Shown here: positions 1 through 64,000 of the stretch, piece after piece
Position numbering within the stretch: position 1 is the first letter of the stretch
Layout: each line of letters opens with the position of its first letter
DNA from: Psammoneis japonica
Lineage: Eukaryota
Direction of reading: 5' to 3'
Assembly: GCA_008632985.1 (NCBI GenBank)
Contig: QPGO01000010.1
Coordinates: 62,001 to 126,000 of the forward strand
Length of the DNA stretch: 64,000 bases
Position numbers and translations under genes: made by a program
Notes under the pieces: model-generated
The model's input: the letters and a program-made list of their open reading frames with translations, nothing else
The model's database searches: none
What the model was told of the DNA's origin: nothing

Positions 1-2117
1 TGCTTGTTAAAGCGCTTAAAGGTGACTTGTATTGCCAAAGCTGCGGATTTCTTGGTTACAAAGTTTCGAAATGCACTCTGAATTGTCACAGCAGCAGCAT
101 TCTTGGCAGCAGCACGTTTCAGGATGCATCGAAAGGCAAGCTGGATCGTTTTAACTGCACTGATCTGTTTACGGATCATGCACCATCTTGCTGCCCTTTT
201 CTTTTCGCGACGCTCCTCTGCGGCGCGTCTGTTGGTCTCTTTCATGGTCGCGTTGCTGGCCAGCATGTTTTGCTTTTGGGGGTGAACCTTCCTGCGCGGC
301 TTTCGTTTGTTAACAGGCTTGCGGGTATCCCCGTCATTCGTTGAAGATAAGAGTCCCTGCGGATCATTGATCGGAGCGGGACTGGGATTCCCGTCACGCT
401 GGATCGTTTTAACTGCTCCGATCTTTTCACGACCCATGCACCATCTTGCTGCCCTTTTCTTTTTGCGACGCTCCTCTGTGCATCGTTTGTTGGTCTCTTT
501 CAAGGTCGCGTCACTGGCCAGCATGTTTAGCTTTTGGGGGTGAACCTTCCTGCGCGGCTTTCGTTTGTTCACAGGCTTGCGGGCATCCCCGTCATTCGCT
601 GAAGATAAGAGACCTTGCGGATCATTGATTACAGCCGGACCGGGATTCTCGTAAGATTGCTCTGCCGTTGGAACCATATTCGGCGCATCCGACGGGACCG
701 ATGGGGGTTTGTTGTCACTAGCTTGAGCTTCCAGGACTGTTGAGGCATCCGACGATGGGCCGCGACTTTCCGTTTCTACCGCGCGCAGGGTATCTGACGG
801 AACCAGCAAAGATGTGTCACTGGGCCGACCTGTCCGACCGGTTGATACATCCGTCGATAGACAAGGACCTTCTGTTGGTGCCACAGTTGGTGCCTCCGCG
901 GCGTTGTCCAAACTCTTTTGCACCTCCACGCGAGCCTTGTGCAATTCCCAGCGACTGTGTGCACGTTGGAGCCGTCGACACTTGAAAGACAACGGTTTGT
1001 CATTGGCTCGAGTTTCGATAGGCACATCTTCCTCCGATTCTTCCATGAAGTCATTAGTGTTCTGCCGGGTATTGGTACAAACGTTGGGTCCAATATACGT
1101 AGTCAGTGGCATGGGATACGCATCCCTGCCAGTTGGCGGTGTGTTTGCAGAGTTCTCGTAGCTGGGAATAGTCAACAACACAGAGTGTGCGACCCTGATG
1201 CTTGCCAATGTGTTCGTAGAGTTCTGGTGGCTAGGAAAAGTCAATGACATAGAATGTGCGACCCTACCACTTGCAAGCGTGTTCGTAGAGTTCTCGTTTC
1301 TGGGATGAGTTTGCGTGGTGGTCAACGAACGCGAGGAGGTTGGACGCGGGAACGTGAGGACCGCCTTGGCAACAATACAAGGACCGGTTGTTGTGCCATT
1401 TTGCCCAAGTAGAATGCTTGCTTGTACGCTTGGAAGTATCGATTGCCACTTCTTGAGAGTTTCAAGTACAGCCGTCTCAAAATCGTCGGGATCGGCGTCG
1501 CACGAGCCAGGCTTAAAGACGAGTTCAACGCCGGCGCAAACAACGGAGCTTGTATAAAATAAAACGCCCGCGCGGTTGATCACACCAGTAAAAGTAGGGG
1601 TCATTCTCGTCATGTAGGATGGAAAATAGTCCATGACAGCCTGGGTGGATCCTTGATAGGTCGTGGACGGAAACTTGAAAATCGGCTCGACTCGAGTTTT
1701 GGCGGCAAGGCGCACGAGCTTCTCGATGGACGATTTGAACCAAGCGTAGGGCGACTTGAAGTACACAACGTTGACATTGGAGTATGGAACAATCGACAGA
1801 GTCTCTGGGGTTGTCGGGGTTAGAATGAGTTGGGTCCTTCCCGTTTCCTCATCGTCGAAAAGCTTCTTCGAGATCGGTTCCAACGCGAGAAAGACGGAAA
1901 AGGCGGCAAGGACGCGGTTGCTGACCAAAGCGATGACACAGCCAATGACGCAGCAGAGAGAACAATAAAGATCAAAAGGGTGACTGACATGGTTGATGTA
2001 GGTTGGTGCTTGCGTTGTCAAAAGACCAGGAGTCTGTGTTGTGAGCGCTTGAGCGTGGGAGATTTTCTGTTCCGATTTTGCGAGTTCTGATGGTTCAGTA
2101 CCAAGGCTACAGGGGTT
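1..2117 (-). CDS. Large protein with IQ (calmodulin-binding-like) motifs and an internal 86-aa tandem repeat; 3' end lies beyond the window; start uncertain
   Basis: Manual translation gives a stop-free minus-strand frame from about 2117 to base 1, absent from the ORF track because it has no stop in the window. First in-frame ATG is at 1634. The end reads AVKTIQLAFRCILKR / AAVTIQSAFRNFVTKK / AALAIQVTFKRF. Confidence 0.6.
140..629. repeat. Two-copy 258-bp tandem repeat, in frame within the IQ-motif ORF
   Basis: gctggatcgttttaactgc...gcggatcattgat occurs at about 140-371 and 398-629; the period is 258 bp = 86 codons. Confidence 0.9.
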
Positions 2118-4044
2118 CTACGTACGAGATTTTGAAATTCGGTTTGGCACGTTTTTTTTTGTGATCGAAACCTCACGAGAATGATTTCCTCTTCCCCAGA
2201 GCAGAGATGGCCAGTGCCGAGAGGCTCGTGACGCATTCGACTCTTTTGACTGCCTGGTGATGATTTGATGGCTCCGACACGTTGTCGTTGCTACAATATG
2301 CCTACGCACCAACAAAACAACAGTCAAACGCTCCCGGCGTTATCTATCTACTCATTGGAAAAATAATTGATGTGTATTCCGACATCTAACGGGAATCACC
2401 ATACCCATCGTCCTGATCAATTCGGTTGCTTTTCGACGATTTGATGGATCTTTGTGCGGGTACGGAAAGTTCAACATCATTATTTCCTATGTATTCTGCC
2501 TTTACTTTTCTCCTACCCGCTCGAAATAATTATCTCTAGAGTAGGACCTAGGAACTAGAGGCAATTGCATAACGATGTCCGTTTTCGTTGGTTGAGCTTT
2601 TTATTTAGGACTTTTTCTTCACACGGCACTTACTGTAGAGTTCGTCTCTCATAAACTCGAGAGGCTAGGTACCGTATCGTTAGTCGGCCTCACTAATGTA
2701 CTGTAGTCCGGAAGTTCGCTCTCAATGCCACACCTTTGATAGATTGGGGCGCTCCAATGTCTCCAAACGTTTCAAACTGGGAACTGCATGCTGCACTTTC
2801 CCAGACAATGGGTTCGCTGTATGCGACCGGACTCGAAATCCAAAAAAGTTGCAATTGATTGTAACCTCTATATTGTTTGTTATTTTGCAATTTCACTCTC
2901 TAGTCAAACTTGTGTTGATTGACACGACTCGCTCTGTTTTCTCCCTCCAACAGCTCTACTCTGTTTACTTTATTCGTACCTCTAGAATGATTTGTGCCGG
3001 CATTGCAAAAGAGCAGGTGAACGAGAAGAAATACGGTGGTGGCAGAAGACGTTTCACGGGTCTCGATGCTAGCTAGTTCATGTACAAATGAGCAAACTAT
3101 TTCATTGTCGCGCTGTGTGCTCGTCTACTCTGCGTAGTCACGGTGAAGCGTGCGTGTCAATGTATGCAGCTTGCTTGCAGCAGTTTCTCTAGCTAGCTAG
3201 AGAGAGAGTCTAATCGCAATCTAGCTAGCTAGGCTCTCAGTAGCTACAGTACTGTAGCTATCTATGTCGAGATTGACAGTAATGATGCCACCCATTCACC
3301 CATCTCTGGCTCTTCCTCGTGCAACTGAAGTCTTTAGAACTACTTCAACGGACGATACGACGTACGACAAAATCAAATAAGAGCGAAGCAGGATTTTCTT
3401 GCAGTAGGACGCACAGTAGCAGCAGGAATGTCATCAGATCTTTGGTGGGTGCAAGTTGTGGCACGGGCAATGATTAGCTGCGAGGTAAGATGATTCGATT
3501 AATAACGCGATATCCTGACAAGGAGCTACTTCATCCGTTGAGGCACATGGGATTCGACTCTTGTCAAGCTAAACTAGTACGATCTCCATTATCTTGATCA
3601 GGCAAAGGGGTCTCGCGCACCACTCCTGTTGCTGCAACTCTGCGTGAAGCAGTTTCAACGATAGAAAATTCTTCAAAAAATATAATAATATCAACCCTCT
3701 GTCGAGCGTTCGACGGTCTTTTGCGCGATGCTGCCGGTGCAGCCATGTGGCACTTGGGAAAACCTGGTGAATCTCCTAAAACAATCGTATCGCAACTAGC
3801 ATCACGCAAAGTCGCGGGTTCGAGAACTCATGCCTCTAGCTTCGCAGTAGGATTCAATCGCGGGAAGAAGCATACTGGAGTACAAGTTGCATCCTCGTGG
3901 TACCAAGAATCACTAAGTCAGCTCAATGTCTGAAACCAGTCGGGGACACTTGTGAGGTTTAAGATGTCAAACGTCGATTTCTTTCAAAACAACGCACCGT
4001 ATGAGACTGACTCGACGTCTTATCGATCAACGTGATTCCTCAAA

Positions 4045-6958
4045 TTACAACTGCGTTGGTGCAGCACAGGTGGACCAATCCTCTGGCATATGTACAATGG
4101 CAGTGTAAAGATCTTGAAGCAGATGAATGCAACTGCATGCAAACAGCACTCGAGACAAGGGGGTGCGCAAAAGCGTAGAAGCCAACAAGCTCCAAAGATT
4201 GATTCGAAAGAATGTGTACAACGACGTAACAATGGCCAGCACGAAGCAGCCCTCGAGTACCATCATGACTCCAAAGCTTTTCAACACCGTTATAAAGTGA
4301 GAATCAGTCATACCTGACCAACTTGGAAAGACAATGTTGTTTGGCCCGAAACGACAAATAAGACCGAAGAGCGGAGTAGCAGCCATTGTAACCAATCGAA
4401 TCAGAAGTTTGATTGAGAGCGATCGAAATGAATCTGTGATCTCAGGACTGGATAGACGAATTAAAAACTCGTTTCTAATCGAAGACGGACGACGATCGTC
4501 AGGGAGGTGCGATGTCGCTTCTTCGCGAGGATCTCTCTGGCCGTTGCTGATCACCGGACCCTCCACAAGCACACGAACAGACCTCAATACCGTTCCACCA
4601 AAAATCATGTTGAAATCCTGTAGCAGCAGTATAGCTTGAACCAACAAGCAGACAAGGGTACTGTCAAACGTAATCCACAGCTCGCGGTAAAAGCAAAAAA
4701 AGTAAGCACCGAAAAACAAGTCTTGGAAGACGAATAGAGTCTCAAGGTTACCCACAGCTTTTTGTTGTTCTTTAGAACGTTTTGTTGGGGAGACTGTTTC
4801 ATCGTCGAGTCCAAACTCTCGCTTGGCAGCATCAATCATTGCTTTTCCGCATTGACACAATATCTCTTCATAGATTTGAAGAGTAACCATTATTCCCATT
4901 GTGACTTGAGTCGAATCAGCCCCTTTCCGATTGGCAACGAAGGATGCAATGGTAGAACCAACGTATCCCATGAGTGGTAGAACTATAGCCGAAGCCAAAT
5001 AAAGAGACCGAATGGCACGGCGCGGCATTCTTCTATCCGACAGAAAGTACGGAGCAAGGAGAACAGGGACAAACGCAACCACTAAAGCAATGATCCAAGT
5101 GGGGTTTTGATTAATCCAAAGGTTGTTCGCTTTGCAATAGTATAGAAATGCGGCATCGACAAGGCTCGCTACGGAAGCCACCATGTTCCAAATAGGACTT
5201 CCAAGATGTATGTTTGGGTTTGCCAACGGTATCCATTGAATCGGGAAGCACTTAAAAATGGAAGCAGCCATGTGGACACAGATAAAAGTATAAATCATGT
5301 GCCATCCAACGAGAGCATCAAAGGAGACAACCTCTGTGCCGTCAGCTGCTTTATAAGTCAGCGGTAATGCCATCCAAAAGTAAATCACCAAAAACGGAAC
5401 AGACACCACGGATGCCAGCTGCGACAGAGTTTCCGAATCTTGACCTGAGTCAGGTGTGTGAAGATTACAGGGTCCCTCTTAGTTTCATCAGCGCAAAAAC
5501 TACAAGAACACGACCCTACGCCGAACCACTCACCCATTTTCAAGCGTTTAATTGTGGCCATGAGTGGCATGAAAGTATATTCATCGTTTGTGTCCACCAG
5601 AAGCTGACCATACTCGCCTTGGGCACTGTCATTGAAGGCACCACACTTTGCATTCTGACACCGCATAACATTTGAAGAAATCTCTGTGCTACAGCCATAG
5701 CAGATACGACGGTTCTTCGTTTGCACCTTCGTTGTTGACGACGACAAGTACGACTTGAAATCTTTCTTTCCCGTTCCCGCAAAAGCCAAGTATGCCCGAA
5801 AAAATGATCGGAGTTTTGCCCATCGTCTTCGAGTCGCAACCGTGCGAGACCACTCCCCACTTTCTAGCAAGTACCAAAAGAAAGCAAGGAAAGCAGCGCC
5901 GTTCACAGATGCAACATAGACGATTTTCATAGGCGCCCCGACAATCGCCCCGGACACAATAAAGAGTCTGGACGTAACAAACAAGAATGCTGTGTGAACC
6001 AAGACATTCGCCCTATGAAATGCCAAGAACGTGAAAAGAGATAAAGCGTTAGTCGAGTCGATTGACATCAAATGATGGATACAAATAGCAATCCCTAAAT
6101 GTCTTGGTCTTACCATAGCCGGTGTGTGGCAAAATCTTTCTTCCATGCATACCAAAAAGTATTAAACGAAGCTAGATTCCAAAAGGCATTCCACGGTATG
6201 TAAACCATCCATGTGCCATGCAATGCATAAGGTGTAATTCTCCAAGCTAGGACGGATGAAACCATGGAACTTGCGGCAGCGATGCGACCGACCACTCGAT
6301 GATACTTGAGGTACTCTGGACGTCTCGCAACCAACTGGACACTTTCTTTCTGGAAAAAGGCCCCAAACAAGAAAAGCATACTGGGGATGAAATGCGCTAC
6401 AAGTGTCCAGTACTCGTGATGATCCATCCGCAACGGGTTGTTAGGGTCGCTGAGGGATTGTGGAATAACGAAGAATCTCACGAGAACTAAAGCACACATC
6501 ACGACGATGGACACAATAAAGATCTTTCGAATACGAGGATACACCGTACCCCTGGCTTCGAAGCTTGCTTCCAGCTTAAAGGTTTCATAAGGATCCTTGA
6601 TGCGAAGCTTGCTTTGAGATTCAGCTCTAAATTGCTTCAGCCCCGATTGGACTCGTTCCGATGTCGAGACTGATGTACGCTTGACGGATTCCACCGCTTT
6701 GTTACGACCTTTACGCGACACACCAAACAAGGAAGACATGGTGTCGACACTCGGCTCTATCCATACCCTCCTTTTTTCTCTATTCCTGAAGTACAATTGT
6801 TCTCTGTCTGTCGAGAAAATTAGAGACAGAAGAATTCGCCCTTCGCCAGTAGGACTATTCGCCGCAACTTTCACTTTCAACTTATTGCCAGCATCCGCAC
6901 AGCAGACAGCAGGCATCTTCGAAGATGAATGCCCTGCCTTTTGGCGGGAAAAAGTCAT
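4045..6958 (-). CDS. Multi-exon, multi-pass membrane protein with an N-terminal DUF2306-like domain and a small CxxC..CxxxxC zinc-ribbon-like motif
   Basis: ORFs 6110-6958, 5385-6155 and 4045-5409 join in frame through two GT-AG introns (gtaaga...ctaac...catag at about 6112-6013; gtgagt...actcag at about 5533-5446). Contains HFIP...HRVVGR, many hydrophobic segments and CYGC...CQNAKC. The true start may be a later ATG. Confidence 0.65.
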
Positions 6959-7363
6959 GAGAAAAGTGAATATATTTATCCAAGGTTGAGGGATAATAAT
7001 ACTTCCGTTGGACTCTATAACATATACAATTATTTATCTCGTTTAAAAAATCGTCTAGTACATTCTTTTGTATGAGGTACACAACGTCTTTCGGATCGAA
7101 GTGTCCACTATCGAAGCTTTCCGTAATGTATTGTACTCAGAAACGTAATTGAATAACAAATTTGGTAGTCACCCCCTGTACTGCATGACCGTCTCACGTA
7201 GGTTGTCGTATGGATCCTACGGGAAAATGAAAATTTGATGACCTCTTTGTTTGCGTCAACTTCCCATTCGCACTTCGAAGGTGTCATAAAATTGAACTGT
7301 CGTCGTTGTTGCAGCAGCAAGCACTACTCTAGGCACTCCGAATCTTCCAAAGAACTGTTTACA

Positions 7364-7972
7364 ATGAAGACTCAAGATCAAGAACGCAAAGAAGACATGT
7401 TGCAGATTCCTCTTTTGGCTGACGCTGGTTTGATTACTCAATCCACCGGCAACTCCAAGTCTGCTCAGCAGCGGCTGCCCAACGACGATCTTCATTCGTT
7501 GGTGTCTTGGTCAACCGGTATCGGATGCATCCTCGGAGTCATTTCACCTCTTCTTTCCATCTGCGCCACGATTCTCATTGCACAGGTTTGCTTGTATTAC
7601 CACATTACCATTGGAACACGCAAGCCCATTATGATCTTCAGCTTCGCGTGGGGGCTGTTTGTGACGGTTGTGCTTTTCTACGTGCAATACGTTGTCTACA
7701 AGGCGCTCCTCAAGTACTTTAAGGCCGAGAATGTTCACGAAAGCACCCTTGAACTCGTGAGGCTGCGCTTGGCGTTGGGTACTCTTACTGGTATCCTTTT
7801 CTCGTGGGCAGGAACTTGCTTCTCCATGGGATTTGCATTCCTTGACAAGGTCGGACTCATTGCCGGGGGACTCGCCGTCGTTATTTATTACAACGTCCCT
7901 GCCTCTCAAGTGAACGAAGACGATGTCAATGAAGCCGATGAACAAGAGGAGACTGGCACGCTTACGGTTTAA
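7364..7972 (+). CDS. Small 4-TM membrane protein, family copy 1
   Basis: ATG at 7364. Shares PLL, LALGTLTG and an acidic C-terminus ending LTV with ORFs at 9671 and 11721. Confidence 0.75.
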   Translation: MKTQDQERKEDMLQIPLLADAGLITQSTGNSKSAQQRLPNDDLHSLVSWSTGIGCILGVISPLLSICATILIAQVCLYYHITIGTRKPIMIFSFAWGLFVTVVLFYVQYVVYKALLKYFKAENVHESTLELVRLRLALGTLTGILFSWAGTCFSMGFAFLDKVGLIAGGLAVVIYYNVPASQVNEDDVNEADEQEETGTLTV

Positions 7973-9670
7973 TTTTATTCGGGCGTTGTCGAGTAGTGTG
8001 TATATTAAATTTAGCATTAGTTATATTCTTATTGCTGCATGGCATCGCTCCTAACGAGGGTGGGCTGTGAATGGTCCGAAGGGACGTACGTCTCTTTTTA
8101 ATCTGCCTAGCAATTCTCTCTTTAAAAACGGTCAATAAGAGGAGGCATGCTGCTTTTCGTGCAGGTGATTGTGAAATTTGAAGCGTCAACGAGTTGCCAG
8201 ACATGACTCGACCGTTTTGCCCCTCTGTTCTTTCTTCTTCTCCTAACACTCAAGCTGATAGCTATCCCTTGTTTATTCAAAATGGTTTGGTAAATATATG
8301 TTGCCACACTAGAGAGCTCCGATGATAAATGAGGGGATGAAGCGGGTTGTTCAATGTGTCCAGTATTTGAAGGCTTGAGCGCTTTATTGGTAGCTGGTTT
8401 TAGACTTCGCAAAGGAATCGATATTTTTATGCGATGCTTTCAACCATGATTCCTCTCTATTGAGCTGTTATATTTTACGATATTGTACTTATTGCAGACT
8501 AGATTATGGTTTTGAGCCGACACGCGAAACGCGGTGCGTTGAAATCTGAGCTTCAACCTTGCATTGGAAGACTACACTGGCGAAAAATCCAGAGTCTACC
8601 AAGGTTCATGTGAGTCATCTGAAAGGAAACCACCAGGAGACGATACGTATGTGTGCCATCGAGGGAAAGGCATACTATGTTTGGCATCCATATAATATGT
8701 GTGGCTACCGTAGAGTACAGTGAATAGTGAATGCGACGCCAAAGAAGGATGCAGTAGTTGTTTCGGTTGCTAAAAAAGATTGTTTAATCGTGCAAATATA
8801 TCAGAGAGCCGTCCAGCACCAGTGCTTGGGAAGGCATTTATTTTGACTGTTATTGAGCTTAGTGTATGATAGCGGTGGTGGGTCAATTGGTGCGATTTGA
8901 CATTGGGAAAACCTACATGTGCATACATGGAAATTCCGCCTCATTCACCGTTGCAACAGAAAGAGGCATGATAATTTTGTTCCAATGCTAAATAACACAG
9001 CAATTCTTATCCATTCTGCAATGATCATCCGTCCCTTTTGCAATTAAACCAGAAACATCTCCTCCTTTTCTGTAGCTCTTGGCATGTGCTCGTTTACGAA
9101 CAGCTGACGAGCAACTGTGGCACGATCTTCTCCATCTTGGAATAAACTGCTGCATATATTTTACGAAAAATTTCGATGCTTCCTTCCATTTTAGCTAGAG
9201 AGAGGCTACGAGATGAAGATTCACGTGCACATTGCAACGATGCTATGAAAGACCGATAAAATCGTGCCTCGATTTGAAAACATGTGCGTCGTCCCGCCTC
9301 TTGATATTCGCATTATGATCATATTCACCCTTTCAGAAAGCATTAAATTTTCAAAAATTCGAATGGGCAATAGAGGGTGTGGCCTCGGCTGTTCTTCTTT
9401 CGTATAAACATCTTAATCCTTTTGAGTATCATTCAATTTTTAATACAGAATTTTTCTATATGCAAAATAGACTATTTACTTTAATGATCAATAATCCATT
9501 TGTTTAGTAACAAGGTACGTATGCAATGAAACGCATAACGGACGAAGGCTCCACGGCAAAATTCTTTCGATTGTGACGAAATCTCATCACCCTCCTTTTT
9601 CTCTTACTTTACGACACGAGTCGCGTCATAAATTGCACCTCTCATTGTTTGCAAAAGCGTCCTCGACAAG

Positions 9671-10315
9671 ATGTCTCTTTCCAGTAGTAGTGCGTTTCGC
9701 TTCGACATGGACGGCGATGATCCAACGGTGGCGGCCGGCGTGCCCTTATTGAACGATTCCACTGGTCGCAACGAAAGCAAAAAGCGCCACACCATTTCCG
9801 GTGATAACTTCAATCACTTACTCCACTTCACTACTATGCTTGGCTGCTTTTTTGGAGTCCTCGCCGCAGCTTTGACCATCGGTGCCACGCAGTTCCTTGT
9901 TGTCGGTACCTCCTACGTCGAAACAACGGACGAAGTTTTGATCAACCGCCTCTTTTTGTCGTTTGACATTTTTTGGTGCCTTGTTGTCACCTTAATGGCT
10001 AGGCAGGTGATGCACTTCATTGTGATGCAAGCTTTTCGCATCAGCCAAGACGCATGCAATGAAAACTCGTGGCAGATTCTCGACCTTTCCATGGCCATTG
10101 GCACGCTTACGGGTGTGTTGCTTTCGGGAGCAGGCATCTCTTTCTTCCTTGGATACGGTTTTTGGGACAAGGTTATCATGATATTTGGAAGTGTTGCTAT
10201 GGTCATCTTGTGCACGGCACGTGCATTTTGTCTTCGAAACAATGCTGCCGACGTTGTCTACTTGGAAGACGAGGGCACCGAAGAGCTTTCCCGCCCGAAA
10301 TATTTGGTTGTCTAA
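9671..10315 (+). CDS. Small 4-TM membrane protein, family copy 2
   Basis: 214-aa ORF containing VPLL, MAIGTLTGVLLS and WDKV, with an acidic tail ending LVV. Confidence 0.75.
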   Translation: MSLSSSSAFRFDMDGDDPTVAAGVPLLNDSTGRNESKKRHTISGDNFNHLLHFTTMLGCFFGVLAAALTIGATQFLVVGTSYVETTDEVLINRLFLSFDIFWCLVVTLMARQVMHFIVMQAFRISQDACNENSWQILDLSMAIGTLTGVLLSGAGISFFLGYGFWDKVIMIFGSVAMVILCTARAFCLRNNAADVVYLEDEGTEELSRPKYLVV

Positions 10316-10774
10316 TGGGAGATATTTTGATAAGTTCCTTCCTTCCTTCTGCACTCAGACTACTCTACTTAGATATTTTATTTTAGCTGATTTTATTCAA
10401 GAAATCGCATTCTTCAAAGCTTATCGTACCGTTCACCGCCACTTCTTAGACCTTCAAACTCGGTTCGGGTCTCAAAGGGCTTGTTGCTGCCAGTCTGTCT
10501 TCCATGGGCTTTACCGGTATTATATCCGCAAGACAGCTGAAGGATTTCCAATGTATGCCCGCTGTCCATGGGCAGTTGTGCTTGAATATCTCAGACTTGA
10601 TTTCAATACATTGATTATCTCTTTGAGGATGCGATATGCGACCCGACGTACGGGTAAACGTCCGAGAAGCAGCGCACCTACCAGAAGAACCCATTTCCGA
10701 ACGAGCACAAGAAATGTACTACTACCAATTCTTTCCCTATAGAGCTTGAAGATAATTCATATTGCACACTTATA

Positions 10775-11341
10775 TTACAGCCCGGTGGAGAAACCAAGAA
10801 TGCTAATCCCCAGAAGAAGACAGTAACCGATTCCTGTACTCATAGCAAAAATGGATAACAATTGACCAGCCATTCGACTCGTAATGTTGGACTTGTAGCC
10901 AATTGCATAGCTAATGCGACAAGCAGCAATCACCAACATCAAGAGCCCAGCCACATTTGGACGATCAGCTAGAAGTGCCGTACTGAGGATGCTCAGGACA
11001 AGTTGCGGATAGCTTTCGAGAAAGTTCTGGTGGCCGCGTTGGATACAATTGAATAGGACGGCGTTCTTATTGTCGGGGTTTGCATAGAGGTTTGGAAGCT
11101 TCACATCGTATTTAATCCTCGCCAGAACCACGCTTCCACCGAGATATGAGTTGGCATTGGCTATGGCAAAAACTCCTAGTCCCAAAAGACTGTAGCGGTG
11201 GGCATCTTCGTGAAGCAAGCCAGAGAGAAAGGTCTCTACACCTAGCCGTTCAAAGGCCAAGGCAAACGCGATTCCAAGAAAGTTCGGCAGAAAAAAGATT
11301 GGAAAAGGTGCCGGATCGGGAAGACGTTCTGAAGGAGCCAT
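10775..11341 (-). CDS. MAPEG family protein (microsomal glutathione S-transferase 3-like)
   Basis: Motif ARIKYDVKLPNLYA...FNCIQRGHQNFLESYP and a TM pattern typical of MAPEG/MGST3. ATG at 11341. Confidence 0.9.
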   Translation of the reverse strand: MAPSERLPDPAPFPIFFLPNFLGIAFALAFERLGVETFLSGLLHEDAHRYSLLGLGVFAIANANSYLGGSVVLARIKYDVKLPNLYANPDNKNAVLFNCIQRGHQNFLESYPQLVLSILSTALLADRPNVAGLLMLVIAACRISYAIGYKSNITSRMAGQLLSIFAMSTGIGYCLLLGISILGFSTGL

Positions 11342-11720
11342 GAATATGATGTCTTGGGAAAGAAGGCTAAACTCCAAACAGCGTTTTACTACAGTGTCAA
11401 GAATCAAATGCTTTCCTGTTTTATGTCGGAAACAATTTCGAAAATTTACCCGAATCTATTAAACCTCAAGTCATTAAAATATATAAATTTATATTATTTA
11501 TTTTAAAATACGTAGAAGTTATATCAATATTTATTCCTCAATATTGATTATTATTAAAAAACCAATTTTCATGTGCATCGCCAATGAGCTGATTTGTCGC
11601 CACTTTTTTGCGAGCGGACGAAGCGACTTTTCTTTTTATCTCGCTCTTCTTCACTTTTTCGTTTGTTGAGGAGTCCACCAAGCAACATACCGTACACTCT
11701 ATCTCACAGAGAGACTGACT

Positions 11721-12362
11721 ATGAAATCTTCCGTGTTCAAACAGGCGCCCTGCAACAATAAGGAGCCTTTCTCTATATCTATGCCACTCCTGGAGGCAGA
11801 CACTGGTGTCGTTGTAGAGCTTCCAGAGCCGGTAGACGTCGCAACTGGGAACTTGAACATCCCTATCGAATCGCTGAGATCCATGATGCGCTTTATCTCC
11901 ATTGTTGGGTTCTCCATCGGTATTCTCGTTCCTTTTGCCATAATGGAAACCACACTACTCGTTGCCAATTGGTGCAGACGTCTTGACATCGGAATTCCAG
12001 CTCAGCGCGAACTCTTCTTGATTATGGTAATCTTGTGGGGTGTCACCATTATTTTTCTCGCTGCATCAGTCCCATGCATCCCTAGACGGGTCATGTTTCA
12101 GTATTTTGGCATCGAGAAAGTTACGGAAAGACTTGAAGAACATGTGGAGACAAGACTGGCATTGGGTACTCTCGTGGGGGTTCTTATTGCCGAAGTCGGT
12201 CACATCATCGTTTTGAAAAACGGGTTTCTTTCATATGCTGGTTCGGCTCTAGGATGCGCCTTGGTCCTTTCATATTTCTGCTTCCCTTGCCATTCTTCTC
12301 ATCTAGAAGATTTTGAGGATGCGATGTCCGATGAAGAAAAAGACGGCATTCTGGTTGTTTGA
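11721..12362 (+). CDS. Small 4-TM membrane protein, family copy 3
   Basis: 213-aa ORF containing MPLL and RLALGTLVGVL, with an acidic tail ending ILVV. Confidence 0.75.
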   Translation: MKSSVFKQAPCNNKEPFSISMPLLEADTGVVVELPEPVDVATGNLNIPIESLRSMMRFISIVGFSIGILVPFAIMETTLLVANWCRRLDIGIPAQRELFLIMVILWGVTIIFLAASVPCIPRRVMFQYFGIEKVTERLEEHVETRLALGTLVGVLIAEVGHIIVLKNGFLSYAGSALGCALVLSYFCFPCHSSHLEDFEDAMSDEEKDGILVV

Positions 12363-13373
12363 AAGCGACAACGCAGGTTGCCGATTCAAGCAACATTACT
12401 AGAAAAATCAGAGCCCACTGAGACCAAGATAGTGCTCTGCAGATAGGAGTGCCAGAATCGTTGCGATTACCTTAGTAAATTGCAATTGAATGGTCCGTGC
12501 AGACATCTAAGGCTTTCGTTTTTGATTGTGGCGATGTTTTTCTGGTTTGGAATAGCAGGCGAGCCTTTTCCTAATTTCACGTGAAATAGGTTCCATTAGA
12601 CACAACTGTGAACTCCTTGTACCGAACTATTACGGACGCTTCTCACATATGCTGGTTTCTATTGTTGGGATGTTCACTCGTTTGCGCATACACTTCATCA
12701 CCCTGCGAATGTCTCTAAAATAGAGTCTAGGAGAATCGAGAATACTGACAAATCTGTTCATCATTTGCGAGACGTTTCTTGCGCTTGCGTCGATTTCTTT
12801 GATGACGCTGACAGATGCGCAACGTTGCTGGTACTAGGGTAGCCTGTTGCACGTTCTTGGGAGAATCGGAGTGGTGGGAAAATAAAGCCTCTGTAGCTAC
12901 CAGTAGAGAGAGGAACGTTTATCGTAGAATCTAGACTCACCAACTCTCCCTCTCTCTCTTTCCCAAACAACCAAACTCTCCAGCTCTTTATACTCTAGAA
13001 TCTCTCCGGTAAAGAGTGAACTAGAGATTACAATAGCATACGCAAACGAAAAGAGGCGCAAGCTAGAGTCTCTTTAGCTAGAGAGAGAGTAGAGAGTACT
13101 GGGTACGGAGAAGTTCGCGGTTCGCGGAGTCGGACAGTCGAATGGGTCATGGGTCCGCCCGCCGTGCGTCGTCAGCCAGTCTCACAGTCAGTCCATCTGC
13201 CCGTTGATCACATCTTCTCCGGGTTATTTTGAAGCACGACACTCATTCAACGCTCGCGTTCCAAAATTTCTTTTCTTGCATCCAACATCCACAACGCAAC
13301 ATCCGCGTCTTGCACGAACCAAACAAGGTGAAGGGCGGTTCTCGTTGCTGTTCCATGTCATCACAACAAAATC

Positions 13374-16300
13374 ATGGTGTATCAACAGGGCGAGGAATTT
13401 GAAAACGAATCGGAGAATAGTGAAGAGAGCGAGACGGTCGATGGTTCTCCGGATTCAACGTTTGACTCGAGTCAATCAACGTCGGAGGCAATTCTCGATC
13501 CTGCTCCAGAGTCTCCAGACGACGAAGAAGAGTGCAAAGAAGTAGATTTCGGTGATGACATACCTGATGACTGGTACATGCCAGAAACTTTGGTCGCACC
13601 AAACATTCCCGTCCATCAGGATTATCAGCACAAATTGACCCCTATTCCGCTTTCTCAAGCTGAGCTAGATATTCACACCATACCCGGGCCACATGCTGCA
13701 GAGAATGTTACGCATGACGCCTTGGCTATTCCGGAAGCAGTCCCAACGCAACCGACTCAACAAAGTTCAAAGTCACCTGAAGGAGAGCAAGACATCTTGG
13801 ATTCGACTGAGGGGAAGACTTTCTCTTACCGGGCTGAGTCAATTGATAGGAACCCCCCTCCGTCGAAGCAGATATCGCTCTCTTCACTGTTTCTAGAGTC
13901 AAAAGGCTCTAGCGAACAGCATCGATACACAGTGCCAAATGTAGATTCATATGACTCAAACGCTTCAACGGGCGACTCCCTTTATGGCGGTGTCGCATCT
14001 ACGCATGTGTCTGACAGAGAGAGTTCCGGTTCGACGCGGGGGTCGTCAAACAAAGTTTCCGAGGGCTCAATGTCGAATGTGGCAGTATACAATAGTCCCG
14101 TAGAACCTCGTTTGTCTTCTATGAGAGAAGAGATGATGACACACACAGCCAATACCAGAGCAGATCACGACGACTCAAAATCTGATCCTTCTGAGGAAAT
14201 CTTCGCACTCCACGCATACGATGAAATGATGGACGACGATACACCAATTATGCGACAAATTAGTACGTGGTCGTCGTCATCGTCGGGGTCGGATTATGAT
14301 GTTCCTGGGGAGTCTGCCATGTCTGCAGTAGCGATATCCAACGAGCTCACGCAAATCACGTTAGAGCCGAACTTTCTGAATGAAGTCCAGCATGAATTGA
14401 GCACTCACAACCGATTCGACCACATCACTTTTCCACAACCGGGAACAAATCAAACCTTCTGGCAAAGGAACCGGGATACAGAACATGAATCGTTACTCGG
14501 AGAAACTCGCCGTAGTGACGAGGGTACGCGAGGTTCCGCTTTAGACGCTGGGTACCACCACCGGCGAAAGAGGCTGACGAAGTTGTTGATGGAAGCAAAC
14601 TTACTACAGGGATCAGACGGAACGGAGGGACGCAGTGACGAGAATCAGACTCAAGAAACGCGAATGGCAAAGAGCGAAGACGTTCAATATTCTACCATCA
14701 ATTTGATGCGAACTGAAAAACGTATGGGTATCAAAGCACTCGTCGCAGGAGCATCTTTTCAACCAAAGCCTGGAGAAGGTCCCTTGCGGAAAAAGAAGTC
14801 TTCTGCAAAGAGTTACAGCGAACTGCTGCGGTCATTTGAGACGTTGCTGGGCGCGCTTCTTCAACTTTCCGATGAGCTGGAGCTGTGGAGTTCCTTTGAC
14901 AAAACTTCAAACACGACCAACGCAATTGTTTCCGTCGATGCGATGAAAGCTGTTCTTGGCTACGCACCTGCATTGAATCAGGTATTTTCTCGGATAAATC
15001 CAATCCTAGAGAATCTTCTGGAAGAAGGCGTTGAGGTGGAAAGTGGGTTAGATGCTCTAATGACCCGAGCTTACAGAATAGTGCAACTTTTGTGCGATGT
15101 GACATATCGGGTGTGCCAACGCCAACAATGGAATCCGAGGGCAGAAACCGCGTTTGTTACTCTTCTTGAGTTGCTAGATCGAACCGTCGTCGAAGTCACG
15201 TCAATTTATAACGAAGACGACATCCCAGAGTTTCGAATGTCTACACGACACCGCCGTGCCTGGGTAGCGACTGGGCATGTGCAAGAGCTGAAAGCACTTT
15301 TTGTTCAGACAGAGCAAGACTCAGAGCTTTTCCGGCAAATATGCTATGATGTTTTGATTAGCACTGATTACTGGTGCCCTGAACCTATACTTCTGGGTAA
15401 AGTCTGCGGTGTCATCACCGAACAAGCAGAAGAATTGCATGCATCACTAGATGCTCGCATGGCCCCAATTCCCCCGCCCGCCATGCATGTTTTGGACAGT
15501 ATTGATGGCATGCCTCTACCTCGTGCAGCCATCATGAATCGTGTCCTCCGCCATGTCCTCCCACCCTCGGCAGTACGTGATCCTAGTATTGCGAGAACAG
15601 CTTTCAGTCTTCCAAAGCCTGGATACGCCGGGAATGTTTTAGCCATATCTGCGGCCGCAGAGGTCTTGAACGATTCTGAATCTCTTGGTTTAGAGGGTGT
15701 GGGTAAGACAACCGTTGCTGCCATGGTGGCCAGCCACGACGACGTTCGACGTTTTTTCAGAGACGGTGTTCTGTGGGTGCATGTAGGCTCTCAGCCATTG
15801 ACTTATCGCAGATACACCCAGTGTTTACGTGAGCTTTGTTCCCAGTTGGTATTCTATGACGGAATCCCACTTTTTGCAGAACTCTTGCATACACCAGGCG
15901 AATCAACAGCATTACGTCGGAGGCGGGAAGAAGGTTTCATGATGTATGCTCGGGACGCGGTGGCAGAGCTTTTGCGGATGCGCAATGTGCTACTAGTTCT
16001 GGACGATGTCATGTACGCGTCCGATGTCGAATGGTTTCGATTCTCATCAGCTGCAAAACTAAGCACTGCCTCCTCTTCAATCTCATCAAGCGATGGCTCG
16101 TTTTACATTATCGCAACGACTCGATGTCGGGATCTACTACCAAAACCCGATACAATTGAAGTGGATTTGCTGGATGATGTGGAGGCCATGAAACTCTTTC
16201 TCATGGAATCAGGGTATCCGCCAGATCACGAAATAAGTAGCTCTCAAGAAGCTAGATCCATTGTATTGGAATGTGCAAATCATCCTATGGCTATAAAAAG

Positions 16301-19300
16301 TGTTGCGAGATGGATGAGACTAAAAAGGGCGACATCGGGGGTGATAAACAGCACAGAAGAGATCTACAACGATCTTGATTTTGTTTCAACACGTAACATT
16401 GGCGAATTAATCCGAAACGGGAAAGCCGAAGAAGCGAACATGACTTACGAGATCATGAACATCAGCTTTTCTCCGTTCGTGAATGGACAGCCCACCCCTG
16501 TCATCAAATTCTGCTATGCGGCGTTTGTTGACATTTTTTATCCGCAAGACCGACACTCAAAATTCTTTGCTACAAGCGATGTTGCGCATCCGTTGGTTCC
16601 GATGGAAATAGCCGATCTCCTTTTTCAAGCTGTGTTGAATGTCGAGAAAGACAAGTTATTTTACGAAGGGAGTCCCTTCTACGAATCTCCGGATCAAGCC
16701 ACGCACTTGATCCTCGAAGCTTTATCCGCTTTGGGCGTTCTGAAAATTGTTTCGTCTACAGGGGATGGCGTCCAACAAGAGGAAGATAACCCGTCGACCT
16801 CAAAGACCCAGATGTTCTTGCTACTCACTCATACGATCCAACGTGAGTACGGGGAATACTTGTCTAAGGCGTTGCAGGGTGTAACATCTGATACAGAACG
16901 AAGGTGGAATCGTGCCTTCGCGGAGGCTTGTCTTTCACCAAAGAATGACTGGGCTCAACGTGCTGCCACTGCCTCAAAGGAATACACTTCCGAAATGATC
17001 ATTTCCCACATGATACGTGGTGAACTTTTTGAAGAATCTGCGGCACTATTGTCGGACAAAAATTTCGTTCGAAGCCGACTCTACAGTCTTGGACCCGAAA
17101 ATGCTACATATAGGCAGATCGAGGATTGCGAAATACTGTGCGACAGACTTAGAGAAAAGCAAGACGATAAAGCGAAGGAATCACTTGTATACATGGAATG
17201 GGCTTACCGGCAGTTGTCAGAGACGATCAGCAGAGAGTTAAGTGAAAAGGAAAAGGATGAAGCTCAAGAGCTTACAGTTGAGTCAGGGAGGGCAAACTTT
17301 GAAATGGGGCTGTCACTAGCAGAAAAGGGATGTTGGAAGCCAGCCATATTACACTGGGAGCAGAGTCGAAAGATGTTGGCGTCTTCTCTGGGGGTTGTTG
17401 AATTTGTGGCCGCAATTCTTTTCAACATGGGAGTGGCACTCTCGCAGCTGAACCAATATGATCGCGCAATGGAAATGCTTAAGCAGAGCCTTCAAGTCCG
17501 AAGGTTTCTTCACGGCGAAGAGCACGTGCTCTATGCTCAAACAATTCGGAAAATCGGAGATGTATTCCTACAAATGAATGACTACGATGAAGCCCTTGAG
17601 AGCTACAGTTGGGCATTGGAAATATTTCATTTAGATTTGCGTCACAACAGGCTAGACGTCGGAGATATTTTGGAGAGGAAGGGGGACCTTCACTATCTGA
17701 AGGGTGACGTTGCTGCGGCGCTTTCCTTTTTCGAATCTGCGCTAGAGTCCAAAAGGGCAGAATTAGGCAAGGACGATCCCGAACTTGCTTCAACATATCA
17801 ACGGATAGGCAATTGCTTGTCTGATCGAAACAAGACCGAGGACGCTCTTCGCAATTTTGACGATGCCATTAGAGTCTTAGAATTAGATCCTTCCCAGGAC
17901 GATGATCGAGACGCGATGGTCTTTTCATTACAAGGAGTAACGTACAACCTTAAAGGATTGCAAGACGAAGGTCTAGAGTGCTATGAAAAAGCCCTCGACT
18001 TGCTAAAAAGAGCTACGTCGAATAAGGATGCGAAAATTGCTGAGCTTCTGAATCTGATTGGATGTGTATATCTTGTGAAAGGAGAGCACCTTGCAGCTAT
18101 GAAGCTTTTTGAAGAAAGCTTGCAGACTCGTCGAAAAAATGGAGGGTTTGTACATGTCGACACGTCAAGCGTCCTCTTGAACATGGCATTTTTGCACCAA
18201 GCACGGGACCACCCTAAGAAAGCGCTTCGATGTTTGGAAGAAGCTCTCAAAATTCGTCAGCTGCGACTCCCAGAGAGCGAAAAAGTAGCTGTTACTCAAG
18301 AGCAGATAGGTGCTCTGGCGAAGGCACTAAGAAAGCGGCACAAAGCCGAAATTGCTTTTGAGGAAGCACTTCGCCTTAGAATTGTGATAAACGGACGAGA
18401 GCACAAGTCCGTTTCTGCAATCTTGTGTGAACTTGGAGCGCTCATGAATGACTTCAACGAATTTGAAGAAGCGATGACATATTTTGTAGAAGCGCTAGAA
18501 ATTCGAAGGAAGACCTTTGGCGACGACCACGAATCTGTGGCGTCCGTTTTGTACAGCATGGGCTTCACTTTGTATAACGCTGGGAGATATGAAGGTGCAA
18601 TGCACTGTATCGACGAGGCTTTGATCATTAGGAAAAGTCAACAAGGTGATGATGCAACAAAGGAAGTTGGTGACACTCTCAATATGTTGGGATATTTGAA
18701 GGCAAAGCTTGGTCATTTTAATGACGCTTTGTCGCTTCTTCTTGAGGCTCTAGCTGTACGAAAGTATCACAATGACAAGATCAAAATGGCAGAGACGCTA
18801 ATGAATCTTGGCAACGTTTGCCGCGAGAAAGGAGAGAATGATTTGGCGCTAGGACATTACAAGGAATGCTTGAGTCTGCGTAGAAGCGAACTTGGAGATG
18901 ATCATGGTAAAGTGGCGGACGCTTTGATTGCCATCGGAAACATCCGTAGCGACATGGAGCTTATGAACGAAGCGATGAAAGCTTACGAAGGAGGTAAGTT
19001 CCTTTGGAATAGGTTCGTTGTTGACTAGGATGATGCTCAATGTTGTCTTTCTTATCATGCCTTGACGTTAGCTCTTGCAATAAGAAGTGCCTCGCATGGA
19101 GACAACGATGAAATGGTAGCAAAGCTCTACCAGTATATGGGGATGATGGAATTCCGTTTTGGGGACTCTCACAGGGCAAAGCAACTGCTAGAAGAATTTG
19201 TTAGAATAAGAAGAAAGAACGAAACCGATAATGACGGGGAATTCGTAAATGTATTATTCATCATTGGAAACATCCATAAGATGAACAACGAGAGGCACTA

Positions 19301-19520
19301 CGCACAAAAGAATTGGTCTGAAGCTTACAGTATCTTACAGGATCGAGGACTCACTAAAGAGAACCCGCAGCTGGAAAAAGCAATGAGACGCTTGCTTGAT
19401 TCTGGAGAAGGCAGTTCCGGTATACCCAATCTCCTGTCAGGACTCAAAGACGAAAAGATACCTCAAGAAAACAAGGGCAGACCCCCAACCAAAACGACGC
19501 GCATGCCAAAGACATTGTAA
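13374..19520 (+). CDS. NB-ARC (STAND P-loop NTPase) plus TPR-array protein of about 2000 aa; 2 exons
   Basis: Walker A GLEGVGKTT, Walker B LLVLDDV, IIATTR, a CANHPMAI GxP-like motif and many kinesin-light-chain-type TPRs. Intron 18994-19071 (gtaagt...ttag) joins the 19062-19520 ORF in frame. Confidence 0.85.
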
Positions 19521-19581
19521 TAGTTCAGTTAGCAATGTTGTTAGTAATAAGACGACAGATAGGTAGCACCGTGATAATTTA

Positions 19582-21123
19582 TCATCTAGCCAAGCGCGTT
19601 CTAAAAAATCGAGTCCATCTCTCACTGTCAACCACCTTGTCGACGTCGACAGAGCAGAATCGCTTTTCCTCCAGCGCTTGTTCAAAAGATAGTTTCAGAT
19701 CGTATTTACCACGGGGAGACGCATGAAACTCCGGTACCATGCCTTGCTCCATTGACATGGATGCCTTCAAAAGCTTGTCAGTAAGTTTCTTTGAGGGACA
19801 AAGGAGAGGAAAGTCTGCCAACGTTGTGAGATGAAGCTCTTCCGTGGCGAATTTTTCAACCGCTTTTGCCACGGCAGTACGAGGTAGGCCCTTCTTGAAC
19901 AATTTCTTTTCGAGAGCACGAACAGCAATCATGTCAAACTGTACTACTTTGTCATTCGAATCGTTTTTTGTTATTGCGTCCATGTAACCGGCTTGTGTTT
20001 TGAGTTTCTGGCAAAATTGAGCCGCTTCTGGGATCATGTTGCAATAGAATCCTGTGTGCATATCGTTTTCATTGTGTTCATGCATGTTGAATACCCGAAC
20101 ATCCTCAAAGTTGCTATCCCATTTCTTCTTGATTATCAACGGGCTATTGCTTTCCATTTTATCAAAAGTTTGATTCAAGAACTTCTCGATGGTAACAATT
20201 TTCTTACCACCATTTTTCCCTCCGGGCCAATGTTGCTTCATGCGTGCACGCTCCTCCGGGATTTCCGCAAAGGGTGGGCTTGGATCGAAGCGCTGATAGT
20301 AACGACTCGGGAGCCATTCATGGAATCGTCTATACGAAAAGATGACTCGGACGTTCCAATGCTTTTTGAACGGCGTGAGTCGCCTCCATAAGTGCTGTTG
20401 CAAATCGTAAGTTCCAAGTCCTGAGAAGAGTTCTTCTGAAACAAAGATCGTATGATTCATGCGATAATGGAAGTGGACTTTTTTTCTGAACTGTTTCCAC
20501 TGCTCATTGCATTCTGCTTTGTTTTTAAGCTTTGCATCCGCACACAAGTTGTACAGTTGATGTAGGTTCTTCTCCTTATTCCTGCCGTGTCCGAGATAGT
20601 AAACGTTATCCCTTTCTAGTTCTTCTGCATACTCGTTGGCGAACCATTGCAGTGTAGTAGTCGCCGTTTTCTCTGGACCGACATGTAGTATAAACAATGG
20701 CTTGTCACTAGTTACGACGTCACGTTGAATAGCTTTCGTCCTGCTTCGCGTCCCGTCGTCATGCTTTTTCCTTTTGGCTGTTCTGTTCTCCTGCGGCTTC
20801 TGCTTTTGCGTTTTCTTGATGCGGCTTGTCTTCTTCTTTTTTGGAACTGATCCCAACGGAAGGTTTCCTTTTGATATCTCAACGTTGCTCTTGTTTCTGG
20901 CCTGTGCTCTGGTGTTGTTTTTGTTCCTGCGATTGCCGAAGCCAAAACCAAAACGGGTTGACCTCCTCGGCACCGGCGCTATCTTATCAATTTGTAGAGC
21001 CCGTCCCCTGTCCATTTTTCCCACGAGATACCCTGCACGAAACAATAGCAGTGGATAAACAAGAGAAAGAGCAAGCGTTGCGGCAAGGAAAGTTTGTCGC
21101 GCCTTCATCGCTTGGTTCATCAT
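19582..21123 (-). CDS. Type II membrane sulfotransferase-like protein (P-loop fold)
   Basis: N-terminal TM helix; LHVGPEKTATTTLQ (5'-PSB-like loop), SEE, YRRFHEW and C-terminal FCSVDV, all shared with paralogues in the window. Confidence 0.75.
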   Translation of the reverse strand: MMNQAMKARQTFLAATLALSLVYPLLLFRAGYLVGKMDRGRALQIDKIAPVPRRSTRFGFGFGNRRNKNNTRAQARNKSNVEISKGNLPLGSVPKKKKTSRIKKTQKQKPQENRTAKRKKHDDGTRSRTKAIQRDVVTSDKPLFILHVGPEKTATTTLQWFANEYAEELERDNVYYLGHGRNKEKNLHQLYNLCADAKLKNKAECNEQWKQFRKKVHFHYRMNHTIFVSEELFSGLGTYDLQQHLWRRLTPFKKHWNVRVIFSYRRFHEWLPSRYYQRFDPSPPFAEIPEERARMKQHWPGGKNGGKKIVTIEKFLNQTFDKMESNSPLIIKKKWDSNFEDVRVFNMHEHNENDMHTGFYCNMIPEAAQFCQKLKTQAGYMDAITKNDSNDKVVQFDMIAVRALEKKLFKKGLPRTAVAKAVEKFATEELHLTTLADFPLLCPSKKLTDKLLKASMSMEQGMVPEFHASPRGKYDLKLSFEQALEEKRFCSVDVDKVVDSERWTRFFRTRLAR

Positions 21124-21622
21124 TGTCTTCTCGTCTTATCCCGTTTTTGTTTGTGGTCGGTGATGGTCGTGGATTTTCAATTTGCAGTGCTTTTCGAGGG
21201 TTCACTTTTTTCTTTTTTCTTTGTGACGGTCATTGACTTTTGTGAGTCATTTTACAGTTCAATGTTTAGGGATGATAACCGCTCGCCACTCGTCAGAATT
21301 TGTCAGAATGTCTGCTTGATGGATTGATTGGACGACTCGATCGATCGACTCAAGAGACGAGCGTTGAAGCGACATTTCGACTGATCCGACTACTGGATTC
21401 GTCTGGCTGGCGTCCGATGCAGCATGGAAACTCCGTCTGGCTATCGACCGATTTTTCGAGTTCGCCGTCCGACGAGCGAGCGAGCGACGATCGACGATGA
21501 TTGATCGCGCTTCTCGCTTCCGTTGCTGTTGCGGCAGCAGAGAAGAGACATATGGTACCGATAATTCAGTGCTCCAGCAAGAAGACACCCGCAACAGTAC
21601 GGTAGAGTAAAGCTTATCTACA

Positions 21623-22754
21623 ATGGCAGCGATAAACATGGAAGTAGACGCACCTACTGGAAATGGCGACGGTGTTAAGAAAAGGGCTTTGGATATTCAT
21701 CCGGTAGGTTTGCTTTTGCCTGTTCGAGATGCAATGAATTTTCCTGCTCGCATCTTGTATCTTGTATGATTCAGTGACTTTTCCAAGCCATAGGATTGAC
21801 TGTCGTATCTGACTCTTGATATGAGGTACACTGAACAATGTTTGCTCCGTTCTTTCTCTTAAACAGCTTGCGTTGGTTCACATGGCTGATCAGCATACGC
21901 GTATCAAGTGTGGCGGATCCGTCCTCAGCATCGATTCTCCCGTCGTGGGTCTGTTGTTTGGGCAGAGTGGAACGATTCAAGATGCAGAAGATATTTCAAT
22001 CTCGGCGTCCGATCCGACGGCAAAGCAACAGGTATCGCTTCATCAAGCGGTCTTTCCTCGGAACGCTGTTGTAGGTTGGTACCGTGTGGCGGACAACGAT
22101 GCTGCCCCTACGGCAGATGATGTGAGAACTACTCAGTCACTACAGCAGCTGTATACAGCGGACGATTTCTGCTTTCTCCTCTTGCAAGTCGCCAACGGCA
22201 GTGGTGAGCAGGAACAACCTAAAGGACCGCAGCAACAGCCACTCCCACTCTCCATCTATAGGATGCACCCTGATGGATCTGTATTGCTGGAAGTTCCGGA
22301 CTGGCAGTTGGCAACGACGGAACCGGAGCGCATTGCCATTGAACGCGTCGTTAGGGAAGAGCCCACATCATCAAAAGAGAACCAAGATGCCGGGATATCA
22401 TCTGCCTTTGCGACGCAGCTAAGCACCGTGGAGGATTCCCTCCTGTCCATGAAGGAACGCGTAGACGTCATTTTGTCCTATCTACAGTTTATGCAAAATG
22501 TCGAGAATCCCAGTCACGCTCAGCTGGAACTCTTGCGAGAGATCCAAGGACTCGTATGCCAATTGGGTGCCTTGTCTAGTTTTGATGCGCCCGACAAGAC
22601 CAGTGCGCGGCTTGTTTCACATTTGGGGGCCGTGGCAAAGACCGTGGTTGCCATTCAGGGATACACGGATAAGGTGCGGGTTCTCGCAGAAAGCCGCAAC
22701 GCTCGGGCCACGCGAGATGCGAAGGCATCCACTGTAGCCAGAATGGCTTTCTAG
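21623..22754 (+). CDS. CSN6: COP9 signalosome subunit 6 (MPN domain); 2 exons
   Basis: Exon 1 21623-21703 and intron 21704-21866 (gtaggt...aaacag). Spliced sequence LDIHPLALVHMADQHTR...VVGLLFGQ...VVGWY...EPERIAIE...LLREI matches the CSN6 pattern. Confidence 0.8.
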
Positions 22755-25149
22755 AAACGAGAGTGTAAACAACAAACTACTAGAGGGGTTCATTTGTTTA
22801 CATCTCTTATCTAGCTCTACCGTCTTTAGTCGATTGGTGAATCCGAAGTGTTTTGGGGGTAGGTATTGAGTTCCCACGTATATCCGTGCTCTTTCAAGAG
22901 TTGATTGAACGCGACTGCATGGGGGCAGTAGCCCTACATTGCTTCAAGCTTTGCTCGAAGGGATGGCTGCGAAGCCATACACTGTAGCCAGAATGGCTTT
23001 CTAGAAACGAGAGTGTAAACAACAAACTACTAGAGGGGTTCATTTGTTTACATCTCTTATCTAGCTCTACCGTCTTTAGTCGATTGGTGAATCCGAAGTG
23101 TTTTGGGGGCAGGCATTGAGTTCCCACGTATGTCCGTGCTCTTTCAAGAGTTGATTGAACGCGACTGCATGGGGGCAGTAGCCCTACATTGCTTCAAGCT
23201 TTAGTTGGATAAATGCTGTGTGATGATGCTGTGCACAACACATGCCCAAATGTGTGTGCGGAGAAGGGACTCAACAATTAGCCGAGTGGTGGTTTCTTTG
23301 CCTCTTGGGTTGTTGAGAACCTCCCGCACTCGTTAGGCAGTGTACAGCATTCTGAGTGGTTGTGAGTCTTTACGCTTCCTGAGGTCGCTGGTTCGAGTCG
23401 GCCTCAAATCCAAGCCTCCTTTTCTTTCTCGGCCTGCCCCTTTCCAACCCCATCCGGGGTGGGTGTGCTCAGAACACTGTGCACCACCTGACGAGCACGG
23501 GAGGTTCTCAACAACCCAAGAGGCAAAGAAATTGCCACTCGGCCAACTGTTGAGTCCCTTCTCCGCACACACATTTGGGCATGTGTTGTGCACAGCATCA
23601 TCACACAGCATTTGTCCAACTCTCCCTCTCGCCGCAGGATGGGTCATCGCCATGTGGCGCATCCGCACAGCGGACTCACGAAATTTTGACCATGCACTCC
23701 CTCTGTCAGGCAGGCGGATGGGTCAGCGCCATGTGGCGCATCCGGCCAATGCCAAGGGAGGAGTGGGTTCGAATCCCAACCGCCCACCCCGGATGGGGTT
23801 GGAAAGGGGCAGGCCGAGAAAGAAAAGGAGGCTTGGATTTGAGGCCGACTCGAACCAGCGACCTCAGGAAGCGCAAAGACTCACAACCACTCAGAATGCT
23901 GCATACTGCCCAACGAGTGCGGGAGGTTCTCAACAACCCAAGAGGCAAAGAAGTTGCCACTCGGCCAATTGTTGAGCCCCTTCTCCGCACACACATTTGG
24001 GCGTGTGTTGTGCACAGCATCATCACACAGCGTTTGTCCAACTCTCCCTCTCGTCGCAGGATGGGGTGTCGCCTTGGGGCGCATCCGCACGGCGGACTTG
24101 CGAATTTGTCCATGCACTCCCTCTGTTGGGCAGGCGGATGGGTCAGCGCCATGTGGCGCATCCTGCCAATGCCAAGGGAGGAGTGGGTTCAAAGCCCAAC
24201 CGCCCACCCCGGATGGGGTTGGAAAGGGGCAGGCCGAGAAAGAAAAGGAGGCTTGGATTTGAGGCCGACTCGAACCAGCGACCCCAGGAAGCGCAAAGAC
24301 TCACAACCAGTCAGAGTGCTGCACACTGCCTGACGAGTGCGGGAGGTTCTCAACAACCCAAGAGGCAAAGATGTCACCACTCGGCCAATTGTTGAGTCCC
24401 TTCTCCGCACACACATTTGGGCATGTGTTGTGCACAGCATCATCACACAGCATTCATCCAACTCTCCCTCTCGTCGCAGGATGGGGCATCGCCTTGGGGC
24501 GCATCCGCACGGCGGACTTACGAAATTTTGACCATGCACTCCCTCTGTTAGGCAGGCGGATGGGTTAGCGCCATGTGGCGCATCCGGCCAATGCCAAGGG
24601 AGGAGTGGGTTCGAAGCCCAACCGCCCACCCCGGATGGGGTTGGAAAGGGGCAGGCCGAGAAAGAAAAGGAGACTTGGATTTGAGGCCGACTCGAACCAG
24701 CGACCTCAGGAAGCGTAAAGACTCATAACCACTCAGAATACTGTACACTACCTAACGAGTACGGGAGGTTCTCAACAACCCAAGAGGCAAAGAAATTACC
24801 ACTCGGCTAATTGTTGAGTCCCTTCTCCGCACACACATTTAGGCATGTGTTGTGCACAGCATCATCACACAGCATTTATCCAACTGCTTTGCTCGAAGGG
24901 ATGGCTGCGAAGCCATACACTGTAGCCAGAATGGCTTTCTAGAAACGAGAGTGTAAACAACAAACTACTAGAGGGGTTCATTTGTTTACATCTCTTATCT
25001 AGCGCTACAGTCTTTAGTCGATTGGTGAATCCGAAGTGTTTTGGGGGTATGTATTGAGTTCCCACGTGTATCCGTGCTCTTTCAAGAGTTGATTGAACGC
25101 GACTGCATGGGGGCGGTACATTGCTTCAAGTTTTGCTCGAAGGGATGGC
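22717..25149. repeat. Tandem triplication of a ~250-bp segment spanning the convergent 3' ends of CSN6 and the sulfotransferase gene; copy 2 is interrupted by an insertion
   Basis: actgtagccagaatggctttctag... recurs at 22731, 22981 and 24919. Confidence 0.9.
23203..24885. mobile_element. Non-autonomous foldback-like element with 261-bp terminal inverted repeats, AG...CT ends, a 5-bp TSD (gcttt) and an internal ~421-bp tandem array
   Basis: Ends are agttggataaatgctgtg... and ...cacagcatttatccaact. gcttt lies at 23198-23202 and 24886-24890, while the empty site caagctttgctcg is seen once in copy 1 at about 22945. TIRs are 23203-23463 and 24625-24885; units start at about 23468, 23890, 24310 and 24732. 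Confidence 0.9.
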
Positions 25150-27168
25150 CTCAACTCGCTACCATAGGCACCCGTGTTGACGGGCTCGTCTGACGCTTCT
25201 TTTACAGCAGCCATGTTTGCTTGTTCGACGTCAACACCAATAAACTCCAGAACTTGCCTCGTCAAGTTGACCGGTTTCGTCTTAATGTCGTCAAAGTTCA
25301 AAATCAAAATTTGATCCTCCGGAAAATGCTTGTACCACCGTCGCAACGCGAGATCGTAGTTGCTGCGTTCCTGATGAGAAGCGTCGCCTGCCTTTCCGAG
25401 AAAGTACTCGTCGGGATAGTCGGCTGGATCAAAGGTGTCTGTGTTGCCTTTTCGTGTTTGATGACGAAGATTCTTTCTGACATGACTCCAAGCACGAAGC
25501 ACAATGTCTCGAGCTTGAAATATTATCTTTACGTCGGGAAACAAGAGCCGTATTTCAGCGATATCCTCTTCGGTCAAGCTCATGTAATGTGGCGTGATCT
25601 CTCCGTGAAACAATCCTGGTTTATGGCGGTCTGGAAACTGCTTGCTATACCATGCCAAACCTTTGTGACGATTCCAGTCCCAAAAATGAAGCTCCTTCTT
25701 GACGCCAAAGTTGATTTGCGTGGGACACGAGATGAGTAGCATTGAATGCAACCAGCTTGTACCAGCACCTTGTGCACCAATCCCAAGGAACGAAATGTTT
25801 ACGTCTTTTTCATGATAATCAATAGGCAATATTTCGCCACTTGGCGACTTGCTTACGGGATCAGGCTCTTTCACTGTCTCTGCTGTCAAGCTTTTGAAAA
25901 AGGTCTCCCATCGTGGGTCCTCCAGCATTTTGTCGACGTTTACGGAGCAAAATAGTTTTGATTGCCTAGCTTTTCGAAACGTAAATCGAAGGTTCTGCTC
26001 ACCAGAGTTTGAGATGTAAAAGTCAGGCAGCATGTCCCTCTCCATAGCAAGCGACGCGTTTAGTAATTGATCGGCTTGCTCATCTGATAGGCACTCAAGC
26101 GGATAGTCTTTCCGTATTCTGTATTGAAGCGCCTTGATATGCTGTCCCGTTGCATTTACCACGTCGATGCGATGCAAACCTTTCTTAATCCACCCTTTTT
26201 TGTAGGCTGCAATAGAAAGCATGTCGTGGTGAAGATCATTGTCATAGTCAGGAAGACATTTCGTTTCTTCACTGGGCATGCTTGATAGCATTTCGCATGC
26301 TTGGGATGCTTCTGGAATCATGCGACAATAAAAGTTGACTAAGAAGTGCCCAGGCCGATGCCTGTTGAACACTACAAGTTCGGTATTGTTCAAATCTGAG
26401 AGTCGGTGATCCCACTGCTTCAGGAGTGCACGAGGATGAATGGATTTCTTCGACGTGACGCGATCAAATACATGAGGAAAGGATGGGATGTTCTTCCCTC
26501 CTAGACCAGGCCACTCTTCAAGGGTCTTTGATAGTCCATTCATTTGATAATAATTATGCGGTAACCACTCGTGAAGACGACGGTAGGTAAAGACGACCCG
26601 AACCCGCCATTGATGAAACAGTGGTATCAGCGGTTTCCACAGAAAGTCCTCCGCGTCGTCATCCTTTCGGACAGCACCGAACCAATCGTAAGAAATAAAG
26701 ACATTATGATTCAATGCCCGGTGGAGATTCAGAGCTGCCTCCAACTTTTCCCAAGCAAACGTACAGTTGCGTTCAACTTGTCGTCTACACAAACGACTCA
26801 AGTCGCTTAAGTCGGAAGCTGAGTGGAGGGGTGAGTGGCCGAGAAAAAAGATATTGTCATTCTCCAGCATGTCTTCGTGCTCTACAGCAAACTGCTGTAT
26901 TCCGCTGCTATTTGTCTTTTGAGGACCAACATGAATAATCAATAGTGGCAGGCCTGCATCGGTTTTTCGTCTCAACATGATGCTTGCTGGCCGATGCATC
27001 GTTACTCGAACCTTCAGGAATCCGAGAAATGCGGATGGCCCCTTCCGTTTTCCCTCGGGCCCCACCAATGATTTCAAAGTCTATGATGTCCAGGTACCAG
27101 ACAAACCATGTCACCAACGCCACCAGCCAGACAGTCACAATAAAACCGAGAGTAAGCGGTCTTGCCAT
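25014..27168 (-). CDS. Two-domain sulfotransferase-like protein (N-terminal P-loop family domain plus C-terminal heparan-sulfate-sulfotransferase-like domain); one apparent frameshift
   Basis: TM leader MARPLTLGFIV at 27168 joins the 687-aa ORF through a 1-bp indel at the T5 run 26963-26967. Motifs HVGPQKT, FLGIGAQGAGTSWL, KKELHFWD, GEITPHY and RAWSH. Confidence 0.75.
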
Positions 27169-27636
27169 TGCAGTTTTCTCCGAACACAAATCGGCAATAC
27201 TTCTACTTTGCGGCTCTTTTCAAACGTGACAGACAGTAGTCTCTGGTAGCGTGCTCCCTCAAGCTAAAGTAATGCCTTTTAATCTTTTCCTGGTCCTCGT
27301 TGGCAGAGAGGATAGTGCCACATGAACCTCGCCCCCTTCAACATAATTTGCCTCGAATTTTTGGGATTTGTGACGGAATGACCGTCATAGATTATCAAAT
27401 TTTAAGAGCTCTAGCTAGAATTGTCATCTATTATGACCCAATCTTTCATAAAAAACGATAGTGACGTCGTGGAGGTCACAAATCTGTCGCGGGAATGAGG
27501 CTCGCGTTTTCCCTCACAATTTGACCAATGGAATCTGTTTCGCCGCGTGTCGAGTCTCCAGACGTGAGCACTTTGGCAAAATGGGAGAAAATGCAACATT
27601 CCTACTTCAGAATTTTTAAATGATAGTTTGAGGGTG

Positions 27637-28188
27637 ATGCGGAAGGTTGTGTCTCCGCTTAAAGCTCTTTTGATGGGTGCTGCGTCACTTTTTGTAATTA
27701 CCGCAATGCTTCTACTGGTCGGTGGCAAATCACAGACGCGCTTGGTACCGGATGAAAATCGAGTGGATGATATCGGGTGGACGGATGCCCACCTTCTGGC
27801 ATATAATTGGCCAATTGAAGGAACGAGATATTCTCCGCGAGAAGCTGCAGATCTACTGAGGGAAGCCAGTGCCGATTTTCTCTGCAAGAGAAACGACTAC
27901 GGCCAAACAGCATTGCACCTGGCAGTGAGAGAAGACAATACCGACATTGTACAGGTGTATACAAGACGAGCTTTGTGTCTTGATGTTGGAAATATTGACG
28001 GCGACACAGCCTTACATTATGCCGTGGCTTGGAATCGACCCGATGCGGCACGGTTGCTAATTGAATCGGGTGCGAATCCGCTCTTGCCAAACCACAATGG
28101 CGAGACCGCATTGGATTCAGCGGAAAACATTTCATATGGATATGATGCTACAGAAATCACTCAAATTTTATTGAGGGAATGTAGCTGA
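27637..28188 (+). CDS. Ankyrin-repeat protein with an N-terminal signal/anchor
   Basis: GQTALHLAV, GDTALHYAV and GETALDSA ankyrin motifs. Confidence 0.85.
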   Translation: MRKVVSPLKALLMGAASLFVITAMLLLVGGKSQTRLVPDENRVDDIGWTDAHLLAYNWPIEGTRYSPREAADLLREASADFLCKRNDYGQTALHLAVREDNTDIVQVYTRRALCLDVGNIDGDTALHYAVAWNRPDAARLLIESGANPLLPNHNGETALDSAENISYGYDATEITQILLRECS

Positions 28189-28339
28189 TGTTGGAGGATA
28201 GACATTGTGAAGGAAGAAGCCTGTTATTATTCGGCCCTTCCTCTCATGCACCGTCAAGAAAGCATCGGGATCAAAAGAAGAAGAGTGCAAAATGAAACCT
28301 ATTTTGTTGAAAAGGTTTAAATAGCGGCACGCTAACGTG

Positions 28340-29419
28340 TTATTCCCAATAGAAACCAATCTCGCTAATTCCATCGCTGTAGAGCACTTGGAAGAGAATC
28401 TCAGGGAATAGCAAGAGCATCACATTTGACATGACGCCTACAACCACAATAGCTCGTTGTGACTTGAATATCCCTAGCTCTTGAAGGCGCAGTAATAACG
28501 TCCCTGAAATATTGCCAATGAGCGCAACAAGAACGCTGACACCCAAAAACGCTTCTTCGTTGGGATGGAGAGACAATACTCGCTCCCACCACTCTGTGCC
28601 TCGAAACAGCACAGTCCATGTTATGGGAAGAAAGAGACACGCCAAAATATTCAAAATAATGTTTCCAGACAGATAAAGCTGAGCCTGACCCTGATAGTCG
28701 GCATCGGAAGGGAGGAGAGGTCCAGGGTAGTCGCTAGCAGCATTGGAATCTTCGTTGGCCTCGTCCAAGAGCTTCTTTCCATAAGCTGCATAGAATAGGC
28801 CGTACAGAGTGATCCCAGATAAAAGTAAACAAGCTGGAAGAGTCAATGTTTCGACCAGAGATATGAAGGAGTTGCTGGGCACGAGTCGGAGCAAAAGCCA
28901 CGCGAAGGCCAAGTTGAAAACTGCCGAGTACTCGTAAATGGTCTTGTACTCAGCGAGCCGCGGTGCACGAAAATCCCTTGCTGTGTCCCAGTACATTTTT
29001 CCATGCGCCCAAGCTACAGAAAGAGCAGAGACGGAACAAAGGACATAGGATTCGGGCGATACCTGTCCCGTCACTGCTGTACGAAGTGACTCAAAGACCA
29101 GTGGTATCATTGAAAAGACACCCACAATGTCCTCTGGGGACGACCACAACTGCGACATGTTGGAACTATCCCAAGCTTTTCCAGTTGCGATATCATTCCA
29201 CCCCCCAACAAAGCGCTCTATTTCATTCTGGTTTTCATCTTGAGCTGTTTCTGTTGACCGCAATGCAACGCGGGTAAGAGCAGTCGTCGTCACATGTTCA
29301 CTCGAACAACACGGTGAAACGCCTGAGCTAAAAGGAGATATCAGTGCAAATGCAGGTGTCAGAAAGCATAATCCCAGTGGAAGGAGCTGTACTACTAGGT
29401 GCGGGTTCGTTCCTCGCAT
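28340..29419 (-). CDS. Multi-pass membrane protein, probably plastid-targeted
   Basis: 359-aa ORF with a signal peptide, then an S/T-rich transit-like region, then several TM helices. Confidence 0.65.
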   Translation of the reverse strand: MRGTNPHLVVQLLPLGLCFLTPAFALISPFSSGVSPCCSSEHVTTTALTRVALRSTETAQDENQNEIERFVGGWNDIATGKAWDSSNMSQLWSSPEDIVGVFSMIPLVFESLRTAVTGQVSPESYVLCSVSALSVAWAHGKMYWDTARDFRAPRLAEYKTIYEYSAVFNLAFAWLLLRLVPSNSFISLVETLTLPACLLLSGITLYGLFYAAYGKKLLDEANEDSNAASDYPGPLLPSDADYQGQAQLYLSGNIILNILACLFLPITWTVLFRGTEWWERVLSLHPNEEAFLGVSVLVALIGNISGTLLLRLQELGIFKSQRAIVVVGVMSNVMLLLFPEILFQVLYSDGISEIGFYWE

Positions 29420-30329
29420 TTTTCGTCAACGCCATGGTTCAGCATGATGCATGGTGCAAGATGCGTGAAAAAACATATGCTAAGTTTCGCACCCAAACAA
29501 ACCGCCAAGCGAACTCACAAGGATATTTTAACACTGTAATGCGGCAACGAGCATGCCGGCAGCAACGAAAGAAGATCGCGGTCGCTCACAATGACAACCC
29601 GTAACATAACAGACGGTGCGCTACGTCCGCTCTATCTCATGCCAAGCACCACACCATGTTCAACTCTCCGCAGCCGTCTCATTTACCCTGTGGACACAGC
29701 TTTGAGTTGCCGCCTCCTCCTGCTGACGTTCGACCACCTCGTTCTGCAGTTCTGCCAAGCAGCACGATGCTGCTGCTGGGTGATTCAAGATGCGGCTTTG
29801 TTCTTTTCTCCTCCTGCCAGTGCAGGTTGTTGTTTACAATTAATTGCCAGATTTGCAACAGTGCTGATGTTGTGGATTCGACCATCTGACCAAGACGACT
29901 GTGTGTTGGAGTGGTGCTTCGATTTGAGTTGAAAGCCCTCTTGTCTGAGGTTGCGTTGGATGGTGCAGAGCCGAGTTTGATGATCTGTGTTTTGGCCAAG
30001 AGCCCAGAGGTTCTTGGAGCTTGTTGTGAATGGAAAACGGTGTGGACAGCATGCAAAGGCAGTGAAATTTGGGAACAGGATGATCAAGCGGGTCATGCCG
30101 GTCAGGTTCACTGCACGGATGCTGCCATCTGTCATGTTCTCATGCATCAGGGTGTTGTTGGAACCAAGGGTGGCTCATGTGTGTTGGAATTTGTTTGTTG
30201 TTTGGCATCGTGCAGGCGCTCAGTCACACTGGAGACAGTGATGGGATCATCTTGAATCACTCCAACATCAGAGTGCCTGTGTGGCAGCGCCCGTTGCTTG
30301 AGTTCCTGTCAAAACAACTCCCATTGACA

Positions 30330-31960
30330 ATGCATCTGATGCTTCAACTTCTTCTCACTTGACTTTTTCTGCTGCTGTCATCAAGAATGCTGAAGCTGCT
30401 GCTTCTGCTGTGACAAGGTCCAACTGTCTCAAAACAACGATGACTGCTTCTGACTTGAGCGAAACAGAGCTCATGGGCAAACTGCATGGAAAGGCTTTAG
30501 CTTTCATTCCTCCTCACATTGTCAAGAGTGCAGCTGCCAAGGCTGACAAGTCTCAAGCGGCCTGTCACTTGCCTGCTGAGGCACGCTTTGCGGCTCTCAA
30601 GCAGAGTGTGCTGCGCTCTGGATGACGAGATGCAGCAGCACCGGCAAGACCACCATCACCACTGCTTTGAAAGCATGTGTGCAGATTGGATGGTTACAAT
30701 CTTCAAGATGGCCAACCATCACTTGGGTTTTTGGAAGCGGATCGTGCCGAGTCTTTCCAAAGGATGGGAGAAATGGTGACACTCTTTGCCTGTGCCGGCG
30801 TCATTGCTCTGGTTGGCCTCATTTCTCCTTGTTGCTGTGATTGTGATGCTGTCCACAAGCTTCATGAAGATCAGGGCATTCCCTTTACGAAGTGTTCTTG
30901 GACGTGCCCATCAATGAGTTGAAGAAGCGCAACCCAAAGGGTCAGTCTGCCAAGGCAGATTTGGGTGAACTCAAGCACTTCACTTGCATTGATGATCCTT
31001 GTGAAGAATCACTCAACCGGAGATTACCTTGAAGACTCATGAATTGCAGATTGAAGAATCTGCAAACATCTTGTTCCCACAGTTGGAACGTCACGGTGTT
31101 CTTGTTGGACCTCCCAAGACTCCTCCAGGACTTCCCAATCCTGACAGCGACAAGTTGATTGATTTGCACGTGCGCGAGCACTTTCAACTTGCATGCCGAC
31201 TGCATTGGCGAAGCAGAGACTCTTCCCAAACTTTTGATTGCCGATGTTGATTTGAATTGGCTTAAAGTCATTGGAGAAGGTTGGGCCAGTCCACTCAAGG
31301 GTTTCATGTGCGAGGAAATGCTTTTGGAGATGCTTCGCTTTAATTCGATTCTTGTTGATCCGTTCAATCTCGCCAACGATTCCATGAGATTGGAACGCCA
31401 GACTAATTTCTCCAACTTTCAAGAACGCCCTCCTCCGACGAGGGTCAGCGCATCCATTCCCATTGCACTCTCGTGCACTTCCTTCACCAATGATGCCATT
31501 GAAGCATCCGACAAGCGTGCCGTGGCACTCGTGACTCAAATGGGCGAGACAGTGGCCATCTTGAGAGATCCTGAAGTCTGTGTCAAGTCTCAATTAAGAA
31601 ATTGTGTCTCGCATGCACGGTGTTGTTGATCCGGGACATCCTTGCATTCATCACATGTGCGAGGGAGGCAACTGCTTCTTTGGAGGTGAAGTTGAACTGT
31701 TGGACCGCATCCGACATACAACGACGGCCTTTTGACAGGTGGCGCACGACTGCTGCCGAATTGGTTGAGGAATTCTAGAGCAAGGGAGCTGATACGATTT
31801 ACGCTTTGCAAACCCGCAGCCCGACTCACCCGTCGTCCACACAAGCTAACACTTCTTTCTTCGTTTCTTTCTCCGGATCGGGCTGATGTCGAGGAATTAC
31901 ACTGGATGCTTTGGAAAAGGATGGTGTCATTGTCATACCCATCTCATGCTGGTGACACCG
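30330..31960 (+). pseudogene. Decayed APS kinase / ATP sulfurylase fusion (PAPS synthase-like) pseudogene, TpA- and CpG-eroded
   Basis: Fragments in shifting frames: LWMTRCSSTGKTTI, LDGYNL, LFACAGVIALVGLISPC, KHFTCIDDPCEE, PPGLPNPD, DVDLNWLKVIGEGWASPLKGFM, VAILRDPE, GGEVELLDRI and ALQTRSPTH. Confidence 0.85.
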
Positions 31961-33067
31961 TCTGCATTGGGATTCACTGCAGTGGATTAGATTGACGTTT
32001 CGTATCTACCCGAATATGTATCGAAATGGGTACCCGTGGCGCCCCGTGTCCCTGTCGCTGGCTACAGATGACCAACTCTCTGCGTTGCAGGATCTCATAT
32101 AGATTTTGGCCATTAATGGAAATAGAGACTCTTCGGGTGGACGCTACATTCGACGGCTCGAGCTAGCAAAGGGTGGGTGCTGCTGCGGTCGAACTGCAAG
32201 GTGGACACACAGTGTGTCGACCAAGTCCCAACGATAGTTTGTGGAGGAATTGATGAAACTGTGAAAGAGAAACGGGGAGAAGAATGGATGCTGAGCTTGT
32301 CGTGTGTGATGGGAAAACGCAACGCCGCATGCCCCCGCGCCGCTTGTCGTATGTTGGCTTTTGCTCCGTCGTTGGGAATGATCTATTTTGATTTTAGGTT
32401 TCCCAAGATCTTATTGAGCAAACTCATTTGGAACCCGTGTGTCTGTTGTCTTTCCACTTGCAGCAAACCAGACCCCAGGATTGCATGAATGACTATTGTA
32501 TCGATTGGATTTTAACCTCATCACGTAATATCCCCCCCCCCTGCAGTGGCTGGACTCGAGGTGAAAGAATCCAAGATTGCACGACGTTTTGGGTTGGTTG
32601 AGGTAGCGTCCAAAAAAGCAAGTATCGCATCATTGTCGTACCCACTTGCCAGCTGATACAATATCAGGCAGAGCCAAAGGATAAGCTCTATTATCTGGCT
32701 TGATTGAACAAGACGATCGAGCCACAGTACGAGCTTCCATGCCATTATCATGTAGTGCGTGTTGCAGCTATCTCTGGAGTGGAATTAAAGATAAGAGTAG
32801 GAAAATGAAACAACCAATGCAAGAACAAATGCCGGTAGTCAAATAGAACCGACGACTGACTTGTTTCCTTGCAAATAGCTCTTGTTCGTTTCTAACGAGA
32901 AAAAGTGACAACGATACTGTGATGCTGAATACAAGTACGACTACGAAGAAAATGAAAGACACTGTAAAACAAAATAGCCTGTCTTACGCTATAATACCCC
33001 GATGATGCCCCGATTCGTCGCTACTGCTGCCCATTCTTGACGCTATAATGACCCTCGAGAAGTGGAA

Positions 33068-34372
33068 CTATGGCAGAGCATCTTGGTGCGTGGCATTCCT
33101 GTGCATGCTGTCCAGACGAGAACTCTTGGTCTCGCGTCGATTATCCATTTTGACAATGCCCGGATTGTTTGTCAAGAACCACCAAATAAAGTTATCATCG
33201 CTGAGCGGACCTGCCAAGACGTGCGGCCAAAGAGTTGCAGGCACGTCATTGCGACGAAGCAAGTGTCGGCCTGCCTTGTTCATTTTGATGTAGGAATCCA
33301 TTTCAGCACGCATCTCGGTGTTGTACGTCATAAAATGCATTTCTTGAATAGAGTATGATGCTTCGCCAATGTCCTTGGGTGTGGTTGCAAATGACACGCA
33401 AGAAACCAAGTGGAGACGACGAAGACTCGGCAGCTCAAGAATTTCCTTCGGAATTGACGTCAGCTTCCTACAAGAACACAGTCTCAAGTTCTCCAACTTT
33501 CTGAGCAATCCCATCTCGGGAGGCAACTCAATAAGTTCGTGACATTCCACTAGAGTTAAACTCTTCAGATTGACCAAATCGCTCACAGCGAGTTGAAAGA
33601 GGACGTCGGGGGAGCAGTTTTCAAGTCCAAGTTTTTCCAGCTGTGACAGCTTCCCAATCTCAACTGGAATATTCACATGGCTACCAATGAGATGGAGTTC
33701 CGCAAGCTGATGTAACTGTCCGATTTTAGGGGACAACTGAGTGACGCCGCAATCACTCAAATCCAGCTCTGCCAAGTTTGTCAACTGCCACACCTGTTCT
33801 GGCAACTGTTCGAGACTGATGCATCCGCCAAGCCAAAGCCTTTTCAGTTGCTTCAATTGCCCAATTCCCGCGGGCAACTCTTCGAGACTTCTGCACTCCA
33901 AAAGGTCAAGGTGTCTAAGTTGCTTCAATTGCCCAATTCCCTCGGGCAAACTTTCGATAGCACTGCAACTGGCCAAGCTCAGCTTCTTCAACGTTTTCAA
34001 TTGGCACACTTCATCGGGCAACGTAACGACACTTTGGCATCTAAATAAATCCAAAACTTGAAGTTGCTGCAGCTGTTCGATTTCACGAGGGATCCGCTCC
34101 AAATGCATGCAACTCTCCACTGTCAATCTGACAAGTTGATGCAACAAGCCAATTTCGCGCGGAAGCTCAATCAAATCATCTACATCGCACAAACGCAATT
34201 TTTTGGCATTGACGCAGTTTTTAGACACCCTGATTGACGGCCCAATCAATTCTGACATCCCCGCAGCTCGTGCAAATGCAGCGCGGATTCGGTCAGAAGG
34301 ATCGTCGTGGTCCATTGTTTTTTTTTTCTTGTTCCCTTGAAAATGTGTTGTGAGAGCAAGGTATTCGCTCAA
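33068..34372 (-). CDS. Leucine-rich repeat protein
   Basis: About ten LPxxIGxLxxLxxLxLxxC repeats and a C-terminal NKAGRHLL...LWPHVL motif. Confidence 0.85.
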   Translation of the reverse strand: MSEYLALTTHFQGNKKKKTMDHDDPSDRIRAAFARAAGMSELIGPSIRVSKNCVNAKKLRLCDVDDLIELPREIGLLHQLVRLTVESCMHLERIPREIEQLQQLQVLDLFRCQSVVTLPDEVCQLKTLKKLSLASCSAIESLPEGIGQLKQLRHLDLLECRSLEELPAGIGQLKQLKRLWLGGCISLEQLPEQVWQLTNLAELDLSDCGVTQLSPKIGQLHQLAELHLIGSHVNIPVEIGKLSQLEKLGLENCSPDVLFQLAVSDLVNLKSLTLVECHELIELPPEMGLLRKLENLRLCSCRKLTSIPKEILELPSLRRLHLVSCVSFATTPKDIGEASYSIQEMHFMTYNTEMRAEMDSYIKMNKAGRHLLRRNDVPATLWPHVLAGPLSDDNFIWWFLTNNPGIVKMDNRRETKSSRLDSMHRNATHQDALP

Positions 34373-35093
34373 AGTGAGCGTTTGATAAAAGAAAAGTTGA
34401 CGATTGATGACTTGACGACTTCAAACCATCGTCTTGATCATGGACGCTGGATACCGTTGCGGCGCTTCCAGCTTATGGTACAGCTTGATCGATCGCGATC
34501 GATCTGTCGCGCGCGCTGTCGCGCGCGATCATGTGAGTGCTTGTCTGTCCATCGTGCGTCTCCTGTGCTTAGACGCGGTGCAGAGCGAGATCAGAGATCT
34601 GACATGGTGCCTGGTATTTTAGCAGCAAGATTGGAGATTGGAGAAGCCATTGTGTCTCTCTGTCTTCATCTTGAGCATCTCCAGGGTTGTTCCTTGCTGT
34701 GACAAACACAAAGAACAACCAGTGAGATGAAAGTTGTGATGGTGGGGTCGTCTTCTTCGGCGCCGCTCATGATTTTTTGCCTGCTCCCCAGAGCAGCAAA
34801 AAAACTCGACAGAAACAGAGACAGCCAGCAAGAAGTGTTGAGCCAACCACCAGCCCATGCACCAACTGGCTCCTCTTGTTGCCAATTGCAGCATGACGCT
34901 GCCACCCTTTTCACCACACCCTGCGCGGCCGAACAGCAGCTGTGTGCCAATGTTTCATTTGACAACCCTGGGGGCAACAAACAACGACAATCATGCAGCC
35001 ATGCAATTGGCCATCAAATGTTCCAGACAACACTTGCAAGTGCATTGTGATGTCCCAACACACATTGTTGACTTGCAGCCATGCTTGAGTCCT

Positions 35094-35488
35094 GACGCGT
35101 TCCAGACGCAGGTGGGAATCCGTGTGACATTGGGCCCGTAGACTTCTACGTGCGAGCTCCGTAGTAAAATTATACGGTAATTAAATTGTCAATGATCGCC
35201 AACAGAAAATGAGGCAATTTTGCGAACGCACAAACTCGCCCATGATTGAAGTACATCATTTTTTACTTAGCCAGTTACATTCTTCAGACATTGAAGAATG
35301 TAACTGGCGCATTGTTGTTTCTATAAATTCGTTATATAAAACGTCTGGGGCTTCGCAAAACAGCGAGTCTGGACAATTTTTTTAAATGTCACACGTAGAA
35401 AGCTACGTGCGAAACATACGATGGATGATAAAAATTATTTGTGTCACACGTCAGTACTACGAGCTCCCACCTAGGGCTGGAACGCGTC
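35094..35488. mobile_element. MITE-like element (395 bp) with TIR gacgcgttccag..aggtggga and a 4-bp TSD (tcct)
   Basis: tcct|gacgcgttccag ... ctggaacgcgtc|tcct, with a central 17-bp perfect inverted repeat at 35270-35308. Confidence 0.85.
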
Positions 35489-36208
35489 TCCTTTGGCAAT
35501 GACGGCGATTCATCTGGACAAGAACACACGCGTGTGCAGAGTTGTGTCAAGACGTGGCTAAAAACACCATGGCAGTGTCACCCATCACTCACACTCTGGC
35601 CTTGCACCATGCTGCCAATTTGTTGCTGTTGCAGAAAAATGACAGGCAACAAGCGCAAGAACTCTTGGTCGAGTGCTGTGCACTCAACGAGAGGACAATG
35701 ACAATGTCGACATGTCATCTCAGAATGAGGCTGTTTTTAAAACTCTGGTCAAATTGCTCTTGTCTTGTGCTGATGTGGATCATCCATCACAACAGTCTTG
35801 TTGAATCCAGCCTTAGAATTGTGTTGGAAATGCCTGGTGTTGTGTCCCAAGGAACCCATTGTCAACAAATGCATGGGCGTTGTCCTGGGGAGAAGAAACC
35901 AGCAAGTGTCTCTGCTCAGTGCCAACGATGAAATGACAATGAGCGCCACTGTGAGTGTGTTCAACTCACATCAACAAGCCACTTTCAAATCACACAATGG
36001 AGCACATCAGCGCCACTGGCCATCTTTTTCCCACTTGAACAATGCCAGAGACCAAAAGCTCTTCTCTGGAGCTGGCGCACCTCCTGCGACCCAAATGCTT
36101 CCTCCCCCCACACCAACTCAACACATCTCCTGAAGTCCTGAAGTGGCCAATTTGTGTGCAGCACTGGGATCATCAGGAGCAAGTGGAGGATCAGTGTCAT
36201 CAACAAAG

Positions 36209-36602
36209 GACGGGTTCCAGTCCCAGGTGGGACTTTTTGTGACATTTGCCCCGTAGAATTCTACGTGCGAGCTCTGTAGTTCGTACTCTGGTTAATGGAT
36301 ATATTTATCTTCGACATAAAAAAAACGGCCAAGTTTGTAGTACATCTGTCCCTGTCCGTACTCGAAGTTTTGGATAACACGCCTGCCCTACGCCATTCTT
36401 AAGACACTCGAGAATGGCGTAGAAGAAAAAAATATTAAAAATTGTTCAATGCATCGCCTGATAATTGTACTATAAAATCATACAAAATTTCGCCGAAATC
36501 AAGTAGAAATGTACGTGCGCGACATACGACGCGATTCAAAAAACTATCGATGTCACAGTTCAGCACGGTAGTACGAGGTCCCACCTAGACCTGGAACGCG
36601 TC
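36209..36602. mobile_element. MITE-like element (394 bp), same family, with a 4-bp TSD (aaag)
   Basis: aaag|gacgggttccag ... ctggaacgcgtc|aaag, with a central 12-bp inverted repeat at 36388-36422. Confidence 0.85.
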
Positions 36603-39600
36603 AAAGGTGCAGCAGATGCAGTGGGGGGCTTGTTTTGAAGTTGAAGTGACAGCCTCACTCTGGAAACCTTCCTCCTTCAGCATGTCTCTCCAGAGGGTTT
36701 GAAGCACACATGATCACCCTGTGTCATTTCTTGTTTCTGCAGGCTTCCCACAGAGTTGCTTTGTGGGTCTCCATGTGATCAGTCAACAAGTGTGCTCACG
36801 CACAACATGCTCATTTGTCTCATCACATGCTGTGTCAAAGAGCACAGTGGCTCATGATGGCTTTTTGAAATGGGAGGGCTGAGTCTTTTGGGGAAGAGTC
36901 ATCATGATGCCGTTGGCCTTTGTCCAGCATTTTGGCACATGCCCATGGTGCTTTGCTGGAATTGCTGGCATGCAGGGATCAAATTTGGATGCTGTTGCAT
37001 TGCATGCCTCTGCCTTGCAGCTGGAGAATGCTTGACCAAGAAAGGGGCCACTTGCTGCAAGCATGGTCTTTTCTTCCATCCTTTGATGTGCTCTCCAAAG
37101 TGGTGCACCCAAGTTTCAAATCTGGCAGTGTGGTGGGTTGGGTTGCTTGAACTGATTGACAAACTTTGCAGCACATTTGTCAACTTCTGGGGGAACATCA
37201 GGACTTTGCTTGGCAGCTGGGGTGTCAGCATTGCAGCCAATGTTGTTTCAAGGAGAGGGGCCATCTTCCATGTGAGAGTTTGAGTGCATCTTTGCATGCA
37301 TCTTGAACATCCTTCCTGCCTTTGCATGCTCCCTCCATTCCTGCTTTGGTTGCAAGTGCTGCTTTGTCTCTTGTTTTGTTTCTCCATGGAGGCATCACTT
37401 TTTGGAGCATGATGGCTTCAAAATTCTGCCTTCTTAACTTGTGTGGCACCTTTTCATGGCAGGTGCCAGCACTGTTGGATCATGTTTTTGCTGGAAGGTG
37501 ACCTGTTTCCATCATTCCTGGGCATTTCATTCTCCATCTGATGGCTTTGAGGCATGATCAATGACTGTGCTGTGGCTTGAATGCCAGTCTCTGCCAATGG
37601 ATTTCTTCTCCTTGCTTTGTTGATGATTTTGGAAGATTTTGCTTCATTCATGTGTGGAGTTTCTGACTTTTTTTTGACAGCTTGACTTGCCTTGCAACTC
37701 AAAACAAAAATTTCCTGTTGCTCTTGTTGCTGCTCTTGGCAATGAACTGACTCCACATTCTCCAGATGGATGGCTCTGCACAAAAAATGATCAAGTCAAG
37801 CAACTTCATTCTTTGCAACTGGCTTGTCACACTTTCAACAACTTCAGGGCTGCTGAGCTTCCTGCCAGTTTGTTGTCTTTGGCCTCTGTGACTTTGGGTG
37901 GTGCGCATTCAAGGGAGAGGTGTTGCTGCATCAATCCAAAGAAACTTGCATTGGGGGTGTGGCCAAAATTGCCAAAACCAATCACACTTGCCTTGGTGAT
38001 CTCCAGCGATGGTGACATGAGAGCAACATCAGCGGCAATCTTGGATCACATGTTGTTGCATGTGGTGACTGTGTCAATGTGTCAACAAGCTTGTGCAAGT
38101 CTGCAGGCAGCAATGACTCTCACACAAATTTTGGGTTTCCCTCTTGTTTGAGCCCATGTTCAACCACCCAGACCAGCTGGGTCAGCTCACTTTTCAATCA
38201 TGTGGTGGCTTGTTGATTGTGTCAATGTCTTGGCCAACACCTCCACACTGACATTTGGTTTTGGCAGAACAGCAAGAATTTGTTGCTGCCAGGGAGAACT
38301 TCCTCCTTTCAGCTTCTGCTGTCTGTCCCTCAATTGTTCACACTTTTTGAGATGCACCAGAAGTTTTGGCTCACCTGCACAATGCCCAGTGTTCCCATGT
38401 GTTTTTTGGCAATCCAGGTTGACACTCTTTTGTGCTTCCCCTCTGTTGCAGATGATGACAGAAAGCCAAACCTGATGACATTGTGGGTGGAAACCAATCA
38501 CAAGCAGTGCTGTGGCTTTTGATGGTGTGGCAGAGTTGCCCTGCTGCCCATCACTCTGTCAATGCAGATTTTCCTCATTGATGTTCTCATCCAGTGGTGG
38601 TTGTCAACTGTTCCACTGAGTGTGTGGCAGCGGGGCTGGGTGTGAGATCCAGCTCTGTCAGCCAGGGAGCTTGAAAAGTTCTTTTTGTCTTGTTGCTTGG
38701 GCTGGACCTTTTTTGTTCCCAGCTTTTCTTGCAGATCTTTTGACCGTTGCACCCATGTTCCCATTTGTTTTTTTTGGGGGGGGGGGGGGGGGGGGGGGGG
38801 GGGCTTGTTGGCTCTTGTTGACGGAGAGTGGCTTGAAAGGATTCCCCCTCATGTTTGCAGCACTGCTCAACATTTTCTGTGGCACAGTTGGTCAATGGTT
38901 TGCTTGCAGCCTTGATGTGTTGTGTGCTGTTGTCCTTCCTTGTTCCAGAGATGTCTGATCTGATGTCTTCTGATTGAGACAGCTTCTTTGCTGCCAGATG
39001 GGCTGCTGTGAGAGACAATTTCCTTGTTGTCTCTCCTTCTGGGGTGAGACAATTGTTGCTTGCATCCTCAGCCTTTTTTCCTTTGGACAACTCATGTTTG
39101 TCAGAGAGTTGTGTTTGTGCTTGTTCTTTCAGCCACACTTTTTTGGCACCCCACACAGATTCTCTTCCATGATTTCCTTGAGCTTTTTGCTTGCTCTCAA
39201 AGAGACCAACCCTGCTTCTGCATTGGAAACCATGTTTTTGCAAACTCTGATTTCCACTGCTCAGCATCAGGTCTGAAGACATGGAGGCATTCAGGGACAA
39301 TGTGACACTCATCACTTGAGAGAGATGAGTTGAGGCCTTTTTGAGAAATGTGACTTCATGGTTTGCTTTCCTGCTCCACATCGGATCAGATGGATGGCAT
39401 CACCTCTTTCTCTGATGTGGGGTCTGATGGAATTGTTTTCTCTGCAAGACAGTGTCACAGGGCTGCTGGGTGGCCATCCTTGTCCTTTGTCAGGTGATCC
39501 AAACAGCAGTGTTGGAAAAAAGCAAAATGACCTGGGACCTTCTTCCTGTCTCCCACCATCCACAACTGCTTTGTTGTCATTGATTGACAGTGTGGGCTTT

Positions 39601-40714
39601 GCAAGTGGATCTTGACAACAATGCATGGAGCTTCTGTTTTTTCATTTTGGGGAGCTCCTGCCAATTTTTGGGCACTTGCCTTCTCTCCCTGCAATGTCTC
39701 TCCATTGAAAGAAGCCAGCACACTGTCTGTTGGGATCATGTTGAAAAGCCCAAATGCAGTCCTGGCTGGTCCATGGATGGCGCCTTCATTCACAAATTCA
39801 GTGCTGTGGAGAAGCCAGCTTTTGCATGTGGTGCAAACACAAATTGGCAACCAACAGGGTTCCATGACTGGACAATTTTCCATCCATCCTCAATGTCTGC
39901 AAATGCATGCCAAACAATTTGTCAGAATGAAATTTCGCAGCCCTTGGGCGACAGTCCTGTGACACATGCATGAGATGCAGCTGGCAACAGATTGTGTGCT
40001 GCTGCTCCACTCTTGGATTCAAACGGCTGACACTCCAAGGAAGGCACTCTTGGAAGCTCCCTTTTCCTTTGCTTTGTGCCGTCCGGGACATTTTCGGGGT
40101 GATCCATTCTCCAAAAGTTTGCCCCAGCTCTGGACCCCACACGCCAACTCAAATTTCTTCACCCAGGTCTTTTTGCATGATTGCCAAGCCTTGTTTTGCA
40201 ATCACACAGATTGCCTGGAGGGGCTTGGAAGTGGGGGGGAGAATGGTGAAGAGCGCACATTGTGTGGCATGTTTCGCTCGAGCTGCTGCACCTGGCAACA
40301 AAACAACCTCCAGTGTTTCTTTGTTCTGCACCCCACTCCATCCAAAGCAAAAGCAAACTCAGAAGCTGGACTTTTTGCAGCATGTTGCAGCCACTGCCAG
40401 CACACCCAGGATCTGGTGCTTGTTGCTTTTGGTCACGACCTGTGCTCCAGAGTCTAACCTTGTGTCCAGGAGTGTCCAAAAAGTGCCCACATCGGGGTTT
40501 TCACCTGTGGAATTTGTGCTGTGAACTGCGCAGGAGAACGATTTTCATGTTGGCTTGACTGGACTCAAGGCTAAAGCTGGTGCAATGCTGCATCCACATT
40601 TGTTTGAGAGCACGGAGAGCAGATCATCAAGTTGTGTTTTAGAACAATGAGGGTGCCAGCTGCTGGCAGAGAGGTGATGGGCGGGCTGGGCCTCCTGCCT
40701 GGCGGATGGACAGT

Positions 40715-41775
40715 CCCATTTTCGTCTTTCCGATCGATGACCCAACATAAAATTTCCGCGTAGAATCTTCGCACCGAAGACTTAATTTCTTGTCCCGGTC
40801 ATGCACATTTTGAAAAAGCATGACCCCACACTTTCGCCAACTCTCAAGCGATGGAATTTCGAAAGCTCCTGTCCAGACTCTCAGCTGTTGCTTTGACGAC
40901 CATCCCCGACGACATCAAAAAGATTAAAACCTGCCTTCATTCAACTTTTTGTCATTCGCTAAGAAATGCCCTCGAATCGAGCATCGACAAATCAGTCAGC
41001 GAAGAATCGCCTGCCGTGATCCGCTTGAGACGAGACACCGCCATTGCTGAAGCGAGATTTCACAAATTTGCACCAGTTTCTTCTTCTCATGGATCTTCTC
41101 ATGGGAAAAAAAAACTGCTGTACAGCACCTCGTCAATGAAGCGAGGAATGATGTTCCCAGCGGCGATTGCAGCCCTGTCCTCACACCTTTTGCCGAACTT
41201 CGCAAACGAAATTGTGATCGTTGCAAGGACACTCGACATCCCTACGAAGCCTCTCCTCATCATGCACGTTGGACCTCCAAAGACAGGCACCTCGACTGTT
41301 CAATGGTGTGCATCTCATCACGGGAAGCAACTCAAAAAGGACAACATTTGCTGTCTTGGTCACGGAAGCATGCTGAACACGCACAACCCATGGAACTTCT
41401 GCATGGGCAAGTTCATGAAAAATGAACCACTTTGCAAAAAGGAATGGACTGATTTGGAACAAGTGATCGACAGCCATTGCGCTCAGCATTGTGCCATCTT
41501 TACATCGGATGAGCTCTTTGGCAAGCCACAGAAAACAATTCTCATGCGACAACAGCTTTGGAGTCACATCATTCGTCTTCAAAGGAAGTGGAGCGTGCGA
41601 ATCGCATTTTCACATCGCCGCTGCTGCAATTGGCTTCTAAGCTCTTGCCATCAGCACCACAATCCAAACCCACGAGAAACAAAGATGCTTCCAAAACAAA
41701 CAGCGATTCGGCGACAAGAGTGGCCTTCAAATGGCGGCAGGGAGACCGTGCCCTTCACTGATCATTTGCGAGCAC
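40715..41775 (+). pseudogene. Truncated, TpA-erased duplicate of the promoter and 5' half of the sulfotransferase-like gene at 43461
   Basis: Colinear with about 43060-44120. QWCASHH..DNICCLGHG and HRRCCNW replace QWYASHH..DNIYYLGYG and HRRYYDW. Homology ends at about 41775. Confidence 0.9.
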
Positions 41776-43460
41776 TTGCGTCATCTACTTTCTTCTTGCC
41801 AGTTGGTTTCCAGATGCATTTTTCATGCCCTGCCCTGCCCCCCCCCCCCCCGTCACGAAGACCTCCTCCCGCCCTCGATCCGACAATGCATCCAGATTTC
41901 ATGGCCGCCAAGAAAGACCATGGGGTTGAGGGGTTGAGAGGCGACAAAGCTGTCATTCTTGCCGGTGCTTCTGTTGTCATTTGCAGGACAGGGCCAAAAA
42001 AAGGCTTCTGCAGGGCTCTCACGACCACTGTGCAAATGAGTCCACACAATCGCTGTGTTTGTCTCTGCTGCAGATGTGATTGTTGGCATCCAAGGAACAC
42101 ACACGGATGGATGGTGTCATTTTCATTTTTGCCAGTTTCCCATGACAGATGCAGAAAATGAAACTCTAATTTCCAACGTTGACAACACACCATGTGTGAT
42201 GTCAAAAAGGAATGGCAGAATGGTTTTTTTTTTTCAAAGAGAGAAGAGGAGCCAATTTGTGCAGCAAACGCGGTTGTTCCCCACCATTGACACAGACTGA
42301 CTGTGCCGTCAGCACCAGCCAGCCATGCAAGTCCATTTGGCAATTGTGATTCCAGTCATCATGCAGTGAGAGTGAGAAAGGATTCAGAATGTGCAACATT
42401 GATGGCAGATGCCACCATGCAGGACTTTTGCAGGGCAGCAACTGGCAAGGAAATGAGCAACAATCCGGGCTCCAATTCTTCTTGTGTCGAGCCAAGCAGA
42501 GTTGTTGTGACGATTGAGACCTGCGAGTGCAAGCTCAAGAAACAAAAAGTGGAGACTTGAGAAGGTGAACAAGCAGAAACAAAACACCAAGCAGTGCAAG
42601 GGGAACAATGCTTGGATCAGCCAACAGAGCCAATTGAGCACAAAACAAAAGTCATGCTGGGCTCTCAGTCAGAACTGTGTTGCAGTGCGTCGTTGCTGCA
42701 TTCCTGCAGCAGCAGCAAAAATTGTCGAATCCAACATTCCAAGTTGGCCTTGAAAGCTGATGTTGAAATGCTGCACCTGGCAATGCACCATGATTCATGT
42801 TTTTTTGCTCATCGCCCACCCAGTCAAAAGCGGCAGGAGAAACACAGAGACCAGGCTTTTGCTGTGTTGCAGCCAGACACTGCTGTGTTTTGGGAATTGT
42901 TTGTCACTGTTGGTTGCTGGCTGCTCTGCTCTAGAACCACAGTCTCTAGCTAAAGTTTGCTCGTAGTAGGCCCTCTGTACCGGTAGAGAGCAGCAGTAGA
43001 GACAAGGAGAGCATTGCAGACAACAATTATTGTGCTGCGGCCTGGACGCCTCCGGGTTAGCCCGTTTTCGTCTTTCCGATCGATGACCATCAAAATTTGT
43101 GTATGGGATTCCCACGTATAATCTTCGTGCAAAGACACAATTCTTGTCCCGGTCATGCATCTTTTGAAAAAGTATGACCCCACACTTTCCCCTCTCAAGC
43201 GATGAATTTCGAAAAGCTCCTCGTCGTCCAACTCTCCCGACGCCGTTGCTTCGACGACCGACCCGACGACCTCAAAAAGATTTTAACTTTCCCTCATTCA
43301 ACTTTGTTTATTATTCGCTAAGAAGTACCCTCGAACGTCGACAGATCAGTCAGCGAAGAATCGCCTTCCGTGATCCGCTTTGAGACGAGAGACCGCCATC
43401 ACTGAAGCGAGATTTCACAAATTTGAAATTTGTACGAGTTTCTTCTTTCTCGTGTAAAAG

Positions 43461-44732
43461 ATGCTGCCCAGTACCTCTTCAATGAAGCGAGGGGTGCTGT
43501 TCCTAGTGGCGGTTGCAGTCCTATCCTTGTGCCTTGTACGGAAAGTAGTAAACGAAGATTTGATCGTTGCAAGGACGCTCGATGTCCCTACCAAACCTCT
43601 CCTCATCATGCACGTCGGACCTCCAAAGACAGGCACGTCGACTATTCAATGGTACGCAAGTCATCACAGGAACCAACTCAAGAAGGATAACATTTATTAT
43701 CTTGGTTACGGAAATATGCGGAACACGCACAACCTATGGAATTTCTGCATGGGCCAAGACAGGAAAAATGAAACGCTTTGCAAAAAGGAATGGACTGGTT
43801 TGGAACAAGTGATCGATAGCCATTACGCTCAGAACCATACAGTGTTTATATCGGATGAGCTCTTTGGGAAACCACAGACAATAAGTCTTGTCCGACAACA
43901 GCTTTGGAGTCACATCATTCGTCTTCAAAGGAAGTGGAGCGTACGAATCGTATTTTCACATCGCCGCTACTACGATTGGCTTCTAAGCTCTTACCATCAG
44001 CATCATAATCCAAACCCACCCCAAACAAAGAAACTTCCATTAGAAAGAGCGATTCGGCGACAAGAATGGCCTTCGAACGGCGGCAGGGAGACGGTGCCCT
44101 TCACTGAGTATTTGAAAGCACATTTGATATCGCCGAGTTTCCGCGAGAACGACCCCAGTATTGTCCACGCTTTGTTGAAGGATAACTTCTCCACAGTATG
44201 GACCTTCAATATGCACGAGCTGTCTAGCGGTGATTTGACACAGGACTTTTATTGCAAAATGATACCCGAGGCAGTGTCGTTGTGCAGGTACCTCCAATCC
44301 GAAACTGAAAGTGTCGAGACACAGAACCCGTCCTCGTCCAAAGAAGGCTACTACGACAGAATCGCTTGGGAAGCGATAAAACGTGGATGGATCAACGCAA
44401 CTCTCCCTCGATTCGTTGTCGGACTTGCCGTCAGAAAGTTTGCGACAAACGAGCTCAACTTGAATACCATGTCTGACTTCCCTTTGAAGTGTCCGAAAAC
44501 AAGTCACATGGAGCAGCTATTGAATATATCGCTAGGCATCGAACGAGCCATAGTGCCGGAATTTTACGCATCACAAAAGGGAGAACTTGGAATGCGAGAG
44601 GAGTTTGCTCACGCCACTGAAACCAACAAGTTCTGCTCAGTGGATGTTGACAAAGCACTACAAGACCCAAGGTGGGAAGTGTTCTTCAAGAATCTTCCGG
44701 AACGTATCAATAGCATGGAAGCAGCAGAGTAG
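43461..44732 (+). CDS. Type II membrane sulfotransferase-like protein
   Basis: TM leader; HVGPPKTGTSTIQ, SDELFG, HRRYYDW and FCSVDV. Confidence 0.8.
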   Translation: MLPSTSSMKRGVLFLVAVAVLSLCLVRKVVNEDLIVARTLDVPTKPLLIMHVGPPKTGTSTIQWYASHHRNQLKKDNIYYLGYGNMRNTHNLWNFCMGQDRKNETLCKKEWTGLEQVIDSHYAQNHTVFISDELFGKPQTISLVRQQLWSHIIRLQRKWSVRIVFSHRRYYDWLLSSYHQHHNPNPPQTKKLPLERAIRRQEWPSNGGRETVPFTEYLKAHLISPSFRENDPSIVHALLKDNFSTVWTFNMHELSSGDLTQDFYCKMIPEAVSLCRYLQSETESVETQNPSSSKEGYYDRIAWEAIKRGWINATLPRFVVGLAVRKFATNELNLNTMSDFPLKCPKTSHMEQLLNISLGIERAIVPEFYASQKGELGMREEFAHATETNKFCSVDVDKALQDPRWEVFFKNLPERINSMEAAE

Positions 44733-44855
44733 ACAGTTACTTATCTTTTGCGACCGCAGGAACTTGGTTCGCGAATAACCAATTTTAACTACTCTATATA
44801 TGATAGTGACGTTTCTATCCCAACAACGTTTGCGTCTGGGTATGTGTCGTTTCCT

Positions 44856-46182
44856 CTATTGGTTACCTTTTGCTGCTAGGTTCTTGAAGAACTGTTTCCA
44901 CCTAGGTTCCCCCAATACCTTCTCAACGTCAATCGAACAAAACATTCCTAGATCGGATGCTTTCTTGAACTGCTCCTTGAGATCCGGCTCTCCTTTATCC
45001 GTGGCGAAAAAGTCTGGCGTCATTTCGGATTCAAAGTGGTGGACAAGTGAAGCAACTGGTCCGCTTGCGCTTGAGTCAAGCATTTGAGTGGAAAGTCCTT
45101 TTGAGATTTCAAACCGAGTTCAAGCGCCTTGTTTTCCACGGCTCGTGTCGCATCGTATCGAGACAAGGATCCATCGCGGGGCAAGAGACCCTTCTTGTAG
45201 GCCGCCACCGCCAACATGTCGTAATGAATCACCTTGCTCGATTTCGAGTTCTTCACGGTGCTCTTGTATTCTGTATTCAAAAAGTTGCATAGCTTGGTCG
45301 CTTCGGGTAGCATGGTACAAAAGAAGCTATTGACAAATTCCTCGCCATTGTGCATATTGAAGACTTGGACATTGTCAAAACGCAAATCCCACTTTTTCTT
45401 CATGGCGATTGGGTGCTTGTGTTTTGCTTTGTTGACTCCCTCAAAGTAATCCGGAAAGGCCGGAATGGTAATGCCACCCTTGTCGGGCCAATTGGCACGC
45501 TTTGGTTCCGAACTAGGACCGGCACCGGGATTGTACATTTGAAAGTACTTGCTGGGGACCCATTCATAATAGCGACGGTGCGTAATGACAACGCGGACAT
45601 TCCACTTTTCTAAAAGCGGCATGAGGTTGCTCCACAAGTGTTTCTCGGCATCCTCTGGATCATGAAAGGAGTTAAACAGTTCTTCAGAAACAATCACATT
45701 GTGTCCTTGTTCGTAGTGTGATTCCAGCGCGCGTTTGAAATTGGCCCATTCCTTGGCGCACTCTTCTTCTTGTTGGGTTTGGTGATTTTGGCACACTTTT
45801 TGTGAAGCATGTGCAGTCGCATCCCGGGAATGTCGGGGTTTTGACCGAGAAAGTAAAAGTTATCTTTCTTGAGTCGTTCCAAGTACTCTCCCGCAAACCA
45901 TTGAACCGTCGTGGTACCCGTTTTGCGAGGACCAACATGAAGCAACATGAGCGGTGCGCCATTTTTGTTGCTGGTGCTGCTTTCTTGTTGTTGTTGCTTT
46001 GTGGACGTTCTCAAGTACATCATGTCGCTTGCATTATCTTCATTATCAATAGTTTTTGAAACATCTCTGTAGCAATTGGTTTGGAGCATTCCAAGCTTGA
46101 TGAGCGCTGATAGAGATAGAATGACAAGAACGATACACACGAGCAGCGCGTCACGAATCTTTATAAGGGGGTTTCGTTTCAT
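44856..46182 (-). CDS. Type II membrane sulfotransferase-like protein with two apparent homopolymer frameshifts
   Basis: MKRNP start at 46182; HVGPRKTGTTT, SEELF, HRRYYEW and FCSIDV are split over three ORFs with shifts at about 45798 and 45033. Confidence 0.7.
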
Positions 46183-46784
46183 TGTGAATGTGAATGCAAC
46201 AGTCGATGAGAGAGCAAAGTTTTGACCCGACAGCAAAGATGAAGAGTGCTCTCTGAACACTTTGTCGTCGAATAATAACGAGGAAAAGCGAAGATGAAGG
46301 CGATTTGGGTGCAGTGGGGAAAAGTGGCGCCTAGTCGATACCCTGCAGAGGCGGCAAAAAAGTGAAGGGAATCGAAAAGTCATTCTCGGTACTAGTCGGT
46401 CATTTTTGATAATTACCTTCGCGACTGAAGACATTTTTTGTTACGCGTCACGATAAATATTCACTATAGCCCTTACTATTGCCCCGTTTGATTTTCTCTT
46501 GTCTGTGAAATGATGCCTGGGTTCTCGTGCCAACAGAACACGACTAAAATCGCGACGCCGGCTCGCCGCAAACCCCACGAAATGCAGTACAAGTTTGACG
46601 TAGCTTTCTACGCGTTGAGACACGGCATGTTCACGCTTCATCACGATCTGCGTTCAAACAGCAAACAGCAACAAAACAACAAACGGAACAACGCAACCTG
46701 ATTTGAGCAAATCGAAATACTAACCGTAAACTGTTTTAGACAGTCGAGTTCCCTGAATAAGCTTCCTGCACAAGTTTTGTAAGG

Positions 46785-48118
46785 ATGGGCGGACGATCTG
46801 AGTTATGCAATTCGTTGATAGGAACAAGCTTTGCCGCAAAGCACTGGTTGTCTCTGGATGTGTGCGGGTTGCTGTGCGTTCGCTCAGTTGTTCCGTTCAC
46901 CTGTACGCAATGGTTGTCATGTATATATTTGTCATTGCGCATTCTACAATCATGGTGCAGTGGTTGATTTACTTTGGCATGTATGTTCCTCTGGCACTGC
47001 TGGCGCTTAGTAGTTTGTTCATGGCATGGAGTACCGATCCAGGTGCGGTTCCCATGGGTGCCAAGCCTCTGACGACCTTTAAGCGACAAGTATCAGTGAG
47101 TAGCAACGCTTCAAACTCTACGGAAAATAGTAAGGAGCCCACGTGTGTGTCTATAACGAAATCGCCAGCACGAGGAGAACGTCGGTGTCACAAGTGTATG
47201 GACAATTACAAACCACCGCGTGCTCATCACGATTCTGTCACGGGACGATGCATTGTCAAGTTTGATCATTACTGCCCTTGGGTGGGAAATGCTGTTGGCG
47301 CGCTCAATCACAAGTTTTTTGTTCTCTTTATTGGATACACGTGTTGCACGACTCTGGTTAGTTTGATTCTGTTGGTGACGAGATTTGTCACGTGCTCGTT
47401 TGTGCAGTCGAGTTCGGATCAAGAGGAGGACGAGGCGCAGCTGAATGGGGACAATAGCAGCACGGATGCGGATAGTCTGCGCTTCTTGGAGGACTCTCCA
47501 GGAGGTCGTGATGAATGTACCGTCTTTGAAAATGGTCACATTTTCATTCTCATTTTATTGACAATGAGTGTGATCTTTTTCGTTTTTACCTTTTGTATGT
47601 TTTTGGAGCAAATGGATGCCATTTCGGAAAACACATCCAAGATTGCTCGAATGAAACAACGAGTGGGCAAGGCGGGGACAGAGCTGTCGCGTGTGACGCA
47701 TGACTTTAATGAAATGTTTGGTGGGTGCTCACCGAGTCCAACCTGGCATTGGTTCTTGCCTCTTTCGGTCCAGTTTCAACCAACCAAAATGAAATCTGTC
47801 ATTTTGGGATACGAAGAGCCGACATTAGAAGATCTGGAACACGACGTGGAGAACCCAGCTCCTTTGAAGGACGACCAGGAGGAGGAAGAGGTAGACGAGG
47901 AGCTTGAATCGAGTCAGCATTCCAGTCTCTTGGCGGCAGAGCAGCTTGAAACAGAAATGGCAACGGTAGAAAACACACGAGACTCTTCGTCTCTCATGGC
48001 TGCTGCTACCGACGAGGTTCACTTGGGTTCTAGAAAAATAAAGAGCAAGCAAGGCATGTTTCAACGACGATTGAGCGACAATCCCAAATTTGTGGACGGG
48101 ACAAATGAGTTTACATAG
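46785..48118 (+). CDS. DHHC-family palmitoyltransferase (DHYC variant); apparent 1-bp frameshift near 46878
   Basis: TDPG, CHKC..YKPPRAHHDSVTGRCIVKFDHYCPWVGNAVGALNHKFF. The N-terminal MGGRSE...LDVCGLLC is in another frame. Confidence 0.85.
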
Positions 48119-48246
48119 CGGTTTTTCTTCATGTATATGAATGCTCGTAGAGCGAGAGTTAAACTAAGCGAATACGAGCAGTCGGTATTATAAAATGTTT
48201 GGTGCAAAGCGAAGTTGTAGTAGTATTCACGTGTTTATAGGTATGT

Positions 48247-50761
48247 CTACAAGCGTTCTACAACTTTGACGCCCAACAGGTTCATGAGCAGCCGAATTGT
48301 GCCCGCCGTCGCCATGCAAAGCGAAAGGCGGCTCTGTTTGAGCTCTGGTGTTTCAGCATTGTTGACTGAGCAGTTTTCGTAAAACTACATTGAATCAAAA
48401 ACGAGCGAGAGAAGGTGAGAAAGCAAGATGACGCCCATACTACCTAGCAAGATACGTTCCATCAGGCCTTACCTGATTGAACTTCTGGCTCGTTTCGAAG
48501 AGATAATCACAAAGTCGGTTTGGGTACAAGTCTCGCTCAACCTCAAGCAACATGTCCGGGAGTCGAACAAGATTTCGAATAAGCTGAAGCTCCGAGTCAT
48601 GTGTAATTTGAATCTCAGACGCCTCTGGCCACTGCAAAGGCTCATCTGGTGATTGCCCTGTAGCCTTTCGCACGATACCGCAGATACGAGCAAAGGAGTA
48701 AAGCATGTAGGGTGCGGTGTTTCCGTTCAGGCTCAGCATGCGTTCGTAGCTGAATTTGTAGTTTGATTCACGGTTCATGGACAAGTCGGCATACTTTACA
48801 GCTCCGATACCAACAATTTCGGCAACCTTTTGCACTTGTTCGCTCAACTCTGCATCCGGATCTTCCATTCGAGAACGGAGATCCTCACCCGCGATTCTAA
48901 TCGCTTCATTCAGTAAATCCTTCAGCTTGACAGTCTCTCCCGATCGAGTAGCAAACTTCTTTCCGTCCTCGCCTTGCACTAGACCAAAAGGAACGTGTTC
49001 CAGCGAAACGCTTTCTGGAACGAAATGGGCCAGTTTGGCAGCTTCAAAGACCATGGCAAAATGTTGTGATTGACCTGAATCGGTAACGTAGAGAACACGG
49101 TCAGCTTCTTCTCCTCCATCCGAAGCAGCCATGAGAGCCGTTGTCTAATGCAGCGAGATCCGTCGTTGCGTAATTAAAACCACCGTCTGATTTACGAATC
49201 AGCATGGGAAGGGGTGCCATCACGATTGGTGTACTGTTGAATAGCAGTCACGAGAGTTGAAAAGAAAACACGGATGAGAAATACGGTACACCAAGTATAA
49301 GGTAAGAAAAGCTGGGTCGATTCGAGAAGAAACGACCTACCCCTTCAAGGAAGACAGCTGTAGCACCCTCGCTTTCGACTGCAAGTCCCTGCTTCTCCAG
49401 CTCCTCCACAACGTCATTCAAGTAAGGGTTATAAAACGACTCGCCACGTTCCTGTAGACCCTTAATGTCCAATGCATCATAAATCTTTTGGTATTCACTA
49501 CGACTCGCTTCGCACAGTGCTTCCCATGCAGCTAGTGCTTCAGGATTGCCGGCTTGTAGTTTGACAACACCCTCCCTCGCTCGGGTCTTAAAGTCGTCAT
49601 CCGCATCAAAACGCTTCTTGGCGGCCTTGTACAACTCCACCAAGTCGCCCAAATCCACTGCTTCTCCTTCTAATGCCGCAGGATACTCGTCTCTCAGGTG
49701 TTCCACCAACATTCCAAACTGTGTACCCCAGTCACCGACATGATTTAATCGGACAACATTGTGCCCGGCAAACGACAAGACATTGCATAGCGTGTCACCA
49801 ATAATGGTACTCCTCAAATGACCCACATGCATCTCTTTTGCAATGTTTGGTGATGAATAATCCACAACAATCTTTTGTTTGTCGCTTCGCAAGGAACATA
49901 GAGAGGATCGTGATTGAGAACAAGAAAGAAATCGAATGGAATTTGTTGTTATCGGGTCTTCTTACCTTGTTTCAGGAATTGCTAATCTTCCCGTTGCATC
50001 TTTTGCCATGGAACTTACAGCCGACTGCAAGTAGTCCTCTTTGAATTTCAAATTGATAAATCCTGGTCCAGCAATTTCGGGTTCTTCCATAATATCTTTG
50101 AGCTTTGGTTCGAGCGCGTCGACAATTTTAGAAGCACATTCCCTAACAAACAAAACGGGGAGGGTTCGTGAGTGATTGAAAGTATCATGTTGATAACTCA
50201 CGTGTAAACTCAATTACCTCGGATTCATTCCGACTGCTTTGCCAATCCCATGGCGGCGTTGCATTGATAATCCCCAAAGTCTAATCTCGTTGCAGGTGTC
50301 ACCATGGTATCGGTAAGTGCAAAGGGCTTTGCCTGCGCTGCCGCTTTATCGGCGAGAGCCTGCTTTTCTTCTTCCGACATGGAAGGTTCTGCTGGTGCTT
50401 CGTCTTCTTGCTGGTTTTTCTTCTTTTTCTTCTTCTTTTTCGTCCTGTTTAACTTAGCCAGCACGTTGCCGCGTGCCACATCGGCAGGATCAAACAACTC
50501 ATTCAAGGATTCCAACACTGCATCTTGTACATACCCCATACCTTTGAGCAGAGATGCTGATTCTGTACTCGTCGTTGACATGCATAATCGAGACACGGAC
50601 CTTATCGACTTGGTTGCCAGGAAACTGCATGACTTTGTTGCTCTTGTCGTTGTCGTCGATCCAAACGCTTGAACAGCACAACGCCGTGTCGATTGAAATG
50701 CCAGTACGAGAAGCGACGACATGAGGCAACTCTGACACAATTTTACAACGAAAAGTCGCAT
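48247..50761 (-). CDS. argS: Arginyl-tRNA synthetase, organelle-targeted, multi-exon
   Basis: [74 protein letters not shown] and FYENC. N-terminal signal plus transit-like leader; stop at 48247. Confidence 0.95.
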
Positions 50762-51775
50762 CAGAAGAATTCAAGTGATATTACAACTGCTTCTCTTGAC
50801 AATCAATTCAGTTCCTACAGCGCTGTCACTTCTATGATGATGTGATGATGGATCATCGCTCTGTTCCGAGAAAAATGAGGCAGAGAGAACGGTCGTCTGT
50901 AGTTCGTACGTAAAACATACGTCAGCATTGTACAGAATTCGAAAGAATAGGTTATGAGCTCTTTTTCCTCATCCAATCACATCGGCCAACGCCACATCAT
51001 AACAAATTTAATTATTATATTCATACTTGTATACATTTAGAGAATAGGAAAATTGTGTTTAATTGATTATTATTAGGCTTTGAGTAAGTTTATCAACGGA
51101 AATTCCGTTCATTTATGGGCATCGCAGATTACGACTAATAATAAGAGTAATCAACAACCTACAAAATGAATAACCTTTTATAAAATTGGAGGGACATTTG
51201 TCATAAATAATCTTCTCCGTTACTTATATAATTTTTCGATGTGCTTTCTCGATTCTATTTAACGAAAATCAGGTGACTGAAATTCGTATTTAAGGAGTCT
51301 GATATGTCTGAAATTTGCTATCGCCCGCTATTTTGTGCGAGCAAACCCACAACGAACGGGAAGCGGGGCACACAAAGAGATTGACAGCCGCACCGTATCG
51401 CGTTTTCGTGTGTGGTTGCTGTTGAGTGTGTATTGCGTCTATCGCGTCGTTTGGCATTCAAGGGTGATTTGTATCCGCTGTTTCTTGATTTTATCGCTCT
51501 ACTAGAGGCGGTTGTTTCAGAGTGATTTGCATCGATACGGCACTGCATTGCCTCCGTGTAGAGAATCACGTAGCTAAATTTTTCGCCAGTATCGCAAAAG
51601 AGAGGGACTGATAATTTTCCTGTGACACACGACCACTCCGCGCAGAGATTGAAGAAGCATCGACGTCTGCTACTCCAAAGAACACTTTTATTCGAGGGAG
51701 AAGGCTACAACGATCTGTTACACTACTACTTGACTTTAAACTTACACAAGGACTTGCACCGTTCCCCCGCCAACC

Positions 51776-53687
51776 ATGGGAACGAGTTCTTCTAATACGT
51801 CAGAGCGTCGAAGTGCTTCTGGCACAGGCAACGGCGCATCTGCTTCGGGGACTTCGTCGACTCAAAATGCTTCTCGAAGAACAGGCAACGGCTCTTCTAA
51901 TAATAACCGCACTCCTGGCTCTCACTTGGTGTTGAATCGTCCATACAACGTGGTGGAACGGTCTACCACCACTGCGAATGTGTTGGAGTCGCAGTCTTCG
52001 CTTCGTTCTTCGCCCTCTTCCAACGCTCCTCCGGTGACATCGACAGAAGTACCAACGACCTGCCTCAATCCAGCGTCAGACATTAATTCACGCCTTGATA
52101 CGCAGGTAGAAGTCAAGGTGTACCCTTGCAACAACAGTCAGAGCGGCAGTGGGAAGAAGAAGTTTACCTCCTTCACCGTCAAACCCGAGGGGGTCATTAT
52201 TCAAGGCTCAAATCGCAACCGCAACAATTCCATCGACTTGGGCACCGAGTATGCCACTCATATCGGACGTAAGCTCCAGAGATACGAGCTTTCGGACAAT
52301 CGCGCTTGTCAGTTGCTCGTGACGGCACACGCCAAGTCCTTTTGGGTCGTCCCGGCTCCGGAAGCCTTTTCGAGGCATTCGGGAACGTGTCGTCTGCTCG
52401 GAGATCGCAAGCACCCTCCCGCGCCCCATACCCTTCAGGTGGGCGACTTTTTGAGGGTAGGATCGGTTGGAGTAGTGGTGATTGAGACTCATGATGGAGT
52501 AGAGAACAAGGCTCTATCGGAAGAGCGCATTCAGAAAATTATGAAGGACACTACTTCGACCAATCAAGCCTTTTTAGATTTGGGAGAGACTGACGGAGGT
52601 AAGTGCAAACTCGAGTTTGACGTGGTGTGCTGTTTTGATAATGTGGTACCATTCACTGATGAGTTCTTTTTCATTTTCAGAAAACTCGGATGACGATTCC
52701 ATGGCTGGCGAGACTCTTCAGATGCCGAATGCTGATTCTGGCATCAACGAGTCTCCCGTCTGCTACATGTGCTTTGACGAGCAGGATTCGGAAGAGAACC
52801 CCCTCATTACGCCGTGCAAATGCATCGGCGATACTCGCTTTGTTCATGTCGATTGTCTTCGGAAATGGCACTCGGCTGAAGCAGACAACCAGGTCTGCTT
52901 TCTGTCTTCGGTCGATGCCACGTGCTCTGTGTGTAAGAGCACCTTCAAGTCTGACTTTAAGTTGAAGGATGGCCGGCTAGTCAAGCTATTCAAGTCTTCT
53001 TTGGAGCCTCCATATGTCTCTCTTCTTGTTGCGACCAAGCACGAAATGGCGCAACGTCTCTTCAACACTAGGTTTCAGCTCTCCTTTAGTACCTTGATGA
53101 AACCAGATGGGCGCAACGGCACTCGCCCGCTTTTGCTTGGACGTTCTTCTGGATCCGACATGGTTCTGGATTACCGCACCGTGTCTGCTCGCCACGCCAC
53201 GATCCGCTTCAAGAATGGCGAATTCATTTTCACGGATGCTGGCTCCTCTAACGGATCATATCTCTACCTTCGCAGACCGGTAGAGCTTACTCCTTCTCAG
53301 TCGGTTCAGTTCCGTCTTGGTCGCTCCATGATTTCCATGAAGGTGGTGAACAAGTGGAACCGCCGATTCTTGAGGGCGGTACGTAGGACTACCAATTCTC
53401 ATTCGTCCGTGCAGGTGGATCGTGACGACCTGTCCATTGGTTCCAACGACGACGACATTGTGCGAACCGATGGACGCACGGGGCAAATCACCAAGACGGG
53501 GCCCCGTCGCACTCGCGATAGCATCATGGCGTCTCTTCCGCCACCGGGAATGCTGTCGCAGCAGACCCCGCAGCATTTGGATTTGTTGTATGCCTTGGCT
53601 TATCCCAAGCGCATGGAGAAGCAGGTTCGCCCAAAGATTGTTGAAGAAACAAAGGAGGAGGAGCAGGATGTAGTTCAAGTTGCCTAA
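51776..53687 (+). CDS. FHA plus RING-variant (C4HC3) domain protein, putative E3 ligase; 2 exons
   Basis: Intron 52599-52680 (gtaagt...ttcag). RINGv CYMC...PCKC.G...VHVDCL..W...CSVC and FHA LGRSS...VSARHA...DAGSSNGSY. Confidence 0.85.
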
Positions 53688-53966
53688 TTAGGATTGTATG
53701 ATGTTTTGGAATAATGACGTTTAATGAATATATATTGTTCTTATGCAATGAGAAAAGTGGGTAATAGTTAATGCAATCGTACGAACAAGGGGCAGTTGTC
53801 ACGCGCAAGATTGTAGGCTGTGCGCGCGAAATTTGAAATAGTTGTGGCGCCGCATTCGGGGGTGGTGGTGGGTTTTTGTCAACTTCTAGGCACGACATCG
53901 ATGTTGTAGGTAGACAGTCAGTTGGCATGTTGTCTGGAAGGGTGCGAGTCAGTTGGGCGGGGTCAT

Positions 53967-54960
53967 TTAGTGTCTGCACAGGGACAGACCAGCTCCGTCT
54001 TCCCACTGGGGTCGTCTGGAGCTGATTTGAGAGGAGGGAGTGCGGGATCCCCGGAGGCAACGGTGAGTCGCCCGGACTGTGGTGACACTCATTCTCGCAT
54101 TGACGTAGCCGCATGCTTCAGAGTGTGGCTTTTGCCATTTGTCTGATGGTCTCCAGGCCATCTTGCGGAGCATTGCCTTGGCTTCTTTGCCAAAGAGTCC
54201 GTCGCATGACACTGCGAAGGGCGTGAAATGATGGCGTTGCTCAAGACAGGGCTTGAGGCACTTGCGCTTTTTCTCCCGTTCGTGCATTGCTGGGACATCC
54301 TCTGGTGTTTTGGACAGGCATGACTTCAGGTCCGTGTCGGGAATGCGAACATCCGTCACCATGTCTGTCCTTCCATCCCAGAGTCGCATGCCGAGAAGGT
54401 CGCCGCGATCGCCATCCTTGGACTTGTTGGAGTCAGTGTTTCCTGGGGAGCTGGTGGGGGGTGGGGGTGCTTGAGCTTCCTGTGCTGCAACCAGCAGGGT
54501 TGATTGGAGGTTCGTCGCGCACGTGGGAAGGTTTGCAAGCCTTGCCCATTGGGTCGCACCTGGGTTGTCACGGACTTCATCGTGTCGTGAGATGACTGGG
54601 CCGCCCTTCTTGCACTGAAGAGCATGGTTCATTGTGAATTTGCATCCACATCCATCGCAGTGCTCCGGGAGGTCCGGTGGAGCACTGCCATGCTGCAGGA
54701 AGAGCGCATTGCGGAACTCTTGGCATGAGAGTTCTGTGCCATTCAGTGTCGAAGGGCATGCTGAGAGCCACGTGCCTGTCTTGGTGCTGCGCTTGACAGC
54801 TCTGGCCTGGAGGTCAGGCAGGGTCCTGAGGATTGTTTTGAGGGTCTCCCTGTGCACTGTGACCTTTCGATTGGCCACTTCTTGTCAGGCTTCTTTTCGC
54901 AACAACGACATCCTACGATCGAGTGCGGCATGCTGTGAGCATTGTGACAGATTCTCAAGT
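53967..54960 (-). mobile_element. 3' part of a non-LTR retrotransposon with a zinc knuckle and restriction-like endonuclease (CRE-like), TpA-erased
   Basis: GTWLSACP..NGTELS..EFR, CDGCG..F...HAL.CKKGG....RHD, RGDL, DVR, EKKRK(C), FTPF..S.DG and RATHRCLRGSR. Positions expected to be Tyr read Cys or His. Confidence 0.8.
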
Positions 54961-55609
54961 TGCACCGGTGGCAACTAATGGCCTTCTTGCAGCACTTGCC
55001 GGTGCATCCACCACGCACACACCCATTGTTGCCAAAAATTTGTGTGACACCCCCACTTTTTTCACTCTTCCATGACCGGAAAAATGCCTGAAGACCGCAC
55101 CTGCTGCTGTGCCGGTGTCCGCTGGCCACCGGCACGGTGAGCATGCTTTGCACTGGCAAGAATCAATCTGATCTCTGTGTCTTTCATGGGGATGATGGTT
55201 TTAGTGAGTCATTGTCCATGATCAACACGGGCTTCAAATTTTTTGCACCGGCAGAGCTGTGTGCTGTGCTGTTGGAAATGGTGGATTAAAAGTCCAAGCA
55301 CCGAAATTAGATGGCATGAAGAAGATGCTTGTGCCAGCGCTCATGTGCTCCACGTGAAGCACTGAAACTGCCGATGGAAGCAGTCATTGTTCTCTTTTAA
55401 CTCTTGGAAAGCATTGTGACAAGGAGCTTGTCTGTTTCACCCTCAGGGTCAGACCTTGGAGGACTGAGGTGGCTCTGGAACAGTCACCAGAAGGACAAAT
55501 TTCAACAGTTGAAAGAGAACCATCCAGCTGAGAGCTGCAAAAAGAAAGCAAGAAAGAAAAGAGTCATTCTCATGTTGTGTGAGATGTTTTGCTGCTTTGC
55601 CATTTCATC

Positions 55610-56270
55610 ATGAGTGGAAGAGGCAGAGGCAGAACTGGTGATGAAAGCCAAGGAAGAGGACCCTCAGGAAGGGGCAACAAGAGTGGCAAGCAAAGCCACA
55701 AGGGCATCAATGATTGTGTCTGCTGTGTTGGGAGTGCCAAGCAAGCATCTAATTTTCAGATTGCAGCTGAGTTCATCATCAACTACATTGAAAAGACTTG
55801 TGAGTTTGGAAATGACAATGCAACTGCACTCAACACTTGCACTCCATGTGACATGAGTTCCAAGAAGCCGACTTTGCAGGTCAGCTTGACTGGAGATGAC
55901 AAGGCGGAGACGTGCCATCAAACAAATGGCACAAAATTGAGTTCAAGATTGAATTTGATGCTCACATTAAGAGGACTCAGACTTGTGAGAACAACCTCAC
56001 AAAGGCTTGTGCTTGCTCTGGGAGAGATGCTCCAAGGCCATGAAGAACAAGATTCAAGCAAGAACCGAGTTCCAAACCAAAATTGAAAACAATCCCATTG
56101 AATTGCTCAAGGCCATTGAGGAGCATGCATTGAACTGTCAAGAGCACAGGCATGACATGGCTGTCATCTCAGATTTAATGAGAGCTGTGCTGGAAACAAG
56201 ATCGTGCCAAGAGATTCACCAGGGTTGCAAGAGACATCATGAAGCCTCACATTGGAGGACCGATTGTAAA
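55610..56270 (+). mobile_element. Decayed gag-like ORF of a Ty1/copia (diatom CoDi-like) LTR retrotransposon, TpA-erased
   Basis: RG-rich N-terminus; DCVCCVGSAKQASNF...EFIINYI and LLWERCSKAMKNKI..R..F...IENNPIELLKAIEEHALNCQE, resembling diatom copia gag from memory; frameshifted. Confidence 0.65.
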
Positions 56271-56341
56271 ATGTAGCTATTTGCGACAAAATCCTACGGA
56301 ACTTTTGGTTTGCTTCCACAGTGAACTGTGGACAGGACGAC

Positions 56342-57760
56342 TCACGCCATTTTCTTGAAAAAGGATTCCCACCGCTCGTCTTGGCTAAAAGTTGTTTCTA
56401 CATCGACGGAACAAAACTTGTGATCCTCAACAGCCTTATGAAAGTTGGCGTCGAGTTCAGCTTTGCGGCTCAACCATAAATCGGGCAACATTACTCTTTC
56501 AATTTCGAGCGACCTGTTCAAAAACGTCTTTGTCTCCTCGCCCGACAAGCACAGCAGCGGAAAGTCCTTTAGATAGGTATAGTTGAGTGTACTCGCGCTG
56601 AACTCTTCAATTCTTCCAATCACATCCGGACGAAGCAATGTCTTGTTAATGAAACCTCTTTGGAAAGCACCGACCGCGAGCAAATCAAAATGTGGAGCCT
56701 TGGCTGACGAAGGATTCTTTCTTGGCATTTTTTTCGCATCACGAGTCGTTCTCAGGTAGTGGCAGAGTTTTGCTGCCTCTGGAATCATTCCACAGTAAAA
56801 GTTTTGAACCAAGTTAGTACTTTGGTGAAAATCAAAAACTCGTACCGAGGTAAAGCGATCATCCCACCACTTCTTGAGCAAGATGGGGTCGTGCAGGACA
56901 ATATCTACGCCACTGTGGCGTCTCCCGTTGACTTTGTCGCCTCTCCATAGTTGCGTTAGCCAAGTGGGGAATGGTAACACCATTCTTCCGCCCAAACCGG
57001 GCCAGGAGTCACGTCGCGAGTAACGAATGTTTGGTGTCCCTTGTCCGCCGACTAATTTCGGGTTCATCTTTTCAAAATACTTAGACAGCACCCACTCGTA
57101 GTACCTTCGATAAGTAAAAATAACACGAACGTCCCATCGCTTGAGAATCGGTTCTAAAAACTTCTCCCAAAGATGTTCCTGCGTCATTAGCATACTCCCA
57201 AACAGCTCATCCGATACAAAAACAGTGTGGCTCTGGCGACGATGATTCTCGACAGATCTGGCAAAGTCCGTCCATTTCTCGCCGCACAGGGTATCGTTTT
57301 TGAGACTCTTTTCCGCACAAACGTAATGAAGATCGTGTAGGTTCCGACCTTTTCCGGAGTGACCGAGATAGTAAATGCCGTCGGCTGCGAGTAGCGTGTC
57401 AGCATGATGTGTCGCAATCCACTGAATAGTAGACGTGGCGGTCTTTGGAGGTCCTACGTGAAGAATAAAGAGAGGCTCCAATGCTGTAGTATTCCTAGCA
57501 ATCCCCCCAAGGAACTCGTTCTTGAGCACAAAAGATGAGTTTGCTGATGTTCCGTGGAGGGCGGTGTTCAAAATGGGTACAGCCTCGTCTGTTGATGAGT
57601 TCGTACGACTTTTAATCGTCAGTGATAAATTGAGAAAGAACTGCAGCAGACAGAAAGGCAGAGTGGCAGCTACAAGTATACGAAGGAGGCGCATTGTTCT
57701 AACCATCGATGGTTGTCGGCGAGAGCTGTATGCAGACTGCAGATGACGGGGTCGGTCCAT
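56342..57760 (-). CDS. Type II membrane sulfotransferase-like protein
   Basis: TM leader; LHVGPPKTATSTIQ, SDELFG, YRRYYEW and FCSVDV. Confidence 0.8.
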   Translation of the reverse strand: MDRPRHLQSAYSSRRQPSMVRTMRLLRILVAATLPFCLLQFFLNLSLTIKSRTNSSTDEAVPILNTALHGTSANSSFVLKNEFLGGIARNTTALEPLFILHVGPPKTATSTIQWIATHHADTLLAADGIYYLGHSGKGRNLHDLHYVCAEKSLKNDTLCGEKWTDFARSVENHRRQSHTVFVSDELFGSMLMTQEHLWEKFLEPILKRWDVRVIFTYRRYYEWVLSKYFEKMNPKLVGGQGTPNIRYSRRDSWPGLGGRMVLPFPTWLTQLWRGDKVNGRRHSGVDIVLHDPILLKKWWDDRFTSVRVFDFHQSTNLVQNFYCGMIPEAAKLCHYLRTTRDAKKMPRKNPSSAKAPHFDLLAVGAFQRGFINKTLLRPDVIGRIEEFSASTLNYTYLKDFPLLCLSGEETKTFLNRSLEIERVMLPDLWLSRKAELDANFHKAVEDHKFCSVDVETTFSQDERWESFFKKMA

Positions 57761-58029
57761 CGTTGATCTGTCGTTTGAAATTTGTGAGCGTCCCCTGTTG
57801 ATGAATATATATTATTTATATCTACGGTCGTTCACAATTTATTTCAAAGTTTTATATTCAGTACTGTAGAAGACTAACAGTTCTTCCATCTCGAGGCTCA
57901 CAAATTCACAAAACACCGAATTATGATGAAAACTCAAAGGAAATGCGGCACCGAACTCCTTATTACCCTTCTCAACGACTTTTAATAAAGCTTTTTTCCA
58001 GTTATGAAAGGAGATGAAAATTTTCTTTA

Positions 58030-60126
58030 TTATCCATCCTCTTTGTTTTGTTTCGTGGCGTTCGGGTTGATCTCCGGATAGTCGTCAAGTCTCCACGAGT
58101 AGCCTTTCTCTTCCAACAGTTCATTGAAAGCTTTGGCGTACGGTCGGTAGTGATCTTCCAATTTCTTTCGTAGGGAAGGTCTTAAGAGACTTGCCTGCCC
58201 CGTGTTTACCGGTTCCGCTGCTAGCTCTTTAAGAACGGAAATGTTTGCGTCACTAGAATCCAATCCAATGTGATTTAGAACCTGTAACACGAATCCAACC
58301 GGGTCCGTCCTAATGTCGTCAAAGTTCATAATGAGGATTTGGTTGTCCGGAAAGTGATTATACCACCTCCTGAGGGCCACTTCGTAATTGCTTCGTTCTT
58401 CGTGACTTGAATCGTTGATTATGTCCATAAAGTACTCGTCTGTATAGTTTGCGGGATTCGTTGTCGACAATCGCCCATTTCCCTCATCTCGTCGTAGGTT
58501 TTTCCGGAGATGACTCCAAGCTCGGTCTACTTGGTTTCTTGCAAGGAAAAAGATGGGCAAATCAGGAAATAATGTCTTAATTTCCGCAATGTCCTCATCA
58601 GGAAGAGACAGATAGTGTGGTGTAATTTCTCCATGGAGAAGCTTGGGACTTGCTTCTTTATGACGGTTGGGAAACTGCTCACTGTACCATTTTAAACCCT
58701 CAAAGCGGTGCCAATCCCAGAAATGTATCTCTTTTTTCTTACCAAAATCCAATCGCGGACAGGCTACTCGAAACATATCCGCGAGCCAGGTTGTACCGGC
58801 ACCTTGGGCTCCTATCCCAAGGAAGCTAATGTCCACATCTAGGTCGGCATAATCAATTGGATATCCTTTCTGGTTTGAACCAGATGACGCGCTGTCAGCT
58901 TCCCAGGGCAGAGGCCTATTTCCTAGATTCTGGAAGAATGTCTCCCATCTCGTGTCTCCTAATAGAGCGTCGACATCGAAAGAGCACGGAAATCGCAACT
59001 TGGAGTAGCTCTTCTCGAACTGATGCTTCAAGGTCGCTTTCCCATCTTCTGACTCATAGAACTCTGGTAGGATTTCTTGCTCCATCGATTCTGACAAGCT
59101 CCAAAAGCTGTCCAGTTTTTCTTGTGACAAACACTTGAGCGGGTAGTCCTTCTTTCTTGTGTAATGCAGTACTTCCCCGTAGTGTTCGGCACTTATCGCT
59201 ACGTCTGGTCTCGACAAGCTCGCATTAACAAGACCACGCTTGTACGCAGCTACTGATAACAAATCAAACTGCAAAGCAACAGTGTCGTCGCGAGGTACGC
59301 TGGTGTCATCGAAGTTGTCAAAAGCTGCGCAGAAATTGCTTGCTTCTGGTATTTCGTTGCAAAAGAAATTTTTAATCGAGTTTCCGGGAGCGTTCGTATT
59401 CCAGATAGAAACATTATCGAATCGATTTTGCCATTGCTTCAGTAGAGACTGTGGTTGAAGCTCTGCCATGTCGATAACGCGATCGTAGGCGTCTGGAAAA
59501 GAGGAAACTTCCATCCCCCCTTGATCAGGCCAGTTCGCAGCTCTTGTCGCCTTTCCAGGAGTAATTTCATTATAATGATTTGGCAGCCATTCATGGTACC
59601 GCTGATAAGTGTATACAACACGGACATCCCATTGTTCCATCAGTGGCATCAAGTTACCCCATAACTGTGACTGAGCATCCTTTTTATTGTGAAACAAACC
59701 AATCCATTCGTTGGATATCAATATATTATGATTTTTCTCGCGATGCTTTTGAAGTTCACTTCCAAATTGTTTCCATGCCTTTGAGCAATCTTTTTCTTTG
59801 ATTTGTTCGCTAGCGTAGCAAGACAGATAAATGCCGTCTTGAACAACGTAGTAATTGTCTTTTTGTAACTCGCTCTCGTGACTGGTCGCGAACAATCTCA
59901 TGGCGGCAGCGCTCGTGTCTGGTGGGCCGACTTGCAGCACCATTGTAGGTGCTTTGTCACTTCTCCGCCCTCTTTTTCTACCATTTTCATTAAGATGCGC
60001 ATTGCCAAGCTTGTATCCCCGAAGCGTGAACGAATGGTGATTTCTCGGGTGATTTGCTCCCAAATACACAAGCCACGTTGCGAAACCACCGAGCACCGAC
60101 AGCACGATTTGGCTTGTCCTCGTCAT
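58030..60126 (-). CDS. Two-domain sulfotransferase-like protein, paralogue of 25014-27168
   Basis: TM leader; degenerate QVGPPDT; C-terminal FLGIGAQGAGTTWL, KKEIHFWD, GEITPHY and RAWSH. Confidence 0.8.
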   Translation of the reverse strand: MTRTSQIVLSVLGGFATWLVYLGANHPRNHHSFTLRGYKLGNAHLNENGRKRGRRSDKAPTMVLQVGPPDTSAAAMRLFATSHESELQKDNYYVVQDGIYLSCYASEQIKEKDCSKAWKQFGSELQKHREKNHNILISNEWIGLFHNKKDAQSQLWGNLMPLMEQWDVRVVYTYQRYHEWLPNHYNEITPGKATRAANWPDQGGMEVSSFPDAYDRVIDMAELQPQSLLKQWQNRFDNVSIWNTNAPGNSIKNFFCNEIPEASNFCAAFDNFDDTSVPRDDTVALQFDLLSVAAYKRGLVNASLSRPDVAISAEHYGEVLHYTRKKDYPLKCLSQEKLDSFWSLSESMEQEILPEFYESEDGKATLKHQFEKSYSKLRFPCSFDVDALLGDTRWETFFQNLGNRPLPWEADSASSGSNQKGYPIDYADLDVDISFLGIGAQGAGTTWLADMFRVACPRLDFGKKKEIHFWDWHRFEGLKWYSEQFPNRHKEASPKLLHGEITPHYLSLPDEDIAEIKTLFPDLPIFFLARNQVDRAWSHLRKNLRRDEGNGRLSTTNPANYTDEYFMDIINDSSHEERSNYEVALRRWYNHFPDNQILIMNFDDIRTDPVGFVLQVLNHIGLDSSDANISVLKELAAEPVNTGQASLLRPSLRKKLEDHYRPYAKAFNELLEEKGYSWRLDDYPEINPNATKQNKEDG

Positions 60127-61729
60127 GGTAATAGCTAAGACGCAGTGCAAGTTGATTTCGCAAACTGTTCACTTTTTTGTGCATCGATGCGTCCAAAACG
60201 AGGGTACTTCACCAATCTTTTGCGATTTTGTTGCTCCGCTGATTTCTCGTGAATTTGTGTGAGGAGGGTCCCGCGGCACCCACCGCCATAAACAATGCTT
60301 CTCTGGTACGATTTTACGTGCTCAACGGGCAAATCCCGAACATGATGACGTAGGTTGAAATGGGGCAATATTGATTTTGTATATTTACAAATGTTCAGAT
60401 CATTAGGAAATGGTATTATTTGAGAAAAGAAGAATCCTGTTGGGCCTCTTCGCGCGTTTTTGGTGCTCTTTGTCGGCGGCAGTTCTGGCTAGAGTTCAAA
60501 AAAAAATGCGGAGATCAGATGATGGCGACGATGACCGTGGCTTCTGGCCTGTCCCGTGGTTCTTGCGAGGATGGTGGCACAGGCCAACGCAAGAGAACAC
60601 AAACCCACCACACTTCTGATCACTCATTGATCAAAAAATTGCTCATGAGAGGCAGTGTGGCACCGCCACCATGCAGCCGCTTCCGAGCCGCTGGAACCGC
60701 CACCACGTTTCATTTTTCTGTGGGGGGCTCTTGCAGTTGGCCTTGGTGCTGGTGTTGAGTTTCTGATGACTTGCCAATGAATCCCAACAAAGGCTGTTCT
60801 GTGAAGCACGAGAAAGAGAGCTGCGGTGTGCACTCATTTGCAACAAAAGCCGCTGTGCAGTGTCCAATTGTTGGCGCGGAGACAGGCTTCCACTGTGACC
60901 AGCATCCAGCATGCCACATCGCGTTGAACACAACATCACACCACCATTCTTTGTGGAGATGGATCAGGGAAGTTCCCACACATGTCATGCATCAGGCGGG
61001 TGTTTGCCCGCAGCAGCATGGCTGGTCACGGCAGTCTTTGATGAGTGACAGAACACCAAAGGTCAATGAGGATGGTGGCATGACAGACTCCCCAAGCACT
61101 GGGACTGTGATGACAAAAAATCAAAAAATGCAAAACATCAAAAAATCCTCAACAACATCAAGTGGTTGTGAGAAAGGCAGTTGACGAGGAGGTCATTGTC
61201 AGAGACAACAAGATCGAAGCAACTCATTCATTGTCAGCACAAAGAAGCAGCCATTGATGTCACACACATTTGCAATGAAGGATTGTGCACAAAATTAGCA
61301 TGGAACCCAAAGGCAAGCCATGTGTCACGTGCTCATTCCACGTTGGCATTCGAGTTGACCTTGATGATGCCACGGTTGCATGCAGACAACAAGAACTCGG
61401 GCAGATCCAGCAAGGATGATTTTCAGATAGAAGCGGTTGACACCAGAGTGCAAACAAAACTCGTCAGACTTTTTAAGTTGACAGTGCAGTGTGCTGCGCA
61501 TTCAACAATGTGGTCTTGACTTGACAATCTCTGTGAAGTGTTCACATTTGATGGTGCAATTCTGTCCACTGCATTCTAGTGCATTGTCTTTGGAAATTCT
61601 TTTGCCGGTTTGAAACTGACTGCTTGCAAGCATCTGTTGCACTCCAGCACTTCTGGCAATGTGTCTTTGTGATTGGACAAAAAGGATTCAACTGCCTCAA
61701 TGGCCAGCAGTGCACAGGCAGCATGCAGG

Positions 61730-62205
61730 CTCCCACCACCACCAGTGCTGCAGCAGCAGTGCACAGGGAGGACCTGCTGCCACCAGTGCCAGTGGTGTGC
61801 TGTGCCGGCATGGGCTCCATCCACCACCAGTGCCAGCCACAACCCAGTTCCCACTGCCACCAGTGCCAGCAGCAACCAGGCTCGACTGCCGCCAGTGCTG
61901 GTGGCAAAAAGATTCCAACCACCACAAGTGCCAGCAGCATGCAGAGGCACCCACAGCCACCAGACAAAAAGGCTCCAACCAGCTCAAATGCTGGCAGTGC
62001 ACACGCTCCAACTGCCTGGACCAGTGCCAGCAGCTGTGCAGGTTTCCACTGCCACCAGTGCCAGCAGCAAAAATGCTCTGACCATCACAGGTGCCAGCAG
62101 CAGATGAAAAAGCTCCAAATGCCTTGATTGCTGGCAGTGCACACGGCCCAATGCCTTGGCCAGTGCCAGCAGCTGCACAGGTTCTCACCACCACCAGCAG
62201 CTCAA
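61730..62205. repeat. Degenerate minisatellite (core ccaccagtgccagcagc)
   Basis: The core or variants recur about ten times between 61735 and 62200. Confidence 0.8.
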
Positions 62206-62397
62206 AACAACAGATGAGCAGTTGCAATTTCTGACACACTGACAAAAATGGGAAAACAGTGTGCCTTGCTTGTCAATCAAGCACTCTCCAAGGCCAGCTG
62301 TCAACCAAAATGGGGGAATCTGCATGCCTTGGCTGTTGGGAACAGCGTGGGCACATCTGCGCCATTTCGTGAGAGCTGTGGGGACATCATTGCCTTC

Positions 62398-62678
62398 AGT
62401 CTTTCTGGATCTGGACATGAAACTGGAGAAGACAGATGCACCATCAGCAAGGGCATCAAAAACCAATGAACCTCTTTTTGCACATGCCTTGTTTGAAGTG
62501 TGTCATTTGTGGCAAGCATCATTTCAAGTGTGAGCTGTGGGAACAAGCACTGCCTGCAGTCTTTCTGGTGGGATCTGGGCACAAAAATTGGAGAAGACAG
62601 GTGAATTGTCAGCGCACATTAAAAACCAATGAACCTCTTTTTGTGCATGCCTTGTTTGAAGAGTGTCACTTGTGGCAA
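62398..62678. repeat. Two-copy ~163-bp tandem repeat
   Basis: agtctttctgg...ggagaagacag...aaaaaccaatgaacctctttttg...gccttgtttgaag...tgtggcaa occurs twice. Confidence 0.85.
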
Positions 62679-64000
62679 CTCACAATGATTCTGGGTGCAA
62701 AACTCTGACACACGCAAATGTGCCAACACTGCAAAAAAGTTTTTGTGATGTGCGTGCACACAACAACATGCTGGCTTGGCATTCTGGATGATGATTCTTT
62801 GATGTGGCAGATTTGTGACAGCACACTCATTGTCATGAAACTCAAGCAATGCCCCAATCAAAACCCATCTTGACCAACCAGAAGGACAGCAGGGGGGTCT
62901 TGCCACATGTTGAGCTGCTGTCATGGCCAATGAGGCAAAGTCTTTCACCACCATGGCAGGTTGTTAATTTGCAGATTTGCAACCACACATGGAATCCATG
63001 TGAATCACAGCAGCGCATGCTTTGGCTTTTCAACATTTTGGGAGAGGGTGTGCTGTTGTGAAGTGTGCAGAAAATTGTGCATGTAAAAAATGCACTGAAA
63101 ATGCAGCAGACCGACAGGCCATGCAAATCTGGGAAGCATGAAGAAAAATTTAAAATGGAGGGTGGGTCACGTGCGTGCAAAAAGTGGGCTGCACACGTGC
63201 AAACACACGATGTGAGTTGAGGAGGACCAAAGTGGAAACCAAGTTGAATTTGATGACTGTCAAAAGGAAACCAAACCATGCATCACAAAACACAGATGTC
63301 CTCTGTTCTAATTGATGAAATCAAACATTGCACGTGCATTTGATTGAAGCTTGTGCAAGAAAAGCCAGTGAGACATCAGATGAAACACAAAAAAATCTGC
63401 AATTTGTTGAGCACTGTTGCCGGCAGTTTTCAAATTTTGCTTGTCAACAATTTTGCCAATGCACATTAAAAAAATTTACAAAGGAAAGTGGAAACCACTT
63501 TGTTGCAGCCTCTGATGTCAACACACCCATGAATGAGGGCAAAGCAGCAGAGTGCAGCATCACAGCAGACAGCTCACTGTGGTTGATGGCAGCAGCATGA
63601 GCCTGGTTCATGGCAGAAGGCAGATGTTGGAAAAAGGTCTTGCCCAACTCAGAGAGAGGAAGAAAGTGAGGGCAACAGTGCAAGGGGTAAAAAGTGAGCA
63701 CCAGTGTGTGGAGAAATTGCTCAGGAAGTGAAGCTTTTGCCAATGTCATGTCAGCTCCACAAATGGAACCTTCGCTGAATCCCATGCGTGCTTGTCTGTG
63801 GAATGAAAACAGGAGCAGCACCAAAGTTCAAACCCACATGATGGGTTCCCCATTGGTTTGCCCATTGGTGGGACTCAATGGCATCTTAGACTGCATTCCA
63901 AGGATGCACTCCTCATGAGAAAAGGCACCATTTGAGACAGGTGTGGCAAAATGGGCCAGAGTGGTCCCCACAACAAGCGGACCCAATTGGGGTTTAGAAC

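Follow-up and report, generated by a model that had tools for sequence, protein, structure and literature searches.

In the diatom Psammoneis japonica, A:T pairs are changed to G:C almost only at TpA steps, on either strand independently and preferentially in TAC and TAT contexts, inside arrays of a TRIM (a miniature LTR retrotransposon) after their insertion; at some insertions this mutation reaches approximately 0.6 kb into the neighbouring DNA, at about 1,000 times the background. We tentatively propose, at slightly less than even confidence, that diatoms perform transposon-guided DNA adenine editing, switched on locally by an insertion, requiring no pairing of repeats and spreading with silent chromatin over 0.1 to several kb, such that each insertion would act as a roughly 1,000-fold A:T>G:C mutator for its allele.

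Three TpA differences between copies of a 250-bp unit

The locus lies in a window of 64 kb, the whole stretch of DNA that was analysed, and comprises the following features:

21825..22754, + strand: last exon/ORF of a CSN6-like (COP9 signalosome subunit 6-like) gene, from the ORF list
22718..22952, + strand: copy 1 (U1) of the 250-bp unit, from sequence comparison
22953..23202, + strand: junction and copy 2 (U2), from three-way alignment
23110..23132, no strand: three derived bases C23110, C23114 and G23132, from the alignment and the X1 contig
23198..23202, + strand: left 5-bp target-site duplication, identical to 24886-24890
23203..23463, + strand: inverted TRIM piece with one 155-bp LTR and 106 bp holding a primer-binding site, from sequence comparison
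23468..24463, - strand: inner TRIM array with an LTR at 23468-23621 and two internal+LTR units of 420-422 bp, from sequence comparison
24464..24885, - strand: outer TRIM unit with its 5' LTR at 24731-24885 and polypurine tract at 24464-24472, from sequence comparison
24886..24890, + strand: right 5-bp target-site duplication, identical to 23198-23202
24891..25149, + strand: junction and copy 3 (U3), from three-way alignment; this third copy had been overlooked in the original prediction
25014..27080, - strand: sulfotransferase-domain ORF, from the ORF list (PF00685, E = 2.5e-12)

The CSN6-like ORF matched PF13012 (E = 1e-8), with PF01398 below the Pfam cut-off, and its best match in the Atlas was CSN6 (0.95). 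The sulfotransferase ORF is convergent with it and terminates within copy 3, whose 3' part holds the last coding stretch of that gene, and copy 1 contains the final codons and 3' end of the CSN6-like gene. Three other ORFs of the window had no Pfam match, ARAGORN found no tRNA in its 64 kb, and the Rfam search gave sub-threshold matches only. A genome search for the 250-bp unit returned just the three copies in the window. Copy 2 is a mosaic, its junction and two 5'-end states being common to copy 3 (22948-23065 is identical to 24886-25003), while its 3' part matches copy 1; from this alignment, we infer an origin of the chimera by unequal crossover.

Comparison of 22731-22952 with 22981-23202 reproduced exactly the positions and contexts first described, namely three TpA differences in 222 bp at less than 100 bp from the insertion: T22860/C23110, T22864/C23114 and A22882/G23132, with no other position differing. 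The TA steps became CA, CA and TG and lie 93, 89 and 71 bp away from the edge of the element (23203), all within 23 bp. Read on the strand whose A was mutated, they were originally TAC, TAC and TAT. Copy 1 kept 16 of 16 TA sites over the 222 bp compared. Copy 3 has T, T and A in these positions, which places the origin of the changes in copy 2, a direction also fixed by the X2 contig described below. TA steps cover 32 of the 222 bases, so that three TA transitions in three changes have a probability of 1e-4 when substitution is uniform, or 3e-3 when all changes are taken to be transitions; only one of eight older substitutions between copies 1 and 3 is of this kind (Fisher p = 0.024). The substitution excess at the locus is at least 7.5-fold (95% bound; 3 in 32 target bases versus 0 in 412 others). 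The process had also been called recent, which holds relative to other changes, there being no non-TA difference between copies 1 and 2 and a perfect target duplication; this is a relative age.

The three differences are genuine. A 197-bp contig of sequencing run X1 spans 22980-23176 at depth 111 and carries C, C and G without a mismatch, and therefore represents the derived haplotype and not a consensus-calling error; the read check called for by the original prediction thus came out in its favour, with zero other letters. X1 and the other runs come from one sample of one study, possibly the sample that was assembled. Among the X1 contigs listed (103 further pieces lie outside that listing), neither the junction of copy 2 with the TRIM nor the alleles of copies 1 and 3 were found, contigs of this kind dropping variants, and nothing was found in run X3. 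A contig of run X2, which looks RNA-like though labelled 'DNA?' (element depth 35, versus approximately 10^4 in X1), links the CSN6-like gene to a single unit of the copy 3 type, and may be an ancestral allele or merged convergent transcripts. For an X2 contig that runs into an LTR, the continuation past it matched none of the loci compared. We also modelled the depths of two X1 contigs (observed, 75.5/111) under 10 genotype pairs: 69/103 is expected for the assembled haplotype with a 'CSN6-C,C,G unit-TRIM-U3' homologue, 97/123 for the assembled haplotype in homozygous state, and 77/94 for the assembled haplotype with an empty two-copy homologue, a weak hint in favour of the crossover history.

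The inserted element and TA loss around it

Judged by its sequence, the insert is a tandem-array TRIM with an inverted end. The 'foldback insertion' of the original prediction was thus a misidentification: the element is a TRIM in tandem, one piece of which is inverted, and a 5-bp target duplication flanks it. A foldback or MITE DNA transposon was considered and rejected, as the inverted ends at this locus and at L045 stem from internal inversions and four of seven two-ended loci have direct ends (L037, L039, L041 and L042). Members of the family have a 155-bp LTR and a non-coding interior of approximately 267 bp. The primer-binding site of the outer unit, directly below 24731, matches the 5' half of the tRNA-Met of this genome (located at L065) through two complementary 9-nt blocks, a pairing known from copia/Ty5, and a 9-nt purine run abuts the LTR. 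LTRs usually end in TG...CA; those of this family are bounded by AGT...AGT. Target duplications of 5 bp were perfect at six of the seven loci and had one mismatch at the other, these loci having been picked from 21 since both ends were visible.

TA loss is uneven along the element. None of 37 ancestral TA sites is kept in the inner units, each with its own CA/TG pattern, 5 of 11 are kept in the left inverted piece, and all 14 in the outer right unit. In the left flank, 3 of 8 TA sites were lost within 130 bp versus 0 of 26 further away (p = 0.009, or p = 0.06 once the right flank is counted, with a cut-off picked after the data were seen). The right flank lost 0 of 10, these being the non-coding TA sites in the 5' part of copy 3, at 130 bp or less from the TRIM. 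The mutated flank therefore lies on the mutated side, the left piece having lost 6 of 11 sites and the right unit none of its 14. The TA sites at 18 and 24 bp from the left edge and the junction-spanning TA, overlooked previously, are unchanged; with these intact, the right flank complete and the right unit untouched, there is no smooth gradient at this locus, and spreading from the element is here only suggested, three mutated sites being little to go on.

Insertion-bearing and insertion-free copies elsewhere

A TRIM of the same family is inserted in one copy (contig C405) of a five-copy, 7.6-kb segment, the other four serving as TRIM-free controls. The C405 copy lost 10 of 17 TA sites within 650 bp of the TRIM (5/6 at 0-200 bp, 4/6 at 300-500 bp and 1/5 at 500-650 bp) and 0 of 276 beyond, and the controls lost 0 of 68 near the site. 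Its private changes amount to 14 in 638 near sites versus 2 in 6,002 far sites, two of the 14 being non-TA T>C changes adjoining TA hits. The relative rate is approximately 970-fold with a lower bound of about 270 (11 in 34 target bases versus 2/6,002, at one locus), which, together with the bound obtained for copy 2, bears out the claim that mutation runs much faster than background. The four controls are 99% identical, and three are independent loci abutting old TA-poor DNA; their TA losses (five in C83, four in C7 and one in C54) are all more than 4 kb away, close to tandem repeats within the segment or to its far end. Near-identity to other copies is thus not in itself a trigger of mutation, and the insertion, not sequence or copy number, sets where the DNA mutates. 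The neighbour of the C405 insertion is a mobile segment and not a host gene, and the clean gradient comes from one insertion; two ORFs of the segment had no Pfam match.

A second comparison involved a filled copy (C1) and its empty allele (C221), in which 108 and 2 TA sites were lost, respectively. The C1 domain, which includes a CLC channel gene remnant, is flat: 95 of its 145 TA sites are gone across 3.3 kb or more. It runs into a TA-free block of greater age, so that its 0.58-kb TRIM may be a passenger there. Sorted by 5' base, A>G changes between C1 and C221 were 95/292 at TA, 6/485 at AA, 3/467 at CA and 2/445 at GA. Outcomes fell on both strands (41 TG and 54 CA) and formed no strand runs, with 46 of 94 neighbours alike. 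Loss by 3' base was 70/144 for TAC, 55/126 for TAT, 28/105 for TAA and 16/101 for TAG. The same spectrum was found in more than 100 events at other loci. TA steps created only at the junction of LTR and target were mutated at L041, L045 and probably L037, which counts for mutation after TRIM insertion.

Spreading is real but patchy. Seven TRIM ends in gene-rich, TA-normal DNA had a TA observed/expected ratio of 0.75 in the first 200 bp versus 0.63 at 1-2 kb, with no pooled TA deficit near the edge in this composition-only test. The left side of L040, taken alone, looks TA-poor; it is a promoter region and cannot be polarised. Seven TRIM flanks were searched for controls and two were informative: no full-length match to an empty allele or paralogue was found for L037 right, L040 right, L034 left or L040 left, and for L038 left the match was partial, at 93%, and ended 440 bp short of the edge. 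Many copies of the family sit in long TA-free blocks, and the allelic contigs C381 and C182 differ at TA sites in both directions. Spread from the element, as originally claimed, is therefore borne out at C405 by its TRIM-free controls, only suggested at the present locus, and contradicted as a general rule by the seven pooled ends.

Proposed explanation, alternatives and known systems

The three sites in copy 2 very probably represent leakage out of the domain of the TRIM. Two convergent genes would have had their common 3' ends duplicated to give U1-U3, a TRIM would have inserted at the end of a U1-type copy, three TA sites beside it would have mutated, and an unequal crossover would have produced U1-U2-TRIM-U3; under this history, copy 1 behaves as the insertion-free allele and copy 2 as the insertion-adjacent one. 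We consider it probable that such leakage starts from the TRIM insertion with silent chromatin as its guide. The high-copy TRIM may seed silent chromatin (5mCG and H3K9/K27 methylation), as on young copia elements of Phaeodactylum, which the available text describes as the principal targets of 5mC in P. tricornutum (PMC9998398); this chromatin would spread over a variable distance until halted by an expressed gene, and could recruit a TadA/ADAT-type adenine deaminase acting on DNA, the resulting hypoxanthine being copied as G. Deamination as the chemistry is put forward with rather less assurance, a little short of even. Deaminase genes of this type are expected in any eukaryote, so the nine PF00383 matches in the genome, which include TadA-like and ADAT2-like ORFs of ordinary look by eye, are uninformative on cause. 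A YAC preference of adenine base editors was not confirmed in the portions of the base-editor literature consulted. From partial texts, E. coli TadA reads UACG (PMC13170351), which counts for the proposal, and TadA-based editors in rice had no clear context preference (PMC11369719), which counts against it.

Mutation might instead be directed by a pre-existing silent domain, or triggered by pairing of tandem duplicates as in RIP, with TRIMs merely landing there. The flat C1 domain far exceeding its TRIM, the many copies inside long TA-free blocks and the few TA losses in the controls beyond 4 kb fit such an order of events, which we nevertheless hold improbable, since the pairing partners of copy 2, copies 1 and 3, lost none of their compared TA sites, and the insertion-free segments remained intact near the site where the TRIM-bearing copy, no older by its two far private changes, did not. 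Gene conversion might have imported the C,C,G patch in a single event, with a TA-erased paralogue or allele as donor and the nearness of the TRIM incidental, which would account for three changes so closely spaced; it is very unlikely, as the assembled genome holds no unit copy outside the window and the donor itself would need TpA hypermutation. An assembly or base-calling artefact, or chance, is the least credible reading: it gains from there being only three sites and a single sample, but has against it the exact X1 contig, the low chance probabilities and the recurrence of the spectrum at other loci.

The same targeting with another chemistry, either polymerase eta-like error-prone repair in methylated repeats or a miscoding modified A or T at TpA, is unlikely, although it carries appreciable weight. 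Polymerase eta makes A-to-G changes at WA sites according to the text available (PMC2213188), CpG-type differences between C381 and C182 number 56 in the TA-erased 5.7 kb versus 5 in the genic 3.9 kb, and the non-TA T>C changes beside TA hits at C405 point the same way; the absence of strand runs fits many independent events rather than single-strand bursts. Against this, hits at ApA are 26 times rarer than at TpA, unexpected for a WA-specific polymerase, and TpA loss precedes CpG loss in young domains (11 versus 1 at C405; 95 versus 16 at C1). Chromatin-guided adenine deaminase activity is the reading we infer.

TpA hypermutation is otherwise reported only in one unrelated alga, Bigelowiella natans, where integrated NCLDV and virophage DNA is affected (Mettrop et al., bioRxiv 10.64898/2026.01.13.699255). 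The available part of that preprint describes A>G/T>C changes at TpA on both strands, regional and at a measured rate of approximately 1,000 times background, an enrichment of transposase and reverse-transcriptase domains in TpA-poor sequences, activity in only some clonal lines, and an adenine deaminase (ADAT2) as proposed, unproven cause; leakage from an insertion edge, a TAY preference and diatoms are not mentioned in that part. Restriction to TpA, both strands and a rate near 1,000-fold (here a relative rate from copies, at one locus) are shared, whereas the diatom targets examined are a non-coding retroelement of 0.4-kb units, its flanks and host-derived duplicates, instead of viral regions of 25-186 kb. 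In the diatom literature, examined partly by title, we found no report of TpA depletion or hypermutation at transposable elements.

TpA hypermutation, previously a curiosity of two viral regions of a single alga, now extends to a diatom, where it depends on position; knock-out tools are available for diatoms. Host DNA next to an insertion can mutate faster locally. Alleles adjoining insertions diverge rapidly, and dating by LTRs is biased in this genome. Filled and empty copies give a direct assay, in which a TRIM is inserted or followed and its flank sequenced, and the TAY preference, use of both strands and lack of strand runs are a fingerprint for finding the enzyme; a natural DNA adenine deaminase would be a rare counterpart of engineered adenine base editors. 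Were guided editing true, mutation might occur within the lifetime of a laboratory culture, and eukaryotes would possess another genome-defence mutator in addition to RIP, common to stramenopiles and rhizarians.

As far as the texts available describe them, plant TRIMs and tandem-array TRIMs have short direct terminal repeats, a non-coding interior and a 5-bp target duplication, their LTR and internal parts alternating in arrays, with one case of two inverted TRIMs (bioRxiv 10.1101/010850); the present element shares direct LTRs, a small non-coding interior, the 5-bp duplication, primer-binding site, polypurine tract and arrays, and differs in its diatom host, its AGT...AGT ends and the pairing of its primer site with the 5' half of tRNA-Met. 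RIP in ascomycetes is premeiotic and depends on RID/DIM-2. It turns C into T at CpA and thereby makes TpA, acts according to how long and how similar the repeats are, and can leak into neighbouring single-copy DNA (PMC12543289, PMC9453070). Both processes are dinucleotide-specific mutation of repeats with leakage into flanks (about 0.6 kb at C405, patchy elsewhere), but the change is opposite here, TA to CA or TG, and duplication as such is no trigger, as copy 1 and the TRIM-free segments attest. In P. tricornutum, a silent mark that has young copia elements at its centre can reach neighbours within approximately 1 kb (PMC9998398, from the part available); that is a reversible cytosine mark, whereas the change described here is a permanent one of adenine, to which the spread of methylation may be linked.

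The duplicated unit and its three TA differences

The 222-bp stretches of copy 1 (22718-22952) and copy 2 (within 22953-23202) of the 250-bp unit differ at exactly three positions (T22860/C23110, T22864/C23114 and A22882/G23132), each a TA step that reads CA, CA or TG in copy 2; direct comparison of the window copies thus confirmed the three TA differences of the original prediction. The distances of the changed sites to the insertion edge at 23203 are 93, 89 and 71 bp, and TA steps hold 32 of the 222 bases, giving p=1e-4 for three TA transitions out of three changes under a uniform expectation, and p=3e-3 if only transitions are considered. The read check agreed, as a 197-bp contig of the X1 sequencing-run set covers 22980-23176 (depth 111) and shows no alternative base, and the C,C,G haplotype is therefore present in the reads; X1 is one of three runs compared with 22953-23463, all from one sample and one study. 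Among the X1 pieces listed, neither the copy-1 and copy-3 alleles nor a piece spanning the junction of copy 2 with the insertion were found; since contigs drop variant arms and the listed pieces are a part of X1, these absences prove nothing, yet the alleles and the junction stay unconfirmed.

The proposed two-copy duplication was borne out for copies 1 and 2 but not in its count, as a third copy (within 24891-25149) lies to the right of the insertion, a mini LTR retrotransposon (TRIM) at 23203-24885; no fourth copy was found in a genome search. Copy 1 contains the end of a CSN6-like gene; the coding sequence of a convergent sulfotransferase gene ends in copy 3. The three sites read T,T,A both in copy 3 and in a contig of the RNA-like X2 set, hence C,C,G is derived in copy 2. 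The older divergence between copies 1 and 3 comprises eight substitutions with at most one TA transition, versus 3/3 between copies 1 and 2 (Fisher p=0.024). Copy 2 is chimeric: its 3' part matches copy 1, and its junction and the states near its 5' end are those of copy 3, an arrangement that unequal crossover would account for. If the TRIM inserted first, at the end of a unit of the copy-1 type, copy 1 would descend from a homologue lacking the insertion, copy 2 from one that bore it; contig depths tilt toward this history without deciding it. Copies 1 and 2 also carry a 6-bp insertion (22925-22936 and 23175-23186), missing in copy 3, which places a stop in the sulfotransferase frame, makes a short inverted repeat, and resembles a footprint of excision or repair.

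Structure of the TRIM array

The insertion, predicted to be a foldback element, proved to be an LTR-type TRIM array with primer site, purine run and 5-bp target duplication. Its 422-bp unit, on the minus strand, consists of a 155-bp LTR with non-canonical ends and a non-coding interior of ~267 bp; the primer site beside the LTR has two stretches of 9 nt with complementarity to the 5' half of tRNA-Met from this genome, and the purine run adjoins the next LTR. A tRNA-like stretch lies in the interior (23714-23787, plus strand; Rfam tRNA-Sec, 21 bits, E 0.57, below the cut-off of 47). A family search yielded 190 candidates, of which 40 were scored, and 20 loci were fetched and compared with the window copy. 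Target duplications of 5 bp were present at all seven loci with both ends visible (six perfect, one with a single mismatch), and four of these seven have direct ends. These features match tandem-array TRIMs, and an inverted arrangement of such elements has also been shown in maize (bioRxiv 10.1101/010850). Several arrays contain internal head-to-head or tail-to-tail inversions (window 23203-24885 and fetched loci L035, L040 and L045); those of the window, L040 and L045 keep their flanking 5-bp duplications, so the inverted copies integrated in that form.

TA steps kept in the window TRIM; the outer right unit is the reference and includes every site with TA in at least two copies
Outer right unit: 14/14 ancestral sites
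Next two units: 0/14 each
Inner LTR: 0/9
Inverted left piece: 5/11

With TA loss in the left piece and none in the outer right unit, the mutated flank adjoins the mutated side of the TRIM; part of the inner-unit changes could be inherited from a donor copy. A TRIM copy located between two genes kept 22/23 TA steps; this least mutated element (L039:4022-4586) is placed between RING-type and RBM22-like genes, and another (L040:2500-3534) precedes an eIF1A-like gene by ~160 bp, all these genes being named by eye. TA steps made only by the last T of the LTR and the first A of the target are mutated at L041:4806, L045:5267 and L037:5496, so the change postdates insertion, the L037 case assuming an A in the original target.

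Reach and spectrum of TA loss

For spreading into host DNA, the window locus offers thin evidence: the left flank lost 3/8 TA steps within 130 bp (a limit set after the data were seen) versus 0/26 further off (p=0.009), the right flank lost 0/10, pooling both flanks gives p=0.06, and the TA steps at the junction and at 18 and 24 bp from the left edge are intact. Over seven TRIM ends in TA-normal DNA, no pooled TA deficit was detected beside the edges (observed/expected TA of 0.75 over the nearest 200 bp and 0.63 at 1-2 kb). Insertion-free controls were sought in seven flank searches, two of which gave one. On contig C405, the TRIM lies ~80 bp inside a 7.6-kb segment with four TRIM-free copies ~99% identical, representing three independent loci (C7 and C441 have common flanks). 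The TRIM-bearing copy lost 5/6 TA steps at 0-200 bp, 4/6 at 300-500, 1/5 at 500-650 and 0/276 beyond, while the controls lost 0/68 over the matching 650 bp, despite abutting older TA-poor DNA (p=7e-8 against three loci). Private changes numbered 14 in 638 near sites versus 2 in 6,002 far sites, the latter indicating that the C405 copy is not older. The TA-base rate near this TRIM is ~970x background (lower bound ~270), in agreement with a process much faster than background. The controls' own ten TA losses are all >4 kb away, the majority close to tandem repeats or to the far end. This segment is young and mobile, with five near-identical copies (L035/L086 and L078-L085; C405, C7, C54, C441 and C83), has tandem repeats of ~212 and ~330 bp at one of its ends, and gave no Pfam match in two tested ORFs.

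The second control compares filled contig C1 with an empty allele on C221; the filled allele lost 108 TA steps and the empty one 2, and a remnant of a CLC-channel gene lies in this DNA. The C1 loss is flat (95/145 over 3.3 kb) and runs on into an older block, and something other than the TRIM may therefore have caused it. Spreading of TA loss from the TRIM is real, of variable reach and often missing beside genes; the predicted spread thus held at C405, was thinly supported at the window locus and did not show at the pooled ends, leaving the overall interpretation partly supported and the observation itself confirmed.

A>G changes in the C1/C221 pair affected 95/292 TA, 6/485 AA, 3/467 CA and 2/445 GA sites. 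Across four alignments, TAC (70/144) and TAT (55/126) exceeded TAA (28/105) and TAG (16/101), with a p=2e-8 that treats the two, non-independent strands of a site as separate; the three window sites each fall in a TAC or TAT context. Neighbouring outcomes did not follow one strand (46/94 alike). In the window, a duplicated host gene (40715-41775 vs 43061-44121) lost 31/41 TA steps, against 2/9 in the reverse direction; loss is even along 1 kb of the dead copy, and the live copy, whose start is ~130 bp away from a TA-free block, is spared. Loss at TA comes earlier than loss at CpG in young domains, and in an older allelic pair (L042 vs L043; C381 and C182) CpG differences outnumber TA differences, 56 vs 9. 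These allelic contigs are 97% identical and have the TRIM in common; the differences in their TA-erased half are mainly of these two kinds, and this half ends sharply ~100 bp before a gene start. Other TA-erased stretches of the window include 31024-31629, whose plus-strand frame we take, by eye, to resemble ATP sulfurylase (the opposite frame, the one tested, had no Pfam match), and the minus-strand ORF 53967-54884, by eye like the C-terminal, cysteine-rich portion of a protein from a non-LTR retroelement, with no Pfam match.

Candidate mechanisms and known systems

The comparisons establish TpA specificity, the direction of mutation, action after insertion, and dependence on position instead of repeat status. 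Silent chromatin may guide TpA mutation around the TRIM, as suggested by spared stretches in this genome being gene ends, and by 5mC and H3K9/K27 marks in P. tricornutum falling mainly on young copia elements, with proximity effects within 1 kb (PMC9998398). More tentatively, a TadA/ADAT-type enzyme might deaminate adenine in DNA: the best context is TAC, and E. coli TadA reads UACG (PMC13170351); the nine PF00383 matches in the genome look like ordinary housekeeping deaminases, and one paper on TadA-based base editors reports no context bias (PMC11369719). A miscoding modified base is a further candidate source of the TA changes. Polymerase eta, as a source of A>G, fits poorly, since it acts at AA as well as at TA (PMC2213188), whereas TA is preferred here 26-fold over AA.

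Atlas clusters for one protein of the window point to a diatom as the source. The literature searched, in which subscription journals were largely uncovered, contained nothing relevant on a TpA process in diatoms. RIP with leakage works similarly, leakage being common to both, but the P. japonica process has neither the defining change of RIP nor its duplication trigger (PMC12543289, PMC9453070). The TpA hypermutation of Bigelowiella natans is alike in spectrum and magnitude, and was measured there; that text makes no mention of diatoms, flanks, spreading or boundaries (bioRxiv 10.64898/2026.01.13.699255). The P. japonica process is a variant of this recently described kind, and its new part, contributed by the window locus and the TRIM family, is an insertion-versus-no-insertion control for TpA mutation.

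Follow-up and report, generated by a model that had tools for sequence, protein, structure and literature searches.

In the 64,000-nucleotide (nt) stretch of Psammoneis japonica DNA that we analyzed (contig QPGO01000010.1; hereafter the window), a tandem array at 23468-24885 reads TA, TG, or CA at the same sites in different repeat units. This raises the question of which state is ancestral and what process converted it into the others. The first-pass annotation had proposed that TA was ancestral and that independent single transitions on opposite strands produced TG in some copies and CA in others.

Differences among the repeat units are centered on TpA

Tandem Repeats Finder reported the array at 23487-24885 with a period of 422 and 93% matches. 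It counted 3.3 copies, and the array thus holds three and a third units instead of the four described previously. Its segments are named unit 1 (23468-23782; partial, starting at unit column 112), unit 2 (23783-24202), unit 3 (24203-24624), and unit 4 (24625-24885), all on the forward strand. Concerning unit number and order, no contig of the public runs covers the entire array.

All strings quoted in the annotation were found in place. Between 24711-24765 in the last unit and 23869-23923 in the second unit, 8 of 55 positions differ, and all eight fall on TpA as claimed: seven where the last unit has TA and one where the second unit does, at 23904-05 (CATAC versus CACAC). The reciprocal readings were also recovered, namely CCTGACGAGCACGGG at 23487-23501 and CCCAACGAGTGCGGG at 23909-23923. 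Over 261 positions, 11 of the 17 differences between these two units lie on the 22 TA positions (binomial P = 1.2e-8).

The units and the inverted arm were then aligned (five copies, 426 columns) and tabulated by dinucleotide, the check that the annotation had suggested. Forty-six columns were variable, 30 of them within 20 pyrimidine-purine dinucleotide sites. Sites with TA in any copy were variable in 15 of 15 cases, compared with 5 of the 82 other pyrimidine-purine sites (Fisher P = 1e-13). Among the invariant sites were 35 CA, 21 TG, and 21 CG, and no TA. Both CA and TG were present at 10 sites; nine of these also had TA, and none had CG in the five local copies. All seven CA/TG-dimorphic sites in the range of unit 4 coincide there with TA. 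This confirms that the TpA-centered, reciprocal TG/CA differences are real.

Public sequencing data agree with the assembly. In short contigs of the public runs (listed as "DNA?", with no library recorded), no TA reading reached a share of at least 5% at the CA/TG sites of unit 2, making an assembly or base-calling artefact unlikely. The erased states were also matched, with depths in the hundreds to thousands, by contigs from runs of this sample that had been filed separately and likewise have no library recorded.

TA is distributed unevenly along the array. Unit 1 contains no TA, with 14.1 expected from base composition, and unit 2 only the one at 23904-05, with 17.6 expected. Unit 3 has none in its first 261 nt and three in its last 161 nt (24519, 24549, and 24566). 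Unit 4 contains 11 TA (odds 0.71). Twelve of the variable TA-bearing sites lie within its range, and it carries TA at all of them but column 126, where TA occurs in unit 2 only. A TA-erased tract consequently spans 23372-24518, consisting of TA-free runs of 532 and 614 nt with the TA at 23904-05 as the sole break. The adjoining TA-retaining tract at the right end (24519-24885) has TA at 14 of 14 hub sites.

The array is carried by a high-copy element

Together with an inverted arm at 23203-23463, the units form an element of 1,683 nt with terminal inverted repeats of 261 nt and a 5-bp target duplication. The left terminal inverted repeat (23203-23463, reverse strand) corresponds to unit columns 1-261 reversed and is 97% complementary to 24625-24885, where unit 4 serves as the right one. 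Of the 11 sites with TA in the right arm, it has kept TA at five. The two arms show eight differences, and the last unit has A/T at every one of them.

The insertion target was a 250-nt tandem repeat, D3, which lies on the forward strand at 22718-23202 as copies D3a (22718-22967) and D3b (22968-23202). D3 positions 231-235 (GCTTT) flank the element on both sides, at 23198-23202 on the left and at 24886-24890 on the right, where a third D3 copy follows (24886-25149, forward strand). An equivalent of the empty site, with the target uninterrupted, is visible at the adjoining junction of D3 copies. Polarized by the majority of the three copies, D3b shows TA>CA at 23110-11 and 23114-15 and TA>TG at 23131-32, and the third copy has one TA>TG at 25067-68. 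All four TA/CA or TA/TG singletons in D3 (n = 3 copies) therefore polarize as loss of TA.

The element belongs to a high-copy family in the diatom genome. Read depth over it ranged from 39 to 17,161, with most bins at hundreds to thousands, compared with 22-59 in the flanks. Other insertions share its terminus, with contig matches that stop at 24885/24886 and continue into unlike sequence. No coding capacity was found in the element. The carrier is a non-autonomous element whose terminal inverted repeats are built from its own 422-nt unit. In its long terminal inverted repeats made of internal subrepeats, target-site duplication, lack of coding capacity, and many genomic copies, it resembles Foldback-type and other non-autonomous terminal-inverted-repeat elements. 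However, its 5-bp duplication and termini matched none of the element families tested, and it carries no superfamily assignment. A conserved 22-base word of the unit had no match in the metagenome collection.

Scans of the window for tRNAs and RNA families gave nothing that reached threshold. A permissive scan of the element returned two matches, a weak one of tRNA-Sec type at 23714-23787 (E = 0.37) and another at chance level. RNA-structure covariation was rejected as the source of the transitions: of the pairs predicted for each strand (69 and 85), none showed a compensatory change.

TA-erased tracts cover about a quarter of the window

The annotation had treated the pattern as a property of the array. 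We found that the array is a single case of a process that affected about one quarter of the window. Five tracts of 1.1 to 8.5 kb have TA odds of 0.02-0.15, compared with 0.5-0.7 outside them, and the blocks total about 17 kb with TA odds of 0.11 and CG odds of 0.40. Beside the tract in the element, there is a block at 29842-31500 (7 TA in 30001-31500, odds 0.07; CG odds 0.51), a second at 54001-56000 (10 TA, odds 0.09; CG odds 0.52), and a third from 60491 to the window end at 64000 (14 TA in 60501-64000, odds 0.06; CG odds 0.27). The largest block, at 34501-43000, has TA odds of 0.15 and CG odds of 0.41. It includes a run of 3,019 nt without TA (37436-40454; P about 2e-57 at background TA density), and its CG odds fall as low as 0.08 in 38-40 kb. 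At 35.1-36.6 kb and 40.5-41.8 kb, as in the left arm of the element, erasure is incomplete.

Compared with the background, TA odds in the erased blocks fall from 0.59 to 0.11 and CG odds from 1.04 to 0.40, and only CA/TG rises, from 1.11 to 1.67. All other dinucleotides stay within 0.15 of the background, including AA/TT (1.17 to 1.23). In 500-nt bins, TA odds correlate negatively with CA+TG odds (Spearman -0.67) and positively with CG odds (+0.50).

Of 82 open reading frames (ORFs) of at least 85 amino acids, one exceeded the Pfam cut-off (PUA_2 of ATP sulfurylase, E = 1.5e-15), and the other matches listed were at chance level; fifteen long ORFs had no family match. The Pfam hit corresponds to a degraded ATP-sulfurylase PUA-like fragment (31159-31626) at the block at 29842-31500. 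One tract consists of a high-copy mobile repeat, two contain degraded copies of host-type genes, and the others are without a family match (81 of the 82 ORFs). No viral or transposon genes were recognizable in the two blocks with degraded host-type gene copies.

A duplicated gene pair polarizes the change

The largest block contains a degraded paralog, copy A (40715-41775, forward strand), with 9 TA (odds 0.13). Its only partner in the window is the unaffected, intact copy B (43061-44121, forward strand; part of ORF 43461-44732), which is 81% identical and has 41 TA (odds 0.54, background 0.59). The 41 TA of copy B read TA at 5, CA at 16, TG at 14, and something else at 6 positions in copy A. 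In the reverse direction, the eight aligned TA of copy A correspond to five TA and one CA in copy B. T>C or A>G accounts for 30 of the 36 changed TA sites, with both strands about equally affected (16 CA versus 14 TG). Outside TA there was no such excess, with 23 A>G/T>C versus 32 G>A/C>T changes. CG is nearly equal in the two copies (66 versus 57), while TA drops from 41 to 9.

Tyrosine codons of copy B appear as TGY or CAY in copy A. At the nine positions with Tyr in copy B and Cys or His in copy A, five outgroup proteins (P0121-P0125) have Tyr in eight; the exception is the Tyr/His column 200, where they side with the degraded copy. The same proteins have Leu, Leu, and Val where CTA, CTA, and GTA of copy A became CCA, CCA, and GCA. 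The comparison shows, independently of the array, a TA>CA/TG polarity.

TA as the probable ancestral state in the element

Within the element, an origin of TG and CA from TA by single transitions on opposite strands was likewise the most economical reading, and the polarity agrees with that obtained elsewhere in the window. On a star tree, the alignment costs 56 steps with T>C/A>G only and 74 with C>T/G>A only. Under this reading, the ancestral TA density of both the unit and copy A equals the window background. Inside the element, the polarity is drawn from the local copies by parsimony and the hub argument. The annotation had also excluded a CG ancestor because TA is still present in the last unit. 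The exclusion holds, given the 10 CA/TG sites (TA at nine, CG at none) and the gene pair, but the argument does not, since two C>T-type changes suffice to lead from CG through TG to TA, and a remaining TA alone cannot rule out CG.

Reads from the whole family give a more complex picture. The TA-bearing form is a minority, at only a few times the flank depth, and the abundant forms carry CA or TG. This minority would also fit a young subfamily that gains TA, and copy frequency cannot polarize the change within the element. Nor can read variant frequencies, since each family polymorphism is one-sided, indicating amplified subfamilies. At 23897-98, CG makes up at least 49% of family read depth, which would not be expected from TpA erasure alone. 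A few singletons, the TA of unit 2 at 23904-05 among them, look like ordinary CA>TA changes.

Weighing of other explanations

A RIP-like process would run in the opposite direction: CA/TG (or CG) would be ancestral, and cytosine deamination would have made TA in the last unit, in part of the left arm, and in copy B. The A/T states of the last unit at all eight arm differences fit this polarity, as do three TA states found in a single unit each, either unit 4 (24716-region sites 106 and 220) or unit 2 (23904), which polarize as CA/TG>TA by local majority. CA or TG also occurs at these sites in abundant family variants and in a diverged 399-nt contig, and diatoms have DNMT4 enzymes related to fungal RID, as described in PMC9998398. 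Even so, we consider this polarity very improbable. CA and TG are not interconvertible by C>T, yet both occur at 10 sites, and CG as their ancestor would demand complete decay there beside 21 untouched CpGs. TA would have had to arise in unit 4 at every one of the seven dimorphic sites in its range. The ancestors would have been almost free of TA (0 in a unit of 422 nt, 9 in 1,061 nt), while the supposedly mutated copies have the normal density of the window. RIP indices point the opposite way in the element (TA odds 0.25, CA/TG odds 1.42), and for the gene pair the polarity is contradicted by the outgroup proteins, which make the TA codons ancestral at eight of nine Tyr positions. Decay of methylated CpG, with CA/TG pairs as outcomes of 5-methylcytosine deamination at an ancestral CG and TA as a rare double hit, is also quite unlikely as the source of the pattern. 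CpG is depleted in the same blocks, and among the family reads many CpGs are polymorphic (CG/TG or CG/CA) and CG occurs at 23897-98. But no local copy has CG at any of the ten CA/TG sites, and TA is present at nine of them. Moreover, after CG>TG the remaining C stands outside CpG, and TA should be rare, whereas it is seen at every such site of unit 4. The gene pair, in which TA fell and CG hardly changed, also argues against it. CpG decay probably does occur in the blocks, but as a second process and not as the one behind the TA pattern.

Other chemistries could leave the same signature with the same polarity: error-prone repair synthesis by polymerase eta, which has a WA motif; mispairing with G of thymine modified at TpA (dinoflagellates have 5-hydroxymethyluracil at TpA); or GC-biased heteroduplex repair between repeats. 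Each of them yields T>C/A>G, repeats recombine frequently, and repair synthesis suits a tract-like pattern. On the other hand, AA/TT odds do not fall in the blocks and A>G/T>C changes outside TA are not in excess, which is evidence against both a WA motif and GC-biased conversion in general, and the only partner of copy A in the window is unaffected. Taken together, we regard a chemistry of this kind as unlikely, with a thymine modification still conceivable. Selection or artefact is the least credible source. Most genomes have fewer TA than expected, the unit contains tRNA-like pieces, and the arms can fold; avoidance of TA (through a nuclease, stop codons, or promoter-like words), compensatory RNA changes, or base-calling errors at modified bases might therefore be invoked. 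The erased DNA is degraded, with a truncated paralog and a single ORF above the Pfam threshold, which makes site-by-site selection implausible, and the matching contigs of the separately filed runs argue against miscalled bases.

Comparison with known systems

In the literature searched, no report of TpA-erasing hypermutation in diatoms was found, and the only relevant report was a 2026 preprint on the chlorarachniophyte Bigelowiella natans (bioRxiv 10.64898/2026.01.13.699255). It measured A>G/T>C hypermutation restricted to TpA in integrated giant-virus and virophage DNA and is the one previous description of TpA erasure; the saturated footprint here is in a diatom. Common to both are transitions at TpA only, with TpG or CpA as the strand-dependent outcome, and confinement to kilobase-scale regions adjoining normal DNA. 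Long-term TpA depletion with a gain of CpA+TpG and enrichment of degraded or unannotated sequence in the affected regions are shared as well. The two cases differ in several respects. The host here is a stramenopile and not a rhizarian, and the process is known from its footprint, whereas a raised rate of new mutations was measured in cultured lines of B. natans. Erasure reaches saturation here (3,019 nt free of TA), whereas the viral region of B. natans has odds of 0.45. The recognizable targets here are one repeat family and host-type gene copies in a degraded state; no viral genes were recognized, in contrast to the viral DNA of B. natans. Finally, CpG is lost in the same tracts here, while the text of the preprint does not mention CpG (bioRxiv 10.64898/2026.01.13.699255).

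Fungal RIP shares the context-dependent transitions in tracts, the ruin of repeated or duplicated DNA (a duplicated gene is among the victims here), and a dinucleotide footprint. The polarity is opposite on the same dinucleotides: RIP turns CpA/TpG into TpA, while TpA is destroyed here. RIP also mutates both copies of a duplication, whereas only copy A was affected here. Methylated CpG decay has in common the reciprocal TG/CA outcomes on two strands and its presence in the same blocks, but it acts on the C of CpG, cannot make or remove TA, and lags far behind TA loss in the younger tracts. Adenosine deaminases (ADAR, ADAT2/TadA) share the A>G change with a preference for a 5' U/T, and inverted repeats like those of this element would form double-stranded RNA. 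The neighbor preference of ADAR is much looser than the TpA specificity seen here, and since this animal enzyme edits RNA, a record in DNA would require reverse transcription, which nothing here suggests. ADAT2/TadA-type enzymes are reported to edit DNA, according to the discussion of the B. natans preprint (bioRxiv 10.64898/2026.01.13.699255).

The footprint was also searched for in 68 metagenome loci that encode proteins distantly related to copy B. Within the 25 loci with the lowest 1-kb TA odds, the longest TA-free run among those of 40-61% G+C was 372 nt; this is a rough baseline, as such contigs rarely contain repeats, and is uninformative on other diatoms.

A model of TpA erasure and its consequences

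The DNA displays a TpA-specific signature with defined polarity, equal use of both strands, tract-like distribution, and accompanying CpG loss. The likely explanation is a regional, one-way hypermutation that erases TpA and is active now or was recently active in this diatom genome. It would convert TpA to TpG, with a hit on the opposite strand read as CpA, and would strike certain tracts, made up of repeated, degraded, or silent DNA, and spare neighboring genes. Since TA is self-complementary, it is lost whichever strand is hit, and independent copies can carry TG or CA at the same site; both outcomes would be recorded in tandem units that were duplicated while erasure was ongoing. In the element, the erased tract would begin within the left arm and end midway through unit 3, and the final 367 nt would have escaped or been replaced recently. 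The abrupt change inside unit 3, from no retained TA to 14 of 14, counts against this explanation.

The chemistry may be enzymatic deamination of a DNA adenine preceded by T, the resulting hypoxanthine pairing with C. Targeting may follow a silent chromatin state, and the CpG loss in erased tracts would then be ordinary 5-methylcytosine decay. Calling the process a targeted defense would be a reading of the footprint. We put forward a wider scheme tentatively and with considerable doubt: diatoms may possess a programmed genome defense in which silent repeats, mobile elements, and dead gene copies are marked and stripped of every TpA through DNA adenine deamination. It would mirror fungal RIP, be common with the rhizarian Bigelowiella and hence ancient in SAR, and leave a time-ordered record in tandem arrays.

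If TpA erasure is confirmed, it would be a second mutational genome defense beside fungal RIP, with the opposite chemical direction, and the saturated footprint in a diatom suggests that the process could be widespread among major marine algae. It would affect the decay of algal transposons, viral insertions, and pseudogenes and would bias estimates of mutation spectra. Composition-based annotation of genes and repeats would be distorted, since DNA free of TA has TGA as its only stop codon and no tyrosine codons. Arrays such as the one described here could serve as internal clocks, separating units duplicated before individual hits from those duplicated after them.

The array is part of a mobile, high-copy element

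The tandem array at 23487-24885 has a period of 422 nt with 93% matches. The first-pass annotation had described four tandem units. The 422-nt repeats are real, but 3.3 copies were counted. Positions 23203-23463 are an inverted copy of the unit's first 261 nt and are 97% complementary to the last unit (24625-24885). Array and inverted arm together form a 1,683-nt element (23203-24885) ending in 261-nt inverted repeats. The element is inserted in a 250-nt tandem repeat, D3, with copies at 22718-22967, 22968-23202 and, past the element, 24906-25149. The motif GCTTT (D3 positions 231-235) is present at both element borders, indicating a 5-bp target-site duplication.

Contigs from three public runs of one sample were placed on the element region. 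Depth was 22-59 in the flanks and 39-17,161 in element bins, the majority of which reached hundreds to thousands. Several contigs matched as far as 24885/24886 and were unlike our sequence thereafter. Thus, the array belongs to a mobile, high-copy, noncoding family. None of the run contigs spans the array, and unit order and number are as assembled. Each unit carries tRNA-like segments with T-arm-like GGTTCGA motifs (23714-23787, plus strand; approximately 23370-23420, minus strand), yet RNA-family and tRNA scans of the unit gave no match at family threshold; the best match was to the tRNA-Sec model (21 bits, subthreshold). The family may be descended from a tRNA-derived sequence.

Variation in the array is concentrated at TA sites

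The 55-nt strings quoted earlier for the last and second units agree with the sequence, and all eight differences between them fall at TpA; the TA belongs to the last unit in seven cases and to the second unit in one. In the five-copy alignment, 46 of 426 columns were variable, 30 of them within 20 pyrimidine-purine dinucleotide sites. Tabulation by dinucleotide context bore out the excess at TpA: sites with TA in any copy were variable in 15/15 cases, compared with 5/82 for the others (Fisher P = 1e-13). The invariant pyrimidine-purine sites comprised 35 CA, 21 TG, 21 CG, and no TA. Of the 17 differences that separate the last unit from the second over 261 positions, 11 occur at the 22 positions belonging to TA (P = 1.2e-8). 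In pairwise tables, C/T followed by A, together with CA-versus-TG double differences, was the dominant class for every unit pair and for the D3 copies. A structured RNA was rejected as the cause of the transitions, with compensatory changes at 0/69 predicted pairs on one strand and 0/85 on the other.

Reciprocal outcomes were confirmed at ten sites, where CA and TG are both present among the copies. Nine of these sites also show TA, and none shows CG in any copy. Since CA and TG are separated by two transitions, the state linking them must be one of two self-complementary dinucleotides, TA or CG. A CG link is implausible, because it would require complete decay at ten sites in every copy, beside 21 CpGs intact in all copies, and double hits at each such site of the last unit. 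The persistence of TA does not by itself exclude a CG ancestor, since CG>TG>TA takes only two C>T-type changes. At 23897-98, C accounts for 4,596 and A for 1,745 of 5,794 depth units, so that CG is present in at least 49% of the family depth. At the other CpGs, family polymorphism is one-sided at each site, which points to amplified subfamilies; variant frequency therefore gives no ancestry. A star tree required 74 steps with C>T/G>A only, 56 with T>C/A>G only, and 40 with both allowed.

Units 2 (23783-24202) and 3 (24203-24624) share the same state at eight TA-derived sites. At 23911/24331, 23955/24375, and 24035/24455, CA in one unit faces TG in the other, indicating that TA was still there at duplication and that independent hits followed. 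These reciprocal outcomes place the process in time with respect to the growth of the array. Comparison of the three D3 copies gave four singletons, all polarized by the majority as TA>CA or TA>TG.

Inside the element, polarity was read by parsimony among the local copies and from the state that links CA and TG. Abundant family variants in the reads have CA or TG at TA-bearing sites, a diverged 399-nt contig has CA, CA, TG, TG, and TG across the five sites in the quoted stretch, and the depth of the TA-bearing form is only a few times that of the flanks (approximately 400 at 24748). A young subfamily that gained TA would still fit these read data. The two terminal arms differ at eight positions, with A/T in the last unit at 8/8, which is neutral as to polarity. 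In a 917-nt contig (run X2), 157 nt are identical to the element's right end (24729-24885) and flanked on both sides by unlike sequence, which suggests a truncated or rearranged element copy elsewhere in the genome; the TA-bearing form was thus not made at this locus. Altogether, the core of the earlier reading, ancestral TA converted to TG or CA by transitions on opposite strands, is supported and extends well beyond the array; within the element itself, it is the most parsimonious reading, the one site with CG-reading family variants excepted.

TA-erased tracts recur across the window

Almost TA-free tracts occur at several places in the window, the array among them. The others are at 30001-31500 (7 TA, observed/expected ratio 0.07), 34501-43000 (0.15), 54001-56000 (0.09), and 60501-64000 (0.06). 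For pooled tracts versus the remainder, the ratios were 0.11 versus 0.59 for TA, 0.40 versus 1.04 for CG, and 1.67 versus 1.11 for CA/TG; the remaining dinucleotides shifted by 0.15 or less. In 500-nt bins, the TA ratio was correlated with those of CA+TG (-0.67) and CG (+0.50). Family-matched genes lie outside the tracts, and ordinary intergenic DNA of the first 22 kb is unaffected.

Positions 37436-40454 comprise 3,019 nt of complex sequence (48% G+C) with no TA and only 19 CG. Such a run has a probability of approximately 2e-57 if TA is as frequent as in the first 22 kb. In DNA without TA, TGA is the sole possible stop and a tyrosine codon is impossible; all 14 listed ORFs of at least 110 aa wholly within the run contain no Tyr. 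This block also holds a 28-G homopolymer (38776-38803). Other tandem repeats are at 140-652 (258-nt period, 2 copies, 89%) and 1140-1305 (69-nt period, 2.4 copies). When these were pooled with the repeat pair 62363-62678, TA sites were kept in 32%, compared with approximately 75% for other dinucleotides.

The element's erased tract (23372-24518, with a lone TA at 23904-05) has borders different from those of the element. TA was retained at 5/11 sites in the left arm and at 14/14 in the element's last 367 nt. In unit 1 (23468-23782), unit 2, and the first 261 nt of unit 3, nothing was retained save 23904-05; composition predicts 12-18 per unit. The D3 copy adjoining the left end has three hits less than 100 nt from the element. 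The spared right end may reflect a tract border there or recent replacement from an intact copy.

A duplicated gene pair gives the direction of change

Copy A (40715-41775), inside a tract, is 81% identical to copy B (43061-44121), which lies in ORF 43461-44732, 0.9 kb past the tract end. Copy B has 41 TA (ratio 0.54, near the background of 0.59) and copy A has 9 (0.13). In copy A, the 41 sites read TA (5), CA (16), TG (14), or other (6). Conversely, the eight aligned TA of copy A correspond to five TA and just one CA in copy B. CG is almost unchanged (66 versus 57), and outside TA, A>G plus T>C (23) shows no excess over G>A plus C>T (32).

In the homologous part of the protein alignment, copy B has Tyr opposite Cys or His of copy A at nine positions. 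Five proteins, 29-41% identical to copy B, served as the outgroup. At eight of the nine positions, Tyr occurs in at least two outgroup proteins and the residue of copy A in none; at the ninth (column 200), four of the five have His, as in copy A. Codons CTA, CTA, and GTA became CCA, CCA, and GCA in copy A, where the outgroups have Leu, Leu, and Val/Ile. Thus, the direction in this genome is TA>TG and TA>CA. This wider pattern settles polarity for the genome, with both strands used equally. The process can strike one member of a duplicated pair and spare the other.

ORFs 43461-44732 (+) and 40824-42158 (+) belong to a conserved protein family with an invariant GPxKTxT loop, which we take to resemble the PAPS-binding loop of sulfotransferases. 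The family had no Pfam match and only five relatives among 5.8 billion proteins (E <=1e-5).

Possible mechanism and known systems

The changes have a strict TpA context, T>C/A>G polarity, and equal strand use, and they lie in sharp-bordered tracts. Progress over time is evident from partly and fully erased tracts and from hits before and after unit duplication. An adenine preceded by T may be deaminated in DNA, with tracts possibly targeted by chromatin state; CpG loss would be ordinary methylated-cytosine decay in the same silent DNA. Thymine modification at TpA may be an alternative to adenine deamination. WA errors of the polymerase-eta type and general GC-biased conversion are disfavored, since neither AA/TT nor A:T pairs outside TA are affected.

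The sole relevant report found in the literature is a 2026 mutation-accumulation preprint on Bigelowiella natans (10.64898/2026.01.13.699255). There, two integrated viral regions mutate approximately 1,000 times faster than the remaining genome, and A>G and T>C account for 230 of the 231 changes there, each at TpA. Its authors suggest that an ADAT2-like enzyme deaminates adenine in DNA; the preprint mentions neither diatoms nor CpG. Our finding joins this very recently described kind of process but differs in lineage, in the saturated footprint, in parallel CpG loss, and in recognizable targets, here a mobile repeat and degraded host-type gene copies. A literature search for "diatom" together with TpA, TpG, and CpA returned no paper. 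Among classical systems, fungal RIP comes closest, but RIP creates TpA, whereas the process here destroys it. Diatom DNMT4 enzymes are described in PMC9998398 as RID-related and of unknown function.

Other genes in the window

Long uninterrupted eukaryotic frames encode a DHHC palmitoyltransferase, a JAB/MPN protein, an NB-ARC-TPR protein, an LRR protein, and sulfotransferases. The named relatives of the DHHC protein (41-50% identity) are from diatoms: Seminavis, Phaeodactylum, Nitzschia, Epithemia, and Thalassiosira. The window was accordingly taken to come from a diatom. A degraded fragment of an ATP sulfurylase PUA-like domain (31159-31626, +; PF14306, E = 1.5e-15; PDB 4maf, E = 1e-13) lies in a TA-erased block, and several sulfotransferase-type genes are found nearby at 25014-27077 and 58030-60150. 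This part of the window resembles a sulfation gene cluster that includes dead copies. An uninterrupted 1,884-aa ORF (13374-19028, +) carries an NB-ARC domain and many TPR repeats, a predicted NLR-like architecture in a diatom.

Follow-up and report, generated by a model that had tools for sequence, protein, structure and literature searches.

Parts of the DNA studied here have lost nearly every TpA step, and the question raised by this locus is what removed these steps and whether their neighbouring bases identify the agent. The window, by which we mean the whole stretch that was analysed, comprises 64,000 nt of Psammoneis japonica (assembly GCA_008632985.1, contig QPGO01000010.1, positions 62,001-126,000 of the forward strand). 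Eroded domains were delimited via TA-free runs and are located at 23372-24715, 29685-31595, 34621-35138, 35560-36253, 36587-42932, 54107-56176 and 60491-64000; neither they nor the insertions described below carry a strand assignment. Eroded DNA amounts to 16,393 bp with 56 TpA left; the remaining 47,607 bp, with 2,005 TpA, served as the uneroded comparison set.

The loss of TA was accompanied by an excess of TG and CA. Across 37-43 kb, 54-56 kb and 61-64 kb the observed/expected ratio (o/e) of TA was 0.00-0.13 and that of TG and CA 1.4-2.2. For the sub-windows of 37001-40000 the values were 0.00-0.01 for TA, 1.56-1.68 for TG and 1.88-2.21 for CA, and for those of 61001-64000 they were 0.03-0.11, 1.93-2.08 and 1.75-1.91, respectively. 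The rightmost domain (60491-64000), which reaches the window end, has 14 TpA remaining in 3,510 bp, of which 10 are YTAR. Its overall o/e values were 0.06 for TA, 0.27 for CG, 1.97 for TG and 1.82 for CA, with a TA/YR ratio of 0.016 and a CG/YR ratio of 0.063. The region 34621-42932 is a continuous eroded domain of which the sole interruptions are two uneroded MITE-like insertions, and it includes a 3,020-bp run (37435-40455) with zero TA in any context. Ten survivors each were found at 54107-56176, which is multi-copy in the sequencing run (summed contig depth 800-2,300 vs ~57 nearby, equivalent to a family of 15-40 copies), and at 29685-31595, where a decayed pseudogene of ATP-sulfurylase-like type (PUA_2, 31159-31629) overlaps the right end. 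A Pfam scan of 47 ORFs of the eroded domains gave no viral, transposon or retroelement domain, although heavy erosion may mask homology. The only ORF to pass the curated cut-off did so with PUA_2 (fragment of a host-type ATP sulfurylase), and another had two sub-threshold matches. No deaminase domain was present among the ORFs scanned within the window. A second sequencing run over 36501-56500 is RNA-like, as judged by a GT..AG joint, and is not on record as RNA; it left the eroded parts uncovered.

An earlier note on this DNA, made by reading the letters, had proposed that surviving TpA sites are mostly YTAR and that the preferred target is TAY. All 11 survivor sites that it cited are indeed TpA in the contexts it gave. 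The 56 survivors in eroded DNA comprise 38 YTAR, 16 sites protected on one side and 2 RTAY, as compared to 356, 1,087 and 562 among the 2,005 uneroded TpA. The YTAR enrichment (odds ratio 9.8, Fisher p 7.8e-16) is far above chance and is carried by TTAA, CTAA and TTAG. We calculated a survival index as TA relative to all Y-R steps with identical flanks, in eroded vs uneroded DNA. The ancestral context frequencies thus come from uneroded, mostly coding DNA that is poor in TAA and TAG, and because this baseline under-represents TAA/TAG the indices of 0.635 for TTAA and 0.34 for CTAA/TTAG may be inflated up to ~2x for TTAA and CTAA. The index was 0.116 for GTAA/TTAC, 0.041 for CTAG and 0.039 for CTAC/GTAG, and it did not exceed 0.014 for any remaining context, with 0 for ATAT. 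Two CTAG sites remain vs ~48 expected ancestral sites, a protection no better than that of CTAC/GTAG. The proposed enrichment of YTAR was thus borne out, but not its uniform protection, since CTAG is not spared.

Equal survival across the NTAN contexts, as tested within the window, was rejected (deviance 108, df 9, p 4e-19), in agreement with the unequal survival that the note had expected. A two-level model of YTAR against other contexts failed as well (deviance 43, df 8, p 9e-7). The counts were fitted by a graded model in which each strand contributes multiplicatively according to the base following the adenine (+1) (deviance 5.2, df 6, p 0.52). The per-strand survival factors were 0.84 for A, 0.30 for G, 0.135 for C and 0.026 for T, where the ranking of T over C comes from 3 vs 17 half-sites only and is not seen in the paralogue pair described below. 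Survivor half-sites (n=110) had +1 frequencies of 0.56 for A, 0.25 for G, 0.15 for C and 0.03 for T, which differ (p 4e-18) from the 0.22, 0.23, 0.28 and 0.27 found for uneroded TA half-sites. An enrichment of A at +2 vanished after conditioning on A at +1. The TG:CA composition by flank, for which an ancestral composition was assumed, supported the TAA effect and did not support T > C or T > G.

A pair of paralogues allowed the changes to be polarised without use of survivors. The eroded domain contains a pseudogene copy (40745-41790, + strand) that belongs to a four-member gene family. Just beyond the domain lies an intact paralogue (43101-44136, + strand, ORF 43458-44732), and further intact members occur at 19582-21135 and 56342-57811, both on the - strand. 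Per-context rates were obtained by aligning 40745-41790 to 43101-44136 as proxy for the ancestral state, i.e. from one pair with 42 ancestral TA sites. Of these, 32 had become TG or CA, 5 were unchanged and 5 showed another change. In the intact to eroded direction A>G occurred at 33/84 TA, 12/174 AA, 11/124 CA and 7/157 GA positions. The reverse direction, taken as background, gave 2/20, 11/178, 20/172 and 8/153, so rates at AA, CA and GA were no higher than background. In two uneroded paralogue pairs examined as controls, the rates at TA (5/36 and 10/56) resembled those of other contexts, without any excess. When scored per strand, A>G was found at 16/27 TAC, 12/25 TAT, 3/19 TAA and 2/13 TAG, which amounts to 28/52 for TAY vs 5/32 for TAR (Fisher p 5e-4).

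The direction of the products pointed the same way. Where TAY is present on one strand only, the predicted product was found in 14/17 cases (binomial p 0.013); YTAY gave TG 9 times and CA 3 times, and RTAR gave CA 5 times and TG never. Survivors, forward rates and product direction therefore agree with the earlier proposal that TAY is the preferred target. Among the 32 products TG and CA were interleaved, with 17 runs vs 16.7 expected (P(17 or fewer) = 0.61). In the eroded ORF a conserved Tyr was replaced by Cys 8 times and by His once. Since outgroup proteins keep these tyrosines, the lost TAs were ancestral. The note had equated TAY with the Tyr codons; the replacements match that equation, which is a consequence and not a cause of the preference. 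A protein search with the intact paralogue returned just 4 distant relatives. A self-search of the window in the purine/pyrimidine alphabet with longer words gained two short, old paralogue matches and nothing else. Taken together, the survivor and forward tests show TpA specificity, transition-only change and dependence on the +1 base, and the products show no strand clustering.

The foldback array of 422-bp units at 23372-24715 provides a second set of related eroded sequences. Here TA is eroded and CG is not (CG/YR 0.249). The units are 98-100% identical in the purine/pyrimidine alphabet and 60-97% in four letters, and almost all differences are transitions. CTAA and TTAG were converted in 14/14 copy-states of eroded copies. 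This conversion and the 3,020-bp run without TA uphold the reservation of the earlier note that the context preference is not absolute. TG and CA are mixed inside single units, and the product asymmetry is weak: counted by copy, ~10 products had the predicted direction and 5 the other, and the copies are not independent. One copy has gained a new TA via C>T. The tRNA-like look of the units by eye was not confirmed, as neither Rfam nor ARAGORN reported anything.

Repetition does not explain which DNA is eroded. The first MITE-like element (35094-35488, 24-bp terminal inverted repeats with a 21/24 match) lies inside the eroded domain and is uneroded, with a TA o/e of 0.78 over 35094-35533. The second copy (36209-36602, terminal repeats with a 20/24 match) is also uneroded, and its right end (36501-36570) had a depth of ~22,000 vs ~60 in the sequencing run. 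By comparison, 36575-42900 is single copy in the run at 80% or higher likeness, and the eroded copy at 40745-41790 is only 2.3 kb apart from its untouched paralogue. Because a single-copy domain is eroded, an adjacent paralogue is untouched and very high-copy MITE-like elements are uneroded, targeting is not repeat-driven. The uneroded insertions within 34621-42932 further suggest that erosion of this domain is not currently fast.

Most eroded domains have also lost CpG, to TpG and CpA, in parallel with TpA, which is explained by CpG decay through cytosine methylation and deamination. This loss is separate from the loss of TpA, which proved independent of it: all the domains are TA-eroded, yet their CG/YR values spread over 0.028-0.249. 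Hazards of CpG loss by flank were 0.59 for A, 0.51 for T, 0.32 for C and 0.23 for G, a ~two-fold range vs ~twenty-fold for TA. A 5'-T preference of CpG loss, which would hint at a single TadA-like enzyme behind both losses, was looked for and not found: W-CG is lost just ~two-fold faster than S-CG.

A comparable signature has been described in Bigelowiella natans (Mettrop et al., bioRxiv 10.64898/2026.01.13.699255, 2026), in which, according to the main text of the preprint, silent DNA undergoes A>G/T>C hypermutation exclusively on TpA. In mutation-accumulation lines 231 de novo mutations arose in two viral regions, nearly all of them A>G/T>C at TpA; the A>G/T>C changes all fell on TpA, and the targets were single-copy, silent, integrated viral DNA (bioRxiv 10.64898/2026.01.13.699255). 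As in that report, the changes found here are almost only A>G/T>C on TpA, yielding TpG and CpA. The clusters of B. natans were defined by a Rho TpA of at most 0.43 and a Rho CpA+TpG of at least 1.52 in 1-kb windows (bioRxiv 10.64898/2026.01.13.699255), and the regions 37-40 kb and 61-64 kb surpass these published thresholds. There are also differences. Unlike the viral targets described for B. natans, the eroded DNA here has no detected viral or transposon domains and includes pseudogenes of host genes, and unlike in the comparison case CpG is also lost in most eroded domains. The window looks diatom, as the best matches of its housekeeping DHHC gene are all diatom proteins (41-50% identity). 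Since B. natans is rhizarian, the window represents a second lineage with TpA hypermutation. The literature search returned the B. natans preprint as the only report of TpA hypermutation and none for diatoms. The terms 'trinucleotide', 'context', 'flanking' and 'CpG' are absent from the main text of the preprint, so the +1 rule is unreported there; its supplementary mutation table may differ in this respect.

The eroded domains also resemble the products of fungal RIP in being domain-wise, transition-only, dinucleotide-specific decay of non-essential DNA that makes pseudogenes. RIP proceeds by C>T, chiefly in the CpA context, and thereby generates TpA. Here, in contrast, TpA is destroyed and CpA created, and CA>TA from intact to eroded (9/126) was not above other C contexts. 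RIP mutates both duplicates, unlike the present case, in which erosion struck one tandem paralogue and spared the one next to it, and reached a single-copy domain but left a high-copy MITE untouched. A further likeness is to TadA/ADAT2 and TadA-derived editors, which have a 5' T/U beside the target A as found here. The native bacterial TadA site is U-A-C-G, which fits TAC; unlike at that site, TAT was struck at least as much as TAC. Evolved TadA editors are little restricted in the context of A. In DNA, amphioxus ADAT2 favours an A within GAA and a C within TCG; the one eukaryotic ADAT2 for which deamination of adenine in DNA has been demonstrated thus prefers GAA, not TAY (PMC10354150).

We consider it rather probable, judging from sequence patterns, that locus-targeted TpA hypermutation, through adenine deamination directed to silent or foreign chromatin, produced the eroded domains over a long time. 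Such a process would convert TpA to TpG or CpA by transitions only, in targeted loci, and would act on each strand separately. Its rate would be set by the base 3' of the adenine or, equivalently, by the base that precedes the thymine in the complementary strand, with T and C fast, G slower and A ~ten-fold or more slower. Because TpA would persist only if both strands escape, the late survivors would be TTAA, CTAA and TTAG. The protection is kinetic only, and enough exposure removes these as well. The putative agent would be a DNA adenine deaminase preferring a 5'-T and a 3'-pyrimidine, its targeting would follow silent or foreign chromatin and not repeats, and the process may be of the same kind as in B. 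natans.

The chemistry may alternatively be directed at thymine, with the T of R-T-A being modified and then read or repaired as C, so that the rule would become a 5' purine preference. Oxidised thymines mispair with G, and a TET/JBP-type dioxygenase that forms 5-hydroxymethyl- or 5-formyl-uracil would be an example of such a route. Because A>G at T-A-Y equals T>C at R-T-A on the opposite strand, adenine and thymine chemistry are inseparable by sequence: the outcome is formally identical and all counts are symmetric under strand exchange. The window holds no pointer to an enzyme of this type, and the one study that approached the signature by experiment offers deamination of adenine, likewise as a proposal (bioRxiv 10.64898/2026.01.13.699255); we regard the thymine route as unlikely but worth keeping in mind. 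It is very unlikely that there is no true context preference, i.e. that survivors are new TpA formed after erosion by ordinary mutation, or reflect an unusual ancestral composition. Five of the 10 TpA in the eroded copy do sit where the intact copy has no TA, the new TA in a foldback copy shows that C>T can create such sites, and the surroundings of survivors are A/T-rich. However, the NTGN and NCAN tetramers in eroded DNA from which new TA would arise are nearly flat at +1 (A 0.26, C 0.26, G 0.24, T 0.24). New TAs would consequently be ~24% YTAR, not 68%. The disappearance of the +2 effect and the forward and product tests, which are free of survivors, argue in the same direction.

The context argues against two further mechanisms. 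Pol eta yields A>G at WA, as error-prone repair synthesis at such motifs would predict, and the earlier note had suggested checking for a rise of AA to AG. This rise was absent in the paralogue pair, where AA stayed at its reverse-direction level and TA did not, and the near-total removal of TA, down to zero over the 3,020-bp run, is unlike a by-product of patch repair; we consider this origin extremely improbable. ADAR-like editing of dsRNA from eroded loci, returned to DNA by reverse transcription or RNA-templated repair, would resemble the present changes in being A>G with a 5' U/T preference, and the foldback array could form dsRNA. The 5' U preference of ADARs is documented (PMC11276115) and argued too in the B. 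natans preprint (bioRxiv 10.64898/2026.01.13.699255). At the 3' side ADARs prefer G, and less so T, A and C (PMC11276115). Their editing is strand-coherent, with dsRNA as the substrate. Here no 3' G preference was found: TAG was slow both in the pair and by its survival factor, which is higher than those of C and T. Moreover, the products alternate between strands without strand-coherent clusters, the main domain is single copy and retroelement domains were lacking among the 47 ORFs scanned. An ADAR-like route is accordingly highly improbable.

Until now the one report of TpA-specific hypermutation concerned a rhizarian alga, and its main text includes neither a flanking-base analysis nor an enzyme. 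The same signature in an apparent diatom extends it to one of the major groups of phytoplankton. The quantitative context rule added here predicts how a candidate enzyme should behave on TAN oligonucleotides, and it excludes two popular candidates, ADAR-like editing by its 3' G and Pol-eta-like repair by its WA motif. Should the agent be a DNA adenine deaminase, it would be of interest to base-editing work, and the +1 order T >= C > G >> A would be a biochemical fingerprint for identifying the enzyme. More tentatively, a natural chromatin-targeted deaminase of T-A-Y may exist in diatoms and chlorarachniophytes as an 'anti-RIP' defence, shared or convergent in SAR, a possibility to which we give somewhat less than even weight. 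If the deaminase reading is true, the erasure of TpA from silenced DNA would also remove TAA/TAG stops, TATA-like elements and Tyr codons, while the G+C content would be left unchanged.

Per-kilobase dinucleotide odds delimited domains with sharp bounds in which TpA was near zero, TpG and CpA each reached 1.4-2.2 times expectation and CpG was mostly low too. In these eroded domains TpA has nearly all turned into TG or CA. The longest TA-free runs measured 3,020 bp (37435-40455) and 1,043 bp (61577-62620); the median TA spacing was 15 bp. Defined by TA-free runs, seven eroded segments totaled 16,393 bp, and since two gaps between segments are young MITE-like insertions, 34621-42932 was taken as a single eroded domain. 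The domains keep a G+C content near 47-50% because the losses of TpA and CpG cancel.

The window itself is eukaryotic DNA with 47% G+C and few introns. It carries host genes of ordinary type, encoding an NB-ARC/TPR protein, a DHHC palmitoyltransferase, a RINGv+FHA protein, two sulfotransferases and an LRR protein. For the DHHC open reading frame (46802-48118) 313 relatives were found; among the 120 listed, all organism-named matches were diatoms (34-52% identity), including Nitzschia, Epithemia, Seminavis, Phaeodactylum, Odontella and Thalassiosira. The organism is accordingly regarded as diatom-like and as lacking a near relative with sequence data. In the RINGv+FHA gene a contig (depth 420) of run X2, listed as 'DNA?', jumps 82 bases with GT..AG ends (52597-52678). 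The run therefore acts as RNA would, and the gene contains a single short intron. The intact LRR reading frame (33068-34420, minus strand, 450 aa) has observed/expected ratios of only 0.28 for TA, 1.27 for TG and 1.41 for CA, while its CG ratio of 0.88 is normal. This could be a functional gene in which TpA is partly eroded, or could reflect spill-over from the adjoining eroded domain. At the margin of eroded domain B (29685-31595) lies a decayed ATP-sulfurylase-like fragment (31159-31629, plus strand, with other frames on to ~32000; Pfam PUA_2, E 1.8e-15), which is split into several frames and is a host-type pseudogene rather than a transposon.

The earlier note had proposed that surviving TpA lies mainly in YTAR, where a purine follows TpA on both strands. 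All eleven survivors it quoted were present in the contexts given. Of the 56 TpA remaining in eroded DNA, 38 were YTAR, 16 one-sided and 2 RTAY, compared with 356, 1,087 and 562 of the 2,005 in the uneroded remainder (Fisher p 7.8e-16); at 60491-64000 YTAR accounted for 10/14. Because erosion gives TG or CA and leaves the flanks unchanged, TA was normalized to all pyrimidine-purine steps with identical flanks, and the ratio of eroded to uneroded DNA served as survival index. The index was 0.635 for TTAA, 0.34 for CTAA/TTAG, 0.116 for GTAA/TTAC, 0.041 for CTAG, 0.039 for CTAC/GTAG, 0.014 for GTAC, 0.013 for ATAG/CTAT, 0.011 for both ATAA/TTAT and ATAC/GTAT, and 0 for ATAT. Uniform survival across NTAN contexts was ruled out (p 4e-19), as was a two-level YTAR/other model (p 9e-7). 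The sparing of YTAR thus held for TTAA and CTAA/TTAG but not for CTAG; the context effect is real and large, yet no property of the whole class.

When each TpA was treated as two half-sites, one per strand, the base 3' of A in survivors (n=110) was A in 56%, G in 25%, C in 15% and T in 3%, versus 22%, 23%, 28% and 27% in uneroded DNA (p 4e-18). Position +2 had no added effect in survivors after conditioning on A at +1. Survival was then fitted with a Poisson model that multiplies one factor per half-site. The factors came out as f(A) 0.84, f(G) 0.30, f(C) 0.135 and f(T) 0.026, and the model was consistent with all ten classes of context (deviance 5.2, df 6, p 0.52). The T > C step in this ranking is held loosely, with few half-sites (3 versus 17).

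A forward test was provided by a gene family with four paralogues in the window: intact copies at 19582-21135 (minus), 43458-44732 (plus) and 56342-57811 (minus), and an eroded pseudogene at 40824-42161 (plus) within the eroded domain. The family has no Pfam match and only distant public relatives (best 41% identity), and conserves an HVGPPKTGT(S/T)T motif that by eye resembles the PAPS-binding loop of sulfotransferases. The eroded copy (aligned part 40745-41790) and its intact neighbor (43101-44136), which starts 170 bp outside the domain edge, were 83% identical, or 91% in a purine/pyrimidine alphabet. The 42 TpA of the intact copy became TG (14), CA (18) or otherwise changed (5), or stayed TA (5); CpG was retained at 40/61. 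Counted strand-wise, A>G occurred at 33/84 adenines preceded by T, 12/174 preceded by A, 11/124 by C and 7/157 by G; all contexts other than T were level with the reverse-direction background (11/178, 20/172 and 8/153). The Pol-eta-like rise in AA>AG raised earlier was thus not seen. Two uneroded paralogue pairs had no TpA excess. By 3' base, A>G at TpA was 16/27 for TAC, 12/25 for TAT, 3/19 for TAA and 2/13 for TAG, i.e. TAY 28/52 versus TAR 5/32 (p 5e-4). Where TAY is on one strand only, the product reveals the strand hit: YTAY gave TG 9 and CA 3, RTAR gave CA 5 and TG 0, matching the TAY strand at 14/17 sites (p 0.013). When the eroded frame was aligned with its three intact paralogues and with three foreign homologues, the TAs it had lost proved to be ancestral; conserved Tyr became Cys eight times and His once. 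The proposed preference for T-A-Y is thereby supported by evidence free of survivors.

That this preference is not absolute was also borne out. At uneroded density ~22 YTAR would be expected in the 3,020-bp TA-free run, and none was observed. The 422-bp foldback units (within 23372-24715) differ from each other almost entirely by transitions, and CTAA and TTAG were converted in 14/14 copy-states of the eroded copies; TG as well as CA products turn up at the same site, so the ancestral state there must have been TA. YTAR is therefore slow rather than immune. In three lightly affected 250-bp units 4/4 changes were at R-T-A sites. To the eye, segments of the array (23202-25150) resemble the T-arms of tRNAs; neither ARAGORN nor Rfam gave a match there. 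Overall the earlier observation is confirmed, and its interpretation was right in direction and over-simplified in form.

TG and CA products were interleaved between strands without clustering (17 runs, 16.7 expected), which makes a single processive one-strand event unlikely. In the run that contains the window, contig depth was ~60, single-copy, over 36575-42900, and 800-2,300 in domain E (54107-56176). Two ~395-bp MITE-like copies with 24-bp terminal inverted repeats (35094-35488, 21/24 match; 36209-36602, 20/24) have high TA and CG and lie uneroded within the eroded domain (TA 0.78 and CG 1.44 observed/expected over 35094-35533). Summed depth at the right end (36501-36570) was ~22,000 versus ~60 nearby, so the family is very high-copy, yet uneroded. 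Erosion is not repeat-induced: a single-copy domain is eroded, and high-copy MITEs and a tandem paralogue are spared. In most eroded domains, though not all, CpG is lost together with TpA (CG/YR 0.028-0.249; baseline 0.234). Its loss varies only about two-fold with the flanks, weakly favoring C preceded by A or T, and is a separate process. Between window and run contig, position 43029, ~100 bp outside the domain edge, reads TTAT versus TTGT, which may be an allele or strain difference; the other single-copy mismatches in the domain, at 36799, 38397 and 40269, read CA/CG or CG/TG.

We infer the mechanism of TpA erosion from these patterns, and the +1 context rule narrows the candidates. ADAR favors a 3' G according to PMC11276115, a preference absent in the eroded DNA. 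WA mutagenesis of the Pol-eta type would raise AA>AG, and in the pair this change stayed at background. Bacterial TadA, with U-A-C-G as native site, would agree with TAC and no other TAN context. Amphioxus ADAT2 on DNA favors GAA and TCG, as described in PMC10354150, a mismatch with T-A-Y. Adenine deamination at T-A-Y and thymine-directed chemistry at R-T-A would be indistinguishable from sequence alone.

The same signature arises de novo in Bigelowiella natans, according to the main text of a 2026 preprint (bioRxiv 10.64898/2026.01.13.699255): in two integrated viral regions 230/231 mutations were A>G or T>C, all these on TpA, at ~6e-7 per site per generation, and the genome holds 124 TpA-depleted, CpA+TpG-enriched clusters. 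Its authors suggest a deaminase of the ADAT2 type; nowhere in that main text do the words trinucleotide, context, flanking or CpG occur. No report of TpA hypermutation in diatoms was found in the literature searched. With this finding, a kind of hypermutation described very recently gains a second lineage and a flanking-base rule that can be tested.
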